From Verrucomicrobiota bacterium (GTDB lineage: Bacteria; Verrucomicrobiota; Kiritimatiellia; CAIQIC01; JAGNIJ01), in the NCBI GenBank assembly GCA_018823105.1, contig JAHJJH010000282.1, positions 1-50,258 on the forward strand: 50,258 nt of DNA, in the 5' to 3' direction. The translations under genes were made by a program, and so were the position numbers. Of the stretch, positions 1-50,258 are shown piece by piece. The notes beneath the pieces were generated by a model. The model ran no database searches and had not been told where the DNA came from. It saw only the letters and a list, made by a program, of their open reading frames with translations. Within the stretch, counting starts at the first letter, position 1; the number at the start of each line of letters is the position of its first letter.

Positions 1-29
1 GATCCTGGGCTGCAATAGACAGGGCAGTC

Positions 30-389
30 TCATGACGCCGGGTCTTCCTTGGACCCGAGCCCCGCCTCGTTATCCTCGGCGTACCGGTCCACCACGCTCT
101 TCTCCCAGAGCTTTACCCCCGCGATGTGCGACCCGCGCGCCAGGGCATGCGCGCCGGTCGGCGACGTAATGACAATGAACACGGCGCAGATCAACGCCTT
201 GGCGGCGGCCGCCGGGGAGTGGGTGATCAGCATGACGCCCACCAGGATCAGACAGGTGCCCAGCGTCACGCACTTGGTGGCCGCTTGGAGCCGGTTGTAG
301 ACATCAGGGAGGCGAATCAGCCCGATGCATCCGAACAGGTCGAACAGCACGCCGATGGTTATGACCACAATGCCGGCCACGCTACTCAT
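30..389 (-). CDS. mrpG: Mrp/Mnh-type cation:proton antiporter subunit G
   Basis: 119 aa with about 3 TM helices. LFGCIGLIRLPDVYNRLQAATK matches the conserved MnhG/PhaG N-terminal motif. ATG at 389. It is the last gene of the co-oriented Mrp block. Confidence 0.8.
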   Translation of the reverse strand: MSSVAGIVVITIGVLFDLFGCIGLIRLPDVYNRLQAATKCVTLGTCLILVGVMLITHSPAAAAKALICAVFIVITSPTGAHALARGSHIAGVKLWEKSVVDRYAEDNEAGLGSKEDPAS

Positions 390-651
390 TGAAACCCTTG
401 CCTTCCAAGTGTTTGGCCAGGGCTATGGTGCCGATGAAGCTCACCAGCGCCCACGCGATGGCCACGTTCAATATGTAGTCTTTGCCCGTCGCAATGGATA
501 CCAGGGCGGCGAAGCCGACGACGACGGTCCCCAGGATGTCGATGCCCACCATGCGGTCGGACGACGTCGGGCCCCGGCCGATGCGGTACAGGCACATCCC
601 GCAGCAGAGCAGCAATCCCACCAGGAACAGAATGTACACCACTTCCGGCAT
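382..651 (-). CDS. mrpF: Mrp/Mnh-type antiporter subunit F
   Basis: 89 aa from the ATG at 651, which has AAGGAAG upstream. 3 TM helices and an MnhF-like size and position between E and G. 8-nt overlap with the mrpG start. The longer track start at 717 adds only a charged leader. Confidence 0.7.
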   Translation of the reverse strand: MPEVVYILFLVGLLLCCGMCLYRIGRGPTSSDRMVGIDILGTVVVGFAALVSIATGKDYILNVAIAWALVSFIGTIALAKHLEGKGFNE

Positions 652-689
652 AGACCGCTTCTTCCTTTCCCTTTTCTTCTGCGTCGTCC

Positions 690-1199
690 CTACTCGAAGA
701 TCCTCTGCAGGAACCACTCAAACCGTCCGATGATGCATTCCGACGCCTCGCGTACGCCGGTGGCCCGGACGTTGATCCAGTGGATGTAAAGAAATCCATC
801 GTCGGTCATATCCACCGTCAGCGTGCCCGGGGTGAGCGTGACCGAATTGGCCAGCGCCGTGCGCCCTTCCTGGCTCTTCAGCATCGTCTTGACCTTCACA
901 ATGCCCGGCTCGATGGGCATCGCGGGATGCAGGACCCGGTAGGCGACGTCGAAGTTGGCCTTGACGACGTAGTAGAGGAACACGAACGCGTAGATGATGG
1001 CCCAGAAGTAGCGCACCGGGTTGAGCCAACGCCCGAACCCCGCCGCGGAGATCTCCCGCATGACGACCGCCACGATCAGGGCCACGACCACGCCGACGGC
1101 GATGTCCTGCACCCGGAGCCGACCGGTCACCGGGTCCACGGGCCACACGAGCAGCACCCACAGCAGCAGCGCCAGGATGAAGAGGGGTAGTTTCTTCAT
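690..1199 (-). CDS. mrpE: Mrp/Mnh-type antiporter subunit E
   Basis: 169 aa from the ATG at 1199, in an ATGA overlap with the mrpD stop. Two N-terminal TM helices followed by a soluble part with the VTLTPGT motif typical of MnhE. The remainder of the 616-aa track ORF is an Arg/Gly/Pro-rich shadow frame. Confidence 0.7.
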   Translation of the reverse strand: MKKLPLFILALLLWVLLVWPVDPVTGRLRVQDIAVGVVVALIVAVVMREISAAGFGRWLNPVRYFWAIIYAFVFLYYVVKANFDVAYRVLHPAMPIEPGIVKVKTMLKSQEGRTALANSVTLTPGTLTVDMTDDGFLYIHWINVRATGVREASECIIGRFEWFLQRIFE

Positions 1200-2656
1200 A
1201 GCGTGAAGAACCCTCCGGCAAGAGCGTCCGCCGCCGGCGCGATGAGCAGCGGCGTATCCATGCCCGTGATGATCAGGAACGCCATGCCCACGCAGAGCAC
1301 GGCCAGGATCAGCATGGGCGCGGCCATCAGTCCGGGGATCTGCTGGAGCCGGTCCAGCCCCGCCCGCACCGACCCGAAGAACACGTACCGCTGCACCTTC
1401 AACTGGAAGGACAGCGTCACGAGGCTCATGACCACGGCCGTCACGGCGAGGGCGTAGTGGCCGGACTGCACGCACGCCAGCACGATGATCAGCTTGCTCC
1501 AGAACCCGTTGAAGGGCGGTATGCCCGCGATCGCCATGGAGCCGACCAGCGAGGTGCCGCCGGTGAGCGGCATCACCTTGTTGAGCCCACCGAGCTTCCG
1601 CATGTCGCGCTCCCCCGTGGCGTACTCCACCGCGCCCGCGTTGAGGAAGAGGAGCGACTTGAAGATCGAGTGATTCACCAGGTGGTACAGGCCGCCCACC
1701 AGCCCCAGCGGCGTGCCGAGGCCCAGCCCGAGCACGATGTAGCCCACCTGGCTGATGCTGCTGTAGGCAAAGAGACGCTTGATGTCCCACTGGCCGATCG
1801 CCAGCAGGCCGCCCACGACCATCGACAACACCCCGGCCCAGCGGAGAAGCTGCAGCAGGTTGTCCGTGATGCCGAAGACATTGAAGAGCAGGCGCGCCAG
1901 CACGTAGACCCCGATGGCCTTGATGAGCACGCCGGAGAGCATTGCCGAGATCGGCGCCGGCGCCGCGGGATGCGCGTCCGGCAGCCACGCGTGGAACGGC
2001 ACGAGGGCGGCCTTGAGGCCGAAGCCGCAGAGGAACAGGCTGAGCGCGAACATGAGCGGCGTACTCATTCCCTCGCTGGCGATCTTGGTGGCCACATGGG
2101 CCATGTTGAGCGTGCCCGTCATGCCGTACATGAACGCAATGGCGAGCAGCACGAACGTCGAGGCCACGCTGCCCAGCACGGTATACTTGAAGGCGGCTTC
2201 GAGCTCTTCGTGCTCGCACCCGAACGCCACGAGCGCGTAGGAGGAGATGGAGGCGATTTCCATGAACACGAAGAGGTTGAACATGTCGCCGGTCAGCACC
2301 ACGCCGTTCATGCCCGCCACCATGAAGAGAAAAAGGCTGTAGTAGCGGAACTTCGAGGTGTAGAGCCGCATGTAGTCGACCGAGAACAGCGTGGCCGCCA
2401 GGCCCACGACGTTGACGGCGATGAGCAGCAGCACGCTGAGCCCGTCGAGCCGGAGGTCGATGCCGATCGGCGTTTCCCATCCGCCCATGTGGTAGATTCC
2501 CGTCCGGCCGATGGACGCCAACGCCAGGGCCGTGAGGCACACCATGGTGGCATTGCCCAGCACGTCCGGCGCCCGCGTCAGCTTCCGCGATACCATGGGG
2601 ATGATGAAGGCCATGCCCAGGGGGATCGCGACGAACAATGGAATCATGTTGTTCAT
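1196..2656 (-). CDS. mrpD: MrpD / NuoN-NuoM family proton-translocating antiporter-like subunit
   Basis: 486 aa polytopic protein. Family signatures are FNLFVFMEI, HAWLPDAHPAAPAPISAMLSGVLIK and KRLFAYSSISQVGY. Confidence 0.85.
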   Translation of the reverse strand: MNNMIPLFVAIPLGMAFIIPMVSRKLTRAPDVLGNATMVCLTALALASIGRTGIYHMGGWETPIGIDLRLDGLSVLLLIAVNVVGLAATLFSVDYMRLYTSKFRYYSLFLFMVAGMNGVVLTGDMFNLFVFMEIASISSYALVAFGCEHEELEAAFKYTVLGSVASTFVLLAIAFMYGMTGTLNMAHVATKIASEGMSTPLMFALSLFLCGFGLKAALVPFHAWLPDAHPAAPAPISAMLSGVLIKAIGVYVLARLLFNVFGITDNLLQLLRWAGVLSMVVGGLLAIGQWDIKRLFAYSSISQVGYIVLGLGLGTPLGLVGGLYHLVNHSIFKSLLFLNAGAVEYATGERDMRKLGGLNKVMPLTGGTSLVGSMAIAGIPPFNGFWSKLIIVLACVQSGHYALAVTAVVMSLVTLSFQLKVQRYVFFGSVRAGLDRLQQIPGLMAAPMLILAVLCVGMAFLIITGMDTPLLIAPAADALAGGFFTL

Positions 2657-2672
2657 TCTCGACCGGGGTCGC

Positions 2673-3020
2673 TTACCCCTTCAGCCTCCTCATCTCCGTG
2701 ATATCGAACGTCCCGTACCGCTCGTAGAGCCGGATACAGAGGGCCACCATCAGGGCCAGCACGCCGAGACTGATCACGATGGACGTCAGCACGAGCGCCT
2801 GCGGCAGCGGATCCACCGCGTTGGCCACGAACAGCGAGGCATCGGCGGCCTGGTCCATGATCGGCGGTTCGCCCTTGAACCGGTAGCCCAGCAGGATCAG
2901 GAACAGGTTGACTCCATACTCCATGATCGCCAGGCTGATCACGATCTTGACGATGTTCTTCTTGACGACGACCCCGTACAGGCCGATCGCAATCAGCACG
3001 AAACAGAGTGAATAGATCAT
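2673..3020 (-). CDS. mrpC: MrpC / NuoK-like small membrane subunit
   Basis: 115 aa from the ATG at 3020, in an ATGA overlap with the upstream stop. 3 TM helices with a glutamate in the membrane (IMEYGVNLFLILLGY), as in MnhC/NuoK. Confidence 0.8.
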   Translation of the reverse strand: MIYSLCFVLIAIGLYGVVVKKNIVKIVISLAIMEYGVNLFLILLGYRFKGEPPIMDQAADASLFVANAVDPLPQALVLTSIVISLGVLALMVALCIRLYERYGTFDITEMRRLKG

Positions 3021-3517
3021 GACTCGTCCTTCCCGCGTCGTACGAGATCCCGCTTGCCGTCCTGTCGCACGGTTACGTGCAGGGCGGACAGCATCGCAAA
3101 AACGAGGAACAGGGACACCCCTACCTTGATCCCGATGCCGATGTTGCACGGGAGAATCACGCCGGCGCTGAAGAGGTGGAACTGCGCCGCCTCGGGGGTC
3201 GCAATGATATTCTTGAAGAAGACCTGGGCCACCACCAGCCCGGCCACGGCGACCCCCAGGAAGATCAGGGCCCCCACGCTGTCCAGCTCCGCGGCCACGG
3301 CCGGATTGAGCGTCTTGGAAGCCACCCGCTGCCCCTCCGCCAGCGTCAGCAGGATGAAGGCGCAGGCGATGATCACGCCGCCGGCGAATCCGCCGCCCGG
3401 GGTCAGGTGTCCGTACAGGACAATGTAAATCCCGTACAGCAGGATGAACCCCTCGACCCAACGGGTCACCGTTTTCACGATGACGCTCATCCCTTCTCTG
3501 GAAGAACGGCCGTTCAT
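3017..3517 (-). CDS. mrpB: MnhB-domain (MrpB-like) membrane subunit
   Basis: 166 aa. GHLTPGGGFAGGVI is the MnhB-domain signature. 4 TM helices. ATGA overlaps at both ends. Confidence 0.7.
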   Translation of the reverse strand: MNGRSSREGMSVIVKTVTRWVEGFILLYGIYIVLYGHLTPGGGFAGGVIIACAFILLTLAEGQRVASKTLNPAVAAELDSVGALIFLGVAVAGLVVAQVFFKNIIATPEAAQFHLFSAGVILPCNIGIGIKVGVSLFLVFAMLSALHVTVRQDGKRDLVRRGKDES

Positions 3518-4083
3518 GCGCTCTCCGATTCCTTGTCCGCTTCCGCCTGTTTCTTGCGCGCCTTCCGCCGCAGGATGGTCAGCGCGCCCAGGATCGAGCA
3601 GAACAGGATCGTGGCTTCGCCCAGGGTGTCATAGCCCCGGAAATCCAGCAGGATGGCCGTGACGATGTTCGCGGCGCCCGTCTTGGCCAGCCCCTGCTCC
3701 AGATAGGTCGTGGACGGCGCCCCGGCCACGCGGTCCATCACGGCCACCCCGAAGGGCGGGAACTGCTCGAACATATGGACGCTCAGGACGGCCACGGCCA
3801 GCACGGCCGCCACCGTCACGATCATGCCGAACAACTCGCGGTCGCCCGTGATGGTGGTCAGATCACGACTGATCGTGGCCCGTATGAGCACGACCAGGAC
3901 CAGGATCTCGACCACGATCTGCGTGATGGCGATGTCCGGCGCGCCGAGGAAAAGGAACACGATCGACAGCAGGAAGCCCACCGCGCCCACGCTGATGATG
4001 GAAGAAAGCAGGTTCGAGGTCTCGATGGCCACCAGCGCGCCCACGATCATCAGCAGCAGCAGTATGATCAGCAGTTCCGACAT
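3514..4083 (-). CDS. MrpA C-terminal-like membrane subunit (DUF4040 / MbhD-MbhE type)
   Basis: 189 aa with about 5 TM helices. The LLDFRGYDTLGEATI motif is found in the MrpA C-terminal region and in MbhE. It sits between the NuoL-like and MnhB-like genes, as in split Mrp modules of Mbh-type complexes. Confidence 0.6.
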   Translation of the reverse strand: MSELLIILLLLMIVGALVAIETSNLLSSIISVGAVGFLLSIVFLFLGAPDIAITQIVVEILVLVVLIRATISRDLTTITGDRELFGMIVTVAAVLAVAVLSVHMFEQFPPFGVAVMDRVAGAPSTTYLEQGLAKTGAANIVTAILLDFRGYDTLGEATILFCSILGALTILRRKARKKQAEADKESESA

Positions 4084-4084
4084 G

Positions 4085-5947
4085 TTAACCCCACAGCCTC
4101 ATCAACATATACAGGATGACCAGCAGGCCCGCCATAACCCAGGTCAGGTAGACCGGAAGCAGGCCCGCGTGCGCCTTGCGCAGCGCTTCGATGAAATACA
4201 TGGCAGTTCCCCGGCCCACGTCGTAGATGTCGAACACCTTCTTTGCGGCCAGATCGTACATCTTGTGGATCAACGGCAGGTCCTGGATGGTCTGATAGAA
4301 ATCGACCCCGGTTACTTCCACGTCGCGGCTCGGTCCGCGCGCCACGCCCTGGATGTAGGGTTCGCTCATGACCTCGCCGCCGATATACGGCTGGCACGTG
4401 CGCACCTTCCGCGCGCTGGTCAGGAAGTACAGGACCAGGCCCAGGGCAATGCCCGCCAGCAGCATGACGGTCGCCGGTCCCGCCCCCCACACGCCCGTGA
4501 AGTCCACGGAGGCTCCGATGGCGGGACGGATCAGATACGGAAGCGGCAGGTGGTGGACCAGGACGCCGAAAGCCACGCAGGTCGCCGCCAGTATGGTCGT
4601 GGGCAGCCACATGGTGAACCCCACCTCGCGAACGTTCTTGCGCGCCACGTCCGGCGAGGCTTTGCGCAGGAACGCGGCGTGCAGCACCTTGACGAAGCTC
4701 GCGAGCGTCAGCGCCGAGCCGAGCATGGCCGCCACCAGCCATATGACCCACAGGCGCCCGCCCCGGCCGCCTTCGATGATGCCCTGGTACACCATCCATT
4801 TCGACGCGAACCCGTTCAGCGGCGGGATGCCCGAGATGGACAACGCCGCCACCACGAACGCCGCGAACGTCAGGGGCATGGCCTTTCCCAACCCGCCCAG
4901 CCGGTCCAGGTCCGTGGTCCCCGTCTGCTTCTCCACCGCGCCCGCGCAGAGGAACAGGGCGGACTTGTAGATCGCGTTGTTCAGCATGTGGAACAAGCCG
5001 CCCGCAATGCCGACCGCCGTGCCGGACGCGATGCCGAGCACCATATAGCCGACCTGGCTCACGGCGTGGTAGGACAGCAGGCGCTTCATGTCGTGCTGGA
5101 CCAGGGCCATCATGACCGCGAACAGCACCGTGACAGCGCCGATGAGCATCAGCAAGCCTTTCATCAGGCCGTCGAGCGTGAACAGGTCGACGACCACCCG
5201 GACCAGTAGGTAGATGCCGAGCAGCTTGTCGAGCGAGGCCGGGAGCAGCGCGGCCACGGGGACGGGGGCCTTCTCGCCGCAATCCGGGACCCAGCTGTGC
5301 AGGGGCATGGCCCCGGCCTTTGCGAAGGCCGCCGCCACGAACGACAGGAAGGCCACGTACGCGACGCGACTCCCGAGCGCCATGGCCGGGCCGTCCATGC
5401 GCGTCGAGCCCGTCTTGACCCACACCAGCACGACGCCGAGCATCAGGATGCAGTCCGAGCCGCCGATGATGATGAAGCTCTTCTTGGCCGCGTCCGCGGC
5501 GTCCGGCCCCGCGATCCCGATCAGCAGGTAGAGCGTGATGCCCAGGAACCCCCACAGGATCAGCAGCAGGACCAGGTCGTTCGCCATCACCGCGCCCAGC
5601 GACGCGCCGAGCGTCCACAGAACGTACGCGTAGTACTCCCGGAGCCTCGCCTTGCCCTTCATGAAGCCGACCGAGTACACCGTGATCAGAAGACCGAAGA
5701 CCGCGGTGGCCAGCAGCACGAACGCGCTCAATCCGTCGATCCGCAGGCTGACCCACCCCGCCAGATCGGCCACCTGGTTCCCGCCGCGGAACACGGGCCA
5801 CACCGCGACCAGCGTAAGCGCCGCGGCCACGACGGCGACGAACCCGCGCACCCGGTCGAGTGCTTTCGGCAGCAGGAGGCACAGGAAGCCTGCGATCACC
5901 GGGATGGTTACCGGCAGCACCATAGGATTCAGCAGCACGTCCAGCAT
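4085..5947 (-). CDS. NuoL/MrpA/MbhH-like antiporter-type subunit of the membrane-bound hydrogenase
   Basis: 620 aa polytopic protein. Signatures are HSWVPDCGEKAPVPVAALLPASLDKLLGIYLL and KRLLSYHAVSQVGYMVLG (NADH-quinone oxidoreductase chain 5 / MrpA family). Its start is 2 nt from the large-subunit stop. Confidence 0.85.
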   Translation of the reverse strand: MLDVLLNPMVLPVTIPVIAGFLCLLLPKALDRVRGFVAVVAAALTLVAVWPVFRGGNQVADLAGWVSLRIDGLSAFVLLATAVFGLLITVYSVGFMKGKARLREYYAYVLWTLGASLGAVMANDLVLLLILWGFLGITLYLLIGIAGPDAADAAKKSFIIIGGSDCILMLGVVLVWVKTGSTRMDGPAMALGSRVAYVAFLSFVAAAFAKAGAMPLHSWVPDCGEKAPVPVAALLPASLDKLLGIYLLVRVVVDLFTLDGLMKGLLMLIGAVTVLFAVMMALVQHDMKRLLSYHAVSQVGYMVLGIASGTAVGIAGGLFHMLNNAIYKSALFLCAGAVEKQTGTTDLDRLGGLGKAMPLTFAAFVVAALSISGIPPLNGFASKWMVYQGIIEGGRGGRLWVIWLVAAMLGSALTLASFVKVLHAAFLRKASPDVARKNVREVGFTMWLPTTILAATCVAFGVLVHHLPLPYLIRPAIGASVDFTGVWGAGPATVMLLAGIALGLVLYFLTSARKVRTCQPYIGGEVMSEPYIQGVARGPSRDVEVTGVDFYQTIQDLPLIHKMYDLAAKKVFDIYDVGRGTAMYFIEALRKAHAGLLPVYLTWVMAGLLVILYMLMRLWG

Positions 5948-5948
5948 C

Positions 5949-7169
5949 CTATCGCTCCAGCTTCAGCTTCGGGCCTTCGTGCCCCAGTTCCTTCTTCAGG
6001 CGCTCGGTTTTCTCCTGCGAAAGCCGGATAAGCTCCTGTGACGACAACACCTTCCTCCCCGTGCCGGCGTCCACGACCGCCATGCGCTCGGTGCAGCAGT
6101 AGCACGGGTCCACCGCCGCCAGGATAATCGTCGCGTCGGCCACGGTCTCGCCCAGCACGGCCACGCGATTCGAAACGACGTTCATGAAGCTCGGCGCGCG
6201 GACCTTGTGGCGCGCGGGCCGGTTCGAGCCGTCGCTGCGGATGTAATGGAACACCTCGCCGCGGGGCGCCTCGTAGTGGCCGATGCCCTCGCCGGGTTTC
6301 ACTTCCTTGGGATTCGAGTCCACGGGGCCCGGAACGGTCTTCAGCTTTTCCAGGCATTGCTCGATGATCCTGATGGACTCGAACATCTCCAGGACACGCA
6401 CGATGGCCTTGTCGTACACATCCCCGTGCTGCATCACGACCACGTCCCAGTCCACGAGCCCGTAGGCCGCGTGCGGGTGGTCCCTGCGCACGTCGATCGC
6501 GACGCCGGAGGCCCTAGCGGTCGGGCCGACCACGCAGTAGTCGATCGCCTGCGCCTTCGTCAGCACCCCCACACCTTCCGTGCGGGCATGGATCAGCGGA
6601 TCGTCGATCACCGCCCCCTTGAACAGGTTGATCGGACCCTTCAACCCGTCCAGCATCTTCCGAATGGCGGGGAGATCCTCGGCCTTGATGTCGCGGCGCA
6701 CGCCGCCGGGCTTCATCATGGCGTAGTGGTTGCGGTTCCCCGAGATCAGCTCCAGGATATCGAGCACATCTTCGCGGTACCGCCACGACCACATCCAGAC
6801 GGTGTTGAACCCGAGGAAGTGACCGGCCAGCCCGAGCCACAGCAGATGCGAGTGAATGCGCTCCAGTTCGCCGATCGTCGAGCGGATATAGAGCGCCCGT
6901 TCCGGGACCTCGATGTCCCCCGCGTCCTCGACGGCCTGCACACAGGCAATCGGGTGTGAGCATGAGCAGATGCCGCAGATGCGCTCAACGAGGAACACCG
7001 TCTCCTCGAAGGTCTTCGATTCCGAGAGCTTCTCGATGCCCCGGTGGTTGTAGCCGAGCTCGATGTCCAGATGGACCACCTTCTCGCCCTCGACGTGAAG
7101 CTTGAAGAACTCCGGCTCTTCCTGGAGCGCGTGATAGGGTCCGATGGGTACTATGGTTGTCTTCGCCAT
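5949..7169 (-). CDS. [NiFe]-hydrogenase large subunit, group 4 (NuoD/MbhL/HycE-like)
   Basis: 406 aa. Both NiFe-ligand CxxC pairs are present: N-terminal RICGICSCSH and C-terminal DPCYCCTER. The NuoD-like core shows the GPYH and EAPRGE motifs. It is flanked by NuoC-, NuoB-, NuoH- and NuoL-like genes. A 44-aa tail follows the C-terminal motif. Confidence 0.9.
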   Translation of the reverse strand: MAKTTIVPIGPYHALQEEPEFFKLHVEGEKVVHLDIELGYNHRGIEKLSESKTFEETVFLVERICGICSCSHPIACVQAVEDAGDIEVPERALYIRSTIGELERIHSHLLWLGLAGHFLGFNTVWMWSWRYREDVLDILELISGNRNHYAMMKPGGVRRDIKAEDLPAIRKMLDGLKGPINLFKGAVIDDPLIHARTEGVGVLTKAQAIDYCVVGPTARASGVAIDVRRDHPHAAYGLVDWDVVVMQHGDVYDKAIVRVLEMFESIRIIEQCLEKLKTVPGPVDSNPKEVKPGEGIGHYEAPRGEVFHYIRSDGSNRPARHKVRAPSFMNVVSNRVAVLGETVADATIILAAVDPCYCCTERMAVVDAGTGRKVLSSQELIRLSQEKTERLKKELGHEGPKLKLER

Positions 7170-7176
7170 GTGCTCA

Positions 7177-7620
7177 CTACTTCTCGTAGTCCCTTCTCAG
7201 CGGGTACTTGCCCTCGGGCCAGTTGTCATCGAGCAGCAGGTGCCTCAGGTCCGGGTGATTCTTGAAGTGAACGCCCAGCAGCTCCCACATTTCCCGCTCG
7301 ATCCATTCCGTACCGGTGCAGATGGACGAGACGGATTCGATCTCCGGATGCTCGCGATCCAGCTTCGTGCGGATCGTGACCACAAAACCCTGCTGGTCGA
7401 ACGCCCAATGATAGAGGATTTCGATCGCCGTCGGCGTGTCGACGCCCGACGCGATCTGGAACCGCGCCCCAAGTTCCTTGTGGATCAGGCGCGTGGCCTC
7501 CGGAACGTCCTCGGGCCGCACCTCGACGTAGTAGCGCTTGGCCGATTTCTCGTGGAAATCCACGATCTTCGCGCCCAGGCGCTCTTTGATCTGCGCCACG
7601 ATTTCTTCGCGCGTCATCAT
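7177..7620 (-). CDS. NuoC/MbhK-like hydrogenase subunit
   Basis: 147 aa. The ERE.WE..G-type motif (IEREMWELLGVHFKNHPDLR) is typical of the NuoC / HycE N-terminal domain family. Confidence 0.8.
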   Translation of the reverse strand: MMTREEIVAQIKERLGAKIVDFHEKSAKRYYVEVRPEDVPEATRLIHKELGARFQIASGVDTPTAIEILYHWAFDQQGFVVTIRTKLDREHPEIESVSSICTGTEWIEREMWELLGVHFKNHPDLRHLLLDDNWPEGKYPLRRDYEK

Positions 7621-7629
7621 GCAACCTTC

Positions 7630-7707
7630 GATGTAGCGGCGCGTGTGTCACGCGCCGAATGATCTCCGCGTCTCACCTTCTGCGCGTGTCACACGCGCAG
7701 CTACATC
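7630..7707. repeat. 78-bp intra-operon palindromic element (27-nt imperfect inverted repeat containing two 8-bp-stem hairpins)
   Basis: Left arm gatgtagcggcgcgtgtgtcacgcgcc (7630-7656). Right arm tgcgcgtgtcacacgcgcagctacatc (7681-7707). The reverse complement of the right arm differs from the left arm at 3 positions. Each arm is also self-complementary (ggcgcgtg-tgt-cacgcgcc and tgcgcgtg-tca-cacgcgca). Confidence 0.8.
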
Positions 7708-7713
7708 ATTTGT

Positions 7714-8136
7714 TCATCCGCCTCTTAGTTTCCCAATCAGCTTCACGATCGCCGAAATCATCGCCTCGGGCTTCGGCGGACACCCCCCCACGTACGCGTC
7801 GATCGGGATATACTCGCCCGGCGGCACATCCCAGTTGTAGGAGTCCCTGAACATCAGCCCCGTGGCCGGGCAGCCGCCGATCCCCACGACCACGATGGGC
7901 TTGGGCGCCTGCTCGTAGAGGTGCTTCAGCCGGACCGCGGACTTCTTGTTGAAAATGCCCGAGAGGAGCAGCACATCCGCGTGCTTGATGCTGCCGACCA
8001 GCGTAATACCGAACCTTTCCACGTCGTACCGCGGCGTCAGCACGTCGAGGATCTCGATATCGCAGTTGTTGCATGCGCTTCCCGCCACGTGGAAAACGTT
8101 CAGCGACCTCGTCAGAGCCTGGATGGCAAAACTCAT
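7714..8136 (-). CDS. [NiFe]-hydrogenase small subunit, group 4 (NuoB/MbhJ-like)
   Basis: 140 aa. The single proximal 4Fe-4S ligand pattern is present: GSACNNCDIE, GGCPATG and GGCPPKPE. Confidence 0.85.
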   Translation of the reverse strand: MSFAIQALTRSLNVFHVAGSACNNCDIEILDVLTPRYDVERFGITLVGSIKHADVLLLSGIFNKKSAVRLKHLYEQAPKPIVVVGIGGCPATGLMFRDSYNWDVPPGEYIPIDAYVGGCPPKPEAMISAIVKLIGKLRGG

Positions 8137-8140
8137 CTTG

Positions 8141-9067
8141 TCACCAACCCATAAACGCCAGGACCACCGCCGCCAGCGCCACGACGGTCACGGGTCCCCA
8201 GAAAAATTTGACGGCCTGGTCGATCCGCATCCTCGGCGCCGTGTTCCGTATCAGCACGATGACCACGACCAGGCCCACATACTTGAGGATGCCCAGCACG
8301 ATGTCGAGCCATCCCGTGCCGAACCGGATCCCGCCGCAGTACAACGCGACGAGGAACATCGGCATCGTGAACAGCATCATCGCGCGCGTCAGCTTGAACA
8401 GGCCGAGCGGCGGTCCTGAATACTCGATGTAGGCGCCCCCCGTCAACTCGGTCTCCGCCTCCGGCGCATCGAAGGGCACCAGCGTCAGCTTCGCCTGCAT
8501 GCAGAGCATGGCCACCAGGAGGGCCAGCACGCCCGAGGGCGCCGCGACGGCCGGCGATGCGGACAGGATGTCCCCCATGCGGATGCTCTGCGCGTGGATC
8601 ACGGGCACCAGGGCGGCGAGGACGAACGGCAGCTCGTAGCCCATCACCAGCTTCATCTCGCGGCTGCCGCCGACCGAAGCCAGCGGGTTGCAGGACGCGA
8701 AGGAGCCCAGGATCACCGCCAGCGCGGGCATGGTCAGCAGGTAGATCAGCACGATCAGATCGCCCGCGAACGTCTCGGACGGCACCATCAACGCGCGCCA
8801 CAGGATCGTCGAGGCGGCGCTCACGGCGGCCAGCCCGATCAGCGGCGCCGAGAGGAACAGCCAGGCCGGCGCGCCGGCCGGCACCGTGGTCTCCTTGATC
8901 ATGTACTTGACGATGTCGTAGAACGGCTGCAGGAAGGGCGGGCCCACGCGCATCTGCACCCGCGCGGTCACCTTCCGGTCGATCCAACTCGTCACCAGGC
9001 CGACGACCGCGGTGAAGAGCATCCCCGGGAAGACCAGGTACTGAACTATGATGTCGCCGTAGTACAT
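8141..9067 (-). CDS. NuoH/MbhM/HycD-like membrane subunit
   Basis: 308 aa from the ATG at 9067. RKVTARVQMRVGPP matches the NuoH-family N-terminal signature. About 8 TM helices. The upstream portion of the 460-aa track ORF overlaps the ferredoxin gene in another frame. Confidence 0.85.
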   Translation of the reverse strand: MYYGDIIVQYLVFPGMLFTAVVGLVTSWIDRKVTARVQMRVGPPFLQPFYDIVKYMIKETTVPAGAPAWLFLSAPLIGLAAVSAASTILWRALMVPSETFAGDLIVLIYLLTMPALAVILGSFASCNPLASVGGSREMKLVMGYELPFVLAALVPVIHAQSIRMGDILSASPAVAAPSGVLALLVAMLCMQAKLTLVPFDAPEAETELTGGAYIEYSGPPLGLFKLTRAMMLFTMPMFLVALYCGGIRFGTGWLDIVLGILKYVGLVVVIVLIRNTAPRMRIDQAVKFFWGPVTVVALAAVVLAFMGW

Positions 9068-9069
9068 GT

Positions 9070-9555
9070 TCAGACCGCTTTCTTGTCCCACCTGGGCGAG
9101 TGAACCGCGAGCCAGTCGTTCACGATGAAGATTCCTTCCTTCGCGGACTCCGCCACCTCGCGGTACTCGATCGCCTTGTTCACGCAGCTCACCACGCAGG
9201 GCGGCTCCACGCCCTCCTTCTGCAGGCAGAAATCGCAGTTCGTCACGTAGAACGGCAGCGTGTCCGGCAGGATCGTGCCGAACGGGCACGCATGGCTGCA
9301 GCACTTGCAGCTCACGCAACGCAGGTTGTAGCGCTTGAGCACGCCGTCCTCCTGCCGCTCCAGCGCCTCGAAGCGGCACGCGGCGACGCAGCTCGCGTCC
9401 TCGCAGCGCCTGCAGAAGATCGCGAAGTTCGCCAGTTCGCGTAACGCGAGCGCGCCGTGGTCGGTGGCTTTCGGCCGGTAGAAATAGGCACACTGCACCT
9501 CGCACTTCGCACAGTCGGTGCACTTCTCCAAGTCGATGAACAGCCTCTTGCCCAT
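9070..9555 (-). CDS. HycB-like polyferredoxin (multiple 4Fe-4S clusters)
   Basis: 161 aa from the ATG at 9555, with GGGAG upstream. Start is 7 nt after the gamma' stop. Several Cys-rich cluster motifs are present: CTDCAKCEVQC, CRRCEDASCVAAC, CVSCKCCSHACP and CDFC...CVVSC. Confidence 0.8.
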   Translation of the reverse strand: MGKRLFIDLEKCTDCAKCEVQCAYFYRPKATDHGALALRELANFAIFCRRCEDASCVAACRFEALERQEDGVLKRYNLRCVSCKCCSHACPFGTILPDTLPFYVTNCDFCLQKEGVEPPCVVSCVNKAIEYREVAESAKEGIFIVNDWLAVHSPRWDKKAV

Positions 9556-9562
9556 TCTTTGC

Positions 9563-10390
9563 CTACTCCCAGATCTTCGGTACCGATTGAATCGAGCCAT
9601 ACGTGAAGACCGGCCCGTCCTTGCACGCGTACTGCGTGCCGATGCGGCAATGGCCGCACTTGCCCACGCCGCAGCTCATGTTCTTCTCCATGGAAAGGTA
9701 GATGCTCTCCGGCGGATACCCGCGCTTCAGCAACGCCACGGTCGCGAATTTCATCATGATCGGTGGCCCGCAGACCACGGCAACGCCGTTCTTGGGATCG
9801 CAGCGCAGGTTTTTCTCGTCCAGGATCGCCGTCACGACGCCCACCGGGCCCGTCCACGTGTCGTCCCCCCGGTCCACGGTCACCAGCACGTCCAGCGCGT
9901 CACCCTGGTCCCATTTCTTCGCGACGGCGTCGCGGAACACGATGTCGCGGGGCGTCTTGGCGCCGTACCGGATGATGATCTTCTTGAAGCTGCTCACCTC
10001 CTGCAGCAGGGCAAACAGCAGGGCCCGGAGCGGCGCCAGGCCTACGCCGCCGCCCACGATCACGACCTCGCGGCCGCGGAACGACTCGATCGGATAGCGC
10101 TGGCCGAGCGGCCCGCGAAGGCCCACCTCAGCGCCCGGCGCGAGGCTGTGCAGCTTGTCGGTGACGCGGCCCGCCCGCATGATCGTGATCTCCATGTGGT
10201 CCTTCACCGCCGGAGACGAGGACGGGGTGAACGGTGCTTCGCCGACGCCGGGCACCGTCAGTTCGATAAACTGGCCGGCCTCGAACGACATCGCCTCGGC
10301 CGGACGCACCGAAAACGTCTTGATGTTCGGCGTCTCCTCGATGACCGCCTCGATCCTGGCCGGGACCGGCATGTACAGGTCAGGCTTCAT
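9563..10390 (-). CDS. HydG/AsrB-like FAD/NAD(P)-binding 2Fe-2S oxidoreductase (second copy, gamma')
   Basis: 275 aa with an FNR-like fold. Motifs are GQFIELTVPGVGEAPFTPSS, a GGGVGLAPLRAL nucleotide site, and the C-terminal CGVGKCGHCRIG...C 2Fe-2S motif. It is a diverged paralog of 14737-15585. Confidence 0.85.
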   Translation of the reverse strand: MKPDLYMPVPARIEAVIEETPNIKTFSVRPAEAMSFEAGQFIELTVPGVGEAPFTPSSSPAVKDHMEITIMRAGRVTDKLHSLAPGAEVGLRGPLGQRYPIESFRGREVVIVGGGVGLAPLRALLFALLQEVSSFKKIIIRYGAKTPRDIVFRDAVAKKWDQGDALDVLVTVDRGDDTWTGPVGVVTAILDEKNLRCDPKNGVAVVCGPPIMMKFATVALLKRGYPPESIYLSMEKNMSCGVGKCGHCRIGTQYACKDGPVFTYGSIQSVPKIWE

Positions 10391-11417
10391 CCACCGCCCT
10401 CTTCAGCACGTCGCGAATGTCGATCTTGCCCGTGCATGCTTCCACGCAACGCCCGCAACCGTCGCAGGCGTACGTCTTCAGGACGTCCGGGAAGAAGTTG
10501 AACTTCTTGTCAAAGCGATTGAGTAGCCGTTCCGCCCGATGGGGCCGCATGTTGGCGCCGCCCGCCACGCGCGCGAAGTTCTTGAACAGGCAGGAATCCC
10601 AGAGCTTCACCCGCTCCGGGGCGCCGCTCGCGCCGCGCCCGTCCGCCAGCAGGAAACAATGGCACGTGCAGCAGCAGAAATTGCAGGCGCCGCACTCCAC
10701 GCAGTCCTCGGCAAAATCCTCCCACAGCTTGGACTCAAAGGACTTGCTGATCGCCTTCTTGAAGTCCATGCCGGGGCGCAGCCCCTTCGCCGCGGCCTGG
10801 TCCACGACCCGCTGGTACATCGCCGCCCGGCTCTTGTCCCGCTCCTGCACCAGCGCGTCGCCGGCCGGCTGGAGCAGGTCGCGCGCGGCCTCGAGGACAC
10901 GCGCTCCCCGCTCACTGCCCGTCTCGATCACGTAGCCCTTCGGCGTGGGAGAGACGTTGATGTCGAATCCCTCCTTCGCATGCGGCTGCTCGCCGACCAC
11001 GGGACAGAAGCAGACCTCCAGGCAGTCGGTGCAGTCGCACGAGACGAGGATGGTTTTCTCCCGCGCCTCTGCGTAAAGGGGATCCGCGGGCTCGGTCTTG
11101 AGCATGACGTGGTCGTGAATGCGCAAGGCGGAAAGATCGCAGTTCTTCACGCCGATCATGATCCGCTCGGGCATCGCCGGCTGTTCGCCATTTCCACCGA
11201 CCTGCCCCAGGAACTCGCGCGGGCGGAACACCAGGGATTTCAGGGGTTCGACCGGTCGGAACGAACCGAGGGTGGACGTGCCGGGTTGCCATGTCTCGGC
11301 CCGGACGAGATGGTACTGGCCCGCGTCGGACGGCTCGAGCGCATACACGACGCGGCCGCGGCTGATCGCACAGAGGACGTCATCTATGGAGTGCCCACTC
11401 GCGATCTGATAGCGCAT
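10380..11417 (-). CDS. HydB/AsrA-like 4Fe-4S subunit (second copy, beta')
   Basis: 345 aa from the ATG at 11417, with GGAGA 8 nt upstream. Cys clusters are CVECGACNFCCCTCHC and CDGCGRCVEACTG. It is a paralog of 15582-16607. 11-nt overlap with gamma'. Confidence 0.8.
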   Translation of the reverse strand: MRYQIASGHSIDDVLCAISRGRVVYALEPSDAGQYHLVRAETWQPGTSTLGSFRPVEPLKSLVFRPREFLGQVGGNGEQPAMPERIMIGVKNCDLSALRIHDHVMLKTEPADPLYAEAREKTILVSCDCTDCLEVCFCPVVGEQPHAKEGFDINVSPTPKGYVIETGSERGARVLEAARDLLQPAGDALVQERDKSRAAMYQRVVDQAAAKGLRPGMDFKKAISKSFESKLWEDFAEDCVECGACNFCCCTCHCFLLADGRGASGAPERVKLWDSCLFKNFARVAGGANMRPHRAERLLNRFDKKFNFFPDVLKTYACDGCGRCVEACTGKIDIRDVLKRAVDEA

Positions 11418-11552
11418 CCGAACCGTCTCCTGGCGAATGATGGATAAAAATCGGGGATAAATTACAACAGGCCCCGGCAGGGACACAAGAACGAACCCAA
11501 AAAAAGTGGACGGTGTGGGGCGTTGAACCCACGCGCGCTACCCAAAGTAGAC

Positions 11553-12029
11553 TCAAAGGCGAACCGCCTGGTCATCAAGGAGATCCCGGGCTACAAGATT
11601 CGAATACTCCTCCAGACGCCCCGCCAGGATATCGGATACTTCCATGCCCGGCTCGAGGCGCGCCGGCTGAATGGCGAAGATGATGATTTCCGCGGGGCAC
11701 TCGCCCAGCCGCCTGGAAAGGTCCAGGAGGCTGAACAGGTCGCCTTCGTGCAGCGACAGGCCGGGGAGTTTCTTGAGGCTGGCCGCCTGCTCGGGCGTGA
11801 AGCGCCGGATCGTGCCCGGGGGCTCGCCCATCAGGGCGCAATCCACGAAGATCGCCTTCGGGTGTCCCGCCATCGCGTGCAGCGCGGCCATGCCGGAAGT
11901 GCCTGCCTCCAAAAAACTAACGCCGGGAAAGCGATCGGCATGCGCGGCCAGGCGTTCCACCACGCGGATACCGATGCCCTCATCGGCCATCAGAATGTTG
12001 CCCAATCCGATGACTATCGTGTCTTGCAT
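11553..12029 (-). CDS. [NiFe]-hydrogenase maturation endopeptidase (HybD/HycI/FrxA family)
   Basis: 158 aa from the ATG at 12029. IVIGLGNILMADEGIGIRV matches the GxGNxxxxDDGxG family signature, and a downstream HEG motif (SLHEGDL) is present. The track start at 12092 is a TTG with no RBS. Confidence 0.85.
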   Translation of the reverse strand: MQDTIVIGLGNILMADEGIGIRVVERLAAHADRFPGVSFLEAGTSGMAALHAMAGHPKAIFVDCALMGEPPGTIRRFTPEQAASLKKLPGLSLHEGDLFSLLDLSRRLGECPAEIIIFAIQPARLEPGMEVSDILAGRLEEYSNLVARDLLDDQAVRL

Positions 12030-12687
12030 CCTCTTGCCTGCGTTGGGATCGACGTTGATAAAGCCGCTCGGTGAACCCACCCTCCTTTTCAAAGGCCGAC
12101 GCCTGTGCCGCCATCTGGCGGTCGAGGAGGTAACAACATAGATTCAGAAGACAAAGGGCGCCGTTGGCAACGAAAACGGCGGGCGCAATGGGGGGCAGCA
12201 CGGACGAACACGGACTGACACGGACGCCTTTAGGACTGTTTATATTTATTGTCCGTGTTTGTCTGTGTCCGTCGGTGTTCTTCTCCGCTCTTTTCACCTC
12301 ATTGGCCACCCACGCTCGGAATTCGTCCAGGGTGGCGCAGCGGCGCACCTTGAGTCGCTGAAGCGCCGTGTGGTCCGGTTCCCATTTGGGCAAGCCCTTT
12401 TGTCGCAGAAAGTCCTCAAAGTCGCGCCGCAATTCCTCCAAGCTGGCACGGGCTACGCTGGTCAGCTTGATCTCCATCTTCTTCGAGGTGCCGGAAACCT
12501 GGCTTCCCTCGGCGATGTTTTGGACTCCACTTCGCGCGGCCTGCACCATCTGGTCATGGGTCCGACTGCGGGGTGGAATGTACTGATCGCAAAACCGCAC
12601 CGTGAGGTCGAAGACCAGTTCCGCCAATTGAAAGCTCTTAAGCTTCCGATATCCGCCATGCGGAGGGATCAGCGGTTCATTCGGCAC
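11980..12687 (-). CDS. four-helix-bundle protein with suffix domain (23S rRNA intervening-sequence protein family)
   Basis: GTG at 12687, 6 nt after an AGGAG that overlaps the hydrogenase large-subunit TAG stop. The N-terminus IPPHGGYRKLKSFQLAELVFDLTVRFC, the SGVQNIAEGS motif and the C-terminal EKEGGFTERLY suffix are typical of the TIGR02436-like family. The 3' end overlaps the protease start by 50 nt. Confidence 0.75.
   Translation of the reverse strand: MPNEPLIPPHGGYRKLKSFQLAELVFDLTVRFCDQYIPPRSRTHDQMVQAARSGVQNIAEGSQVSGTSKKMEIKLTSVARASLEELRRDFEDFLRQKGLPKWEPDHTALQRLKVRRCATLDEFRAWVANEVKRAEKNTDGHRQTRTININSPKGVRVSPCSSVLPPIAPAVFVANGALCLLNLCCYLLDRQMAAQASAFEKEGGFTERLYQRRSQRRQEDARHDSHRIGQHSDGR
12199..12277. 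repeat. 27-nt imperfect inverted repeat with an AT-rich 25-nt centre, embedded in-frame in the four-helix-bundle CDS
   Basis: Left arm cacggacgaacacggactgacacggac (12199-12225). Right arm gtccgtgtttgtctgtgtccgtcggtg (12251-12277). 22 of 27 positions are complementary. The centre is gcctttaggactgtttatatttatt. It translates as NTDGHRQTRTININSPKGVRVSPCSSV without a stop. Confidence 0.8.
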
Positions 12688-12695
12688 GGGCGCTC

Positions 12696-13994
12696 CTAAA
12701 CGAACTCCACGTTCAGGTAATGCGTGGAGCAGGAAATGCACGGATCGTAGGCGCGGACGAGCATCTCGAGCAGGAGGCGGATTTCCTCCTGCGGCCGGTC
12801 TATGATCTGCGGCACCAGGGCCTCGAAATCCTTCTGGATGTTCGCGTGGTTCTGGTTGGTCGGGATGCAGCAGTTCGCCTTGACGCAGTTCCCCTTCTTG
12901 TCGAACGCGTACCGGTGGAACAGGATGCCGCGCGGCGCCTCGACGGCCCCGGCGCCCTCGCCCTCGCGGGGCTGGACCTTCGGCAGCTCGGGCTGGAGGC
13001 CTTTCGTCAGCAGTTCGTCGATGATCTGGATGCTGTGCTCGGTGATCTGCACGCATTCGACGACCTGGGCGACGTTGTTCATGTAGGGATTGCAGCAACC
13101 CTTCTTCAGGCCGAGCTTCTTCGCCGTAGCCGCGGCCAGAGGCAGTAGCAATTCGGCATTCAGGTTGAACCGGGCCAGGGCGCCGACGGCGAACGCGTCG
13201 CGGTGCCACTTGCACCACTTGGCCGTGGACTGCGCGCTGACATACTCGTTGACCACCGATTCGAACTGCGGCACGGGCGTCAGGTCCATTGTGTCCGTGC
13301 TGCCGATGCCGCCGTGGTAGAAGGAATAGTGTGTAGGATCCACGAGGGCGATGTACTCCGTGTCCCGGTCGAAGGCCGGGAGCTTGGGCGCGAGGCTCAA
13401 GACGACCTCGGCCAGGGTCTTGAGGTCCGGGACGATGCCCTCGATCGTCTTCTTCAAGCCGCGCAGGTACTCCTCCGTGGGGAGGCTGGCGAACCCGCCG
13501 GGCTTGATGGTGACCGGGTGGGTCATGCGCCCGCCGAGGGCTTCCATCCACTGGTTGCCCGTGCGGTGGAGCTTGATGACGGTCTTGACCACGTCCGGGT
13601 GGCTCTGGACCAGCGGCACGACGGATTTCTGGCCGAGCAGGTCGGGCGCGACGAGGTAGCCGACGTGCAGGCTGTGGCTCTCGAGCTGCTCGGAGTAGTG
13701 CAGGAGCATCCGGAGCCGGTCGGTCTGCTCGGAGACCTCGATGCCCATGGCGTCCTCGATGGCCTTGATCGCGGCGAAGGAGTGGGTGACCGAGCAGATG
13801 CCGCAGATGCGGCTGACGATGGTCTGGATGTCCTCGAAGCTGCGGCCGCGGACCATGGCCTCGAAGAAGCGGGGCGCCTCGGGCACCTGCCACTCGAGCT
13901 TTTCGATCCGGCCGTCGCTGGCACGCAGCACGATGTTGCCGTGCCCCTCGACGCGGGTAATGTGGTGTACGTGGATGTCGACCGTTTGGCTCAT
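12696..13994 (-). CDS. hyhL: [NiFe]-hydrogenase large subunit, group 3b type (sulfhydrogenase alpha / HyhL)
   Basis: 432 aa from the ATG at 13994, in an ATGA overlap with the small subunit. Motifs are ITRVEGHG, L1 RICGICSVTH and L2 DPCISCSTH followed by only 7 aa. The operon context is beta-gamma-delta-alpha. Confidence 0.9.
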   Translation of the reverse strand: MSQTVDIHVHHITRVEGHGNIVLRASDGRIEKLEWQVPEAPRFFEAMVRGRSFEDIQTIVSRICGICSVTHSFAAIKAIEDAMGIEVSEQTDRLRMLLHYSEQLESHSLHVGYLVAPDLLGQKSVVPLVQSHPDVVKTVIKLHRTGNQWMEALGGRMTHPVTIKPGGFASLPTEEYLRGLKKTIEGIVPDLKTLAEVVLSLAPKLPAFDRDTEYIALVDPTHYSFYHGGIGSTDTMDLTPVPQFESVVNEYVSAQSTAKWCKWHRDAFAVGALARFNLNAELLLPLAAATAKKLGLKKGCCNPYMNNVAQVVECVQITEHSIQIIDELLTKGLQPELPKVQPREGEGAGAVEAPRGILFHRYAFDKKGNCVKANCCIPTNQNHANIQKDFEALVPQIIDRPQEEIRLLLEMLVRAYDPCISCSTHYLNVEFV

Positions 13995-14737
13995 GAGGTG
14001 GGCTCCTGCCCGCTGCCGAAGAGCAGCAGCCGGCTCTTCAAGTCGTCCATGGTCTTGCCGTAGTGCTCCATGACCTCGCGCGCGGCCTGGACGTTGGGAT
14101 CGTCCACGTAGCCGCGGCAGCCGAAACACCAGAATCCGGCCGAGGGGCAGGGGGCGTTGCAGCCGGCGCGCGTGACCGGGCCGAGGCAGATTTCGTTATA
14201 CTCATAGCGGCAAACGGTTCCGCGCATCTTGCACTCGACGCAGACGGGGTAGTTGGGGATCGCCGGCGTCTTGCCCAGGGCCAGGCAGCGCAGGATGTAG
14301 GCGAATTCCCTGTTGTTGATCGGGCAGCCGTGGATCTTGAGGTCCACCTTGACCACCTCGTCGAGCGCCCTGGTCGGCAGGGTGTTCAGGTGCGGCATCG
14401 AGCCGTCCTTGCCGTACACCTCGGCCCGGACCTCGTCCATGGCGAAGTTGTTCTTCAGCTTGTTAATGCCGCCCATCGTGGCGCAGGCGCCGAGGGCGAT
14501 CAGGATCGCGGCCGGCGCGCGAATCTCACGCAGCTTTTCCTCGTCCTCGGGACGAGTGATCGAGCCCTCGACGATGGCGATGTCGTAGGTGTCGCTCTGG
14601 TCGCTGAGGGCCTCCCGCCATTCCACGGGCTGGATCAGCGTAAGCACGTCGAGAAGTTCTTCCTCCAGGTTGACGATCTGGAGCTGGCACCCCTCGCAGC
14701 AGGCAAAATCGAAGATGGCTACGCGCGGCTTGTCCAT
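13991..14737 (-). CDS. hyhS: [NiFe]-hydrogenase small subunit, group 3b type (delta / HyhS)
   Basis: 248 aa with no Tat signal. It has the FDFACCEGCQ N-terminal cluster motif, GACATMGG, and Cys-rich distal cluster motifs (CVECKMRGTVC, CNAPCPSAGFWCFGC). Confidence 0.9.
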   Translation of the reverse strand: MDKPRVAIFDFACCEGCQLQIVNLEEELLDVLTLIQPVEWREALSDQSDTYDIAIVEGSITRPEDEEKLREIRAPAAILIALGACATMGGINKLKNNFAMDEVRAEVYGKDGSMPHLNTLPTRALDEVVKVDLKIHGCPINNREFAYILRCLALGKTPAIPNYPVCVECKMRGTVCRYEYNEICLGPVTRAGCNAPCPSAGFWCFGCRGYVDDPNVQAAREVMEHYGKTMDDLKSRLLLFGSGQEPTS

Positions 14738-15585
14738 CAGATCGCCTCCTCCACTTCACGGACATCGGTGAAGTTGAACACGGGCCCGTCCTGGCACACG
14801 TAGATCCCGTTGATCTGGCAGTGCCCGCACTTGCCGACGCCGCATTTCATGTGGCGCTCGAACGAAAGGAAGATGCTTTCGTCCGGCACCTTCATCTTGA
14901 TCAGTTCGACCACCACGAACTTGTACATGATCGGCGGCCCGCAGATCACCGCGATGGTCTTCGGCGGGTCCACCTGCACCAGCGGCAGGAGCCGCGTGAT
15001 GACCCCCTCGGCCCCGGTCCAGGTCTCATCCCGGCGGTCGACCGTTTCCAGCAGGGTGACCTGTTTGTGCTTTCTCCACTTCTCCATCTCCTCCGCGAAC
15101 AGGCGGTCGGCGGGCGTCTTGGTCCCGATCACGATCATCACGCGCCCGTAGTCGGCCCGGTGATGGAGCACGTACTGGATCGCCGAACGGACGGGGACCA
15201 GCCCGATGCCGCCGCAGATGAAGAGCACGTCCTTCCCCTTCATCACGGTGTCCACCGGGAAGTGAGTTCCAAAGGGACCCCGCACACCGAGGATGCTCCC
15301 GGGTTCCATCCGGTGCAGGGCCGTGGTGACGTTCCCCGCCCGCCGGATCACCATTTCGAAATAGCCCCGCACGGTGGGCGACGAGGACACGGAGATGGGC
15401 GCCTCGCCGATGCCGGGCACGGAGAGCTCGACGAACTGGCCGGGCAGATGGCCCAGGTCCCGGCCGGACAGCAGCGTGAACTCGAAAAAGGCCTCCTGGC
15501 GTGTGAGCGGTTCCACCTTCAGCAGCTTCGCGGGCTCCGGCAGGTAAATATCCTTGCCTTCCATGGCGGGCTTGGACTGGATCAT
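14737..15585 (-). CDS. hyhG: sulfhydrogenase gamma subunit-like FAD/NAD(P)-binding 2Fe-2S protein (HyhG/HydG)
   Basis: 282 aa. Motifs are GQFVELSVPGIGEAPISVSS, the nucleotide site ICGGIGLVPVRS, and C-terminal CGVGKCGHCQING...C. The stop and start overlap those of the neighbouring genes. Confidence 0.9.
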   Translation of the reverse strand: MIQSKPAMEGKDIYLPEPAKLLKVEPLTRQEAFFEFTLLSGRDLGHLPGQFVELSVPGIGEAPISVSSSPTVRGYFEMVIRRAGNVTTALHRMEPGSILGVRGPFGTHFPVDTVMKGKDVLFICGGIGLVPVRSAIQYVLHHRADYGRVMIVIGTKTPADRLFAEEMEKWRKHKQVTLLETVDRRDETWTGAEGVITRLLPLVQVDPPKTIAVICGPPIMYKFVVVELIKMKVPDESIFLSFERHMKCGVGKCGHCQINGIYVCQDGPVFNFTDVREVEEAI

Positions 15586-16607
15586 CGCGGTCCCTCCGCC
15601 AGTCGGTTATACACCTCTACCGGATTGGCGATCTTCGCCACGCACGCGCCGATGCAGCGGCCGCACCCGACGCAGGCGATCTGCCGGTGTTGGTCGTAAA
15701 GGTACTTGCCCTTGCGGTAATAGCGGTGCCGGTAGCGCTCGGCCTTCTTCCTCCGGAAGTTGTGGCCGCCGGCGACGAGGGCGAACTCGGTCAGCATGCA
15801 GCCGTCCCACGTGCGCACCCGCTCGCCATTCTGCAGGTCCCACCGGACGTCTTCGCGGACGTTGAAGCAGTAGCAGGTCGGGCAGACGAGGTTGCAGGAG
15901 CCGCAGGAGAAGCAGCGCTTCGATTTTTCCTCCCAGACCGGGTGGTCGTAGCTCTTGTCCAGCATCGCGGGCAGATCCTCCGGCTTCACTTTCAGTTCGT
16001 GCCGGCGCAGGAGCTGGCGGTTGTGGTCCCAGACCATCTTCCGGAACTGCAGGTCGCCCGCCTCGGCCTCCGGCTCGCTCGCCAGCGCCTTCATCAATGC
16101 CTCGCCCTTCGCCGACCGGCCCTCGACGAGGTAGTCGTCGTTGATGCGGGTCAGCAGCACGTCGCCGCCTTCCTCGAGGACGGCGGTGTTCATGCAGCCG
16201 GCGAAGACGTTGGGCGAGGCGTTCTGCACATCGCAGACCACCAGGGTTGCCTGTGCGCGCCGCGTCAAGTAGTGGATGTCCGGCTGGCCCTCGGCGAAGA
16301 CCGTATCCATCTGCAGAATCCCGACGGCGTCGTAGGGGTGTACGCCGAAGAGGACGAACGGCTCGGTGTCCAGGACGCTTTCATACCCCCGGGCCCCGAA
16401 CCGCAGGAGCGTCTCGCACGGGGGTTGGAGGAAGGCCTTGGGCGCGGTCACGGCCACGTCGTAGTCCAGCCGCAGCCGGGCGGCCTGTGTCAGCGGCGCA
16501 AAGGCGAACTTGTCGCCCTGCGCCTGCGCGCCGAACACCCTCTGTTGCCCGATCAGGCTGTCCACCCAGCGCTCCAGTGTGGTCGGCCCTATCTTTTTGA
16601 TGGTCAC
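15582..16607 (-). CDS. hyhB: sulfhydrogenase beta subunit-like 4Fe-4S protein (HyhB/HydB)
   Basis: 341 aa from the GTG at 16607, with AAGGAG 8 nt upstream. Cys clusters are CFSCGSCNLVCPTCYC and CVGCGRCIGAC. Confidence 0.85.
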   Translation of the reverse strand: MTIKKIGPTTLERWVDSLIGQQRVFGAQAQGDKFAFAPLTQAARLRLDYDVAVTAPKAFLQPPCETLLRFGARGYESVLDTEPFVLFGVHPYDAVGILQMDTVFAEGQPDIHYLTRRAQATLVVCDVQNASPNVFAGCMNTAVLEEGGDVLLTRINDDYLVEGRSAKGEALMKALASEPEAEAGDLQFRKMVWDHNRQLLRRHELKVKPEDLPAMLDKSYDHPVWEEKSKRCFSCGSCNLVCPTCYCFNVREDVRWDLQNGERVRTWDGCMLTEFALVAGGHNFRRKKAERYRHRYYRKGKYLYDQHRQIACVGCGRCIGACVAKIANPVEVYNRLAEGPR

Positions 16608-16670
16608 AGGATTTCTCCTTCGGCTTCGAGCCTCGCCGCGTCGCGGTGAGGCCCGCGGAAAGGGGGCGGG

Positions 16671-17063
16671 TCAATCGCGCCCGTACATCCGTTGCATCTC
16701 GCGCAGGACGTCCCGGCGGCTGACGATGCCCACAACGCGGCCGTCCTTCACAATCGGCACCCGCCGGATGCGCTGGACGACGCAGGTACTGACGAGTTCC
16801 TCGATCGGGGTCTCCGGCGGGAACGAGACCACCTTCCGGCTCATGGCATCGGCCACGGTGGCCTCCTCGGCGTTCCCGTCGAAGGCGAAGTTGAGCAGGT
16901 CGTGCTCCGTGACCATCCCGATCAGCCGGTCCTGATCGTCCACGACCGGCATACCGCTGATATGCCAGCGCAGCAGGAGGTCAATGACCTCCGTCAGATG
17001 CACATTCTCTTTCACCGTGATGACCGGGTGGGTCATGATGTCGGCGGCGGTTTTCAATTTCAT
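16671..17063 (-). CDS. CBS-domain pair protein
   Basis: 130 aa from the ATG at 17063, with GAGGTG upstream. Two CBS repeats are present: IMTHPVITV...ISGMPVVDD..LIGMVTEHDLL and AMSRKVVSF...RRVPIVKDGRVVGIVSRRDVL. It lies 63 nt upstream of hyhB on the same strand. Confidence 0.8.
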   Translation of the reverse strand: MKLKTAADIMTHPVITVKENVHLTEVIDLLLRWHISGMPVVDDQDRLIGMVTEHDLLNFAFDGNAEEATVADAMSRKVVSFPPETPIEELVSTCVVQRIRRVPIVKDGRVVGIVSRRDVLREMQRMYGRD

Positions 17064-17157
17064 CGGGCACCTCGCGGAATACGCGTGCAAATCGTACTTA
17101 CACCTTACACAAGCCGGCGTGAGATGACCAGCCTTTTTTCCCCGCTTCTTCTCATCC

Positions 17158-17391
17158 GGCGACGGCTATAAAGGTTGGCCGGAACACGCCCCCTTCGACG
17201 CCATCATTGTCACCTGCGCTCCCGAAGACGTTCCGCCCGCGCTGGTCGAGCAATTGACAGGCGGCGGACGCATGATCCTGCCGCTGGGAACCGGAGCTCA
17301 GCGGCTGGTTATCCTGAGGAAGAGAGCCGGACGCGTGGCGGCGGAAAATGATCTCCCGGTACGTTTCGTCCCGATGGTGCACGGCCGGTGA
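17158..17391 (+). pseudogene. pcm: 5'-truncated protein-L-isoaspartate O-methyltransferase (pcm) remnant
   Basis: The plus-strand frame reads GDGYKGWPEHAPFDAIIVTCAPEDVPPALVEQLTGGGRMILPLGTGAQRLVILRKRAGRVAAENDLPVRFVPMVHGR-stop. This closely resembles the C-terminal ~78 aa of Pcm. An in-frame TGA at 17125 lies upstream, and there is no start codon or SAM-binding N-terminal half. It is absent from the ORF track. Confidence 0.75.
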
Positions 17392-17413
17392 CCTGTTCCC
17401 CCGAAGCTCGGCG

Positions 17414-19291
17414 TCAGAAGTCCAGGCGATAGCTGTACACTTCGCCATGCAGTTCGGATTGCACCGCGCCGCCGCTCTTCTGCAGAACGCGCTGCATGCG
17501 CTTGTTCTCCCTCAGGACTTCCGCCGTGAACCCCGCGATGCCGTGCCGTTTGGCCACATGGATGAGATGCCGCATCATGAACCCGCCGATACCCCGGCCC
17601 TGCCACCGGTCATGGACGACGAAGGCTACTTCGGCCCGGTTCGTGCTCGTGTCCAGGTAGTAGCGGCCGATGCCCACGATCTCCTCGCCGTGGGCCTCCG
17701 GCACGGTTCCCACAATCGCGACGTCCGTGCGGTGGTCAATGTAAACGAAGTCCTGGACCTGCTTGCGAGGAATCCGCTTCATCTTCGACATGAAGCGGTA
17801 GTAGATCGTCTCGAAGGACAGCGCATAGAAGAGTTCCCTCACTCCCGGCTCGTCGGTGGGTTGAATGGAGCGGAAGTTGATCTGGGTGCCGTCATCCAGA
17901 ACCATGGTGGTCCTGATGTCGGGCGGGCCGACCATCAGATTGCCCTCCACGTCCTTCAACCCGGGTCGCAGATACTTCGCTTCGATCGCCTCGATCAAGA
18001 GCTGTTCCCGGAACTTCGGATGAGCAATGGAAATGAGCGACATGGCCCGCTCCTGCACGCTCTTCCCGTGCAGGTACGCCACGCCGTACTCGGTGGCCAC
18101 GTAGTGAACATCCCCGCGGGTCGTGACCACTCCGGCGCCCGGGCTCAGCCGCGTCACGATGCGCGAGATGGTGTCGTCCCTGGCCGTGGAGGGCAGCGCG
18201 ATGATGGCTTTCCCGCCTTGAGACCGCGCCGCTCCGCGATTGAAGTCCACCTGTCCGCCGATCCCGGAATAGAAGCGGGTGCCCAGGGAGTCGGCGCACA
18301 CCTGCCCCGTGAGATCCACCTCGAGAGCCACGTTGATGGCCGCCTGCCTGTACTGTTGCCCGATGACGAAGGGATCGTTCACGTACTCGGTGGGATGGAA
18401 CGAGAATACCGGGTTGTTATCAATGTAGTCGTAGAGACGCTGCGTGCCCATGCAGAAGCTGGCCACGATCTTCCCGTGGTCCAGCGTCTTCTTCCCGCCG
18501 GTGATCACCCCGCTTTCCACCATGTCGATGATCGCGTCCGTGAACATCTCCGTGTGAATGCCGAGATCCTTCTTGCCCTTGAGGAACTCCAGGACCGCCT
18601 GGGGAATCCGCCCGATGCCCATCTCCACCGTGGCCCCGTCTTCGACGAGAGCCGCGATGTTCTCCCCGAGCTTCCTGGTGACTTCGTCCGGTTCCGAAAC
18701 AGCCACCTCGAGGAGGGGCCGGTCAACCGGCACGAGGTAGTCCAGATCGAGAACGTGGATGAAGCTGTCTCCCAGGGTGCGCGGCATGCGCGGGTTCACC
18801 TCCGCCAGGACCAGGCGCGCATTTTCGGCGGCGCTCTTCACGACATCCACCGAAATCCCCAGGCTGCACATGCCGCGCTCGTCGGGAGGCGTGATCTGAA
18901 TCAGCGCCGCGTCCAGCGGCATCTGCCCCGAGGTGAACAGGCGGGGGATGTCGGAGAGGAAAATCGGCGTGTAGCCGCCCAGGCCTTCCTGAATGCGGCC
19001 TCTCACGTTCTTGGTGATGAAGAAACTGTTCACACGGAAGCATTCCGAAAGCTCCCGGGTGGCGTAGGGCGCCTCGCCCATCGCGAGGAAGAGCACCAGT
19101 TCCATGTCCGCCAGCTCCTGCGAGCGGGCCGTGAGGCAGCGAACCAGCTCCTGGGGCTGCGCGCAGCCGGTCCCGATGAAGACCCTCTGCCCGGGTCCGA
19201 GTTTGGCCACCGCCTCCTCGGCGGTAACGATCATGTTCGCGTACTTCTCGCGCCACGCCGGATCGTAGGAAATATCCTTCGTCGCGCTCAT
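17414..19291 (-). CDS. acetyl-CoA hydrolase/transferase family domain fused to a Pat-type GNAT acetyltransferase domain
   Basis: 625 aa from the ATG at 19291, in an ATGA overlap with the upstream stop. The N-terminal ~440 aa resemble 4-hydroxybutyrate/acetyl-CoA transferases (GTGCAQP, EMGIGRIPQAV, SGIGGQVDF). The C-terminal ~180 aa resemble the Pat GNAT domain (IQPTDEPGVRELFYALSFETIYYRF, HDRWQGRGIG). Confidence 0.85.
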   Translation of the reverse strand: MSATKDISYDPAWREKYANMIVTAEEAVAKLGPGQRVFIGTGCAQPQELVRCLTARSQELADMELVLFLAMGEAPYATRELSECFRVNSFFITKNVRGRIQEGLGGYTPIFLSDIPRLFTSGQMPLDAALIQITPPDERGMCSLGISVDVVKSAAENARLVLAEVNPRMPRTLGDSFIHVLDLDYLVPVDRPLLEVAVSEPDEVTRKLGENIAALVEDGATVEMGIGRIPQAVLEFLKGKKDLGIHTEMFTDAIIDMVESGVITGGKKTLDHGKIVASFCMGTQRLYDYIDNNPVFSFHPTEYVNDPFVIGQQYRQAAINVALEVDLTGQVCADSLGTRFYSGIGGQVDFNRGAARSQGGKAIIALPSTARDDTISRIVTRLSPGAGVVTTRGDVHYVATEYGVAYLHGKSVQERAMSLISIAHPKFREQLLIEAIEAKYLRPGLKDVEGNLMVGPPDIRTTMVLDDGTQINFRSIQPTDEPGVRELFYALSFETIYYRFMSKMKRIPRKQVQDFVYIDHRTDVAIVGTVPEAHGEEIVGIGRYYLDTSTNRAEVAFVVHDRWQGRGIGGFMMRHLIHVAKRHGIAGFTAEVLRENKRMQRVLQKSGGAVQSELHGEVYSYRLDF

Positions 19292-21393
19292 CGCGCTGCC
19301 TCCGGCTTCGACAACGTGATCCGCGCATCGGCCGCAACCGATTCGCCGCCCTCCCTGCCCACAATAAACGGGTTGATATCCATTTCCAGGATCTGTGGGA
19401 AGTCTGTCACCAGTTGACTGATGCGCTGCAGGCTCGTGGCGATGGCCGAGATGTCCACGCTGGCCTGGCCCCGGACGCCCTTGAGCAGCGCGAAGGATTT
19501 CGTGGTCTCCAACATTTGCATCGCCTCGCCTTCGGTGATCGGCGCGATGTTGAACGTCACGTCCTTCATGACTTCCACAAAAATCCCGCCCAGTCCGAAC
19601 ATGAGCATCGGGCCAAACTGGGGATCTCTCGTCATCCCCAGGATGACCTCCCGGCCCCGGGCGCACATTTTTTCGACGTAGACGCCTTCAAGCAGCGCCC
19701 CGGGCACCCGTTGCCGGATCCGGAGCATCATGAGGTCGAACGCATCCCTGACATCCTCGGGAGACGCCAGGTTCAGACGAACACCACCCAGATCGGACTT
19801 GTGGATGATATCCGGAGAAACGATCTTCATCGCGACGGGATAGCCGATTCTCTCAGCGGCTTCCACGGCGCCCTGCGCGTCGGCTTCGACCTGTCCCGAC
19901 GGGACATTGAATCCATAGGCCTGGAGAATCGCCTTGGCTTGCGGCTCCCCGAGCTGCACCTGTCCGGATCGAATACACCGGTGGATGATCCGCTCGCCCC
20001 GTCGCCGGTTCACAGGGAACCTGGCCACAATCCGCTGGGGTCTCGCCAGCCAAACGGCGTAGTTGTGCATGGCCCGCAATGCACCGACGGCCCTCTCGGG
20101 GGACGGGTAGTCGGGGAGACTCGCAGCCGTGAGCTCATCGCGGCCGGGCATGACGTCCTCGCCGCCCATGAAGCAGGCCAGAATCGGTTTGCGGCTTCGC
20201 ACGCATCCGGCGATCGCCCGCGCCGTCTCCGCCGGCTTGGTCATCGCCTGCGGCGTGAGAATCACGATGATCGCATCCACGTCGTCGTCGTCCTGCGCGG
20301 CGTTCACGGCCATCACATAGCGGTCCGGGTCCGCGTCCCCCAGCACATCAATGGGGTTGCCGACGCTCGCCGCCGACGGCAGCGTCTGCCGAAGGGCCGT
20401 GGCGGTGCCGTGCGCCAGCGTAGCCACCTGCATGCCCATCCCCTCCACCGCATCCGCCGCCATGATCCCGGGTCCCCCCGCGTTGGTAATGATGGCCACG
20501 CGGTCGCCCTTCGGGATGGGCTGCATGGCAAACGCGGTGGCATAGTCGAACAACTGATCGAAGGTATCCGCCCGGATCACGCCGGAGCGCCGGAAGGCGG
20601 CGCCGTACGCCATGTCCGCGCCCGCCAGGCTGCCCGTGTGGGAGGACGCCGCCTTCGCGCCCGCCGTGGTGGTCCCTGCCTTGAGGATCACCACCGGCTT
20701 CTCGGTCGCCGCGGCTTCGGCGGCCTTCACGAACTCCTTCCCGGAAACGATGCTCTCCAGGTAGGCTACGATCACCTTGGTTTCGTCGTCCGTTGCCAGA
20801 GCGGAGAGGAAGTCCGATTCGTTCAAGTCGGCCTTGTTGCCCATGCTGATGAGCTTCGCCAGGCCGAGCCGGCGACCCGACGCAAGATCCAGGATGGCCG
20901 TGCATAGCGCGCCGGACTGCGAGATCACGGAGATCACCCCCGCCTTGGGCATCTGCTTCGCGAAGGAGGCGTTCATCTTGTGGTGCGCGTTGATCAATCC
21001 CAGGCAGTTGGGCCCCAGCAGCCGCGCCCCCTTCTTCGCGCAGAGCTCCGCGATGGCCCGCTCCGCCGCCGCTCCCTCCGCGCCGACTTCCTTGAATCCG
21101 GCCGTAATCACGCAGATCGCCCTGGCGCCGGCATCCAGCGAGCCCTGAACGGCGGCGACGGTCAACCCGAAGGGGACGGCTATGATGCTCAGCTCAACCT
21201 CCCCGGGATAGGCCGTGAGGTCGCTGTAGGCTTTCAGCCCGAGGATCTCGTCCGCCGACGGATTGACCGGGACGATGTGGCCGGAGAACCCTCCCTGTAT
21301 CAGGTTGGACACGATTTCGTGTCCCACTTTCCCAGGCGTGCGGGAGGCCCCGATGATCGCTATGGCCCGCGGATTGAGTAACGCTTCCAGCAT
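19288..21393 (-). CDS. ADP-forming acetyl-CoA synthetase-like protein (fused alpha/beta, CoA-binding + ATP-grasp)
   Basis: 701 aa from the ATG at 21393, with GAGGAG upstream. It has a CoA-binding N-terminus (LLNPRAIAIIGASRTPGKVG), a candidate phospho-His loop (SSHTGSLAG), and a C-terminal ATP-grasp region (YPVAMKIVSPDIIHKSDLGGV). Confidence 0.85.
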   Translation of the reverse strand: MLEALLNPRAIAIIGASRTPGKVGHEIVSNLIQGGFSGHIVPVNPSADEILGLKAYSDLTAYPGEVELSIIAVPFGLTVAAVQGSLDAGARAICVITAGFKEVGAEGAAAERAIAELCAKKGARLLGPNCLGLINAHHKMNASFAKQMPKAGVISVISQSGALCTAILDLASGRRLGLAKLISMGNKADLNESDFLSALATDDETKVIVAYLESIVSGKEFVKAAEAAATEKPVVILKAGTTTAGAKAASSHTGSLAGADMAYGAAFRRSGVIRADTFDQLFDYATAFAMQPIPKGDRVAIITNAGGPGIMAADAVEGMGMQVATLAHGTATALRQTLPSAASVGNPIDVLGDADPDRYVMAVNAAQDDDDVDAIIVILTPQAMTKPAETARAIAGCVRSRKPILACFMGGEDVMPGRDELTAASLPDYPSPERAVGALRAMHNYAVWLARPQRIVARFPVNRRRGERIIHRCIRSGQVQLGEPQAKAILQAYGFNVPSGQVEADAQGAVEAAERIGYPVAMKIVSPDIIHKSDLGGVRLNLASPEDVRDAFDLMMLRIRQRVPGALLEGVYVEKMCARGREVILGMTRDPQFGPMLMFGLGGIFVEVMKDVTFNIAPITEGEAMQMLETTKSFALLKGVRGQASVDISAIATSLQRISQLVTDFPQILEMDINPFIVGREGGESVAADARITLSKPEAAR

Positions 21394-21469
21394 CGCTGAA
21401 TGTCTCCTCGAGAAAGAATTTCTACCACAACCGGACAAACGGGAACAGGGGAAACCGGCCACCCCTTCT

Positions 21470-22630
21470 CTACAACCCATGAATCGGAAATACGGTCCGC
21501 TTCAACGTCTCCACCGTTCGGGCCAGTTCGGAATCCACCGCTGCCCGTTCATCGGCGTGAATCACCAGCGCCCGGTCCCTCAGCCCCCCGAGCCATTCCG
21601 TGCTCTCCATCATCACCCCGCCAAGACCGAGCAGCGCATCGCTGTCCGTCCCCCTCCCGCATAGCACACTCCACACCAAAGCCCAGCCGCGCACTGTGTT
21701 CTCGACATGGTATCCCCCGCCCCCCGTCACCAGCAGCGGCCGGTCGAGCCCCAGAATCAGTTCCGCGACGTCCGCGTGCGCGTTGTTCGTCAAGCGCAGG
21801 TGCGCCAGGGGATCCCCCGCCAGACCGTCCATCCCCGCCTCCAGCACCACCACGTCCGGCTGGTAGGCGCGGGCCAAGGGGATCGCGACTTGCCGGAATG
21901 CGCGGACGTAGGCCTCGTCGTAGGTGCCGACAGGCAAGGGCACATTAACCGAATATCCCTTTCCATCGCCCTCCCCGATCTCGTGCTCGAAGCCGGTTCC
22001 CGGAAACAGGTGCTTCCCGCTTTCGTGCAACGAAATGGTCATCACGTCCCTGCGGTCGTAAAACGCCGCCTGAACGCCGTCCCCATGGTGAACGTCAATG
22101 TCGAGAAACAACACCCTCATTCCGGCGTCCACAAGACGCATGCAGCCCAGCACCACGTCGTTGATGTAGCAGAAGCCGGCGGCCGTTTCCGGACCCGCGT
22201 GATGGTATCCTCCGGAAGGGTTGAACGCGATTCGCGCCGCGCCGGTCGCCAGCAGCTCAGCGCCCGCCACGGTTCCACCCGCCGCGAGCGCCGGGTACCT
22301 GTACATGTCGGGAAAGACGGGGCAGTCGGGCGTGCCCAGCCCCATCTGGAAGCCCTCGGCATCCCGGCGGCCGCCCGCCGCCGCCTGAAGAGCATCGAGG
22401 TACCGGCGAGTGTGAAACCGCTCCAGGACGTTTCTTCCCGCGGGTTCAAATGCGAGTTCGGAAACATCCTGACCCGGGAGCAGCCCCAGGGAACGGACGA
22501 TCGCGCGGGTCTTCCCGGCCCGGCTGGTATTCAGAGGATTGCTCTCGGGATACCTGAACCGCTCCAGCTCGTCGGTGTAGAGAAAAATCGTTTGCGCGCG
22601 GGACATAATGGCCACATTCCGGAGGGGCAT
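21470..22630 (-). CDS. acuC: histone-deacetylase-family protein deacetylase (AcuC-like)
   Basis: 386 aa. Zn-deacetylase motifs are NPSGGYHHA, LDIDVHHGDGVQ and GGGGY. An alternative ATG at 22606 (MSRAQTIFLY) is equally plausible. Confidence 0.85.
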   Translation of the reverse strand: MPLRNVAIMSRAQTIFLYTDELERFRYPESNPLNTSRAGKTRAIVRSLGLLPGQDVSELAFEPAGRNVLERFHTRRYLDALQAAAGGRRDAEGFQMGLGTPDCPVFPDMYRYPALAAGGTVAGAELLATGAARIAFNPSGGYHHAGPETAAGFCYINDVVLGCMRLVDAGMRVLFLDIDVHHGDGVQAAFYDRRDVMTISLHESGKHLFPGTGFEHEIGEGDGKGYSVNVPLPVGTYDEAYVRAFRQVAIPLARAYQPDVVVLEAGMDGLAGDPLAHLRLTNNAHADVAELILGLDRPLLVTGGGGYHVENTVRGWALVWSVLCGRGTDSDALLGLGGVMMESTEWLGGLRDRALVIHADERAAVDSELARTVETLKRTVFPIHGL

Positions 22631-22679
22631 ATGTACACGATTCTGAAGCAGGTGCGCAACTTGATTCCAGCACGTGTGC

Positions 22680-22695
22680 TCCAGGAATTCCTGGA
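22680..22695. promoter_or_regulatory. perfect 16-bp palindrome in the divergent acuC/acs control region (candidate operator)
   Basis: tccaggaattcctgga is followed by an A-run. It lies in the 173-bp gap between divergent start codons at 22630 and 22804. Confidence 0.4.
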
Positions 22696-22803
22696 AAAAA
22701 CCAATATTTTACTCTTGCGGTTGCGCCGCGGTTGTCCTAGTAAAGGCAAATAACTCGACGGGTTGATTCCATAGACCGATTCAAGATCAGGGAGACAACG
22801 ACT

Positions 22804-24789
22804 ATGACGGAGCAGAAGAAGGCACCGATTTCAACGGACTCATTGATGGTGGAGAAGAGGACGTTCCCGCCGTCGAAAGAGGTCATTGCGCGGGCGTTGC
22901 TGAACGCCGAGCAGTACCAGAAGATGTATGACCAGTCGGTCAACGATTCCGACCGCTTCTGGCTGGAACAGGCCAAAACGCTGGACTGGATCAAGGCGCC
23001 GACCGTGGCCCGCAAGTACACGTGGAACACGCAGGGCCGGGTGATCCAGCACACCTGGTTCGAGGACGGTGAACTCAACGTCACCGCCAACTGCCTCGAC
23101 CGGCACCTGGGCACGGATCGCGAGAACAAGCGGGCGATCGTCTGGCAGGGCGACGAGATCGACGAGGACAAGTCGTTTACGTACAAGGAACTGCACGCGG
23201 AAGTCAGCAAGTTCGCCAATGTGTTGAAGAGCCTCGGTGTCAAGAAGGGCGACCGCGTCTGCATTTACCTCGGCATGGTCCCCGAACTGGCCGTCACCAT
23301 GCTGGGTTGTGCCCGCATCGGCGCGATCCACTCGATCGTATTCGGCGGTTTCAGCGCCGACTCCCTTCGCGACCGCATCAACGACTCCGACTGCAAGATC
23401 CTGATCACGTCCAACGTGTCGAAGCGTGCCGGCAAGGACGTGCCCCTGAAGAAGATCGCCGACGAGGCGCTTGCGGAAACACCCACCATCGAGAAATGCA
23501 TTGTCGTCAGCCGCAGCGATGCCGCCTGCGACATGAAAGCCGGTCGTGACTTGCCGTACAACGACCTGATGGCCAAGGCTTCGGCGGATTGCCCGCCCGA
23601 GGCGATAAAGGCCGACGACCCGCTGTTCATCCTCTACACCTCCGGTTCGACGGGGAAACCGAAGGGGGTGGTCCACACGACGGGCGGCTACCTCGTGTAC
23701 GTCGCGCTGACGCACAAGTACATCTTCGATCTGCACGAGGAGGACGTGTACTGCTGCGCCGCCGACATCGGCTGGGTGACGGGCCACAGCTACATCGTGT
23801 ACGGTCCGCTCGCCAACGGCGCGACCAGCGTGATGTTCGAAAGCACCCCGCTGTACCCGGACGCGGGCCGCTACTGGCAGATGATCGACAAGTTCAAGAT
23901 CACCCAGTTCTATACCGCGCCGACAGCCATCCGCGCGTTGATCCGCCAGGGCGACGAGTGGCCGGCGAAGTACAAGCTGGATTCACTCAAGATCCTTGGG
24001 ACGGTCGGCGAGCCGATCAATCCGGAAGCCTGGATGTGGTATTACACGAAGATCGGACACAACAAATGCCCGATCGTGGACACGTGGTGGCAGACCGAGA
24101 CCGGTGGCGTGTTGATCACGCCGCTCCCGGGCGCCCACACGCTCAAGCCGGGCAGCGCAAACCGTCCGTTCTTCGGCGTCGAGCCCGTCGTTCTCCGCGA
24201 CGACGGGTCCGAGTGCAACCGCAACGAGGGCGGCAAGCTCTGTATCAAGAAGCCCTGGCCGGGCATGATGCGCACGATGTGGGGAGACCACGACCGCTTC
24301 ATCGATGTCTACTTCACGCTGTACAACGACCTGTACTTCACGGGTGATGGATGCCGCCTCGACGAGGACGGTGATTACTGGCTGATGGGTCGTGTCGACG
24401 ACGTCGTGAACGTGTCCGGTCATCGTATCGGTACCGCGGAGGTCGAGAGCGCGCTGGTCAGTCATGCGAGCGTGGCCGAGGCCGCCGTCGCGCCCATGCC
24501 ACACGACATCAAGGGGCAGGGGTTGTACGCTTTCGTGACTCTGGTGAGCGGCGTGGAGCCAAGCGACAAGCTCAAGAAGGAATTGGCGCTCCACGTCCGC
24601 CAGCAGATCGGGCCTATCGCGGTGCCGGACAAGATCCAGTTCGCTTCGGCACTGCCGAAGACGCGGTCCGGCAAGATCATGCGTCGTATCCTTCGCAAGA
24701 TCGCTGAAGACGCGACGGATCAAATCGGCGATGTGACGACGCTGGCCGATCCCCACGTGGTCGAGGAACTGGTCAAAGGTAAGCAATAA
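22804..24789 (+). CDS. acs: AMP-forming acetyl-CoA synthetase
   Basis: 661 aa. Canonical Acs motifs are YTSGSTGKPKGV, WWQTETGG and the C-terminal SGKIMRR, which contains the acetylatable Lys. GGGAGA RBS upstream. Confidence 0.95.
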   Translation: MTEQKKAPISTDSLMVEKRTFPPSKEVIARALLNAEQYQKMYDQSVNDSDRFWLEQAKTLDWIKAPTVARKYTWNTQGRVIQHTWFEDGELNVTANCLDRHLGTDRENKRAIVWQGDEIDEDKSFTYKELHAEVSKFANVLKSLGVKKGDRVCIYLGMVPELAVTMLGCARIGAIHSIVFGGFSADSLRDRINDSDCKILITSNVSKRAGKDVPLKKIADEALAETPTIEKCIVVSRSDAACDMKAGRDLPYNDLMAKASADCPPEAIKADDPLFILYTSGSTGKPKGVVHTTGGYLVYVALTHKYIFDLHEEDVYCCAADIGWVTGHSYIVYGPLANGATSVMFESTPLYPDAGRYWQMIDKFKITQFYTAPTAIRALIRQGDEWPAKYKLDSLKILGTVGEPINPEAWMWYYTKIGHNKCPIVDTWWQTETGGVLITPLPGAHTLKPGSANRPFFGVEPVVLRDDGSECNRNEGGKLCIKKPWPGMMRTMWGDHDRFIDVYFTLYNDLYFTGDGCRLDEDGDYWLMGRVDDVVNVSGHRIGTAEVESALVSHASVAEAAVAPMPHDIKGQGLYAFVTLVSGVEPSDKLKKELALHVRQQIGPIAVPDKIQFASALPKTRSGKIMRRILRKIAEDATDQIGDVTTLADPHVVEELVKGKQ

Positions 24790-24812
24790 TCAAAACGGGC
24801 GACTAGAGTGTT

Positions 24813-24846
24813 CTGCCCGGCACGGGCGATGACCCGTGCCGGGCAG
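24813..24846 (+). terminator. GC-rich hairpin downstream of acs (possible intrinsic terminator or attenuator)
   Basis: ctgcccggcacggg-cgatga-cccgtgccgggcag forms a perfect 14-bp stem, 24 nt after the acs stop. It is followed by gcttgctt, which is only a weak U-tract. Confidence 0.5.
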
Positions 24847-24870
24847 GCTTGCTTAGCGGAGGGGGTAGGT

Positions 24871-26169
24871 ATGTCGGAACAAAAAGTCATGAATCGCTGG
24901 CTCGTGGTTGTCGGCGGGATCCTGATCCAGCTCTGCCTCGGAGCGATCTACGCCTGGTCGGCGTTCACCAAGAAACTGACCGTGGCTCCGTTCGAACTCA
25001 CGCGCACGCAGACCCAGGTCATCTTCTCGGTCGGCCTGCTCACCTTCGCGGTGGTCATGGCGCTGATCGCGGGGAAGTGGCAGAAGAAGGTCGGCCCGAA
25101 GATCGTGGCGCTGACGGGCGGTCTCGTGCTGGGTCTGGGCTACGTGCTGGCGGGCTTGGCGGGCACGAGTTACCTGGGCATTCTCGTGGGCGTGGGCATT
25201 CTCGGCGGCGCGGGCATCGGCCTGGCCTACGTGTGCCCGATCGCGGCGCTCGTGAAGTGGTTCCCGGACAAGAAGGGCCTGATTACGGGGCTTGCCGTGG
25301 CGGGATTCGGATTCGGCGCCCTGATATGGGTCAAGCTCACGGCCGGGTTCAAGTTCGGACCGGTCGATCTCACTCCCGGCTGGAACGGCCTGTTCGGCAT
25401 GGGATGGACCGTGAGCAAGGTCTTCATCCTTTATGGCATCCTGTTTGCAGTGCTTGTGGCGCTGGGGGCCATGGTGATGGTCAATCCGCCCGACGGGTGG
25501 AAACCGGCCGGCTGGGAGCCGCCGGCCGCCGCCAAGGCTGCCAGTACCGGCGGCGTCGATTTCAGCACCATGGAGATGGTCAGAACGTCGCAGTACTGGG
25601 TGCTGTTCTGCACCTTCCTGGTCGGCGCGACCGCCGGCCTTATGGTAATCGGCGTGATCAAGCTGTTCGGGATCGACGCGCTGACGGCGAACGGGATTGA
25701 GACCGCGAAGGCCGATGTCATGACCGGTACGGCCATGGGTCTGTTCTACGCCCTGCTGAACGGTTTCGGCCGGATCGTCTGGGGCTCCATCTCCGACAAG
25801 ACCGGCCGCAAGAATGCCATCGTGCTCATGAGCCTCATCCAGGGCGCCATGATGATCGCGTTCTACTTCATCGGCGGCCGCGAGATCGGCCTCTACCTGG
25901 GCGCGGCGATCATCGGGTTCAACTTCGGCGGGAACTTCGCGCTGTTCCCGGCGGCGACGGCCGACTACTTCGGCAACAAGAACGTCGGCACCAACTACCC
26001 GTGGGTGTTCATGTCCTACGGGGTGGGCGGCCTGATCGGGCCCATCCTCGGCGGCGCCATGGGCGATGCGAAGGCCTGGATCTGGGCGTTCATTCCGGCC
26101 GGCATCGCCTGCATCGTCATGGGCGTGGTCGCCATGACCCTCAAGCCTCCGGAACACAAGGCGGCCTGA
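24871..26169 (+). CDS. MFS transporter, oxalate/formate antiporter (OFA)-like family
   Basis: 432 aa from the ATG at 24871, with GGAGGGGG upstream. 12 TM helices. The N-terminus RWLVVVGGILIQLCLGAIYAWSAF is typical of OFA / L-lactate-type MFS proteins. The track start at 24808 is a GTG inside the acs terminator. Confidence 0.85.
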   Translation: MSEQKVMNRWLVVVGGILIQLCLGAIYAWSAFTKKLTVAPFELTRTQTQVIFSVGLLTFAVVMALIAGKWQKKVGPKIVALTGGLVLGLGYVLAGLAGTSYLGILVGVGILGGAGIGLAYVCPIAALVKWFPDKKGLITGLAVAGFGFGALIWVKLTAGFKFGPVDLTPGWNGLFGMGWTVSKVFILYGILFAVLVALGAMVMVNPPDGWKPAGWEPPAAAKAASTGGVDFSTMEMVRTSQYWVLFCTFLVGATAGLMVIGVIKLFGIDALTANGIETAKADVMTGTAMGLFYALLNGFGRIVWGSISDKTGRKNAIVLMSLIQGAMMIAFYFIGGREIGLYLGAAIIGFNFGGNFALFPAATADYFGNKNVGTNYPWVFMSYGVGGLIGPILGGAMGDAKAWIWAFIPAGIACIVMGVVAMTLKPPEHKAA

Positions 26170-26369
26170 TCGGTCCCTGGCTCGCGGCAAAGCTCATGAA
26201 GGCGCTCGATCCGGTCAAGTACCTGGCCACCGAAGCGGGCCAGACGGTGGAGAAGGCGTTCAAGCCGGGCGACTACAGCGCGGCGTTCATGGCCGCGGGT
26301 ATTGCGTGCCTGGTGGCCGGGACGATAGTCCTGACCCTGATGAAAGCGCCAAAAGCCAGGCAAGCCTGA
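26160..26369 (+). pseudogene. out-of-frame duplicate of the MFS gene 3' end (alternative last-TM tail)
   Basis: An 18-nt direct repeat is present: ggcggcctgatcgggccc at 26026-26043 and ggcggcctgatcggtccc at 26160-26177. The frame after the second copy reads GGLIGPWLAAKL...GDYSAAFMAAGIACLVAGTIVLTLMKAPKARQA. This parallels the real tail GGLIGPILGGAMGDAKAWIWAFIPAGIACIVMGVVAMTLKPPEHKAA. Confidence 0.5.
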
Positions 26370-26573
26370 CGGCACGAGATAGCTGCATGGACCCACGGGC
26401 CTGCAGCGCGGAGAATATCGTCGGCGTCGCCGCCATCACCGTCTGCCAGTCGCTGTAGATGGCGGGGCCGGTTTGTTTTCCCGGGCGAAGGGATCGTCTG
26501 ATTTCCTCCACAGGGGAGGCCTCATCCGCGCCTTTGCAGAAAACGACAATTCACGTTACTGTTCCGCCGGGCC

Positions 26574-27716
26574 ATGCAACGTCACGTCTCCATACAAGTC
26601 TCCGGCCGCGTGGACCTGCCCCTGGATGGGCCGCCGGTGCTGGCCTGCGGCGCGGATCTCAAGAGCGTCTTCTGCGTCACGCGCGGCCGCCAGGCGATCC
26701 TTTCGCCGCCCATCGGCGACCTTTCGGAATACGCCTCCTGCCAATTCTACCGTGAGGCCGTGGACGAGCTGCTGCGTCGGCTGCAGATTCAGCCGGCGAT
26801 CGTCGCGCACGACCTGCACCCGGATTACGAATCCACCCGGTTCGCGAAGACCTTCCCCGCCGGGCGCAAGATCGCCGTGCAACATCATCACGCGCACGTC
26901 GCCGCCTGCATGGCGGAGCACGGCCTCGCCGGACCGGTGATCGGCGTCGCGCTGGACGGATCGGGCTACGGGCCGGACGGCACGGTCTGGGGCGGCGAGT
27001 TCCTGGTGGCGGATTACGCCGGATACCGGCGCGTGGGACACTTCAAGCCGTATCGCCTGCCCGGCGGCGAAGGCGCGATCCGGCATCCGCCGCGCATGGC
27101 CTTGAGTTGGCTGGCCGAGGAATGCGGAGAGCGTGCGGATGCATTGGGCGCGCAATGGTTGCCGGCAATTCCCCCGGATCACCGGAAAACGCTGTTGGGC
27201 CTGATCGCTTCCGGCGCGCATTCGCCCTGGACCTCCAGCGCCGGCCGTCTCTTCGACGCGGTCTCCGCGCTGTTGGGATTGTGCGACAAAATCTCGCACG
27301 AGGGCCAGGCGGCGATGCGCTTGCAGGCCGCCGCCGACCGGCGCGAGAGCGAAGCCCTGCCGGTTGAACTGGAGGATCGGGCCGGCGTCGTGGTCCTGTC
27401 TTTCGGGCCCGCCCTGCGCGCGCTGCTGGAGCAACGCGAGGCGGGAGTCGGAATCCCGATCCTGGCGGCGCGATTTCATCGGGCCGTGGCCGCGGCCGTG
27501 GCCGCGGTCTGCGGACGCTTGCGCGACCGGGAAGGCCTGGCCCGAGTCGTGCTCTCGGGCGGGGTTTTCCAAAACGATCTGCTGTTGGATTGGCTGACGG
27601 ACGCTTTGTCTGCCGGCGGTTTTGAAGTATATTCCCATCACCAGGTGTCGCCGACCGACGCGGGCCTGGCCCTGGGCCAGGCCGCCGTGGCCCTGGCGGC
27701 GGCTACTGAACACTGA
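26574..27716 (+). CDS. hypF: HypF-like carbamoyltransferase, Kae1-like C-terminal domain only
   Basis: 380 aa. PVLACGADLKSVFC, HHHAHVAACMAEHG, GVALDGSGYGPDGTVWGGEF and VLSGGVFQN match the C-terminal half of HypF. The frame is closed by a TGA at 26499-26501, so no acylphosphatase, Zn-finger or YrdC-like domain can be encoded upstream in frame. Confidence 0.8.
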   Translation: MQRHVSIQVSGRVDLPLDGPPVLACGADLKSVFCVTRGRQAILSPPIGDLSEYASCQFYREAVDELLRRLQIQPAIVAHDLHPDYESTRFAKTFPAGRKIAVQHHHAHVAACMAEHGLAGPVIGVALDGSGYGPDGTVWGGEFLVADYAGYRRVGHFKPYRLPGGEGAIRHPPRMALSWLAEECGERADALGAQWLPAIPPDHRKTLLGLIASGAHSPWTSSAGRLFDAVSALLGLCDKISHEGQAAMRLQAAADRRESEALPVELEDRAGVVVLSFGPALRALLEQREAGVGIPILAARFHRAVAAAVAAVCGRLRDREGLARVVLSGGVFQNDLLLDWLTDALSAGGFEVYSHHQVSPTDAGLALGQAAVALAAATEH

Positions 27717-27735
27717 ACACCGAACACTGAAAATG
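27708..27735. repeat. tandem heptamer repeat (GAACACY)x3-4 spanning the hypF stop
   Basis: gaacact gaacacc gaacact gaaaatg. The hypF TGA (27714-27716) lies inside the repeat. Confidence 0.8.
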
Positions 27736-27736
27736 T

Positions 27737-27768
27737 GCCCGCGGGCGCCGGCCAGCGGCGCCCCTACA
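27737..27768. repeat. half-copy of a REP-like element (ends ...ggcgcccctaca)
   Basis: The reverse complement tgtaggggcgccgctggccggcgcccgcgggc resembles the left half of the palindromic unit at 30925-30984 (tgtagggccgccgcttgcggcgcgcc). Confidence 0.5.
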
Positions 27769-27790
27769 TAACCATTAACCACCTCTTCTT

Positions 27791-28015
27791 ATGTGTCTTG
27801 CGATTCCAGCCCGAATCATCGAATGCCACGGCGAGAACGCCGTCGTGGAAATCGGCGGCGTCCGGCGCCAGGCCAATATCGCGTTCATTGACGATGCCCG
27901 GCCGGGCGACTACCTGCTGTTGCACGCGGGCTTCGCCATCCGGAAATGGTCCGAGGAAGACGTTCGCGAATATCGGGCTTTGATAGAGCCGCTGACCGCC
28001 GCGGAAGACAAATAA
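27791..28015 (+). CDS. hypC: hydrogenase maturation chaperone HypC/HybG family
   Basis: 74 aa. The N-terminal MCLAIPA carries the essential Cys2. Typical length and OB-like sequence. Confidence 0.9.
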   Translation: MCLAIPARIIECHGENAVVEIGGVRRQANIAFIDDARPGDYLLLHAGFAIRKWSEEDVREYRALIEPLTAAEDK

Positions 28016-28022
28016 GTTATCA

Positions 28023-28468
28023 CCGCAGAGAACGCGGAGAGCGCAGAGGCAATGGAAAAGGAAAAACTAAACCGAATTACGGAAGGCATTATCGGTGCAG
28101 CTATGGAGGTGCACCGTGCCCTGGGGCCCGGTCTTTTGGAGTCGGCGTATGAAGCGTGTTTGGCTTTTGAGCTGGCCCAACGCGGCCTGAAGGTGGAACA
28201 ACAGAAACCCCCGCCCGTGGTCTATCGGGAGGTTAAGCTCGATTGTGGATACCGGCTGGACCTGTTCGTCGAAGAGAAGGTCATTGTCGAGATCAAGGTC
28301 GTTGAGCAACTGATGCCGATTCATCAGGCCCAATTGCTCTCTTACTTGAGACTTTCCGGTTGCAAAGTGGGCTTGCTCATCAACTTCAATGTCAAGGTTC
28401 TGAAGGACGGCATCTGCCGATTAGTAAATGACTTTCCGGATTCTCTGCGATCTCTGCGATCTCTGCGG
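28023..28468 (+). mobile_element. GxxExxY gene cassette bounded by 26-bp imperfect terminal inverted repeats
   Basis: The 5' repeat is ccgcagagaacgcggagagcgcagag (28023-28048). The 3' repeat is ctctgcgatctctgcgatctctgcgg (28443-28468), whose reverse complement matches the 5' repeat at 23 of 26 positions. Each arm is itself a 9-nt tandem triplet. The cassette fills almost the whole hypC-hypD gap. Confidence 0.65.
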
Positions 28469-28471
28469 TAA
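28052..28471 (+). CDS. GxxExxY protein (PD-(D/E)XK-like superfamily)
   Basis: 139 aa. The family signature is GPGLLESAYEACLAFEL (G-x-x-E-x-x-Y), with the downstream motifs DLFVEEKVIVEIK and QLLSYL. The C-terminal SLRSLRSLR is encoded by the 3' inverted repeat. Confidence 0.85.
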   Translation: MEKEKLNRITEGIIGAAMEVHRALGPGLLESAYEACLAFELAQRGLKVEQQKPPPVVYREVKLDCGYRLDLFVEEKVIVEIKVVEQLMPIHQAQLLSYLRLSGCKVGLLINFNVKVLKDGICRLVNDFPDSLRSLRSLR

Positions 28472-28486
28472 CGAACTGGCCCTGGC

Positions 28487-29545
28487 ATGAATAAGGAAAT
28501 TCAGGCCATTCGCGAACTCGCCGGCGGCCTGGGCCGGACCGTGCGGCTCATGGAGGTCTGCGGCACGCACACGATGGCCGCCTTCCGGTCGGGCCTGCGC
28601 TCGCTGCTTCCCGCGAACGTGCAGCTTCTCTCCGGGCCGGGCTGTCCGGTGTGCGTCACGCCCATTGACTACGTGGACCAGGCCGTCGCGCTGGCCCAAC
28701 GGCCCGATACCGTGGTGGCGACGTTCGGTGATATGATCCGGGTGCCGGGCACGGAAGCGTCGCTGGAGCAGGCGCGCGCCCGGGGCGCGCAGGTGCGGGT
28801 GGTCTATTCCCCGCTCGATGCGTTAGCCGAGGCGCGGGCGAATCCCGGGACAGCGGTTGTATTCCTGGGTGTTGGATTCGAGACCACCGCGCCGACGACG
28901 GCGTGGGCGCTGCGCGAGGCGGCCCGGGACACGCCCAATTTTTATGTTTTGTGTGGACACAAGACCATGCCGCAGGCGATGGCCGCGCTGCTGGACGGCG
29001 GCGAGGTTTGCGTGGACGGGTTCCTCTGTCCGGGCCACGTCAGTGTCATCATCGGCTCAAAGCCGTACGAATTCATTCCCCAAAAGTACGGCTTGCCCTG
29101 CGTCGTCGCGGGATTCGAGGGTGAAGACATGGCTGCGGCGATCCGCATGGCGCTGAAGCAGTTGGCGGAAGGCCGCGCGGAGGTGGAGGTGCAGTACACC
29201 CGCAGCGTCACCCGCGAGGGCAATGCGAAAGCACAGGCCGCGATTCGCGAGGTATTCGAAGACAGCGACGCGGCTTGGCGCGGGCTGGGCACCCTCCCGG
29301 GCAGCGGATTGCGAATCCGCGGGGAGTTTTCGGCTCACGATGCCGAACGGCTGCTGGCCGGCCTGGAGATTCCGCCGGCCCGGGAGCCGGCCGCTTGCCG
29401 CTGCGGCGACGTGCTGCGCGGGGCCTGCGCGCCGCCGGAATGCCCGCTGTTCGGGACGCTTTGCACCCCGGGCCATCCGGTCGGCGCCTGCATGGTCTCG
29501 AGCGAGGGCACCTGCGCGGCGTATTACCAATTTAGAGAAAAGTAA
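28487..29545 (+). CDS. hypD: hydrogenase maturation protein HypD
   Basis: 352 aa. Motifs are MEVCGTHT, GPGCPVCVTP, GFETTAP and the C-terminal Cys motifs (CRCG...C...C). Confidence 0.9.
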   Translation: MNKEIQAIRELAGGLGRTVRLMEVCGTHTMAAFRSGLRSLLPANVQLLSGPGCPVCVTPIDYVDQAVALAQRPDTVVATFGDMIRVPGTEASLEQARARGAQVRVVYSPLDALAEARANPGTAVVFLGVGFETTAPTTAWALREAARDTPNFYVLCGHKTMPQAMAALLDGGEVCVDGFLCPGHVSVIIGSKPYEFIPQKYGLPCVVAGFEGEDMAAAIRMALKQLAEGRAEVEVQYTRSVTREGNAKAQAAIREVFEDSDAAWRGLGTLPGSGLRIRGEFSAHDAERLLAGLEIPPAREPAACRCGDVLRGACAPPECPLFGTLCTPGHPVGACMVSSEGTCAAYYQFREK

Positions 29546-29555
29546 CACCAAAAAG

Positions 29556-29697
29556 TTTCCAATGTTTGGAAAAAGGCCCGCCGATTTTTCCAATCATTGG
29601 AAAAAAAGACGGAGAATTTTCCAAACATTGGAAAAAAAGCGCGCAATTTTTCCAAACATTGGAAAAATGGGTGGGTGAACTTTCCAAACATTGGAAA
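29556..29697. repeat. array of five 17-bp palindromes TTTCCAA-NNN-TTGGAAA with 31-32 bp phasing
   Basis: Copies lie at 29556-29572 (tgt centre), 29587-29603 (tca centre), and 29618-29634, 29649-29665 and 29681-29697 (aca centre). Start-to-start spacing is 31, 31, 31 and 32 bp. The 14-15 bp spacers are unrelated to each other. Confidence 0.9.
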
Positions 29698-29803
29698 ACC
29701 AGGCCCCGAACCCGCTTCGCAAGCTCTCTTCGAAGTTGGACCTGCGCCGGGGCAAGCGAGAACGACGACGAGGACGAGAACGAGAAGGAGAGGGATTGTA
29801 TTT

Positions 29804-29820
29804 CCTGAACCCTGAACCCT
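29804..29820. repeat. tandem heptamer (CCTGAAC)x2, preceded by gggattgtatttcc
   Basis: The sequence is cctgaaccctgaaccct, 13 nt upstream of the hypE ATG. The same motif family occurs at 34835-34858. Confidence 0.75.
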
Positions 29821-29832
29821 CTTCCAACCTAT

Positions 29833-30852
29833 ATGAACGAACCAACACCTGAATTGGTGCTGCTGTCCCACGGGGGCGGGGGCGGGCGCACGAAGCAGTT
29901 GCTCCACGACATCATTCTCCCGGCCCTCGGTTATGACGGGAGCGAGAAACTGGACGACGCCGCGTGCCTGGACGTGCCCGAGCGCGACCTGGCGATCACG
30001 ACGGACTCGTACGTCGTCCGGCCGCTTTTTTTCCCGGGCGGCGACATCGGGCGGCTCGCGGTCTCCGGCACGGTCAATGACCTGGCGATGCAGGGCGCCG
30101 AGCCGCGGGTGCTGACCCTGGGATTGATCCTCGAGGAGGGCTTGGAACTGGCCGCGCTGCAACGCGCCATGCAGTCCGTCGGCGAGACCGCGCGGGAGGC
30201 GGGGGTACGGATCGTGACCGGCGACACGAAGGTCATCGAGCGGCGGGCCGGCGACGGGCTGTTCATCAATACTGCCGGGTTGGGCGTGCGGTACCGCGGG
30301 GCCGATACGCACGTGGCCAATGCCCGGCCGGGCGACGTGGTGCTCGTCAGCGGGACGCTGGGCGATCACGGTATCGCCGTCATGAGCGCGCGCGAGGCCT
30401 GGGGCCTGGAGACGCGTCTGCCAAGCGATGTCGCCCCGTTATGGGACATGGTCAAATCCTTGTTGGATGCCGTCCCGGGCGTGCGCTGCCTGCGCGATCC
30501 CACGCGCGGCGGCCTGGCCGCGGCCCTGAACGACATCGCGGAGGCCTCGGGGGTGGGCGTGCGAATCCGGGAAGAGGCGCTGCCGGTGCGGGAGGAAGTC
30601 CGCGGCGCCTGCGACCTGCTGGGGCTGGATCCGCTGAACGTGGCGAACGAAGGCAAGGCGGTGGTGGTGTGCGCGGCGGCGGACGCCGCGCGCGCGCTGG
30701 AGACGCTGCGGGCACATCCGCTGGGCCGGTCGGCCGCGGTGATCGGCGAGGTGACGCCGGCGCCGGGGGGCCGGGTGCTGATGCGTACGCGGCTGGGCGG
30801 CGAACGGATGGTGAATGTGCCCAGTGGCGAGGATCTGCCGAGAATTTGCTGA
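29833..30852 (+). CDS. hypE: hydrogenase maturation protein HypE
   Basis: 339 aa with a PurM-like fold. The DAA/DSYVV motifs are present, and the diagnostic C-terminal PRIC ends on the carbamoyl-acceptor Cys. Confidence 0.9.
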   Translation: MNEPTPELVLLSHGGGGGRTKQLLHDIILPALGYDGSEKLDDAACLDVPERDLAITTDSYVVRPLFFPGGDIGRLAVSGTVNDLAMQGAEPRVLTLGLILEEGLELAALQRAMQSVGETAREAGVRIVTGDTKVIERRAGDGLFINTAGLGVRYRGADTHVANARPGDVVLVSGTLGDHGIAVMSAREAWGLETRLPSDVAPLWDMVKSLLDAVPGVRCLRDPTRGGLAAALNDIAEASGVGVRIREEALPVREEVRGACDLLGLDPLNVANEGKAVVVCAAADAARALETLRAHPLGRSAAVIGEVTPAPGGRVLMRTRLGGERMVNVPSGEDLPRIC

Positions 30853-30924
30853 AGCGGCATGAGAAAAGGACCCCCTGACTATTTGCGACAGAAGGAAAAC
30901 AGAGTTTTCGGGTCAGAGGGATCT

Positions 30925-30984
30925 TGTAGGGCCGCCGCTTGCGGCGCGCCGTTTTTTCGGCCCTGCGCAAGCGCAGGCCCTACA
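30925..30984. repeat. 60-bp REP-like palindromic unit downstream of hypE (possible terminator)
   Basis: A 9-bp outer stem, tgtagggcc (30925-30933) with ggccctaca (30976-30984), encloses the short palindromes gccgcttgcggc and ctgcgcaagcgcag and a central T6 run. Confidence 0.6.
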
Positions 30985-31096
30985 TTGTTCGCTAAAGGTT
31001 CAAAAAGGCCAAGGCGGCGGCATCCCGGCTTTGCGTTCGCCGGAAGGTTGTGATAGTTTGCGGCAGCGCGAGTAGCCAAAGGGAAGGAGCGAAAAC

Positions 31097-31597
31097 ATGG
31101 GGATACTCTTTAGTGCCGACGAAGCCTTGAAGGTGGCCGAGCGGATCGAGGGAAACGCGGGCGCCTTCTACCGGAAAGCCGCCGGACTTCACTCCGGCGA
31201 GCGCAGCCAGGACCTGTTGTTCAAGCTGGCGGCGATGGAGGACCAGCACCAGGAGACTTTTTCACTCATGCGGACGCAGTTGTCGGCGGTCGAGAAAGAG
31301 CCGACGACCTACGATCCCATGGATGAAAGCCTGTTGTACCTGAAGGCCCTGGCCGACCAGCACGGCGGCGAGGGATCCCCGACCGCCGCCGACGCGCTGA
31401 CGGGAAAAGAGACCATGGAGCAGGTCTTGCGTGTGGCGATTGACCTGGAGCACAAGACGGTTCAGTTCTACACCGGCCTGCGCGAAATGGTCCCCGCCAG
31501 CCTCGGGAAGGACAAGCTCGATCGGATCATTGCCGAGGAAAAAAAACACGTCGTCCAGCTCTCCAAGGAATTGAGCGTGATCCACCCGAAGTCCTGA
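31097..31597 (+). CDS. ferritin-like / rubrerythrin-family diiron protein
   Basis: 166 aa. Two E...ExxH-type helix pairs are present (ERIEGNAGAFY...MEDQHQ and AIDLEHKTVQFY...EEKKHV). Strong GGAAGGAG RBS. Confidence 0.7.
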   Translation: MGILFSADEALKVAERIEGNAGAFYRKAAGLHSGERSQDLLFKLAAMEDQHQETFSLMRTQLSAVEKEPTTYDPMDESLLYLKALADQHGGEGSPTAADALTGKETMEQVLRVAIDLEHKTVQFYTGLREMVPASLGKDKLDRIIAEEKKHVVQLSKELSVIHPKS

Positions 31598-31635
31598 CGG
31601 ACGGGAAAGCCTCCGCTTACAGCAAGGGAAACGAC

Positions 31636-32115
31636 ATGCCCACGAAACTCACCGCCGATGAAATTCTGCAGATGGCCCAGCGCCTGGAGGAAAAGGGCGC
31701 CCGGTTCTATCGCAAGGCCGCCCGGTTGCATGTGGCAGGACGTGATCTGTTAAATCGGATCGCCGACCAGGAGGACGTGCACTACGCGATTTTCGAGAAG
31801 ATGCGTCGATCCCTGGCGCCGGGCGAGAAGCCGGCCGGGGCCGATCTGTTCGGAGACCTGGAGCAGTATCTGGATGGCATGGTGGATGAACTTTCGATCC
31901 AGATGAATCGGAATCCGGAGGACGCGTTGACCGGCCGCGAGCCCCTGCCGGATATCCTGCGCACCGCGATCCAGATGGAGAAGGACTCCATCCTGTTTTA
32001 CGTCGGGTTGCGGCAGAGCCCGACGCTTTCCGGCCTGCGCCAGCGTCTTGACGACATTATTCGCGAGGAAATGCGGCACATCACCTGGCTGACCGCCCAA
32101 GCCAAAGGGTCCTGA
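31636..32115 (+). CDS. ferritin-like / rubrerythrin-family protein (tandem paralog)
   Basis: 159 aa with the same architecture as 31097-31597 (QRLEEKGARFY...QEDVHY and AIQMEKDSILFY...REEMRHI). Confidence 0.7.
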   Translation: MPTKLTADEILQMAQRLEEKGARFYRKAARLHVAGRDLLNRIADQEDVHYAIFEKMRRSLAPGEKPAGADLFGDLEQYLDGMVDELSIQMNRNPEDALTGREPLPDILRTAIQMEKDSILFYVGLRQSPTLSGLRQRLDDIIREEMRHITWLTAQAKGS

Positions 32116-32125
32116 CCATCGCGCC

Positions 32126-32989
32126 ATGAACCGGGGTGCGTCAGCAATCGCGGCGGCGTGGCTTGCCTTGGGTGCGCAGGGCGTGGCGGCTCCGCCTGTG
32201 GATCCCGACTGGCAGGAAGTTCCCCGCGAGCAGGCGGATCTCCGGTTGCTCACGCCCCGCGGCCGAACCGCGCTGGACCTGCCCGGGGCGGACTGGCGGC
32301 ATGCCCAGAGCGGGCATTTCGTCATCCACTTCGAGCAGGCGATCTTTGCTCGGAAGGTCGCGCGCATGGCGGAGTTTTTTTACACCTACATCGCCGCCGA
32401 CCTGGCCGGCGCGCAGGATCGCGTGGAAGGGCGTTCGCATATCTTCATTTTCCGTTCGGAGAAAGACTGGAAGGCCTTTGGCGCGGTGGCCGGCGACGTG
32501 CCGGAGTGGACTTTCTCCCAGGTCTCCGGCCCGGTGATGTTTCTCCAGCAGGCGGCGGACACATCGTCCAGCGGAGACGTGCTGGCTCACGAGATGGCGC
32601 ACCTGGTGGTCAACCGGTTCCTGGAGCGGCCGCCGCCGTTGTGGTTGAACGAGGGGCTCGCGGAGTTTTACGAAGAGTTTGCCTACTCGGCCTTCAAGGG
32701 AATCAAGAAAAGCCGCCGCGCGCAGTTCCGGCGGTTGGACCGGCTGTTTCCCGTCGGTCCGTTGCTCGAAGCGAGCGCCTATCCGCAGGATGCGGCCTCT
32801 GTGCAGGCTTTCTACCAGACGGCAAAGTACATGGTCGGCTGGCTCCGCCTCGACCGTCCCGCCGACCAATTCGTGCCGTTCCTTGAAGACTTGAGTCGGG
32901 GCGGAATCTTCCGGGACGCTTTTGCGAAGCATTACAACTTGCCCACGACCGCCGATGTCGAGGGCGCGTTTCTCAAATTCGCACGATGA
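32126..32989 (+). CDS. secreted MA-clan (HExxH) metallopeptidase-like protein
   Basis: 287 aa. It has a signal-like N-terminus (AAAWLALGAQGVAA), the zinc motif HEMAHLV, and a downstream NEGLAEF as in peptidase_MA-like or DUF1570 proteins. Confidence 0.55.
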   Translation: MNRGASAIAAAWLALGAQGVAAPPVDPDWQEVPREQADLRLLTPRGRTALDLPGADWRHAQSGHFVIHFEQAIFARKVARMAEFFYTYIAADLAGAQDRVEGRSHIFIFRSEKDWKAFGAVAGDVPEWTFSQVSGPVMFLQQAADTSSSGDVLAHEMAHLVVNRFLERPPPLWLNEGLAEFYEEFAYSAFKGIKKSRRAQFRRLDRLFPVGPLLEASAYPQDAASVQAFYQTAKYMVGWLRLDRPADQFVPFLEDLSRGGIFRDAFAKHYNLPTTADVEGAFLKFAR

Positions 32990-34287
32990 GGCGGAGAAGG
33001 ATGGCCCCCGCGTTTCAGCCCCTGCCTTCTCAAAGCCGGCCGTCGTACCTCAAACGCACGGCGCTGTCACTCCTTTCAGGCTTGCTGGTGCTTGGGGTCC
33101 TGGAACTTGGCTATCGGGCCTTTCTTGGCGTTCGGGAAGCACGTGGGCAAAAGAATCCGCGCTTCTATGTCTGCAGCGCGCCGGTTTATGAGTTCGATCC
33201 GGCCGAGGGCTATCGTTACCAGCCCGGCGTCAGCGCCGTGCAAGCGCTTATCCAAGACGGGCGCGTGGTTCGGCACTGGCCCGTGCAGGTGAATTCGGAC
33301 GGCCTGATCGGTGAATTCAGCGGCCCATGGGACAGCAACACGTTCAACATTGCCGTTTTCGGGGATTCCTTCACCGCCAACCCGATCGACAGCATAACGT
33401 GGACGGATTATTTACCGGAGGGCTTATCGAGTCCCGATGGGCGGCCCGTGGCCGTCCGCAATTACGGGCGCGATGGATACGGAATGCTGCAAATCGTGGG
33501 CTTGGCGGCGACGCGTGCCGAGACGCTCCGGCCGGACCTGGTGTTGATCGCTTTCCTGACCACGGACCTTGTGCGCGCCCGCACCTGGAGAACGGTGCAG
33601 GTCGTGGACGGGGAGGAGCGGGTCTTCACCACCATCGAGCCGATCCGGGCACCCGTGAAAGCCCGGGTTGTGGATACCGTCCTGATTGATCGCCGGGTGA
33701 CGGCGGATTGGTGTCGGCAACAAGAGCAGGAGGATCGTCGTGATGATCCGTTGTTGGTCGAGCTTTGTTCGCGGTATCGGCGTTATCGTGCAGAGCAACT
33801 GGTTGTGAGTTTCAGGGATTGCCGAAGGCTGTTTATCCTGAACCGGTTGCTTTATAAGGACCCTTATTATGGGCTCCATCAGCCGGATCACGTAAACTAT
33901 GCTCGCTGCAGCGAGTTCCGTCAGGATGCGGAGTTTGTCCGCGACATGGACCGATTGCGTTCATTGCAGATTCCTGTTTGCTGGGTGCATCTTCCCATCC
34001 TCGAGGAATGGGCCGCTCGTCGCCATATTTTCAGCAAGCGTCACGCCGTGTTTGCAACGAGTCTGGAGAGCTTTGGTGTCGAACCGGTAAGCCTGTTGTC
34101 CGCGTTGCCCTCTCTACCGCGCGATTATGCGTCTCTTTTTCTGCTGCCATACGATCGCCATGTATCTCGTCGTGGGGCCCGACGTTATGGCGAGGCGATG
34201 CGGATGCTGCTGATCCGAAAAGGCTTGGTGACAGTGCAGGCGGCGCGGAGGGCCGATTCGGAGGGACCGACTAAGAAGGCCCGGTGA
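32986..34287 (+). CDS. membrane-anchored SGNH/AlgX-like hydrolase-fold protein (hypothetical)
   Basis: 433 aa, in an ATGA overlap with the upstream gene. It has one N-terminal TM helix, a block-I-like IAVFGDSFT motif, and a C-terminal PYDRHVS (D-x-H) motif. The assignment is tentative. Confidence 0.4.
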   Translation: MRRRRMAPAFQPLPSQSRPSYLKRTALSLLSGLLVLGVLELGYRAFLGVREARGQKNPRFYVCSAPVYEFDPAEGYRYQPGVSAVQALIQDGRVVRHWPVQVNSDGLIGEFSGPWDSNTFNIAVFGDSFTANPIDSITWTDYLPEGLSSPDGRPVAVRNYGRDGYGMLQIVGLAATRAETLRPDLVLIAFLTTDLVRARTWRTVQVVDGEERVFTTIEPIRAPVKARVVDTVLIDRRVTADWCRQQEQEDRRDDPLLVELCSRYRRYRAEQLVVSFRDCRRLFILNRLLYKDPYYGLHQPDHVNYARCSEFRQDAEFVRDMDRLRSLQIPVCWVHLPILEEWAARRHIFSKRHAVFATSLESFGVEPVSLLSALPSLPRDYASLFLLPYDRHVSRRGARRYGEAMRMLLIRKGLVTVQAARRADSEGPTKKAR

Positions 34288-34780
34288 GTCGCGGCCGGAC
34301 CGCCAGTTGCAGGGCAAGTTCGACGGCCTCGCGGGGGGTGGCGGCGACATGGAGCCCTGGATCCTCGAGGCCGTTGCGGATCAGCTTCCAGGTCTGCAGC
34401 CCGACCACCGGCACCTTGAGTCGCAGTGCGGCGGCAATCTCCGAGAGCGTGCCGTATTCGCCCCGCACGGCGATCACCGCATCACACGCGCGAACGAGCA
34501 GCATATTGCGGAAGGCCCCGAGGCCGGTGGGCAGGGCGATGTCCACGAAGGGATTAGCCTCGTCCGCCGTGTCGCCCGGCAGGATGCCGACGGTCAGGCC
34601 GCCGGCTTTCTTCGCGCCCTCGGCCGCGGCTTCCATCATTCCGTTCAGCCCGCCGCAGACGAGGATCTCGCCGCGCCGGGCGATTTCCTCACCGACTTCG
34701 AGACCCATGGAGCGCTCTTCGTCCGTGCATTTATGCGGGCCGAGCACGCCGATTTTCAGACGACGGGAGGAGGAGGTCAT
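34271..34780 (-). CDS. TIGR00725-family (LOG/SLOG-like Rossmann) protein
   Basis: 169 aa from the ATG at 34780. IGVLGPHKC...GEILVCGGLNGMMEAAAEGAKKAGGLTVGILPG...AVIAVRGEYGTLSEIA fits the TIGR00725 / lysine-decarboxylase-like family. No clear RBS. Confidence 0.65.
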   Translation of the reverse strand: MTSSSRRLKIGVLGPHKCTDEERSMGLEVGEEIARRGEILVCGGLNGMMEAAAEGAKKAGGLTVGILPGDTADEANPFVDIALPTGLGAFRNMLLVRACDAVIAVRGEYGTLSEIAAALRLKVPVVGLQTWKLIRNGLEDPGLHVAATPREAVELALQLAVRPRLTGPS

Positions 34781-34809
34781 GCAGACAGTGTAACGAACGG
34801 AAGCGGGGC

Positions 34810-34858
34810 GTGAATAGTGAATAGTATGGGATTTCCCTGAACCCCGAACCCTGAAACC
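34810..34858. repeat. two adjacent tandem heptamer repeats: (GTGAATA)x2 then (CCYGAAC)x3
   Basis: gtgaatagtgaatagta (34810-34826), then tgggattt, then ccctgaaccccgaaccctgaaacc (34835-34858). They lie in the 80-nt gap between asnS and the TIGR00725 gene. Confidence 0.8.
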
Positions 34859-34860
34859 TT

Positions 34861-36360
<1,500 letters not shown>

Positions 36361-36437
36361 AACAGTCGGGTGGGAAGCTTAAGTGAAGAGGGGGGCGACG
36401 CGCTAGAAAAAACCCTCGGGCCGCCGTTCCTTTACAT

Positions 36438-36459
36438 GACACACTTTATAAACCATGTC
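36438..36459. promoter_or_regulatory. third copy of the CACACTTTATAAA motif, upstream of asnS
   Basis: gacacactttataaaccatgtc shares 13 nt with the palindrome at 43038-43063. It lies 78-99 nt upstream of the asnS start, on the opposite strand to that gene. Confidence 0.35.
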
Positions 36460-36727
36460 ATCATCCGGCCATCTGGAACATGCCGCAGGAGCGAGGGGGA
36501 AACAGAACGTCCGCGCGAAATCCGCACGGACGTTTCATGCTTCACTTACGGCCTTTGCGCTCAGCCCATCCTGCCGCCGTCCTCAATTTCCGCCGGCATG
36601 CCCCGCGTTACGGGCTTGAGTGAAGCGTCAACGAATGGCGTCCACCCAAAATCACAGTCTCAAAACCAACGTGCGTCTGTCCACTGCATAACATGGGCCG
36701 GGGCGTAGGATTATGCCTACGCCGGCA

Positions 36728-37360
36728 TTACTCCACGAGGTTGCTCTCCAGGGCGTAGCGGATCAATTCAGCCCGGTTTTTCAGCTGCAGCTTCTGCTGG
36801 ATCCGGGCCCGGTAGGTCGTCACGCTCTTTTCGCTGACGCCCAACTGGGCGGCGATTTCCTTCAGCGCCAATCCATTGCCCAGAAGCACGAGCACTTCGA
36901 ATTCGCGCTGGGAAAGCGACCCCAGGACGTCCGGGCGCCGGCCCCGACGCTTTTGCGCGGCGATGCGGCTTCTCATCGTCCGGCAGATATAGGTCTCGCC
37001 TCGACAGACCGTGCGGACGGCCTCGATCAATTCTTCAAACGGGGCGCCTTTTACGACAAAGCCGCTGGCCCCGCTGTCGAGGGCATGCGTCGCGTAGCGA
37101 ACGTGGCTATACATGGTCAGCACGATGATCTTACAGCCTCCGCAGGTCTTCTGGATCTGCGCGAGCTTGGCGATGCCGTTTCCCTCCGGAAAGTTCAGGT
37201 CGAGAATCAACACGTCCGGTTTCACGCGGGGCAGCAAGCCCAGTAGTTCGGCGGGGCTGCCGGCTTCCCCCACGACCTGGAGGTCGGGGCTCCGGCTGAA
37301 CTGCGAACGCAGGCCCTCCCGGAGCATGACGTGGTCGTCGGCCAGCATCAGGCGGATCAT
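36728..37360 (-). CDS. NarL/FixJ-family response regulator (REC + LuxR-type HTH)
   Basis: 210 aa. The receiver domain carries the DD...D pattern (LMLADDH, LILDLNFP), and the C-terminal region is LSQREFEVLVLLGNGLALKEIAAQLGVSEKSVTTYR. ATGA overlap with the kinase stop. Confidence 0.9.
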   Translation of the reverse strand: MIRLMLADDHVMLREGLRSQFSRSPDLQVVGEAGSPAELLGLLPRVKPDVLILDLNFPEGNGIAKLAQIQKTCGGCKIIVLTMYSHVRYATHALDSGASGFVVKGAPFEELIEAVRTVCRGETYICRTMRSRIAAQKRRGRRPDVLGSLSQREFEVLVLLGNGLALKEIAAQLGVSEKSVTTYRARIQQKLQLKNRAELIRYALESNLVE

Positions 37361-38880
37361 GACGGCTCCTCTCCTTTACCCGGCCGGTCGGGCGACAGAA
37401 TACGCGCGATGACCGTGGTGCCTTTCCCCCGGGCGCTCCGGATCTCGAGGTGGCCGTCGCAGAGCAGCAGGCGTTCGCGCATGCCCACCAGCCCGATACC
37501 CATGGATTTCCGGTTCGCCTCGGGATCAAACCCGATCCCGTCATCCCGCACCGTCAGCCGCGTCTCCCCGGGCGTTACATCGAGATGCATTCTCACGCGG
37601 GTGGCATGGGCGTGGCGCGCCACGTTGGTTAAGGCTTCCTGCGTGATGCGGTAAAGACAGGTTTTGACATGGCGGCTTTCCGGCGAGGGGCCTCCCCGAT
37701 GGGTGAAGGTCGTGCGCAGTCCGGACTCGGCAAATTGCCCCGCCAGATCTTCGAGGGCCGTCTCGATGTTGAGGTCGTCGAGAATGGGAGGCCGCAGCGA
37801 GCTGGCGAGGTTGCGTGTGGACGCCAGGGCTTCATCCAGCTGGCGCAGGGCCTTGCGCAGGTGGAGGGCGGATCCGTCCTTGTCGGGGCGCACGGCGCCC
37901 ATCTCCAACCGGGCCAGCGTCAGGATCTGGCCCAGGTGGTCATGGAGCGCGCGGCTGATGATCAGGCGCTCCCGTTCCTGGATCTCGATCAGGCGGCTGG
38001 CCAGCCGCCGGCGTTCCTCGGCGAGCCGCCGCGGCTCGCTGACGTCCCGTATAATGAGCATGACGGCGTTATGGCCCTGCCAGATCGTACGGTTCGCGGA
38101 GACTTCCACGGGAATTTCCCGCCGGTCTTTGCGAAGGACCATGGCCTCGTATCGCATGGGCACCTCTTCGCCCCGCAGGCGGCGTCGGAAAAAACCCATG
38201 ACGCGCTGCACCTCGGCGGGGCCTGCCAGCTTCGCGATATGCATCCGGCCGAGTTGCTGCATGGAATACCCGGTGAGGTTCGCCAGCCGCCGGTTGGCAA
38301 ACGCCAGGCGGCCGGGCGGCGCGGCGATCAGGATCGCGTCGATGGCGTTCTCCGCCATGGCCCGGAAGTTGGCCTCGCTTTCCCGCAGGGCCTGTTCGGC
38401 CTTGATCCTCGACGTGATATCGCGCGCCAGGCCCATGACGTGGGTGATGCGCCCCGCCCGGTTGCGGATGGGGGTCAAGCGCGTTTCAATCCATAGCTCC
38501 GTTCCCGGCAACCGCTCCGGGGTTTCAGCAAACAGCGGCCGGCCGGTGCGGCAGACCCGCCGGATGGCGCGTGTGTGCTGCCGGGCCGTGGCCGGGGGGA
38601 ACAGATCAGATTGACGCTTCCCAACGAGCCAGGAGCTCGGTCGCCGGAAGAAACGCGTGGCCGCCCTGTTGACATAGCAGACCATGCCGGAAGGCGCTGT
38701 AATAAAGAGGGCGTCAGGCAGGGCCTCGGCCAGCAGGGGGTACTCCCGCGCATTTTCCGCCAGGGCGGTTTTCGCCTCACGGCGCGCATGGGCGACGCCG
38801 GACGGTTGGCGACGGTCGCGAGTCACACGGCAAATGATGGCTTGCGGGACGATGCGCGTCCAGAAGAAACCGCTAGGCAA
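37357..38880 (-). CDS. cytoplasmic PAS-PAS sensor histidine kinase (HisKA_3 / NarX-DegS type)
   Basis: Up to 507 aa. It has two PAS-like segments, an H-box (ISRALHDHLGQIL), and HATPase motifs (EALTNVARHA, DDGIGF, GIGLVGMRER). No TM segment. The start is uncertain: the track start at 38880 is a TTG, and a GTG at 38826 is also possible. Confidence 0.8.
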   Translation of the reverse strand: MPSGFFWTRIVPQAIICRVTRDRRQPSGVAHARREAKTALAENAREYPLLAEALPDALFITAPSGMVCYVNRAATRFFRRPSSWLVGKRQSDLFPPATARQHTRAIRRVCRTGRPLFAETPERLPGTELWIETRLTPIRNRAGRITHVMGLARDITSRIKAEQALRESEANFRAMAENAIDAILIAAPPGRLAFANRRLANLTGYSMQQLGRMHIAKLAGPAEVQRVMGFFRRRLRGEEVPMRYEAMVLRKDRREIPVEVSANRTIWQGHNAVMLIIRDVSEPRRLAEERRRLASRLIEIQERERLIISRALHDHLGQILTLARLEMGAVRPDKDGSALHLRKALRQLDEALASTRNLASSLRPPILDDLNIETALEDLAGQFAESGLRTTFTHRGGPSPESRHVKTCLYRITQEALTNVARHAHATRVRMHLDVTPGETRLTVRDDGIGFDPEANRKSMGIGLVGMRERLLLCDGHLEIRSARGKGTTVIARILSPDRPGKGEEPS

Positions 38881-38963
38881 TTCCGAAAATACGAACTATA
38901 TTACCCGCCCTGTAACAGGGTCCGGTCCCGCGCACAGTGGCCGGGCATTGGAAAGGAAAAACC

Positions 38964-40547
38964 ATGACCACGAACCCTCTGCCGGGGCATGCAGACCAAC
39001 CCGCCGAAATCACCTGTGCCAATTGCGGACAATTTGTAGGGGCGCTGACCCGGTGTCCGCGCTGCGGCGCGCGCGTGGAAAAGCGAATGAGCGTGCGGCT
39101 CTTCCGCTATGCCGCCCTGGCGCTGGGCACCATCGGGCTCGGACTGCTCTACCTGATGGCGATCCATCGCGAGCTTCCCGTGGTGCGCATCGGGGATATC
39201 AAGCCCACCATGAATTTCGCCTACGTCCGCGTCATCGGCACCGTCGCCGGCGACCCGCGCATTTTCAAAGAGGCCGGCAAAGTCCGCTCGCTGCGGTTCA
39301 CGGTGGATGACGGCACGGGCGAGATCTCCGTGACGGCGTACCGGGCCCAGGCGGCGGCGCTGGTGGAGCAGCGGAAGATACCGAGTTCCGGCGACCACGT
39401 CGAGGTGGCCGGCAGTTTGAGCATGACGGCGGATGACGACGTGATCATGCGTCTGCAGGTGCCCGAGCATCTCACGCTGACGCGGGCCGAGGTGCCCGTC
39501 ACGCGGTTGGGCGATGTAAACGGCAGCCTGGTCGGTACCAGCATCCTGGTCGAGGGGATCATCAGCGCGGTTAACCCGCCGCGCCCGGAAAGCCGGATGC
39601 CGTGGGTCGTGGAGATCAGGGATGAAAGCGGGGAAGGGGCGATCACCTTCTGGCAGGACGCCTACCCGGATATCCGCGACAAGGCGCTTCTCATCCCCGG
39701 CTCCCGGGTCCGCGCGCGCATCAGCGTGCGCACCTACCGGGAGAGGCTCCAGTTGATGCTCAACCGCGGCGAGGACCTCGAAGTCCAGGCCGGCGACTCC
39801 GCCCGGTTGTTCGTGGCCGGGCCGGGGGCCCCGGTGCCCGCCGATCCGACGCCGGTCGTTCAAACGCCGGCTGTTCAGGCCCCGGTCGTCCCGACGCGGG
39901 TCGTCCCGACGCGGGCCATCCCGACGCGGGTGGAAGAGACCCGGCAAATCGCGATTGTGACGGCGGAGATGAAGGGCCAGGAAGTCACCGTCTACGGCCG
40001 GGTGGTCGAGATCCGCACCCCGGAGGCCGGTACCAAGGCGCCGTACACCCTGGTGCTGGAAGACGAGGGCAAACGGATCCCGGTGGTGTACTGGGACGAC
40101 GTCGCGACCCGCCTCGGCGAGAATGCCCCGTCCACGGGCGTGCTGATGAAGATCCGCGGCCGGGTGGATGTATACAAGGATACGTTGCAGATCAAGGTCA
40201 GCCATTCCGATAACGTGCGGCTCGTGGATATCGAGCCGACCGCCACGCCCGCCCCGGTCGGCGAGGGACTGTCGGAGATCGGCAAACTGACCGTGGAGAT
40301 GAAAGGGCGAGTATTTACCGTGCGCGGCACGCTGGGCGAACCCCGGTCGCTGATGAAGGGCATTATCTATCCCCTGAATGACGGCACGGGGCAGATTGAC
40401 CTGCTGCTGTGGGACCGTTTGGTTCCGGGCCCGGAGAGGGACCGGCTGGAGCCCGGCCAGAAGGTCAAGGCTACCGGCCTGATCGGCGAGTATAAGGGCG
40501 CTTTGCAGATCGTCCCGTCGAACCCGCAGGCGCTCGAATTGGAGTAA
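38964..40547 (+). CDS. Zn-ribbon / single-TM / four OB-fold repeat protein (uncharacterised)
   Basis: 527 aa from the ATG at 38964, with GGAAAGGAAAA upstream. It has a CxxC-x11-CxxC ribbon (CANCGQFVGALTRCPRCG) and a TM helix (LFRYAALALGTIGLGLLYLMAI). Four ~90-aa OB-like repeats follow (V.V.G.V.......F.L.D.TG.I.......GD.V...G), with a Pro/Val-rich linker (VVPTRVVPTRAIPTR) in the middle. Confidence 0.6.
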   Translation: MTTNPLPGHADQPAEITCANCGQFVGALTRCPRCGARVEKRMSVRLFRYAALALGTIGLGLLYLMAIHRELPVVRIGDIKPTMNFAYVRVIGTVAGDPRIFKEAGKVRSLRFTVDDGTGEISVTAYRAQAAALVEQRKIPSSGDHVEVAGSLSMTADDDVIMRLQVPEHLTLTRAEVPVTRLGDVNGSLVGTSILVEGIISAVNPPRPESRMPWVVEIRDESGEGAITFWQDAYPDIRDKALLIPGSRVRARISVRTYRERLQLMLNRGEDLEVQAGDSARLFVAGPGAPVPADPTPVVQTPAVQAPVVPTRVVPTRAIPTRVEETRQIAIVTAEMKGQEVTVYGRVVEIRTPEAGTKAPYTLVLEDEGKRIPVVYWDDVATRLGENAPSTGVLMKIRGRVDVYKDTLQIKVSHSDNVRLVDIEPTATPAPVGEGLSEIGKLTVEMKGRVFTVRGTLGEPRSLMKGIIYPLNDGTGQIDLLLWDRLVPGPERDRLEPGQKVKATGLIGEYKGALQIVPSNPQALELE

Positions 40548-40563
40548 CCCGGAGCGTGATCCC

Positions 40564-41901
40564 ATGATCCTGAATATACTGACGGTTCTGGGCGTTACGG
40601 TGCTGGGTACCGTGCTGTCTAGCGTGATCTCCGTGCTGCCCGCGCTACATGCCTACAACGTGCTGGGTGCGTTGGTGCTGCTCTTCTACTGGTTGATCGA
40701 GAAGGGCTTGACGGTGCCGAGCGAGGTCTTCCTGCCCTTCATGGCGGGCATCGTGGTGGGTTGGTCCATGCTCAACACCATCCCGTCCATCCTGCTGGGC
40801 GCGCCGGATGAGAGCGCGATGTTCACCGTGTTGCCCGGCCAGAAGTACCTGATGAGCGGCCGCGGCTACGAGGGGACCATGATAACGGGCGTGGGCGGTC
40901 TGGCGGGCGTCTTTTTCCTGGTGTGCGTGGTCGGTCCGTTTGCGCCGCGCGTGCTGCCCGTGGTACAGGGGGTCTTGCGGTCGCATATGCACTGGATCCT
41001 GTGGGTGATCATCACCTACATCCTGATGTCCGAATGGCCCAAGGGCGGTAACTGGGGGCCGGCGGGGCTGGCCAAGTTCGCGGACGCCTGGCGCTCGCTG
41101 GGTGCGGGGCTGGCCACCTTCTTCCTCTCCGGGTTCCTCGGGTTCATCCTGCTCTACCGGTCACCCGTATCGGTGGAGATGGCGTTCCAGAACATCATGC
41201 CGGCTTTCGTGGGTCTCTTCGCCATCCCCTGGTGCCTGTTGAACATGATCAGCGGGGCGAACGTGCCGCCCCAACGCATTGCCCATTCGCTCGAGATCAA
41301 CGGCGACCTGATCCTGCGCAGCGCGGCGGCCGGCGGCCTGGGCGGCGGCTTCGCCGCGTTCTTCCCGGTCGTCACGGGCGGCATCGGCGGCCTCCTGGCC
41401 GGCCACGCCACCGCCCAGCGCGACGAGAAGGTTTTCATCATGTCGCAGGGCGTCTCGAAACTGGTCTACTACGTCGGGTCGTTCACGCTGCTGTTCGTGC
41501 CGGGCCTGGGCATCACCCGGGGCGGCGCGGCCTGGATGATGAAGGGCCTCTACGTGCCCCGCAGCTACTACGACTACTTCATGGTCCTGGGCTCGATCGC
41601 CATCGCGGGCGCGGCGGCCTTCCTGATGATGAGCCCCCTGACGCGCATGACCATCCGGTTCATCGAGAAGGTCAACTACCGCAACGCCTCGGCCATCGCC
41701 CTGCTCATCATCCTGGGAATTGTGTTCCTGATGACCGGCTGGGGCGGGATTATCGTGATGGTTGTGGCGACGGGCATCGGGCTGATCCCGGTGCTGTTCG
41801 CCTCGCGCCGGCTGAATTGTCTCGGCGTCCTGCTGTTGCCCATCGCCTGCAACATGTCCGGATTCGGACAGAAGATCGCCATGTGGCTGCGGTTGATTTA
41901 A
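40564..41901 (+). CDS. DUF112 / TctA-like polytopic membrane protein
   Basis: 445 aa with about 10-12 TM helices. The Gly-rich helices (LLGAPDESAMFTVLPG, AAAGGLGGGFAAFFPVVTGGIGGLLAGH) resemble the tripartite tricarboxylate transporter TctA family. It starts 16 nt after the upstream gene. Confidence 0.6.
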   Translation: MILNILTVLGVTVLGTVLSSVISVLPALHAYNVLGALVLLFYWLIEKGLTVPSEVFLPFMAGIVVGWSMLNTIPSILLGAPDESAMFTVLPGQKYLMSGRGYEGTMITGVGGLAGVFFLVCVVGPFAPRVLPVVQGVLRSHMHWILWVIITYILMSEWPKGGNWGPAGLAKFADAWRSLGAGLATFFLSGFLGFILLYRSPVSVEMAFQNIMPAFVGLFAIPWCLLNMISGANVPPQRIAHSLEINGDLILRSAAAGGLGGGFAAFFPVVTGGIGGLLAGHATAQRDEKVFIMSQGVSKLVYYVGSFTLLFVPGLGITRGGAAWMMKGLYVPRSYYDYFMVLGSIAIAGAAAFLMMSPLTRMTIRFIEKVNYRNASAIALLIILGIVFLMTGWGGIIVMVVATGIGLIPVLFASRRLNCLGVLLLPIACNMSGFGQKIAMWLRLI

Positions 41902-41913
41902 AGGAGTACCCGG

Positions 41914-42915
41914 ATGAAAGGCATTGCCCACTATATCAGCGGCGTGATGGCGGCGTCCTTCTGCCCCTGGGCCGTGCAGGCGGCCACGGAGGGGAATCCC
42001 CTGTATTTCATTCTCGGCGGCGCCTTCGGCATCCTGCCGGATACCATTGATTTCAAGTTCTACCGGTTCTTCTACCGGCATGATTTCTACGTGGATCCGG
42101 ACGCGCAGAATCCCGATCCCCAGACCATTGCCGATGAATTGGCCGCGGCGGTGGACAAGGCGCGCAGCGCGGGCCGGCCGATCCGGATCAAGCTCAACAC
42201 CGTGCGCATGGGTGCGGACTACTGGCGGCAGTACGTCGTGCGGTTCGACTCGGAAAACCAGGAGGTGCAGGTCCGCATCGGCCCGGTGGTCAACACGGGC
42301 CAGGTGCCCGTGCCGAACAGCGAACCCAAGGACCGCGCCGTCGGACGCGCCAAATTGAGCGCGCCCATCATCCAGACGTACGACGCCACCACGCGCGTGG
42401 ATATTTTCGACGGCCCCACCTTCGCCTTCGAGGCCGATGCGCAGGGTCGCGTGATGCTGCATTTCCTGCCGTGGCATCGCAACTGGAGCCACAGCTTCCT
42501 CGTGGCCGCGTTTTGGGGGCTGCTCGGCTGGTTGCTCTGGAACTGGCAGGCCGCCGTCGTCATCGTCGCCGGTTACTCGGCCCACCTGCTGGAGGACCAA
42601 CTGGGATTCATGGGGTCCAATCTTTTCTTCCCCATCACGAAGAAACGGTTCATGGGCCTGCACATCATGCGCTCGGGTGACGCCATCCCGAACTTCAGCG
42701 CGGTGTGGTTGAGCTGTCTGCTGATCTTCTGGAACCTGTACCGCCTGACCCCGGGGCTGCGGTACCATTTCAACTTCCTGCACCTTATCGTGTACGGTGC
42801 GATCTTCCCCATCGGCCTTTTCGGCGTGGTCCACTGGTTGCTGACCCGCGGGGACAAGGGACGGGAAGCCCCCATCGAACTGGAAGACGAGTTCGGCGAC
42901 ACGATGACGACCTGA
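41914..42915 (+). CDS. DUF457 / YdjM-like membrane-bound metal-dependent hydrolase with a ~150-aa soluble insert
   Basis: 333 aa with an AAGGAG RBS. The N-terminal H...GGAFGILPDTID and the later SHSF...AHLLEDQL motifs fit the YdjM-like family. A hydrophilic insert lies between the TM blocks. Confidence 0.5.
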   Translation: MKGIAHYISGVMAASFCPWAVQAATEGNPLYFILGGAFGILPDTIDFKFYRFFYRHDFYVDPDAQNPDPQTIADELAAAVDKARSAGRPIRIKLNTVRMGADYWRQYVVRFDSENQEVQVRIGPVVNTGQVPVPNSEPKDRAVGRAKLSAPIIQTYDATTRVDIFDGPTFAFEADAQGRVMLHFLPWHRNWSHSFLVAAFWGLLGWLLWNWQAAVVIVAGYSAHLLEDQLGFMGSNLFFPITKKRFMGLHIMRSGDAIPNFSAVWLSCLLIFWNLYRLTPGLRYHFNFLHLIVYGAIFPIGLFGVVHWLLTRGDKGREAPIELEDEFGDTMTT

Positions 42916-43037
42916 TGCGGGACGGATGGACCGACGCGGATCGGTTCTGAAATCTTCCCCGGCCGTGCCGGAGGAGGAGTGAGCAGTCCCCCTTGAATCC
43001 AAGCCCGACTTCGGCCTTATCTTGTGCTTGCGGGACT

Positions 43038-43063
43038 GTCTCACACTTTATAAAGTGTGAGAC
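43038..43063. promoter_or_regulatory. perfect 26-bp palindrome abutting the ArsR-like start codon (candidate operator/-10)
   Basis: gtctcacactttataaagtgtgagac ends 1 nt before the ATG at 43064. The TATAAA centre could serve as a -10 element, which would imply a leaderless or near-leaderless mRNA. Confidence 0.55.
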
Positions 43064-43648
43064 ATGACAAGGCGCATGGAACTTCATCCCACACTCTGGC
43101 GTACGTGCCGCGTGCTGGCCGGAGTCACGCGTCTTCGCCTCCTCCGGCAGATCTGTCGCGTGCCGGGGCTCCGGGTTTCCGATCTGGCGACCTTGGAAGG
43201 CATCGGTGAATCCCGGGCCAGCCAGGAGTTGCGCCGCCTTCAGTCGAGGGGGCTTGTGCAGGCCGTCAGGATGGGGCGACGGGTGCGGTATTGGCCGTTA
43301 CCCGATCCCCAGGTGCCGGCGGCCAAACCCCTGCTGAATGCCCTCGAGACCGCTTTTCGCCGCTCGCCGCGCTCTGTGGAGACGGAGGGCCTTCGAATTG
43401 CCTCGGCCTTCTCGCATCCGCGTCGCCTTGCGATTATCCAGGTGATTCTCCGCGGGCCCCGGAACTTCGGCGCGCTGTCCGGAGCCGTCGGATTTTCCCG
43501 CGCGGCGCTCAATCGGCACTTGCGCATCCTGCAGGCTCGCGGCCTGGTGGAGCGCCGCGCAGGCGGCTACCGCTGGAAGGCCGACCCCCATCCTCTGACG
43601 CAGTGTCTTGTCCGTCTTGTGAAACGGCGGTCCGCGTCCGGCGGGTAA
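43064..43648 (+). CDS. ArsR-family regulator with two tandem winged-HTH domains
   Basis: 194 aa. Two repeats have the ArsR pattern: RLRLLRQI...VSDLA...ASQELRRLQSRGLV and RRLAIIQVIL...GALSGAVGFSRAALNRHLRILQARGLV. Confidence 0.7.
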   Translation: MTRRMELHPTLWRTCRVLAGVTRLRLLRQICRVPGLRVSDLATLEGIGESRASQELRRLQSRGLVQAVRMGRRVRYWPLPDPQVPAAKPLLNALETAFRRSPRSVETEGLRIASAFSHPRRLAIIQVILRGPRNFGALSGAVGFSRAALNRHLRILQARGLVERRAGGYRWKADPHPLTQCLVRLVKRRSASGG

Positions 43649-43663
43649 GCGGTCATCGGCAGG

Positions 43664-43685
43664 CTCACACTTTATAATATGTGAG
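43664..43685. promoter_or_regulatory. second copy of the CTCACACTTTATAA motif (imperfect palindrome) just downstream of the ArsR-like gene
   Basis: ctcacactttataatatgtgag lies 16 nt after the stop. Its left 14 nt are identical to the site at 43040-43053. It is followed by gcttttttc. Confidence 0.5.
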
Positions 43686-43748
43686 ACTGGCTTTTTTCGG
43701 ATTCTGGGGCGAAGGCTTGGCGGGGAAAAAAGATCCGGCGAGCCCCGG

Positions 43749-44543
43749 CTATCGGGAGAAGGCGGCTTCGAAAGACAAAGCCGCGTCGGGCGCCAGTTCG
43801 AACTCCCGCCGGGACGGCGAGTGGTCCGCCGCGCGCACCTCGACGACATGCCGCCCGGCGCGCAGCCGCAGCTCCACAGGGGCGGCGCCGACGGGTTGGT
43901 CATCCACAAAAACCTCCGCGTCGGGAAGCCGCGAGAAAACCGTGACGCTGCCGGTCTCGACCTTGCCGGCCCCCTCCCCGCCGCCCGCCATGACGACCCG
44001 CCGGGGCCCGGCCGTGATCCGTTCGGGGGGGGCGGCGGTCCCTTCCGCCGGCTCCAGCGTCAGCTGGATTCCTTGTTTCGTCGGCCAGGACTCCTTGCCG
44101 TGCCAGTCTTTTCCCGGATTGGCCAGGACGGCGATGGCCCTTTCCAGGGGGACCGGCTTCCAGCCCTCCTTGCTGATCCGCAGGTTGGCCGTGAGCTGAT
44201 ACCCGCCGTCGGGTTGCAGGCGCGGGCGACAGAATCCATCCGGCGACAGGACCGTGAGAAGTTCCCACCGCTTCTTGAACCACCGGTTTCCCCAGTTCAG
44301 GTCCACGGCCAGCGTGCAAGGAGTATGCCCGATCGGTTGGTTGCCCGCCTCGCCGGTTTCCGCCACAGCGAAGATGGCCGCGCCGGGGGGGATGGTCTCC
44401 ACCATCAGCCAGAAGGTGTGATCCGATTCGGCGAGGACGCCGGCTGAAGTGGGCACGGGTCCGCATAGGAGGCGCAGCAGGATCGCGAGAGCGAACCCTG
44501 CCGGGCCGTTGATTCGAGCTTGTCTATTTCCACGGTTCCGCAT
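43749..44543 (-). CDS. secreted PEGA-domain protein
   Basis: 264 aa from the ATG at 44543, with AAAGGGGG upstream. It has a signal-like N-terminus (FALAILLRLLCGPVPTSAG) and a C-terminal PEGA-like module (LPDAEVFVDDQPVGAAPVELRLRAGRHVVEV). A weaker N-terminal module (ETIPPGAAIFAV...IGHTPCTLAV) is also present. Confidence 0.6.
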   Translation of the reverse strand: MRNRGNRQARINGPAGFALAILLRLLCGPVPTSAGVLAESDHTFWLMVETIPPGAAIFAVAETGEAGNQPIGHTPCTLAVDLNWGNRWFKKRWELLTVLSPDGFCRPRLQPDGGYQLTANLRISKEGWKPVPLERAIAVLANPGKDWHGKESWPTKQGIQLTLEPAEGTAAPPERITAGPRRVVMAGGGEGAGKVETGSVTVFSRLPDAEVFVDDQPVGAAPVELRLRAGRHVVEVRAADHSPSRREFELAPDAALSFEAAFSR

Positions 44544-44747
44544 GGGCCCCCTTTCGCCGAGGAGTACTAGTACCAGAAACGGCCTATCCCTGTAAATCTG
44601 CCAGGATGCTTTTTCCGGGCTCCCGCGGCGATGACAGGATCGCGGGAAAACGGATGGAGCCCGTGTATCTACCTGGGGCACGGGAAAATGAGCCTGTTCC
44701 AGGCTGGTCCTGCCGGATGAAAACACAGCCGGATGCCGCCGCTTCTG

Positions 44748-44776
44748 TTGACAGGCAGAGACATTCCTGGTACTGT
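44748..44776 (+). promoter_or_regulatory. candidate sigma70-type promoter for the PEP-CTERM gene
   Basis: TTGACA (44748-44753), a 17-nt spacer, then TACTGT (44771-44776), about 112 nt upstream of the ATG at 44889. Confidence 0.3.
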
Positions 44777-44888
44777 AATTATTGAATCCAGAGGTGTAAG
44801 TTGGATTTTTATAGAACCGGGCTTTGCAAGCATTCGGAGGCTTGGAGGCTTATGGTGTCTTTAGGTTGAGAACAAAGGCTGAAGTCAA

Positions 44889-45572
44889 ATGGCCTGTATT
44901 CGCCCAAGTGTAAAGTGGATGCTCCTGCTGGCATGCTGCGCGGTGGGGCTGACCGCCTTGCCCTCGCACGGCGACATCATCAGCCTGATCGCCTATGTCA
45001 GCAATCCCATCTACGAAGACGACGGGGTGACCCCTCTGGCTCAAGGCTCCATCGTGATGATCTTCGGCAGCGCCGACAACCAAAACGACGGCATGTCCGA
45101 ATGGTCCCCCGGCCCGCCTCCTATTTACAACCCGTACTCGGTGCAGGGCGACGACATCTACCTGGGTACCGTGTATATCGGGCAGCCGTATTATTATGAC
45201 GAGGAAGACAATCCGGTGCTTGGCACTTTCAGGTCCGATATGGTGATTACCTGGAATGATGAAGAGGTGGAGATCAATTACCTGTACATTCGTTTCTTTA
45301 ACACCCCTTACTTCCCGCCGGGCGTACCGGTCGAGTGGGGCACCTCCACCGTGTTCGAGGCCACCGTGGATTTCGGTGTGGTCAACCAGGATCTCATCGG
45401 TAATTACTTGGCGAACCATACGAATGTTTTTATGTCGATCCCGGAACCCAGCACTGTGCATCTGATGCTGTTATTCGGGGGCTTGGCGGCCGGCATGGGT
45501 GCCTGTATGAAGAAAAGCCAAGGGACCAAGCAGGCCGGCCAACAGCCGCCGAAGGAGGCGTGCGCGTCATGA
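44889..45572 (+). CDS. PEP-CTERM sorting-domain surface protein
   Basis: 227 aa with a signal peptide (WMLLLACCAVGLTALPSHG). The C-terminal IPEPSTVHLMLLFGGLAAGMGACMKK gives a PEP motif, a TM helix and a basic tail. Confidence 0.8.
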   Translation: MACIRPSVKWMLLLACCAVGLTALPSHGDIISLIAYVSNPIYEDDGVTPLAQGSIVMIFGSADNQNDGMSEWSPGPPPIYNPYSVQGDDIYLGTVYIGQPYYYDEEDNPVLGTFRSDMVITWNDEEVEINYLYIRFFNTPYFPPGVPVEWGTSTVFEATVDFGVVNQDLIGNYLANHTNVFMSIPEPSTVHLMLLFGGLAAGMGACMKKSQGTKQAGQQPPKEACAS

Positions 45573-46513
45573 AAAAAAACCAGGCTTTTGTGACCACGTG
45601 GCGTTGGAAAAAAGGACTCGCCTCGCTGGTCGTGTTGGGCGTGTTACTCTGGGGCGGGCCGGTGCGGGGCGATACGCCCATGAGTATCGGGACGACGAAT
45701 ACCACGGTGGACGAGTTCGGCGTTCCGCTGGTGGGCCGCGATGGTGACCCCGCCACCAATTGTGACCTCGTCGTAATCTACTGGGCCAGCAATAGCATGA
45801 TCTATTTTCCCGATTATTCAGGGAATCCGGACCCCCGCAACCCCCAGCTAGAGCCACCCAGTAACGGCGTCTGGTATATTGGAAGCCTGTGCGGACCGCT
45901 CGCACCGTCAGGGACCTTCTCGGCTTGTTTGGCTGGAACGAATCGCCCAACTGTGGACAGCGTACTCTTCGTGCGCGTGTTCAATGCCCCTACCCTGGCC
46001 GCGGCCTCCTATTTCGGCGATTCGCAGGTGTTTACGGTCAATGGAAGCACCTATGAAGGAAAAGAAGCTGTCGTGCTTAACATTGATAAAACCCGGTATC
46101 CCTTCGATTCCCGGGATAACGATGATGATGGCCTGAAAAACTCCCTGGAGAAAAGCCTGGGCACGAATCCCGATGATCCCCACAGCGATACCGATACCGT
46201 CAATGACTGGGAGGAATGGGTGGCCGGCACCGACGGAACCGATCCGAACTCCTACTTCATCCTGGCCCGGATCCGGCAGGGCGAGGGCGACGAGGCGGTC
46301 GTGGGCTGGGATTCCCTGGCGGGCAGGAACTACAAGGTATGGTACACGGATGACCCGCTGGATGCCACGGATCCCACACCCGAGTGGATAGTGGTCAGCG
46401 GTCCGGACTGGATTACCGCCGATGGAGATGTCATGGAGATCGGTATTCCCGCCGGGCTGTCGATCGGCCGCGGGCACTTCCGGATTCAAGTGGACCCGCC
46501 ACCGCAGCCGTAA
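45569..46513 (+). CDS. secreted protein with an N-terminal domain paralogous to 44889-45572 and TSP3-like Asp-rich calcium-binding repeats
   Basis: 314 aa from the ATG at 45569, with GAAGGAGG 10 nt upstream and an ATGA overlap with the upstream stop. Shared blocks with the neighbour are LVVIYWAS/IVMIFGSA, WYIGS/VYIGQ, GTFS/GTFR and LFVRVFNAP/LYIRFFNTP. A DNDDDGLKNSLE..GTNPDDPHSDTD...GTDGTDP region follows. Confidence 0.6.
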   Translation: MKKNQAFVTTWRWKKGLASLVVLGVLLWGGPVRGDTPMSIGTTNTTVDEFGVPLVGRDGDPATNCDLVVIYWASNSMIYFPDYSGNPDPRNPQLEPPSNGVWYIGSLCGPLAPSGTFSACLAGTNRPTVDSVLFVRVFNAPTLAAASYFGDSQVFTVNGSTYEGKEAVVLNIDKTRYPFDSRDNDDDGLKNSLEKSLGTNPDDPHSDTDTVNDWEEWVAGTDGTDPNSYFILARIRQGEGDEAVVGWDSLAGRNYKVWYTDDPLDATDPTPEWIVVSGPDWITADGDVMEIGIPAGLSIGRGHFRIQVDPPPQP

Positions 46514-46526
46514 CCGCCGCCGGGAT

Positions 46527-46568
46527 TTTCCAGTGTTTGGAAGACCGGGGGTAATAAGTTTCCAATCC
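46527..46568. repeat. degenerate two-unit copy of the TTTCCAA...TTGGAAA repeat family
   Basis: tttccagtgtttggaa (46527-46542) matches unit 1 of the 29556 array at 15 of 17 positions. A half-site tttccaatc begins at 46559, again 32 bp later. The sequence gggatttt precedes it, as at 34828. Confidence 0.6.
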
Positions 46569-46600
46569 GCCTTCGCCCGATCCCCGGCGCGCTAATATAT

Positions 46601-46739
46601 TGTCCCAGAAGTTGTTGTGCACACAGTACTGTCATCCCGAGCGAAGTGAGGGATCTCCAACTCATTCGGCGACATGGAGATCCCTCGCTGCGCTCGGGAT
46701 GACAAACATCCTTTTCTGTGCATCATTATTTCTGGGACA
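46601..46739. repeat. 139-bp nested inverted-repeat element (MITE/REP-like) between convergent genes
   Basis: The outer 10-bp perfect inverted repeat is tgtcccagaa (46601-46610) with ttctgggaca (46730-46739). The inner 29-nt arms are gtcatcccgagcgaagtgagggatctcca (46631-46659) and tggagatccctcgctgcgctcgggatgac (46675-46703), with 2 mismatches. Confidence 0.85.
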
Positions 46740-46754
46740 GCACACTAAGCCGTC

Positions 46755-47177
46755 CTACTGGTAATAGGCCGCCAACTGGTCCAGCAGCTTGTTGATCTGG
46801 TGCCGCTCTTTCCACTTGGCGATGTTCCCGGCGCCGGACGCCGCGTTGACCGAGCCCCAGGTCTCGCGCACGGAGCCGTAGGCCGACTGCGTGTGGCGGC
46901 CGTTCTCCCCTTTGCCGATCGCCATGTTGACGATATTCACCAGGTGCTGGCACCGGTTGGCGAATCGATCGGCGCGGTTGAGGAAATCCTGGTCCCCCGG
47001 CCACTTTCCCTGGTATTCGGATTTCAGTTTGTTCGCCCACCCGACCAACTGCTCGGTGATCTTGCGCACATCCTGCATCTGGTCCTGGGCCGGCCAACCG
47101 GCGCGCGCCGGAATGGCCAGGCCGGCCAGCAGCGAGACAAGGGTAATAGCGATAAACCAAGGATGCTTGTGCATCAT
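46755..47177 (-). CDS. small secreted helical protein (hypothetical)
   Basis: 140 aa from the ATG at 47177, with AGGAGG 9 nt upstream. It has a signal peptide (MMHKHPWFIAITLVSLLAGLAIPARA). I recognise no family. Confidence 0.5.
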   Translation of the reverse strand: MMHKHPWFIAITLVSLLAGLAIPARAGWPAQDQMQDVRKITEQLVGWANKLKSEYQGKWPGDQDFLNRADRFANRCQHLVNIVNMAIGKGENGRHTQSAYGSVRETWGSVNAASGAGNIAKWKERHQINKLLDQLAAYYQ

Positions 47178-47550
47178 GTTTTGCCTGCCTCCTGTGTAGA
47201 TTCCGTTATCCGAGAAGGTCATCATACGCTAGTCCAGCGCGTGGTCAATCGGATCCGTTGAAAAAGGGGCGGTCCCTTATTCTCTGGCGAACAGTGTCGG
47301 GTCTGCGCTCTTGTCCCGCCGTAGTGCTTTGATGAAGGCGGATGCGCAAGGCCGAGAAATCGGCGCGCCGCACCCGTCTTCGGCGGTGCCAGAGGCTTGC
47401 TCGCCCTGGGAGAACGACCAGGGCCGCCGTAGTCCGAAGAAATCGCCCGAGCATCACAAGTACGGGTGCCATTCAATGTAACGTTATAATTAACAACAAG
47501 TTGCTCTGTGGGATATCGAAAAAACCGGGAAGGTCCTGTGAGGGAAGAGA

Positions 47551-47579
47551 TTGACACTCGGGCCAAGTACAACTATTAT
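47551..47579 (+). promoter_or_regulatory. near-consensus sigma70-type promoter upstream of the beta-strand-repeat gene
   Basis: TTGACA (47551-47556), a 17-nt spacer, then TATTAT (47574-47579). The extended run tattataat lies in an AT-rich patch, about 200 nt upstream of the ATG at 47786. Confidence 0.4.
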
Positions 47580-47785
47580 AATAAGTAGGACCAGAAGCTG
47601 GTTCCTGGCAACAGAATGTAGGTCCCCATCTCCCGGACGCGGGGGGAGGGGTGTCTGCGATTTCGTCGGCTTCGGTCGGAGCAAGGGTGGGGGCAAGAAA
47701 GGACCGAAAAGGATTGGTTGGCCCGGGCCTCCGGGCGGTCAGGAAGGACGGCTGGTCCATGGGACGGGTTGGAGGAGAAACGGTC

Positions 47786-50258
47786 ATGACGACGGATATC
47801 TGCGCCGCAGACACGCCGGTCAGGAACCCGCGTGCAACGACGTTCCTTCCTTGCGCCCGGCCTCCCAGGCTTGACCATCCAAAGACGTTACCCTTTGCGG
47901 GTTTTGTTATGGCCGCGGTGCTGTGGGCGGCCGCCGCCGGAGCGCAAACAACATATGATTGGTTAGACACCGCGCCGGACGGGAATTGGAAACAGGGCGC
48001 CGCCGGCGCGCGGTGGAATCCCGGCGGGCTGTGGGACGAACCGCCCGTGGGCAATATTCTTCGCTTCAACAACAATGCTCAACTCTCGATGAATAACAAC
48101 GTGGCCGGCACGTACACGCCGCACCAAATTATTTTCGGCTCCGCCAACACGTCCAGCCGCACCATCGCGGGCAATGCGATACGTCTGTATGACTCCGGCG
48201 GCGCCGACCCAAAAATTGAAAACCAATCCTCCGGCTCTCATACGCTTTCCATCAATATCGACGGGGATGGAACCGCAGCGGACCCTTTGGAGATCAATCC
48301 GGTCTCCGGGGATCTGACCTTGAGCGGGTCCGTGAATAATCAGAACGCGGACATCCGCGTGTACGGCAGCGGCGACAAGATGCTGACCCTTTCTGGCGTG
48401 GTATCCGGCAGCGGCAAATTGCTGATTCGTCCCGACGGCCAGGGGTACGCGAAGGTCAAGATATCGGGCGGCTCGACGTTTTCGGGCGCCATCACGAACA
48501 CCCACGGCGAGTTATGGTTTGCCACCGGCGGCCGGATACCGGAGGCGAATCCGATCGGCATCGGGGAGAGCGCGTACGCGACCAATGTCGCCAAGCTGTG
48601 GCTGGAAAGCGCCGGTGTCGCGATCACCAACGCCATTACGGTCAATAACGGGAACACCGATGCCCGTGTCATTGGGGGACTGAACACGAGCGGGTTGACG
48701 AGCTACCGGGGGACGCTGACCTTGAACGGCCCGGCGAACCTGGAGGCGAACGACGCCGGGGGCATGGTGGAGTTCACCAACGTGATCAGCGGCACGCAGC
48801 GGGCCCTGAACAAGACCGGGGCGGGCGTGGTCCGGCTCTCGGGCAACAACACCTTCAGCGGCACGAACGTCGTCAAGGCCGGGATGCTCCTGATCACGCG
48901 CGACACCGCCCTGGGCGCGGCGCCGGGGGCTGCGGCCGTGAACGTGGACATCTGGAGCACGGGCACGCTGGGCTTCACGAACGTCTTTACGCTGGCGGCG
49001 AACCGTACGATCGAACTCGGGACGGTGAACGGACCGCGCCTCTGGGTGGCGCCGGGGAGCACGGCGACCGTCAGCGGGGTGATCCAGAACTCGGCGAACT
49101 GGACGAACATCGGCCCGGGCAAACTGGTGCTCTCCAACAACACCTTCAGCGGGATGCTGACGATCACGCAGGGCGTGGTGCGCATTGTCCACACGAACGG
49201 CCTGGGGTCGGTGGCGGCGGGAACCGTCGTCAACAGCGGGGCGGCCCTGGAACTGAGTGCGCCGGGCCACTATCCCGCCGAGGCGCTGACGATCAACGGC
49301 ACGGGCATCGCTAATGCCGGCGCGCTGCGGAAGGTGGATACCACCGCCCGCAACTACGCGGGGAGTATTACCCTCGGCAGCGATGCGAAGATCTCGGTGG
49401 ATGCGGGCGGATTGAGTCCCCAGGGCCTGATCAATCTGGCGGGGAACACGCTGTACCTGAATACGACGGTCAGCTTCCTCATGGAGCCCGCGAGCTCGAC
49501 GACCAACGCCACCAAGACCTCGGGTGAGGGGGCCATCGTGAAGACCGGCTCCAGCATCTTCCTCCTGCGGCCCAGCTCGGACCTGACCGGCAGCATCACC
49601 ATCAACGCGGGGGATCTGCGCATCGGGCCCAACGCGTCGGGTTCCGGCCTGGTCGCCGGCGGGACGCTGACGCTGGGCGCGGGGACCAAGTTGAATTCCG
49701 ACGGCGCCACCGCGCGCACGGTGGCCAAGAACGTGGCGATCACCGGCGGCGTGTCCGTGGCGGACTTCAGCACCGGCGGCATGACGTTGAGCGGCTCGGT
49801 GAACCTGTCCGGCGCCACGCGGCCCGTGACCAACGCCAACGCCGTCACGATTTCCGGCGCGATTACCAACGGCGGGCTGATCAAGGTGGGCGCCGGCACC
49901 ATGACCCTCTGCGGCACGAACACCTACAGCGGCGGCACGACGGTGAGCAACGGCACGCTGCAGGGCACGACCTTCGGACTCCAGGGGGCCATCACCAATA
50001 ACGCGGCGGTGGTGTTCGACCAGACCATCACCGGCACCTACGCGGGGGTGATGAGCGGCACCGGAACGCTGACCAAGCAGGGGGCGGGCATCGTGATCCT
50101 GACCGCGGCGAACACGTATACCGGGGCCACGACGGTGAGCGTGGGGACGCTGGTCCAGAACGGGACCAACGCGAGCTCGCCGGTGGCGGTGGCCGGCGGC
50201 GCGACGCTGATGGGCTCGGGGCAGGTCGGCGACCTGACGGTCACCGGCACCGTGCGGC
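47786..50258 (+). CDS. large autotransporter-associated beta-strand-repeat surface protein (5' partial; runs off the window)
   Basis: My manual translation from the ATG at 47786 (GGAGGAG 8 nt upstream) shows an open frame with no stop to position 50258, more than 824 codons. It has a signal-like AGFVMAAVLWAAAAGAQ and many G.G.L.L.G.NT(Y/F)SG.T.V..G.L repeats (KTGAGVVRLSGNNTFSGTNVVKAGML, KVGAGTMTLCGTNTYSGGTTVSNGTL, KQGAGIVILTAANTYTGATTVSVGTL). It is not in the ORF track because no stop codon lies in the window. Confidence 0.85.
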   Translation, partial: MTTDICAADTPVRNPRATTFLPCARPPRLDHPKTLPFAGFVMAAVLWAAAAGAQTTYDWLDTAPDGNWKQGAAGARWNPGGLWDEPPVGNILRFNNNAQLSMNNNVAGTYTPHQIIFGSANTSSRTIAGNAIRLYDSGGADPKIENQSSGSHTLSINIDGDGTAADPLEINPVSGDLTLSGSVNNQNADIRVYGSGDKMLTLSGVVSGSGKLLIRPDGQGYAKVKISGGSTFSGAITNTHGELWFATGGRIPEANPIGIGESAYATNVAKLWLESAGVAITNAITVNNGNTDARVIGGLNTSGLTSYRGTLTLNGPANLEANDAGGMVEFTNVISGTQRALNKTGAGVVRLSGNNTFSGTNVVKAGMLLITRDTALGAAPGAAAVNVDIWSTGTLGFTNVFTLAANRTIELGTVNGPRLWVAPGSTATVSGVIQNSANWTNIGPGKLVLSNNTFSGMLTITQGVVRIVHTNGLGSVAAGTVVNSGAALELSAPGHYPAEALTINGTGIANAGALRKVDTTARNYAGSITLGSDAKISVDAGGLSPQGLINLAGNTLYLNTTVSFLMEPASSTTNATKTSGEGAIVKTGSSIFLLRPSSDLTGSITINAGDLRIGPNASGSGLVAGGTLTLGAGTKLNSDGATARTVAKNVAITGGVSVADFSTGGMTLSGSVNLSGATRPVTNANAVTISGAITNGGLIKVGAGTMTLCGTNTYSGGTTVSNGTLQGTTFGLQGAITNNAAVVFDQTITGTYAGVMSGTGTLTKQGAGIVILTAANTYTGATTVSVGTLVQNGTNASSPVAVAGGATLMGSGQVGDLTVTGTVR

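Follow-up and report, generated by a model that had tools for sequence, protein, structure and literature searches.

[quoted passage not shown]

Sixteen genes at one end of a 50,258-nucleotide (nt) stretch of DNA from a Verrucomicrobiota bacterium (contig JAHJJH010000282.1, assembly GCA_018823105.1; the whole stretch is called the window here) are predicted to form an operon for a membrane-bound, putatively ion-pumping group 4 [NiFe]-hydrogenase that carries an NAD(P)H-binding module, and this combination is kept across relatives. The gene arrangement is far beyond chance, since the same order is found in every related locus that is long enough. Our preferred reading, to which we give about even odds, is a modular complex in the style of formate hydrogenlyase, with FdhF or CooS replaced by an NAD(P)H dehydrogenase of the sulfhydrogenase-I (SHI) beta-gamma type; such a complex would act as an NAD(P)H:H+ oxidoreductase that is reversible and ion-coupled.

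Gene content and arrangement

The minus-strand open reading frames and their Pfam domains bear out the identities, order and coordinates of all 15 genes that an initial annotation of this DNA had named (Table 1), and the translations contain each of the four motifs that it had listed (RICGICSCSH, DPCYCCTER, GGGVGLAP and CGVGKCGHC). As calculated from the coordinates, neighboring genes overlap by 11 nt (beta'/gamma'), 8 nt (MrpF/MrpG) and, at several junctions, 4 nt, or are separated by gaps of 7, 2, 4, 93, 7, 1, and 1 nt, with wider gaps between MrpC and MrpD (16 nt) and between MrpE and MrpF (38 nt). The earlier description of overlaps and short gaps with a 93-nt exception thus holds for most junctions, but the two wider gaps exceed the limit it had claimed. 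The 93-nt spacer folds with an energy of −53.4 kcal/mol (z = −6.1); the median gap at this junction in relatives is 1 nt, and the spacer is a lineage-specific insertion within the operon.

Table 1. Features of the hydrogenase cluster (positions in the window)
Feature	Position	Strand	Domains and remarks
16th gene, 5' end (11 codons, MRLPCLLQPRI)	1..33	-	NuoI/HycF/MbhN-like 2x[4Fe-4S] subunit; remainder past window edge
MrpG/MbhC-like subunit	30..389	-	PhaG_MnhG_YufB, PF03334, 2.7e-25
MrpF/MbhB-like subunit	382..651	-	MrpF_PhaF, PF04066; 89 aa, the length in relatives
MrpE/MbhA-like subunit	690..1199	-	MNHE, PF01899, 3.5e-38
MrpD-type antiporter-like subunit, second of two	1196..2656	-	Proton_antipo_M, PF00361, 5.7e-68
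MrpC/NuoK-like subunit	2673..3020	-	Oxidored_q2, PF00420, 8.3e-27
MnhB-domain subunit	3017..3517	-	MnhB, PF04039
MbhD + MbhE domain subunit, resembling MrpA C-terminal part	3514..4083	-	PF13244, PF20501
NuoL/MbsH'-like antiporter-like subunit, first of two	4085..5947	-	Proton_antipo_M (+ Proton_antipo_N); 620 aa
[NiFe] catalytic large subunit	5949..7169	-	NiFeSe_Hases + Complex1_49kDa; L1 RICGICSCSH, L2 DPCYCCTER
NuoC/MbhK-like subunit	7177..7620	-	Complex1_30kDa, PF00329
Spacer between NuoB- and NuoC-like genes	7621..7713	-	93 nt, intergenic; long hairpin
NuoB/MbhJ-like small subunit	7714..8136	-	Oxidored_q6; four Cys for proximal [4Fe-4S] cluster
NuoH/MbhM-like membrane anchor	8141..9067	-	NADHdh, PF00146, 3.7e-64
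Polyferredoxin, HycB/CooF/DmsB-type	9070..9555	-	Fer4_11; four Cys motifs, 16 Cys
gamma', SHI-gamma/HydG/AsrB-like FNR-type flavoprotein	9563..10390	-	FAD_binding_6 + NAD_binding_1 + DHODB_Fe-S_bind
beta', SHI-beta/HydB/AsrA-like iron-sulfur subunit	10380..11417	-	Fer4_22

The 16th gene had been overlooked. Its ATG at base 33 overlaps the mrpG stop codon, and a homologue in a related locus (L081) is 203 amino acids (aa) long, begins with MKLPSFLQPRI and has HycF (7z0s_F, 2e-18) as its best PDB match; a NuoI/HycF-like gene follows MrpG in 52 of the 52 related loci with room for it. In the membrane arm, residues 10 to 531 of the NuoL-like subunit align to a 618-aa chain in the structure of MBS (6u8y_X, taken here as MbsH'), and its core matches MbhH (3e-51).

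The hydrogenase core and the input trio

The view of the large subunit as a true group 4 [NiFe]-hydrogenase is upheld by its Ni-Fe cysteines (Cys65, 68, 356, and 359), which are 99 to 100% conserved among 80 relatives, and by its nearest solved homologues, MbhL (1e-83) and HycE (8e-81), which rank ahead of NuoD and MbsL. It thereby differs from the large subunit of MBS, which lacks the full Ni-Fe ligand set. A C-terminal extension of about 44 aa is present. Cys22, 25, 89, and 119 of the NuoB-like subunit are 100% conserved (75 to 80 relatives aligned).

Upstream of nuoH lie beta', gamma' and a polyferredoxin. The assignment of beta' and gamma' as HydB/HydG-type subunits agrees with their matches to SHI beta (4e-34) and SHI gamma (2e-55) of P. 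furiosus; they are true homologues of these subunits with all cofactor ligands retained, and their homology to AsrA/AsrB is more distant. The ATG of beta' at position 11417 is preceded by a GGAG ribosome-binding site, and its 15 invariant cysteines are all common to SHI-beta. The sequence motifs of gamma' predict binding of NAD(P)H, FAD and one [2Fe-2S] cluster: the GGGxGxAPLR motif, the flavin loop GEAPFTPSS and all four cysteines of the [2Fe-2S] cluster are invariant in 64 sequences, and strand beta-2 is followed by an invariant basic residue and a Ser/Thr. The AF2 model of gamma' (pLDDT 90) has the NADPH-bound SHI chain C as its top PDB fold match (TM 0.87), so that the nucleotide and flavin site, whose loss would have spoken against the initial annotation, appears intact. 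The polyferredoxin is HycB-like, as had been suggested, and not NuoI-type, with a predicted complement of up to four [4Fe-4S] clusters. The sole recognizable substrate-binding site in the trio is that of gamma', beta' and the polyferredoxin matching iron-sulfur domains only.

Conservation in relatives

Close relatives were found in at least 536 species genomes, the cluster being carried by hundreds of anaerobic species, and the 80 best, from more than 12 phyla, were compared in detail. Every locus among these 80 that reaches far enough has the same order, and starting from gamma' homologues retrieves the same cluster. Intergenic gaps across relatives have medians of −4 to +6 nt. When relatives are compared in pairs, identity in beta', gamma' and the polyferredoxin correlates with identity in the large subunit (r = 0.82) as closely as does identity in the core subunits NuoH and NuoB (r = 0.81 to 0.82), indicating that the trio is an integral, coinherited part of the cluster. 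In one relative (L078), gamma' is truncated.

A Rex (NADH-sensing) repressor gene lies directly upstream of beta' in seven relatives; the window itself yielded neither a Rex box nor a promoter. Since ferredoxin-dependent hydrogenases, too, are under Rex control in other organisms, this is weak evidence for NAD(P)H coupling.

Proposed complex and alternative readings

In formate hydrogenlyase, electrons are wired from HycB through HycF and HycG to HycE, and in gene content this chain is matched here by the polyferredoxin, the NuoI/HycF-like 16th gene product and the core. The finding of the 16th gene strengthens the idea that beta'/gamma' take the position of FdhF or CooS, neither of which is encoded in the window. 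From the conserved genes and ligands we infer that the subunits would assemble physically, with NAD(P)H as the putative physiological partner. NAD(P)H would reduce the FAD of gamma', from which electrons would pass to its [2Fe-2S] cluster, through the iron-sulfur clusters of beta', the polyferredoxin and the two [4Fe-4S] clusters of the NuoI/HycF-like subunit to the proximal cluster in the NuoB-like subunit and finally to the Ni-Fe site for interconversion of H+ and H2. Redox turnover at the NuoB/NuoD/NuoH junction would be coupled to H+/Na+ movement in a membrane arm of two antiporter-like subunits and an MrpB/C/E/F/G sodium module. With standard potentials (E0') of −320 mV (NAD(P)H) and −414 mV (H+/H2), the span is about 94 mV, similar to that between ferredoxin and H+ by which MBH is driven. 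The direction would vary with conditions: at low H2 and with a reduced NADPH pool, reductant would be vented as H2, possibly with energy conserved; at higher H2, the ion gradient would have to drive NAD(P)H oxidation to H2; and in reverse, reduction of NAD(P)+ by H2 would be accompanied by ion pumping.

Directly upstream (11553-16607), also on the minus strand, is a complete operon for a soluble group 3b hydrogenase (hydB-G-D-A) together with the gene for the HycI protease; the related locus L080 likewise has a full hydBGDA operon in this position. In the window, hycI and beta' are 135 nt apart. One might therefore regard beta'/gamma' as a spare copy of the group 3b hydrogenase, or as an independent soluble oxidoreductase, outside the membrane complex. 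This is strongly disfavored, because about 60 related loci share the order beta'-gamma'-polyferredoxin-nuoH and L080 alone among them has the 3b operon upstream, because relatives keep the overlaps and short gaps, and because covariation with the large subunit equals that of the core subunits. Moreover, beta' shares only 30% identity with the neighboring HydB, and gamma' only 42% with the neighboring HydG; they are paralogues of these proteins and not duplicates. The same neighbor does count against our preferred reading in one respect: if both enzymes shared one nucleotide simultaneously, an H2 cycle that dissipates the gradient would result. A role in sulfur or polysulfide reduction, linking H2 or reductant to S0 in an MBS-like sulfur respiration, is suggested by the homology to sulfhydrogenase and AsrA/AsrB subunits and by the two antiporter-like subunits, as in MBS; it is very improbable given the complete Ni-Fe ligands, a cluster with neither an AsrC/siroheme nor a sulfur-transfer gene, and flanks in relatives that hold no conserved sulfur-related genes. 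In addition, S0 reduction by SHI, its in vitro "sulfhydrogenase" activity, is regarded as nonphysiological. Also improbable is a three-way bifurcation or confurcation of the kind suggested for some group 4b clusters (PMC13582414, PMC6349859), with an Fdh-like molybdopterin enzyme that in this genome would be encoded elsewhere. In four Clostridia relatives, the upstream region does encode FdhD/MobA, an FdhA-like protein and a second AsrA-like one, but these are the only 4 of the 45 relatives with enough upstream sequence to carry such an Fdh-like gene, which is absent from the window and the other 41; elsewhere, the position upstream of beta' is held by Hyp genes, Rex or unrelated genes.

A less likely reading than ours is that ferredoxin is the main donor, as in MBH, entering at the polyferredoxin or the NuoI-like subunit, with beta'/gamma' as a side branch. 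The complex would then be a ferredoxin:H+ plus ferredoxin:NAD(P)+ oxidoreductase, or else electrons from ferredoxin and NAD(P)H would be confurcated onto protons, merging the roles that MBH and soluble SHI have in Thermococcales. Databases and metagenome-assembled genome (MAG) papers treat the clade as ferredoxin-coupled, a relative being typed as HydDB group 4g, "putative ferredoxin-coupled" (PMC5037454, PMC8542988, PMC11257099), and branched bifurcation or confurcation has been proposed for related group 4b clusters (PMC13582414). The NuoI-like subunit, the ferredoxin site in MBH, is kept; in the polyferredoxin, the first Cys motif reaches only 70 to 83% conservation across the family, a hint of a variable distal end; and a NIL-domain ferredoxin gene precedes beta' in eight Omnitrophota loci. 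Against this, the invariable presence of the trio and its coevolution with the core fit a primary partner better than an accessory, the HycB-type subunit of formate hydrogenlyase caps HycF and bears the input enzyme, gamma' resembles nonbifurcating FNR/PyrK-type flavoproteins, and no ferredoxin-binding feature was identified.

Clusters combining asrA/asrB/cooF-like genes with Mrp-Mbh hydrogenase genes have been reported in MAG studies of 2019 (PMC6349859) and 2020 (bioRxiv 10.1101/765248), and group 4b clusters with SHI-beta/gamma homologues were modeled in 2026 (PMC13582414). The novelty claimed in the initial annotation is thus reduced, not removed: a characterized enzyme of this composition, or any biochemical study of the clade, was not found in the literature.

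Gene content of the membrane hydrogenase operon

Genuine genes in the window, which has a G+C content of 64%, are distinguished by GC3 values of 0.8 to 0.9. A domain search identified fifteen minus-strand genes at positions 30 to 11417, each with the expected Pfam domains (see the table); translations and Pfam assignments bear out the genes and order named in the initial annotation, and all motifs quoted there are present in the translations. A GGAG ribosome-binding site lies ahead of the beta' ATG at position 11417. Most junctions are overlaps of 4 to 11 nt or gaps of 1 to 7 nt, as previously described, and the 93-nt gap between the NuoB- and NuoC-like genes stands as noted; two more gaps, of 16 nt (MrpC/MrpD) and 38 nt (MrpE/MrpF), are also larger and had been overlooked. 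The contiguous homologues of the MrpA C terminus/MbhD-E, MnhB, and MrpC to MrpG, which are kept in the relatives, match the Mrp-linked group 4 hydrogenases (HydDB 4b/4d type). The membrane arm contains two antiporter-like subunits besides the Mrp sodium module: a 620-amino-acid (aa) protein, residues 10 to 531 of which align with the 618-aa chain 6u8y_X (presumably MbsH' of MBS, the membrane-bound sulfane sulfur reductase of P. furiosus), and a 486-aa MrpD/MbsH-like protein.

The 93-nt gap is occupied by a long imperfect inverted repeat, each arm of which is in itself a palindrome (GCGCGTGTGACACGCGC) and which as RNA forms a hairpin (−53.4 kcal/mol, z = −6.1). Since the repeat occurs once in the window and the median gap at the same junction in relatives is 1 nt, it looks like an insertion into the operon that is specific to this lineage and may serve in mRNA processing or stability or be REP-like.

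The gene list of the initial annotation lacked a sixteenth gene. In a related 5.6-Mb genome (locus L081), mrpG is followed, with a 4-nt overlap, by a gene whose 203-aa product carries two 4Fe-4S motifs, and such a gene comes after mrpG in 52/52 related loci with enough sequence there. The window contains its start: the ATG, at base 33, overlaps the stop codon of mrpG, and the 11 codons up to the window edge read MRLPCLLQPRI (MKLPSFLQPRI in the L081 counterpart). The best match of the L081 protein among solved structures is HycF, the NuoI-type subunit of formate hydrogenlyase (2e-18), followed by NdhI, MbsN, and MbhN. The operon therefore comprises 16 genes, and a NuoI-type subunit is not missing from the complex. 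All six core subunits are represented, NuoB, -C, -D, -H, and -L in the window and NuoI by 11 codons there and at full length in relatives. That the polyferredoxin replaces NuoI is ruled out by this NuoI/HycF-like gene, seen after mrpG both in L081 and in the window.

Features of the hydrogenase region and its surroundings (SHI, P. furiosus soluble sulfhydrogenase I)
Feature	Position	Strand	Domains, matches, and remarks
16th gene (NuoI/HycF-like)	33-1	minus	First 11 codons
NuoD-like large subunit	5949-7169	minus	Pfam domains as expected
Inverted repeat	7621-7713	minus	Arms near 7639-7655 and 7682-7698
NuoB-like small subunit	7714-8136	minus	Pfam domains as expected
NuoH-, NuoC-, NuoL-like subunits		minus	Pfam domains as expected
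MbhD/E, MnhB, MrpC, MrpD, MrpE, MrpF, MrpG		minus	Pfam domains as expected
Polyferredoxin	9070-9555	minus	Fer4_11; matches 9mqx_E (152-aa "Fe-S-cluster-containing hydrogenase subunit"), AOR Fe-S subunit, HycB, HydN, DmsB; Nqo9 marginal
gamma'	9563-10390	minus	FAD_binding_6, NAD_binding_1, DHODB_Fe-S_bind; best match SHI-gamma (9nez_C, 2e-55)
beta'	10380-11417	minus	Fer4_22; sole PDB match SHI-beta (9nez_B, 4e-34); NCBIfam ranking ShyB > HydB > AsrA, all well under cut-off
HycI protease	11553-12092	minus	After the group 3b operon, just upstream of beta'
Open reading frame	~11980-12680	minus	PF05635 at 3.8e-7, under gathering cut-off
Group 3b large subunit	12696-14129	minus	Cytosolic hydrogenase alpha of T. 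kodakarensis and P. furiosus, 1e-64
Group 3b small subunit	13991-14737	minus	
HydG	14737-15585	minus	Soluble group 3b operon
HydB	15582-16607	minus	Soluble group 3b operon
CBS-pair protein	16671-17090	minus	139 aa, just upstream of hydB
Acetate/acetyl-CoA gene block	17414-26169		Between the hydrogenase and hyp genes
Maturation genes	26574-30852	plus	
Short HypF	26574-27716	plus	~380 aa
HypD	28487-29545	plus	
HypE	29833-30852	plus	

The large subunit carries both Ni-Fe CxxC pairs (L1, RICGICSCSH; L2, DPCYCCTER), and Cys65, -68, -356, and -359 are conserved at 99 to 100% among 80 relatives. Its closest solved homologue is MbhL of MBH, the P. furiosus membrane-bound hydrogenase (group 4d, PDB 6CFW; 1e-83), ahead of HycE (8e-81), Nqo4 (1e-63), and, less strongly, MbsL (6e-53), with group 3 enzymes at 1e-16 or weaker. 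In the small subunit, Cys22, -25, -89, and -119, the set for a single proximal [4Fe-4S] cluster, are 100% conserved among 75 relatives. By its sequence, the enzyme is a group 4 membrane-type [NiFe] hydrogenase, predicted to couple H2 turnover to ion translocation.

Conservation and genomic surroundings of the cluster

A scan with the large subunit, using one genome per GTDB species, found close relatives in at least 536 species, the best 80 being 63 to 84% identical. These 80 come from metagenome-assembled genomes (MAGs) of Verrucomicrobiota, Kiritimatiellia, Lentisphaerota, Fibrobacterota, Planctomycetota, Gammaproteobacteria, Gemmatimonadota, Actinomycetota, Clostridia, Omnitrophota, Elusimicrobiota, Eisenbacteria, Hydrogenedentes, and Ignavibacteria. 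When all window proteins were used in tblastn searches, gene order and strand from beta' to MrpG were constant in all loci long enough, so that the three input genes (beta', gamma', and polyferredoxin) accompany the membrane and Mrp genes in other genomes too, a check suggested earlier. Intergenic gaps in the family have medians of −4 to +6 nt, pairwise identities of the three input proteins rise and fall with those of the large subunit (r = 0.82, the same value as for NuoH and NuoB), and searches from two gamma' homologues again recovered the 16-gene cluster, with hyp genes ahead of it. Constant order, short gaps, correlated divergence, and gamma'-based recovery indicate that the cluster is inherited as one unit, and it has evidently been transferred between phyla as such. 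The only exception to constancy is a Rhodopirellula MAG (L078, 7256-7507), in which only the first 84 codons of gamma' are present and the remaining cluster is intact; either this relative has truly lost its NAD(P)H subunit or the assembly is at fault.

The flanks of the relatives contain hypA/D/E/F in 11 to 12 loci. Immediately upstream of beta', a Rex-type repressor (PF06971 and PF02629) is encoded in seven Clostridia and Gemmatimonadota MAGs (L026, L028, L029, L031, L032, L034, and L035), which hints at control by the NADH/NAD+ ratio; in the window, the Rex operator TTGTGAAnnnnTTCACAA had no match with up to 3 mismatches, and a Rex gene was likewise not seen. Eight Omnitrophota loci (L036, L038, L039, L043, L045, L048, L050, and L054) carry, also directly upstream of beta', a 144-aa ferredoxin with a NIL domain and two [4Fe-4S] clusters and a conserved 243-aa protein without Pfam match, which may be lineage-specific accessory electron carriers. 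An FdhA-like molybdopterin gene, together with a second AsrA-like gene and FdhD/MobA, occurs in 4/45 relatives, all Clostridia, and is absent from the other 41; the window contains no FdhF, CooS, or molybdopterin genes.

Directly upstream of beta' lies a complete group 3b operon with hycI, which the initial annotation had passed over; among the 80 relatives, this adjacency was found only in L080. The organism therefore has a soluble and a membrane enzyme, both with beta/gamma-type NAD(P)H modules. A scan of positions 9000 to 17500 found no sigma-70 promoters and terminator-like sites at chance rate only, which says nothing on co-transcription of hycI and beta'. Between the 3b large-subunit gene and hycI, an open reading frame resembles the "23S rRNA-intervening sequence protein"/four-helix-bundle family and at its 3' end runs into the probable start of hycI. 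The small protein upstream of hydB contains a CBS-domain pair and might regulate the hydrogenase region by sensing nucleotides. The HypF encoded in the window appears to consist of the Kae1-like C-terminal domains only, with the acylphosphatase, zinc-finger, and YrdC parts apparently missing; a short HypF also adjoins the cluster in Omnitrophota loci, and full-length HypF is found in L010, L012, and L082. The block between the hydrogenase and hyp genes encodes an acetyl-CoA hydrolase/transferase-GNAT fusion, an ADP-forming acetyl-CoA synthetase-like protein, a deacetylase, an AMP-forming acetyl-CoA synthetase, and an MFS transporter, which fits a fermentative, acetate-producing or acetate-using lifestyle.

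The beta', gamma', and polyferredoxin subunits compared with known systems

All 15 Cys residues of beta' that are invariant among 61 relatives align to Cys residues of SHI-beta. Invariant in gamma' are GGGxGxAPLR, GEAPFTPSS, and the four [2Fe-2S] Cys residues, and strand beta-2 is followed in the relatives, without exception, by R/K (position 145) and then T/S (position 146), a pattern that is usual in NADPH-preferring FNR-family enzymes but not decisive. The AF2 model of gamma' (pLDDT 90, pTM 0.88) has the NADPH-bound SHI chain C as its top PDB fold match (TM 0.87), and the FAD/NAD(P) site that had been read from the sequence is thus set in an intact fold. The polyferredoxin resembles HycB (3e-10) as well as DmsB and AOR/WOR Fe-S subunits and is not NuoI-type; its four Cys motifs contain 16 Cys residues, all invariant among 31 close relatives, with the first motif 70 to 83% conserved in the wider family. 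Its AF2 model (pLDDT 56) was too low in confidence for a fold search. The cluster thus encodes a HycB/CooF-type multicluster ferredoxin alongside a separate NuoI/HycF-type subunit.

None of the subunits reached an NCBIfam equivalog cut-off, so no curated name applies: beta' scored 158.8 bits against 690 for ShyB and 110.9 against 323 for AsrA, and gamma' 190.7 against 650 for HydG and 211 against 288.6 for AsrB. Scores this far under the cut-offs mark beta' and gamma' as SHI paralogues. Identities to the true HydB and HydG encoded 4 to 5 kb upstream are 30% (beta') and 42% (gamma'), which excludes a recent hydBG duplication as their origin; they are old paralogues. Their domains are those of group 3b beta and gamma subunits (Fer4_22 with the SHI-beta Cys set; FNR-type FAD/NAD(P) domains with a C-terminal [2Fe-2S] domain), but low NCBIfam scores and linkage to group 4 genes in all relatives set them apart from group 3b orthologues. 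Nor do they belong to an AsrABC enzyme, as an AsrC-like gene is absent from the cluster and the AsrA and AsrB scores lie below the cut-offs.

SHI (group 3b, PDB 9NEZ/9NF0) shares homologous beta and gamma subunits with the cluster, including Cys ligands and nucleotide motif; in SHI, however, the pair docks on a group 3 small subunit within a soluble heterotetramer, whereas here it would be tied to a group 4 complex via the polyferredoxin. MBH has in common with the cluster the peripheral NuoB/C/D/H/I-like module and the sodium/proton module of MrpE/F/G, MnhB, MbhD/E, and MrpC, but it takes electrons from free ferredoxin at MbhN, lacks a HycB-like polyferredoxin and a flavoprotein, has one antiporter-like subunit instead of two, and differs in gene order. 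MBS (PDB 6U8Y) also has two antiporter-like subunits, but it reduces polysulfide and its MbsL lacks the full Ni-Fe ligand set, while the large subunit here has all four Cys residues. The modular wiring is like that of formate hydrogenlyase (FHL; E. coli, group 4a, PDB 7Z0S), the Mrp-linked Thermococcus 4b formate/CO hydrogenases, and Coo (4c), leading from a substrate enzyme via a HycB/CooF-type polyferredoxin and a HycF/NuoI-type subunit to the small subunit and the Ni-Fe site; in PDB searches, HycE ranks among the top matches for the large subunit, HycB for the polyferredoxin, and HycF for the 16th gene. The input enzyme of FHL and Coo is FdhF or CooS, whereas here it would be an FNR-type NAD(P)H flavoprotein with an Fe-S subunit, and E. 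coli FHL has no Mrp module. Complex I is a functional analogue, in which a nucleotide dehydrogenase feeds an Fe-S wire to a NuoB/D/H junction and antiporter-like subunits; NuoE/F/G are nonhomologous to the module described here (FNR/PyrK-type, with FAD rather than FMN), no N-module domains were found in the cluster, and the acceptor is quinone in complex I but would be H+ at the Ni-Fe site here, with an Mrp sodium module besides.

Proposed function and relation to earlier descriptions

Since HycB-type and HycF-type ferredoxins are both present, the wiring matches that of FHL, with beta' and gamma' predicted to hold the position of FdhF. Among the three input proteins, gamma' alone has a recognizable substrate site, which binds FAD and NAD(P)H by homology, and we therefore favor a reversible NAD(P)H:H+ oxidoreductase that, by analogy and sequence, would be coupled to ion movement. 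The idea of an NAD(P)H module on a group 4/Mrp complex, raised in the initial annotation, is supported at the level of anatomy. With potentials of −320 mV for NAD(P)H and −414 mV for H+/H2, the span is ∼94 mV, about as large as the one between ferredoxin and H+ on which MBH relies, so ion pumping could accompany the reduction of NAD(P)+ by H2. Formation of H2 from NAD(P)H would be driven by the gradient when H2 is high and would be mildly exergonic when H2 is at pascal levels and the NADPH pool is reduced.

Entry of electrons from ferredoxin, or a branched function for the complex, is a serious rival to this reading. The L064 large subunit is 65% identical to that of the window and belongs to the same 16-gene cluster; its source is the "Ca. 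Saelkia tenebricola" MAG, whose sole hydrogenase was typed as group 4g and Mrp-linked, with ferredoxin dependence assumed and beta/gamma genes unmentioned (PMC8542988). Group 4g, a loosely clustered set labeled putatively ferredoxin-coupled in HydDB, has been reported as polyphyletic and 4b/4d as paraphyletic (PMC13582414). An "enigmatic" Saganbacteria cluster (RX5A) with fdhH-, asrA-, asrB-, and cooF-like genes beside an Mrp-Mbh hydrogenase was suggested by Matheus Carnevali et al. (2019) to include an oxidoreductase module, its nearest sequences being from Omnitrophica and Zixibacteria (PMC6349859); many Omnitrophota loci have the cluster type of the window. An "Mbh-Mrp-oxidoreductase type" in Elusimicrobia was left without assigned function by Meheust et al. 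(2020) (bioRxiv 10.1101/765248), and a September 2026 paper noted that group 4b clusters encode homologues of SHI-beta/gamma beside an Fdh-like protein that is inactive, and it suggested from AlphaFold models that H2, NADPH, and an unknown substrate take part in bifurcation or confurcation (PMC13582414). These three cluster types resemble the present one in gene content (AsrA/HydB-, AsrB/HydG-, and CooF-like genes, Mbh core, and Mrp module), but they carry an Fdh-like molybdopterin protein that the window and 41/45 relatives lack, and their donor was taken as unknown or as part of a three-way bifurcation.

The Fdh-less form is the majority among the relatives examined, and we found no discussion of it in the literature as an NAD(P)H-linked enzyme. 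An uncharacterized 4g enzyme has been reported for Endomicrobium (PMC11257099); literature on Kiritimatiellota and Endomicrobium hydrogenases added nothing specific, and accounts of Staphylothermus marinus mbh/mbx (PMC2678158) and of complex I evolution (PMC8165549) contain no beta/gamma-type subunits. The earlier statement that no enzyme of such composition has been characterized holds insofar as our literature search found no biochemical or structural study of such clusters, although similar ones had already been described in silico. The cluster is an uncharacterized modular group 4 hydrogenase variant, partly anticipated in silico.

The cluster is genuine, occurs widely, and is strongly conserved, and its function as an NAD(P)H:H+ oxidoreductase is a prediction. 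We tentatively propose, at a confidence somewhat short of probable, that the clade (at least 536 species in more than 12 phyla) represents a true ion-motive NAD(P)H:H+ oxidoreductase, a complex-I-like machine with an independently recruited, nonhomologous FNR-type NAD(P)H dehydrogenase and with protons replacing quinone. Disposal of NAD(P)H as H2 by fermenters and syntrophs is a central problem of anaerobic energetics, being uphill by ∼18 kJ/mol under standard conditions, and two routes between NAD(P)H and H2 are known, confurcating [FeFe] hydrogenases and Rnf with ferredoxin-dependent Ech or Mbh. Joining NAD(P)H directly to a Ni-Fe site for proton reduction and to an Mrp ion module within one membrane complex would offer a different, testable solution and, if real, a third route in anaerobes between nicotinamide nucleotides and H2, with the ion gradient driving the reaction or conserved by it. 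It would also be a second, independent case in which the MBH/Mrp scaffold acquired a nucleotide dehydrogenase, a point that bears on the evolution of complex I, and hundreds of genomes would now carry an erroneous "ferredoxin-coupled" annotation of group 4g-typed enzymes. Carriers of the cluster are common among Kiritimatiellia, Verrucomicrobiota, Lentisphaerota, Planctomycetota, Omnitrophota, Elusimicrobiota, Fibrobacterota, and other groups. Present metabolic reconstructions count it as a ferredoxin-dependent H2 producer; if NAD(P)H is its partner instead, the redox balances and H2 thresholds predicted for these organisms would change.

Follow-up and report, generated by a model that had tools for sequence, protein, structure and literature searches.

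REP, USS/DUS and CRISPR sequences have each proved to mark a specific molecular machine. CRISPR loci combine repeats of ~23-55 bp and unique spacers of ~21-72 bp with a leader and usually cas genes. The USS of Pasteurellaceae and the DUS of Neisseriaceae occur as many perfect copies, have lineage dialects, lie in coding sequence without indels, and are favoured for uptake by a competence machinery. Rickettsia palindromic elements are copies of 100-150 bp that are alike over their whole length, and in sopC, the plasmid centromere of F, each of the tandem 43-bp units contains a palindrome to which SopB binds. REP/BIME elements favour the gaps between co-directional and convergent genes and are accompanied by a RAYT (Y1 transposase) elsewhere in the genome, and G.T pairing in their stems indicates a function at the RNA level. 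Typical Lrp boxes lie in the control regions of target genes and have an A/T-rich centre, which is contacted via the minor groove. The REP is an imperfect palindrome of 20-40 bp, one end of which bears an unpaired GTAG or CGTC tag (PMC3733652). Lrp-type regulators use clustered 15-bp semi-palindromes placed on the same helix face at intervals of two or three turns, and an oligomer wraps the DNA; the boxes of the Lrp/AsnC (FFRP) family form clusters of two to six with spacers of 15-17 or 27-29 bp (PMC2995911, PMC10201364).

The window analysed here is a stretch of 50,258 nucleotides from a Verrucomicrobiota bacterium (contig JAHJJH010000282.1). It contains hypD (28487..29545, plus strand; Pfam PF01924, E = 3.6e-144) and hypE (29833..30852, plus strand; a HypE-type protein with Pfam AIRS and AIRS_C), which are separated by a 287-bp spacer (29546..29832, no strand). 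An array of palindromes comes first in the spacer; the next ~130 bp include CCTGAAC heptads and a (CGAGAA)n run rich in purines. The first-pass annotation had described five TTTCCAA-N3-TTGGAAA palindromes between hypD and hypE, and Pfam confirmed both genes. Unit 1 (29556..29572, TTTCCAATGTTTGGAAA) starts 11 bp past the hypD stop codon. Unit 2 (29587..29603, TTTCCAATCATTGGAAA), unit 3 (29618..29634, TTTCCAAACATTGGAAA) and unit 4 (29649..29665, TTTCCAAACATTGGAAA) each follow at 31 bp, and unit 5 (29681..29697, TTTCCAAACATTGGAAA) at 32 bp, so that the annotated starts and spacings are reproduced. None of the units has a strand assigned. All five match the motif TTTCCAANNNTTGGAAA perfectly, and they are its only perfect matches within the window. 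With up to two mismatches allowed, the window has six matches compared with 0.05 expected, and none of 100 shuffles reaches six. Tandem Repeats Finder gives 3.6 copies with a period of 31 for the array. The sixth match belongs to a decayed doublet of the same motif family (46527..46566, no strand), composed of a two-mismatch unit (TTTCCAGTGTTTGGAAG, 46527-46543) and, 32 bp further, a half unit (TTTCCAAT at 46559). This doublet, which had been noted as a degenerate two-unit copy with a 32-bp phase, lies in a convergent gap 14 bp past the stop codon of ORF 45560-46513.

Each of the five units is bordered by A/T runs, and the GC content is 0.40-0.49 over the array versus 0.6-0.78 in the flanks, in agreement with the initial description of A/T runs in GC-rich surroundings. 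The palindromes had also been called conserved and the spacers unrelated; the former stands, and the latter holds in part, with spacers 2 and 3 sharing 62% identity, chiefly at their A/T ends. The hairpin proposed for each unit (7-bp stem, 3-nt loop) does form, with stems of 7-9 bp and 3-nt loops, though it is weak (-4.9 to -6.7 kcal/mol). The layout of conserved palindromic repeats and unique spacers resembles that of CRISPR. However, the Kiritimatiellia repeats measure 15-21 bp and form many tiny arrays per genome, and neither a leader nor cas genes were seen in the window or at the array loci. A CRISPR reading is thus disfavoured, and the likeness is superficial, as had been judged at first sight.

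A genome scan for the paired or arrayed motif (one genome per species; neighbour spacing allowed 21-51 bp) revealed pairs or arrays in at least 120 blocks from ~45 genome assemblies among the matches listed. The first-pass annotation had named uniqueness to this locus as grounds for dismissal; phased arrays are instead widespread. The named taxa among the blocks listed are nearly all Kiritimatiellia, with MAGs of Tichowtungia and Pontiella among them, or carry older PVC labels. For the HypD homologs nearest to that of the window, the source named is a Kiritimatiellia or Verrucomicrobiota MAG. As a negative control, 64 hypD loci from relatives of at most 67% HypD identity (295 kb of metagenome contigs, not sorted by taxon) contain no pair or array of units. 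The window's own metagenome has other arrays, with different spacers, on contigs of equal depth (16-19x), and some viral contigs bear arrays too. The unit consensus is a palindrome of 15-21 bp, (T)TTCCAA-N-S-N-TTGGAA(A), with A/T runs on either side; its core measures 15 bp (as much as 21 bp when flanks are counted), and the spacers are 10-17 bp (16-17 bp between cores). Among the blocks listed, 393 of the 503 matches at one mismatch or fewer are perfect, and singletons are outnumbered by arrays (21 vs 169). The modal array has two units and the largest up to eight. Genomes carry from tens to many hundreds of units, and the array density ranges from about one per 4-5 kb in some genomes to well under one per 25 kb in others. 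An Rfam E-value scan of 29300-30000 returned sub-threshold miRNA-like chance matches only, caused by the hairpins, and a description of the motif was not found by a full-text literature search; the annotation's view that this is no described regulator site agrees with both. Hence, the hypD-hypE palindromes are apparently one copy of an undescribed, Kiritimatiellia-wide repeat family. It is a class-wide genomic feature rather than a hyp-specific one, and is not visible from a single window.

We then inspected the spacing and symmetry of the units. Among the blocks listed, 272 of 273 neighbour spacings in the range of 21-51 bp equal 21-22, 30-33 or 41-43 bp (p = 1.6e-144), and 39 of 40 spacings in these blocks are still phased when the 31-32 class is left out (p = 9e-28). 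The spacings correspond to 10.4-10.8 bp per turn (10.5-10.8 from the class means), and longer spacings of 52, 62, 64, 73 and 95 bp likewise match whole turns. The two-fold symmetry of the units extends to the centre and into the flanks. Specifically, 99% of the 393 perfect units of the blocks listed have C or G as their central base, and the bases beside it tend to self-complementarity (T-S-A). When units are oriented by transcription, the flanks are mirror-symmetric (all p > 0.1) and the centre base has no bias (117 C vs 92 G). The position matrix of the 393 units has nothing but A/T runs outside the 15-bp core; a GTAG or CGTC tag was looked for in it and is absent. Imperfect phased units contain 8 G.U, 7 A.C and 13 other mismatches, a small sample without a bias. 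Centre triplets are near-uniform inside one genome and differ among genomes; in bin-1020, 87 of 88 units have TCA/TGA. A 7-mer is shared by 2.5% of spacer pairs from different arrays of the same genome versus 0.9% between genomes, and this spacer-sharing test for a master element was negative, save in genome CAYYYX01. The L044 and L089 arrays have near-identical adjacent spacers, which indicates tandem duplication. Static curvature from A-/T-tracts seems an unlikely explanation: a hand estimate puts ~1.6 turns between the two tracts of a unit, whose bends should mostly offset each other.

Relatives of the window keep the synteny hypC-hypD-hypE. In L206, L207 and L208 (69-72% HypD identity), the hypD-hypE gap is at most 13 bp or the genes overlap, and in L205 (84% HypD identity) there is a 119-bp gap with three units at the same spot. 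Unit 3 of the window aligns with unit 3 of L205, and units 4 and 5 are not in L205. Between the window and L205, the palindrome arms are identical at 35 of 36 positions, the spacer cores at ~28%, and the 4-fold sites of hypD at 65.6%. From this comparison, the spacer with its array is derived and was inserted into a once-tight gene junction, after which the unit number changed while the palindrome arms stayed constant. The tandem amplification suggested by the annotation is borne out to the extent that three units in L205 correspond to five in the window, but it leaves the family as a whole unexplained.

Doublets with 31-32-bp spacing also occur within bona fide genes, namely aroB, an aspartase-like gene, trpF, sufD and namZ, where no sizeable insertion was seen; further ones lie in mnmE, in a nadE linker and in a kinase linker. 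Several in-gene doublets without length change keep the native residues encoded by the spacer. At a spacing of 31-32 bp, the two units of such a doublet are read in different frames. An in-frame duplication is therefore impossible, so that some force must be at work on the DNA motif and its spacing. Doublets in essential genes imply that DNA-level pressure can outweigh coding preferences. In L010, murF and murD have gained their doublets by in-frame insertion (22 aa in the former), with a common spacer.

Among the blocks listed, tandem, divergent and convergent gaps with arrays number 99:25:21 versus a background of 250:68:42, counts that depend on home-made gene calls in the fetched loci (a codon log-odds caller with arrays masked). 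A caller based on GC3 only had run ORFs through the arrays and was replaced. Divergent-gap arrays were verified by Pfam on the flanking genes, some convergent gaps are array and nothing more, and an array often starts less than ~20 bp from a stop codon. All-against-all BLAST of 274 proteins flanking arrays detected no recurrent family; with the flanking genes unrelated, a shared regulon was rejected. The long L039 array sits upstream of a purM-like AIRS gene which, at 21% local identity, is no ortholog of hypE. At the hypD-hypE locus, no sigma-70 promoter or intrinsic terminator was detected, and no sigma-54 promoter TGGCAC-N5-TTGC was found by eye downstream of the array. A promoter reading in which TTGGAA would be the -35 box and TCCAAT the -10 box was rejected because the key A at position 2 is missing. 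A search of RNA runs for the array sequence gave no match, and DNA metagenomes alone contain it. The family is not tied to transcription direction, intergenic type, hyp genes, promoters or terminators.

On balance, the arrays are probably same-face sites for a putative dimeric protein that binds cooperatively, in a geometry like that of Lrp. Among the alternatives raised in the first-pass annotation, a same-face array for a dimeric DNA-binding protein is the best supported, by the whole-turn spacing and the two-fold symmetry. The family, its phasing, symmetry and distribution, and the evolutionary constraint on it are observed directly; the protein is deduced from these patterns. The protein at each unit would be a dimer with two-fold symmetry, and the phasing of units, with centres two, three or four turns apart, would seat several dimers on one helix face. 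The dimers may bind cooperatively or as one oligomer, as in Lrp/AsnC-type octamers. The family would then act at the DNA level, as a chromosome-level signal, be it an architectural one bound by a nucleoid protein or one that serves a DNA transaction. With Lrp/AsnC, the arrays share the clustered (semi)palindromic boxes of 13-15 bp and the same-face spacing of two or three turns (21-22, 30-33 and 41-43 bp). They differ in the G/C centre of their units, which counts against the Lrp likeness, and in that Lrp boxes are degenerate whereas the Kiritimatiellia units are near-perfect and number tens to many hundreds per genome. Moreover, the arrays lie in convergent gaps and genes and not at promoters alone, which argues against simple operators. 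The sopC centromere likewise has tandem palindromes with a whole-turn period that allows same-face loading of dimers, but it is one locus per replicon, in contrast to many array loci per chromosome. A wider proposal, which we put forward tentatively, is that Kiritimatiellia may own a class-wide chromosomal signal system in which a putative dimeric protein reads TTCCAA-NSN-TTGGAA and needs at least two same-face sites. If so, selection or molecular drive would have the strength to place phased doublets within essential coding sequence, and the system would be a new sequence-specific one for nucleoid organisation or a DNA transaction, with a scope like that of USS/DUS or REP and a distinct mechanism.

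Several findings count against sites for a dimeric protein. As the centre triplets are genome-specific, one protein would need to co-evolve with hundreds of sites, whereas their uniformity within a genome is easily explained by copying from a master element. An essential architectural signal would hardly be expected to vary so widely in density, the array at hypD-hypE was inserted secondarily and has changed in unit number, and the L010 insertions in murF and murD with their common spacer behave like a mobile element. The same findings, together with the tandem duplication in L044 and L089 and the presence of REPs within genes (PMC3733652), speak for a selfish REP/BIME- or MITE-like palindrome, tolerated without host function and conserved through recent copying or homogenisation. 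We consider this explanation unlikely. Within a genome, spacers have essentially nothing in common from one array to another, so any master copy could be no longer than the unit of 15-21 bp. Copying also leaves unexplained the whole-turn spacing across ~45 genomes (among the blocks listed) and the in-gene doublets that keep length and native residues, and the arms are conserved over a divergence that randomised the spacers. REP/BIME/REPIN elements of Enterobacteria, Pseudomonas and Stenotrophomonas resemble the family in being short, high-copy, lineage-specific palindromes that are mostly intergenic, sometimes within genes, and single, paired or arrayed (PMC3733652). The Kiritimatiellia arrays, however, lack the GTAG/CGTC tag, do not avoid divergent gaps, have a palindrome that is perfect and A/T-rich within a G+C-rich genome, and combine unrelated spacers with whole-turn spacing; the small sample of imperfect units shows no G.U signature. 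The in-frame insertions in essential genes of L010 recall Rickettsia palindromic elements and MITEs, but Kiritimatiellia copies share the 15-21 bp unit only, without whole-length likeness, and, murF and murD of L010 apart, most in-gene doublets come without an insertion. Molecular drive could also have spread an uptake-signal-like (USS/DUS) motif, for example if a competence receptor preferred phased doublets and doublet-creating variants spread by recombination; this would be a special case of protein binding with another role, and we regard it as improbable. Substitution that writes doublets onto native coding sequence, centre triplets as genome-specific dialects, the dominance of perfect copies, the absence of orientation bias and a density of up to ~1 per 4-5 kb in some genomes would fit it, and as in USS/DUS an over-represented motif with lineage variants and indel-free copies in genes has no tie to the function of neighbouring genes. 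Known uptake sequences are nevertheless asymmetric and single, whereas the Kiritimatiellia motif is palindromic, needs a phased partner, reaches eight units and is far more intergenic. Arrays of 5-8 units bring no obvious gain in uptake, arrays are very few in the genome to which the window belongs, and some viral contigs carry them. We know of no evidence for competence in Kiritimatiellia and of no link between the motif and competence.

The two readings that concern hypD and hypE themselves are, like CRISPR, disfavoured. The annotation had offered a BIME/REP-type array of RNA hairpins, which would stabilise or terminate the transcripts of both genes. Short hairpins are within the reach of every unit, folding of the 287-nt spacer surpasses that of shuffled sequences (z = -6.5), and array starts often follow stop codons closely, but the hairpins are weak and T-S-A self-complementarity at the centre is pointless for a loop. 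This proposal is not supported and is highly improbable: flanks are unbiased by transcription direction, the small sample of imperfect units shows no preference for G.U pairs, arrays also lie between divergent genes and within genes, the spacing tracks the helical repeat of DNA, and both a terminator pattern and an Rfam family match are absent. A local operator array, through which a hydrogenase- or hyp-specific regulator would control hypE, is suggested by the position upstream of hypE in the hyp cluster, and phased palindromes are typical of operators and enhancer-binding-protein sites. It is close to refuted by the occurrence of the motif beside unrelated genes in ~45 genomes (among the blocks listed), by convergent gaps made of array alone, by relatives with the same hyp synteny and no array, and by the decayed copy in the window that is unrelated to hyp.

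A poorly studied PVC class thus bears a very clean signal of perfect palindromes at whole-turn spacing, with up to ~1 array per 4 kb. The simple motif suits a DNA pull-down of its putative reader, and the genome-specific centre triplets provide a built-in test of co-evolution. The arrays may serve as a taxonomic marker in binning. They also yield stop-free spurious ORFs in six frames and can thereby lead gene prediction in Kiritimatiellia MAGs astray; the hypD-hypE array has just two stop codons across six frames, and the spurious peptides FPMFGK, FQTLEK and SNHWKK listed in the annotation are indeed read from it.

The array lies between the gene for HypD (28487-29545) and that for a HypE-type AIRS protein (29833-30852). 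It comprises five units, each a perfect TTTCCAA-N3-TTGGAAA palindrome, and reading of the sequence from 29400 to 29960 places their starts at 29556, 29587, 29618, 29649, and 29681, as the first-pass annotation had reported. Tandem Repeats Finder detects a 31-bp period here, and the GC content of the array is 0.40-0.49 compared with 0.6-0.78 for the remainder of the window. Allowing up to two mismatches, the window contains six motif matches against 0.05 expected, and no shuffled sequence reached six. The sixth is the degenerate copy already seen at first pass: a unit with two mismatches at 46527 is followed 32 bp on by a half unit, and this decayed doublet (pair of units) is situated 14 bp past a stop codon within a convergent gap. 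Stop codons are nearly absent from the five-unit array across all six frames, and the spurious peptides ascribed to it are present. Because the identical array is found in four independent assemblies, it is not an assembly artefact.

A search of 185,579 species, each represented by one genome, for two TTCCAA-N3-TTGGAA cores 6-36 bp apart found phased arrays well beyond this locus, with at least 120 matching blocks from about 45 genome assemblies. The named taxa among the matches listed are nearly all Kiritimatiellia, Tichowtungia, Pontiella, or older PVC-superphylum MAG labels (Lentisphaerae, Verrucomicrobia, and Spartobacteria), and several records are labeled only as uncultured bacterium; this taxon range is a minimum, which database order could bias. 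The compared genomes are MAGs throughout and were examined as 8-kb blocks. The nearest homologs of the window's HypD likewise come from sources named as Kiritimatiellia or Verrucomicrobiota MAGs, which makes an origin of the window in this group very probable. The 64 metagenome-contig hypD loci serving as negative control (295 kb, up to 67% identity) contain no unit pair or array. Contigs that match this genome in depth (16-19x) in the metagenome from which the window comes align to the array but have different spacers, which means that more arrays exist in this organism. By estimate, the MAG bin-1020 has about one array every 4 kb and another MAG about one every 5 kb, and the density is much lower in many others, this window included. 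Some viral or proviral IMG/VR contigs (L192, L196/L200, L204, L189, and L201) have arrays of the same type with 31-32-bp spacing, four units in L200, and may represent Kiritimatiellia phages or prophages. Three other viral contigs (L191, L193, and L194) all keep a different TTCCAA-N3-TTGGAA pair with A/T centres and 28-bp spacing, which lies outside the phased family. Two loci (L036 and L043) of CACXQL01, a MAG labeled Prevotellaceae (GC 0.44-0.45), have arrays whose period is 22 bp; either this label is wrong or the family extends beyond PVC.

The 393 perfect units among the matches listed give the consensus aaaTTTTCCAA-t-S-a-TTGGAAAAttt, with C or G as the central base in 99% of them. Positions flanking the centre tend to self-complementarity, and each genome has a characteristic centre triplet: TCA/TGA in 87 of 88 units of bin-1020, mostly GCC/GGC in LaPlata bin-260, and ACA/TGT in four of the five units of this window, the other being TCA. 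Where the centre is TGA/TCA, the palindrome can end the upstream gene by providing its stop codon, and one ORF apparently terminates within the first unit (L009, 2787-2789). Among the matches listed, units with up to three mismatches form 169 arrays versus 21 singletons; two units are commonest and eight the maximum. The search admitted any centre-to-centre distance of 21-51 bp; of the 273 such spacings among these matches, 272 are 21-22, 30-33, or 41-43 bp (p = 1.6e-144), and after removal of the dominant 31-32 class 39 of 40 are still in phase (p = 9e-28). The class means correspond to 10.8, 10.5, and 10.5 bp per helical turn. A few longer spacings (52, 62, 64, 73, and 95 bp) agree with the helical series, and five spacings (18, 46, 66, 112, and 114 bp) do not. 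Classes can be mixed inside one array, as in L022 (22-30-22-31-31). The units thus face the same side of the helix, and the spacing of three helical turns proposed at first pass reflects a real rule. Arrays of the 42-43-bp (and 66-bp) class have GC-rich mini-hairpins in their spacers, such as CCGGCT-G-AGCCGG and GCAGGCTGAGCCTGC (L010, 1848-1928 and 4506-4593; L024, 6781-7025; L055, 987-1125).

The order hypC-hypD-hypE-rubrerythrin-like gene is kept in the window's relatives. Three of them have no motif at the hypD-hypE junction, the two genes being 8 bp apart (L206, HypD 72% identical to that of the window), overlapping (L207, 70%), or 13 bp apart (L208, 69%), and a tight junction is the ancestral condition. 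A fourth locus, L205 (HypD 84% identical), has a 119-bp gap with three units, the first with one mismatch, compared with 287 bp and five units in the window (HypD taken as 100%). The three align with window units 1-3, the first lying 13 bp from the hypD stop codon in L205 and 11 bp in the window, which has two more units plus about 110 bp of additional sequence. Between the two loci, 35 of 36 palindrome arm positions are identical, compared with 65.6% of fourfold sites in hypD and about 28% of spacer cores; by hand calculation, neutral change would give such arm identity with a chance of roughly 5e-6. The junction comparison and these identities indicate that the array originated by insertion and changes size by whole units, its arms being held constant while the intervening sequence drifts. 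In two further loci (L044 and L089), adjacent spacers are still 80-88% identical, which points to growth by tandem duplication. The earlier suggestion of a tandemly amplified element finds support in these duplications and in the change from three to five units, but it does not account for the family as a whole.

About thirty arrays lie within long ORFs; some are start-codon artefacts, and at least ten are in bona fide genes. The doublet-bearing aroB (L114) aligns to solved AroB structures without insertion. In an aspartase-like gene (L208), FQTLE..IPKIGR aligns gap-free to FEAKGREFATVIKIGRT of PDB entry 3oce, and the spacer retains native residues. For the trpF, sufD, and namZ doublets, Pfam-matched residues about equal the profile positions (at most about 9 extra in trpF), which leaves hardly any space, if any, for an insertion of 16 residues. 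Further doublets are found in the mnmE helical domain, the nadE linker, and a kinase-FGE linker. In all these cases the 31-32-bp spacing is not divisible by three, and therefore the two units are read in different frames, as FQxLE versus xPxIGK or SxxWK. Such doublets cannot be yielded by in-frame duplication; the units must have arisen by substitutions on native sequence, and the pressure on motif and spacing must be selection or some molecular drive. One genome, CAYYYX01 (L010), has doublets as true in-frame insertions: its murF has 22 residues more than an ortholog and its murD about 47 more than solved MurD structures, and the two insertions share a spacer containing its own GC-rich mini-hairpin. 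Hence, both substitutional and inserted doublets occur. Transcription has to pass through the arrays that lie in essential genes, which makes it unlikely that they act as strong roadblocks or terminators.

Genes were called with our own codon log-odds model with arrays masked, and checked on the window and by Pfam. By these calls, arrays among the matches listed number 99 in tandem, 25 in divergent, and 21 in convergent gaps, against 250:68:42 for available gaps of at least 60 bp, and therefore have no preference for gap type. Several convergent gaps are made up of the array alone; real divergent cases include ruvB versus a PPDK-like gene and gaps beside cysS and a GH2 gene. In tandem gaps the array is at a median of about 23 bp from the upstream stop codon and 75 bp from the next start. 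The 274 flanking proteins are functionally unrelated and include no recurrent family; a regulon operator is thereby excluded, and the motif is certainly not hyp-specific, which makes control of the hyp genes through an operator the least credible reading. With units oriented by transcription, no flank asymmetry was found at any tested position (all p > 0.1), and C and G occur at the centre without bias (117 versus 92). In a small sample of imperfect units, G.U mismatches are about as frequent as A.C (8 versus 7), single-unit hairpins are weak (-4.9 to -6.7 kcal/mol), and self-complementary positions beside the centre would be senseless in a loop. These results, together with the divergent-gap and in-gene arrays, speak against a function at the RNA level or in termination, and BIME/REP-type hairpins on the hypD/hypE mRNA, an earlier proposal, are very unlikely. 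The same results favour a putative two-fold symmetric protein that would recognise the motif as duplex DNA.

On balance we lean toward same-face arrays being sites for a putative cooperative dimeric protein. Each unit would be the site of one dimer, and phasing would let several dimers bind along the same face, either cooperatively or joined in a single oligomer; the family would then be a chromosome-level signal rather than a control element of particular genes. Beyond the observed family, phasing, symmetry, distribution, and constraint, we infer protein binding, the protein's identity, and the effect of binding. Phasing and two-fold symmetry make dimer sites the best supported of the first-pass alternatives. 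The main rival, a selfish REP/MITE-like element, is rather improbable. It fits the derived insertion and unit gain at hypD-hypE, the L010 insertions, centre triplets homogeneous per genome, and uneven density among genomes, but not the unrelated spacers of separate arrays, the helical quantisation, or in-gene doublets without indels; the GTAG/CGTC tag and the REP-defining positional bias (PMC3733652) are also absent. Spread of an uptake-signal-like motif through molecular drive, less probable again, would account for writing into coding sequence and for genome dialects, but leaves palindromy, pairing, and long arrays unexplained.

Sites of comparable layout are known for Lrp/AsnC-type proteins: clustered 15-bp semi-palindromes, separated by 15-17 or 27-29 bp and centred two or three turns from each other, with the DNA wound around an oligomer (PMC2995911; PMC10201364). 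Judging by geometry, the arrays may work like these, but they differ in the G/C box centre and genomic distribution. Rfam has no family matching the hypD-hypE array, and a full-text literature search (Kiritimatiellia palindromes/repeats, motif halves, and Verrucomicrobia REP) found no description of the family, in keeping with the motif having gone unrecognised at first pass. Interspersed palindromic repeats as such are a known genomic feature. A perfect, A/T-rich palindrome set in G+C-rich genomes, with obligate whole-turn pairing, no orientation bias, and substitutional in-gene writing, is a combination that fits none of the families tested against, and we tentatively raise the possibility that a new protein-DNA system lies behind it.

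Other features of the window surround the array. Between it and hypE lies a purine-rich (CGAGAA)n run of 5.8 copies (29757-29791), which is missing in L205. Heptad repeats (CTGAACC/CTGAACA)n are located in gaps adjoining gene starts (27705-27731, 29804-29820, and 34835-34859), with five matches in the window versus 0.97 expected; L205 has CCGAACA repeats at the corresponding place, immediately before hypE. A PD-(D/E)XK_3 family gene (28052-28471, + strand; Pfam E 2e-43) is located between hypC and hypD. As hypC directly overlaps hypD in L205-L208, this gene is a separate insertion into the hyp operon of the window's lineage. The window's hypF (26574-27716, + strand) encodes only the C-terminal Kae1-like half (380 residues, versus 758-775 in relatives); the acylphosphatase, zinc-finger, and YrdC domains that the relatives have were not found upstream of it (an MFS transporter gene ends there, at 26169), and the hyp cluster may be decaying. 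Finally, the convergent gap adjoining the decayed doublet contains a nested inverted-repeat element (46601-46739) with 30-nt inner arms that are 93% complementary (TGTCATCCCGAGCGAAGTGAGGGATCTCCA) and 23-nt outer arms, which looks like a different, MITE-like repeat.
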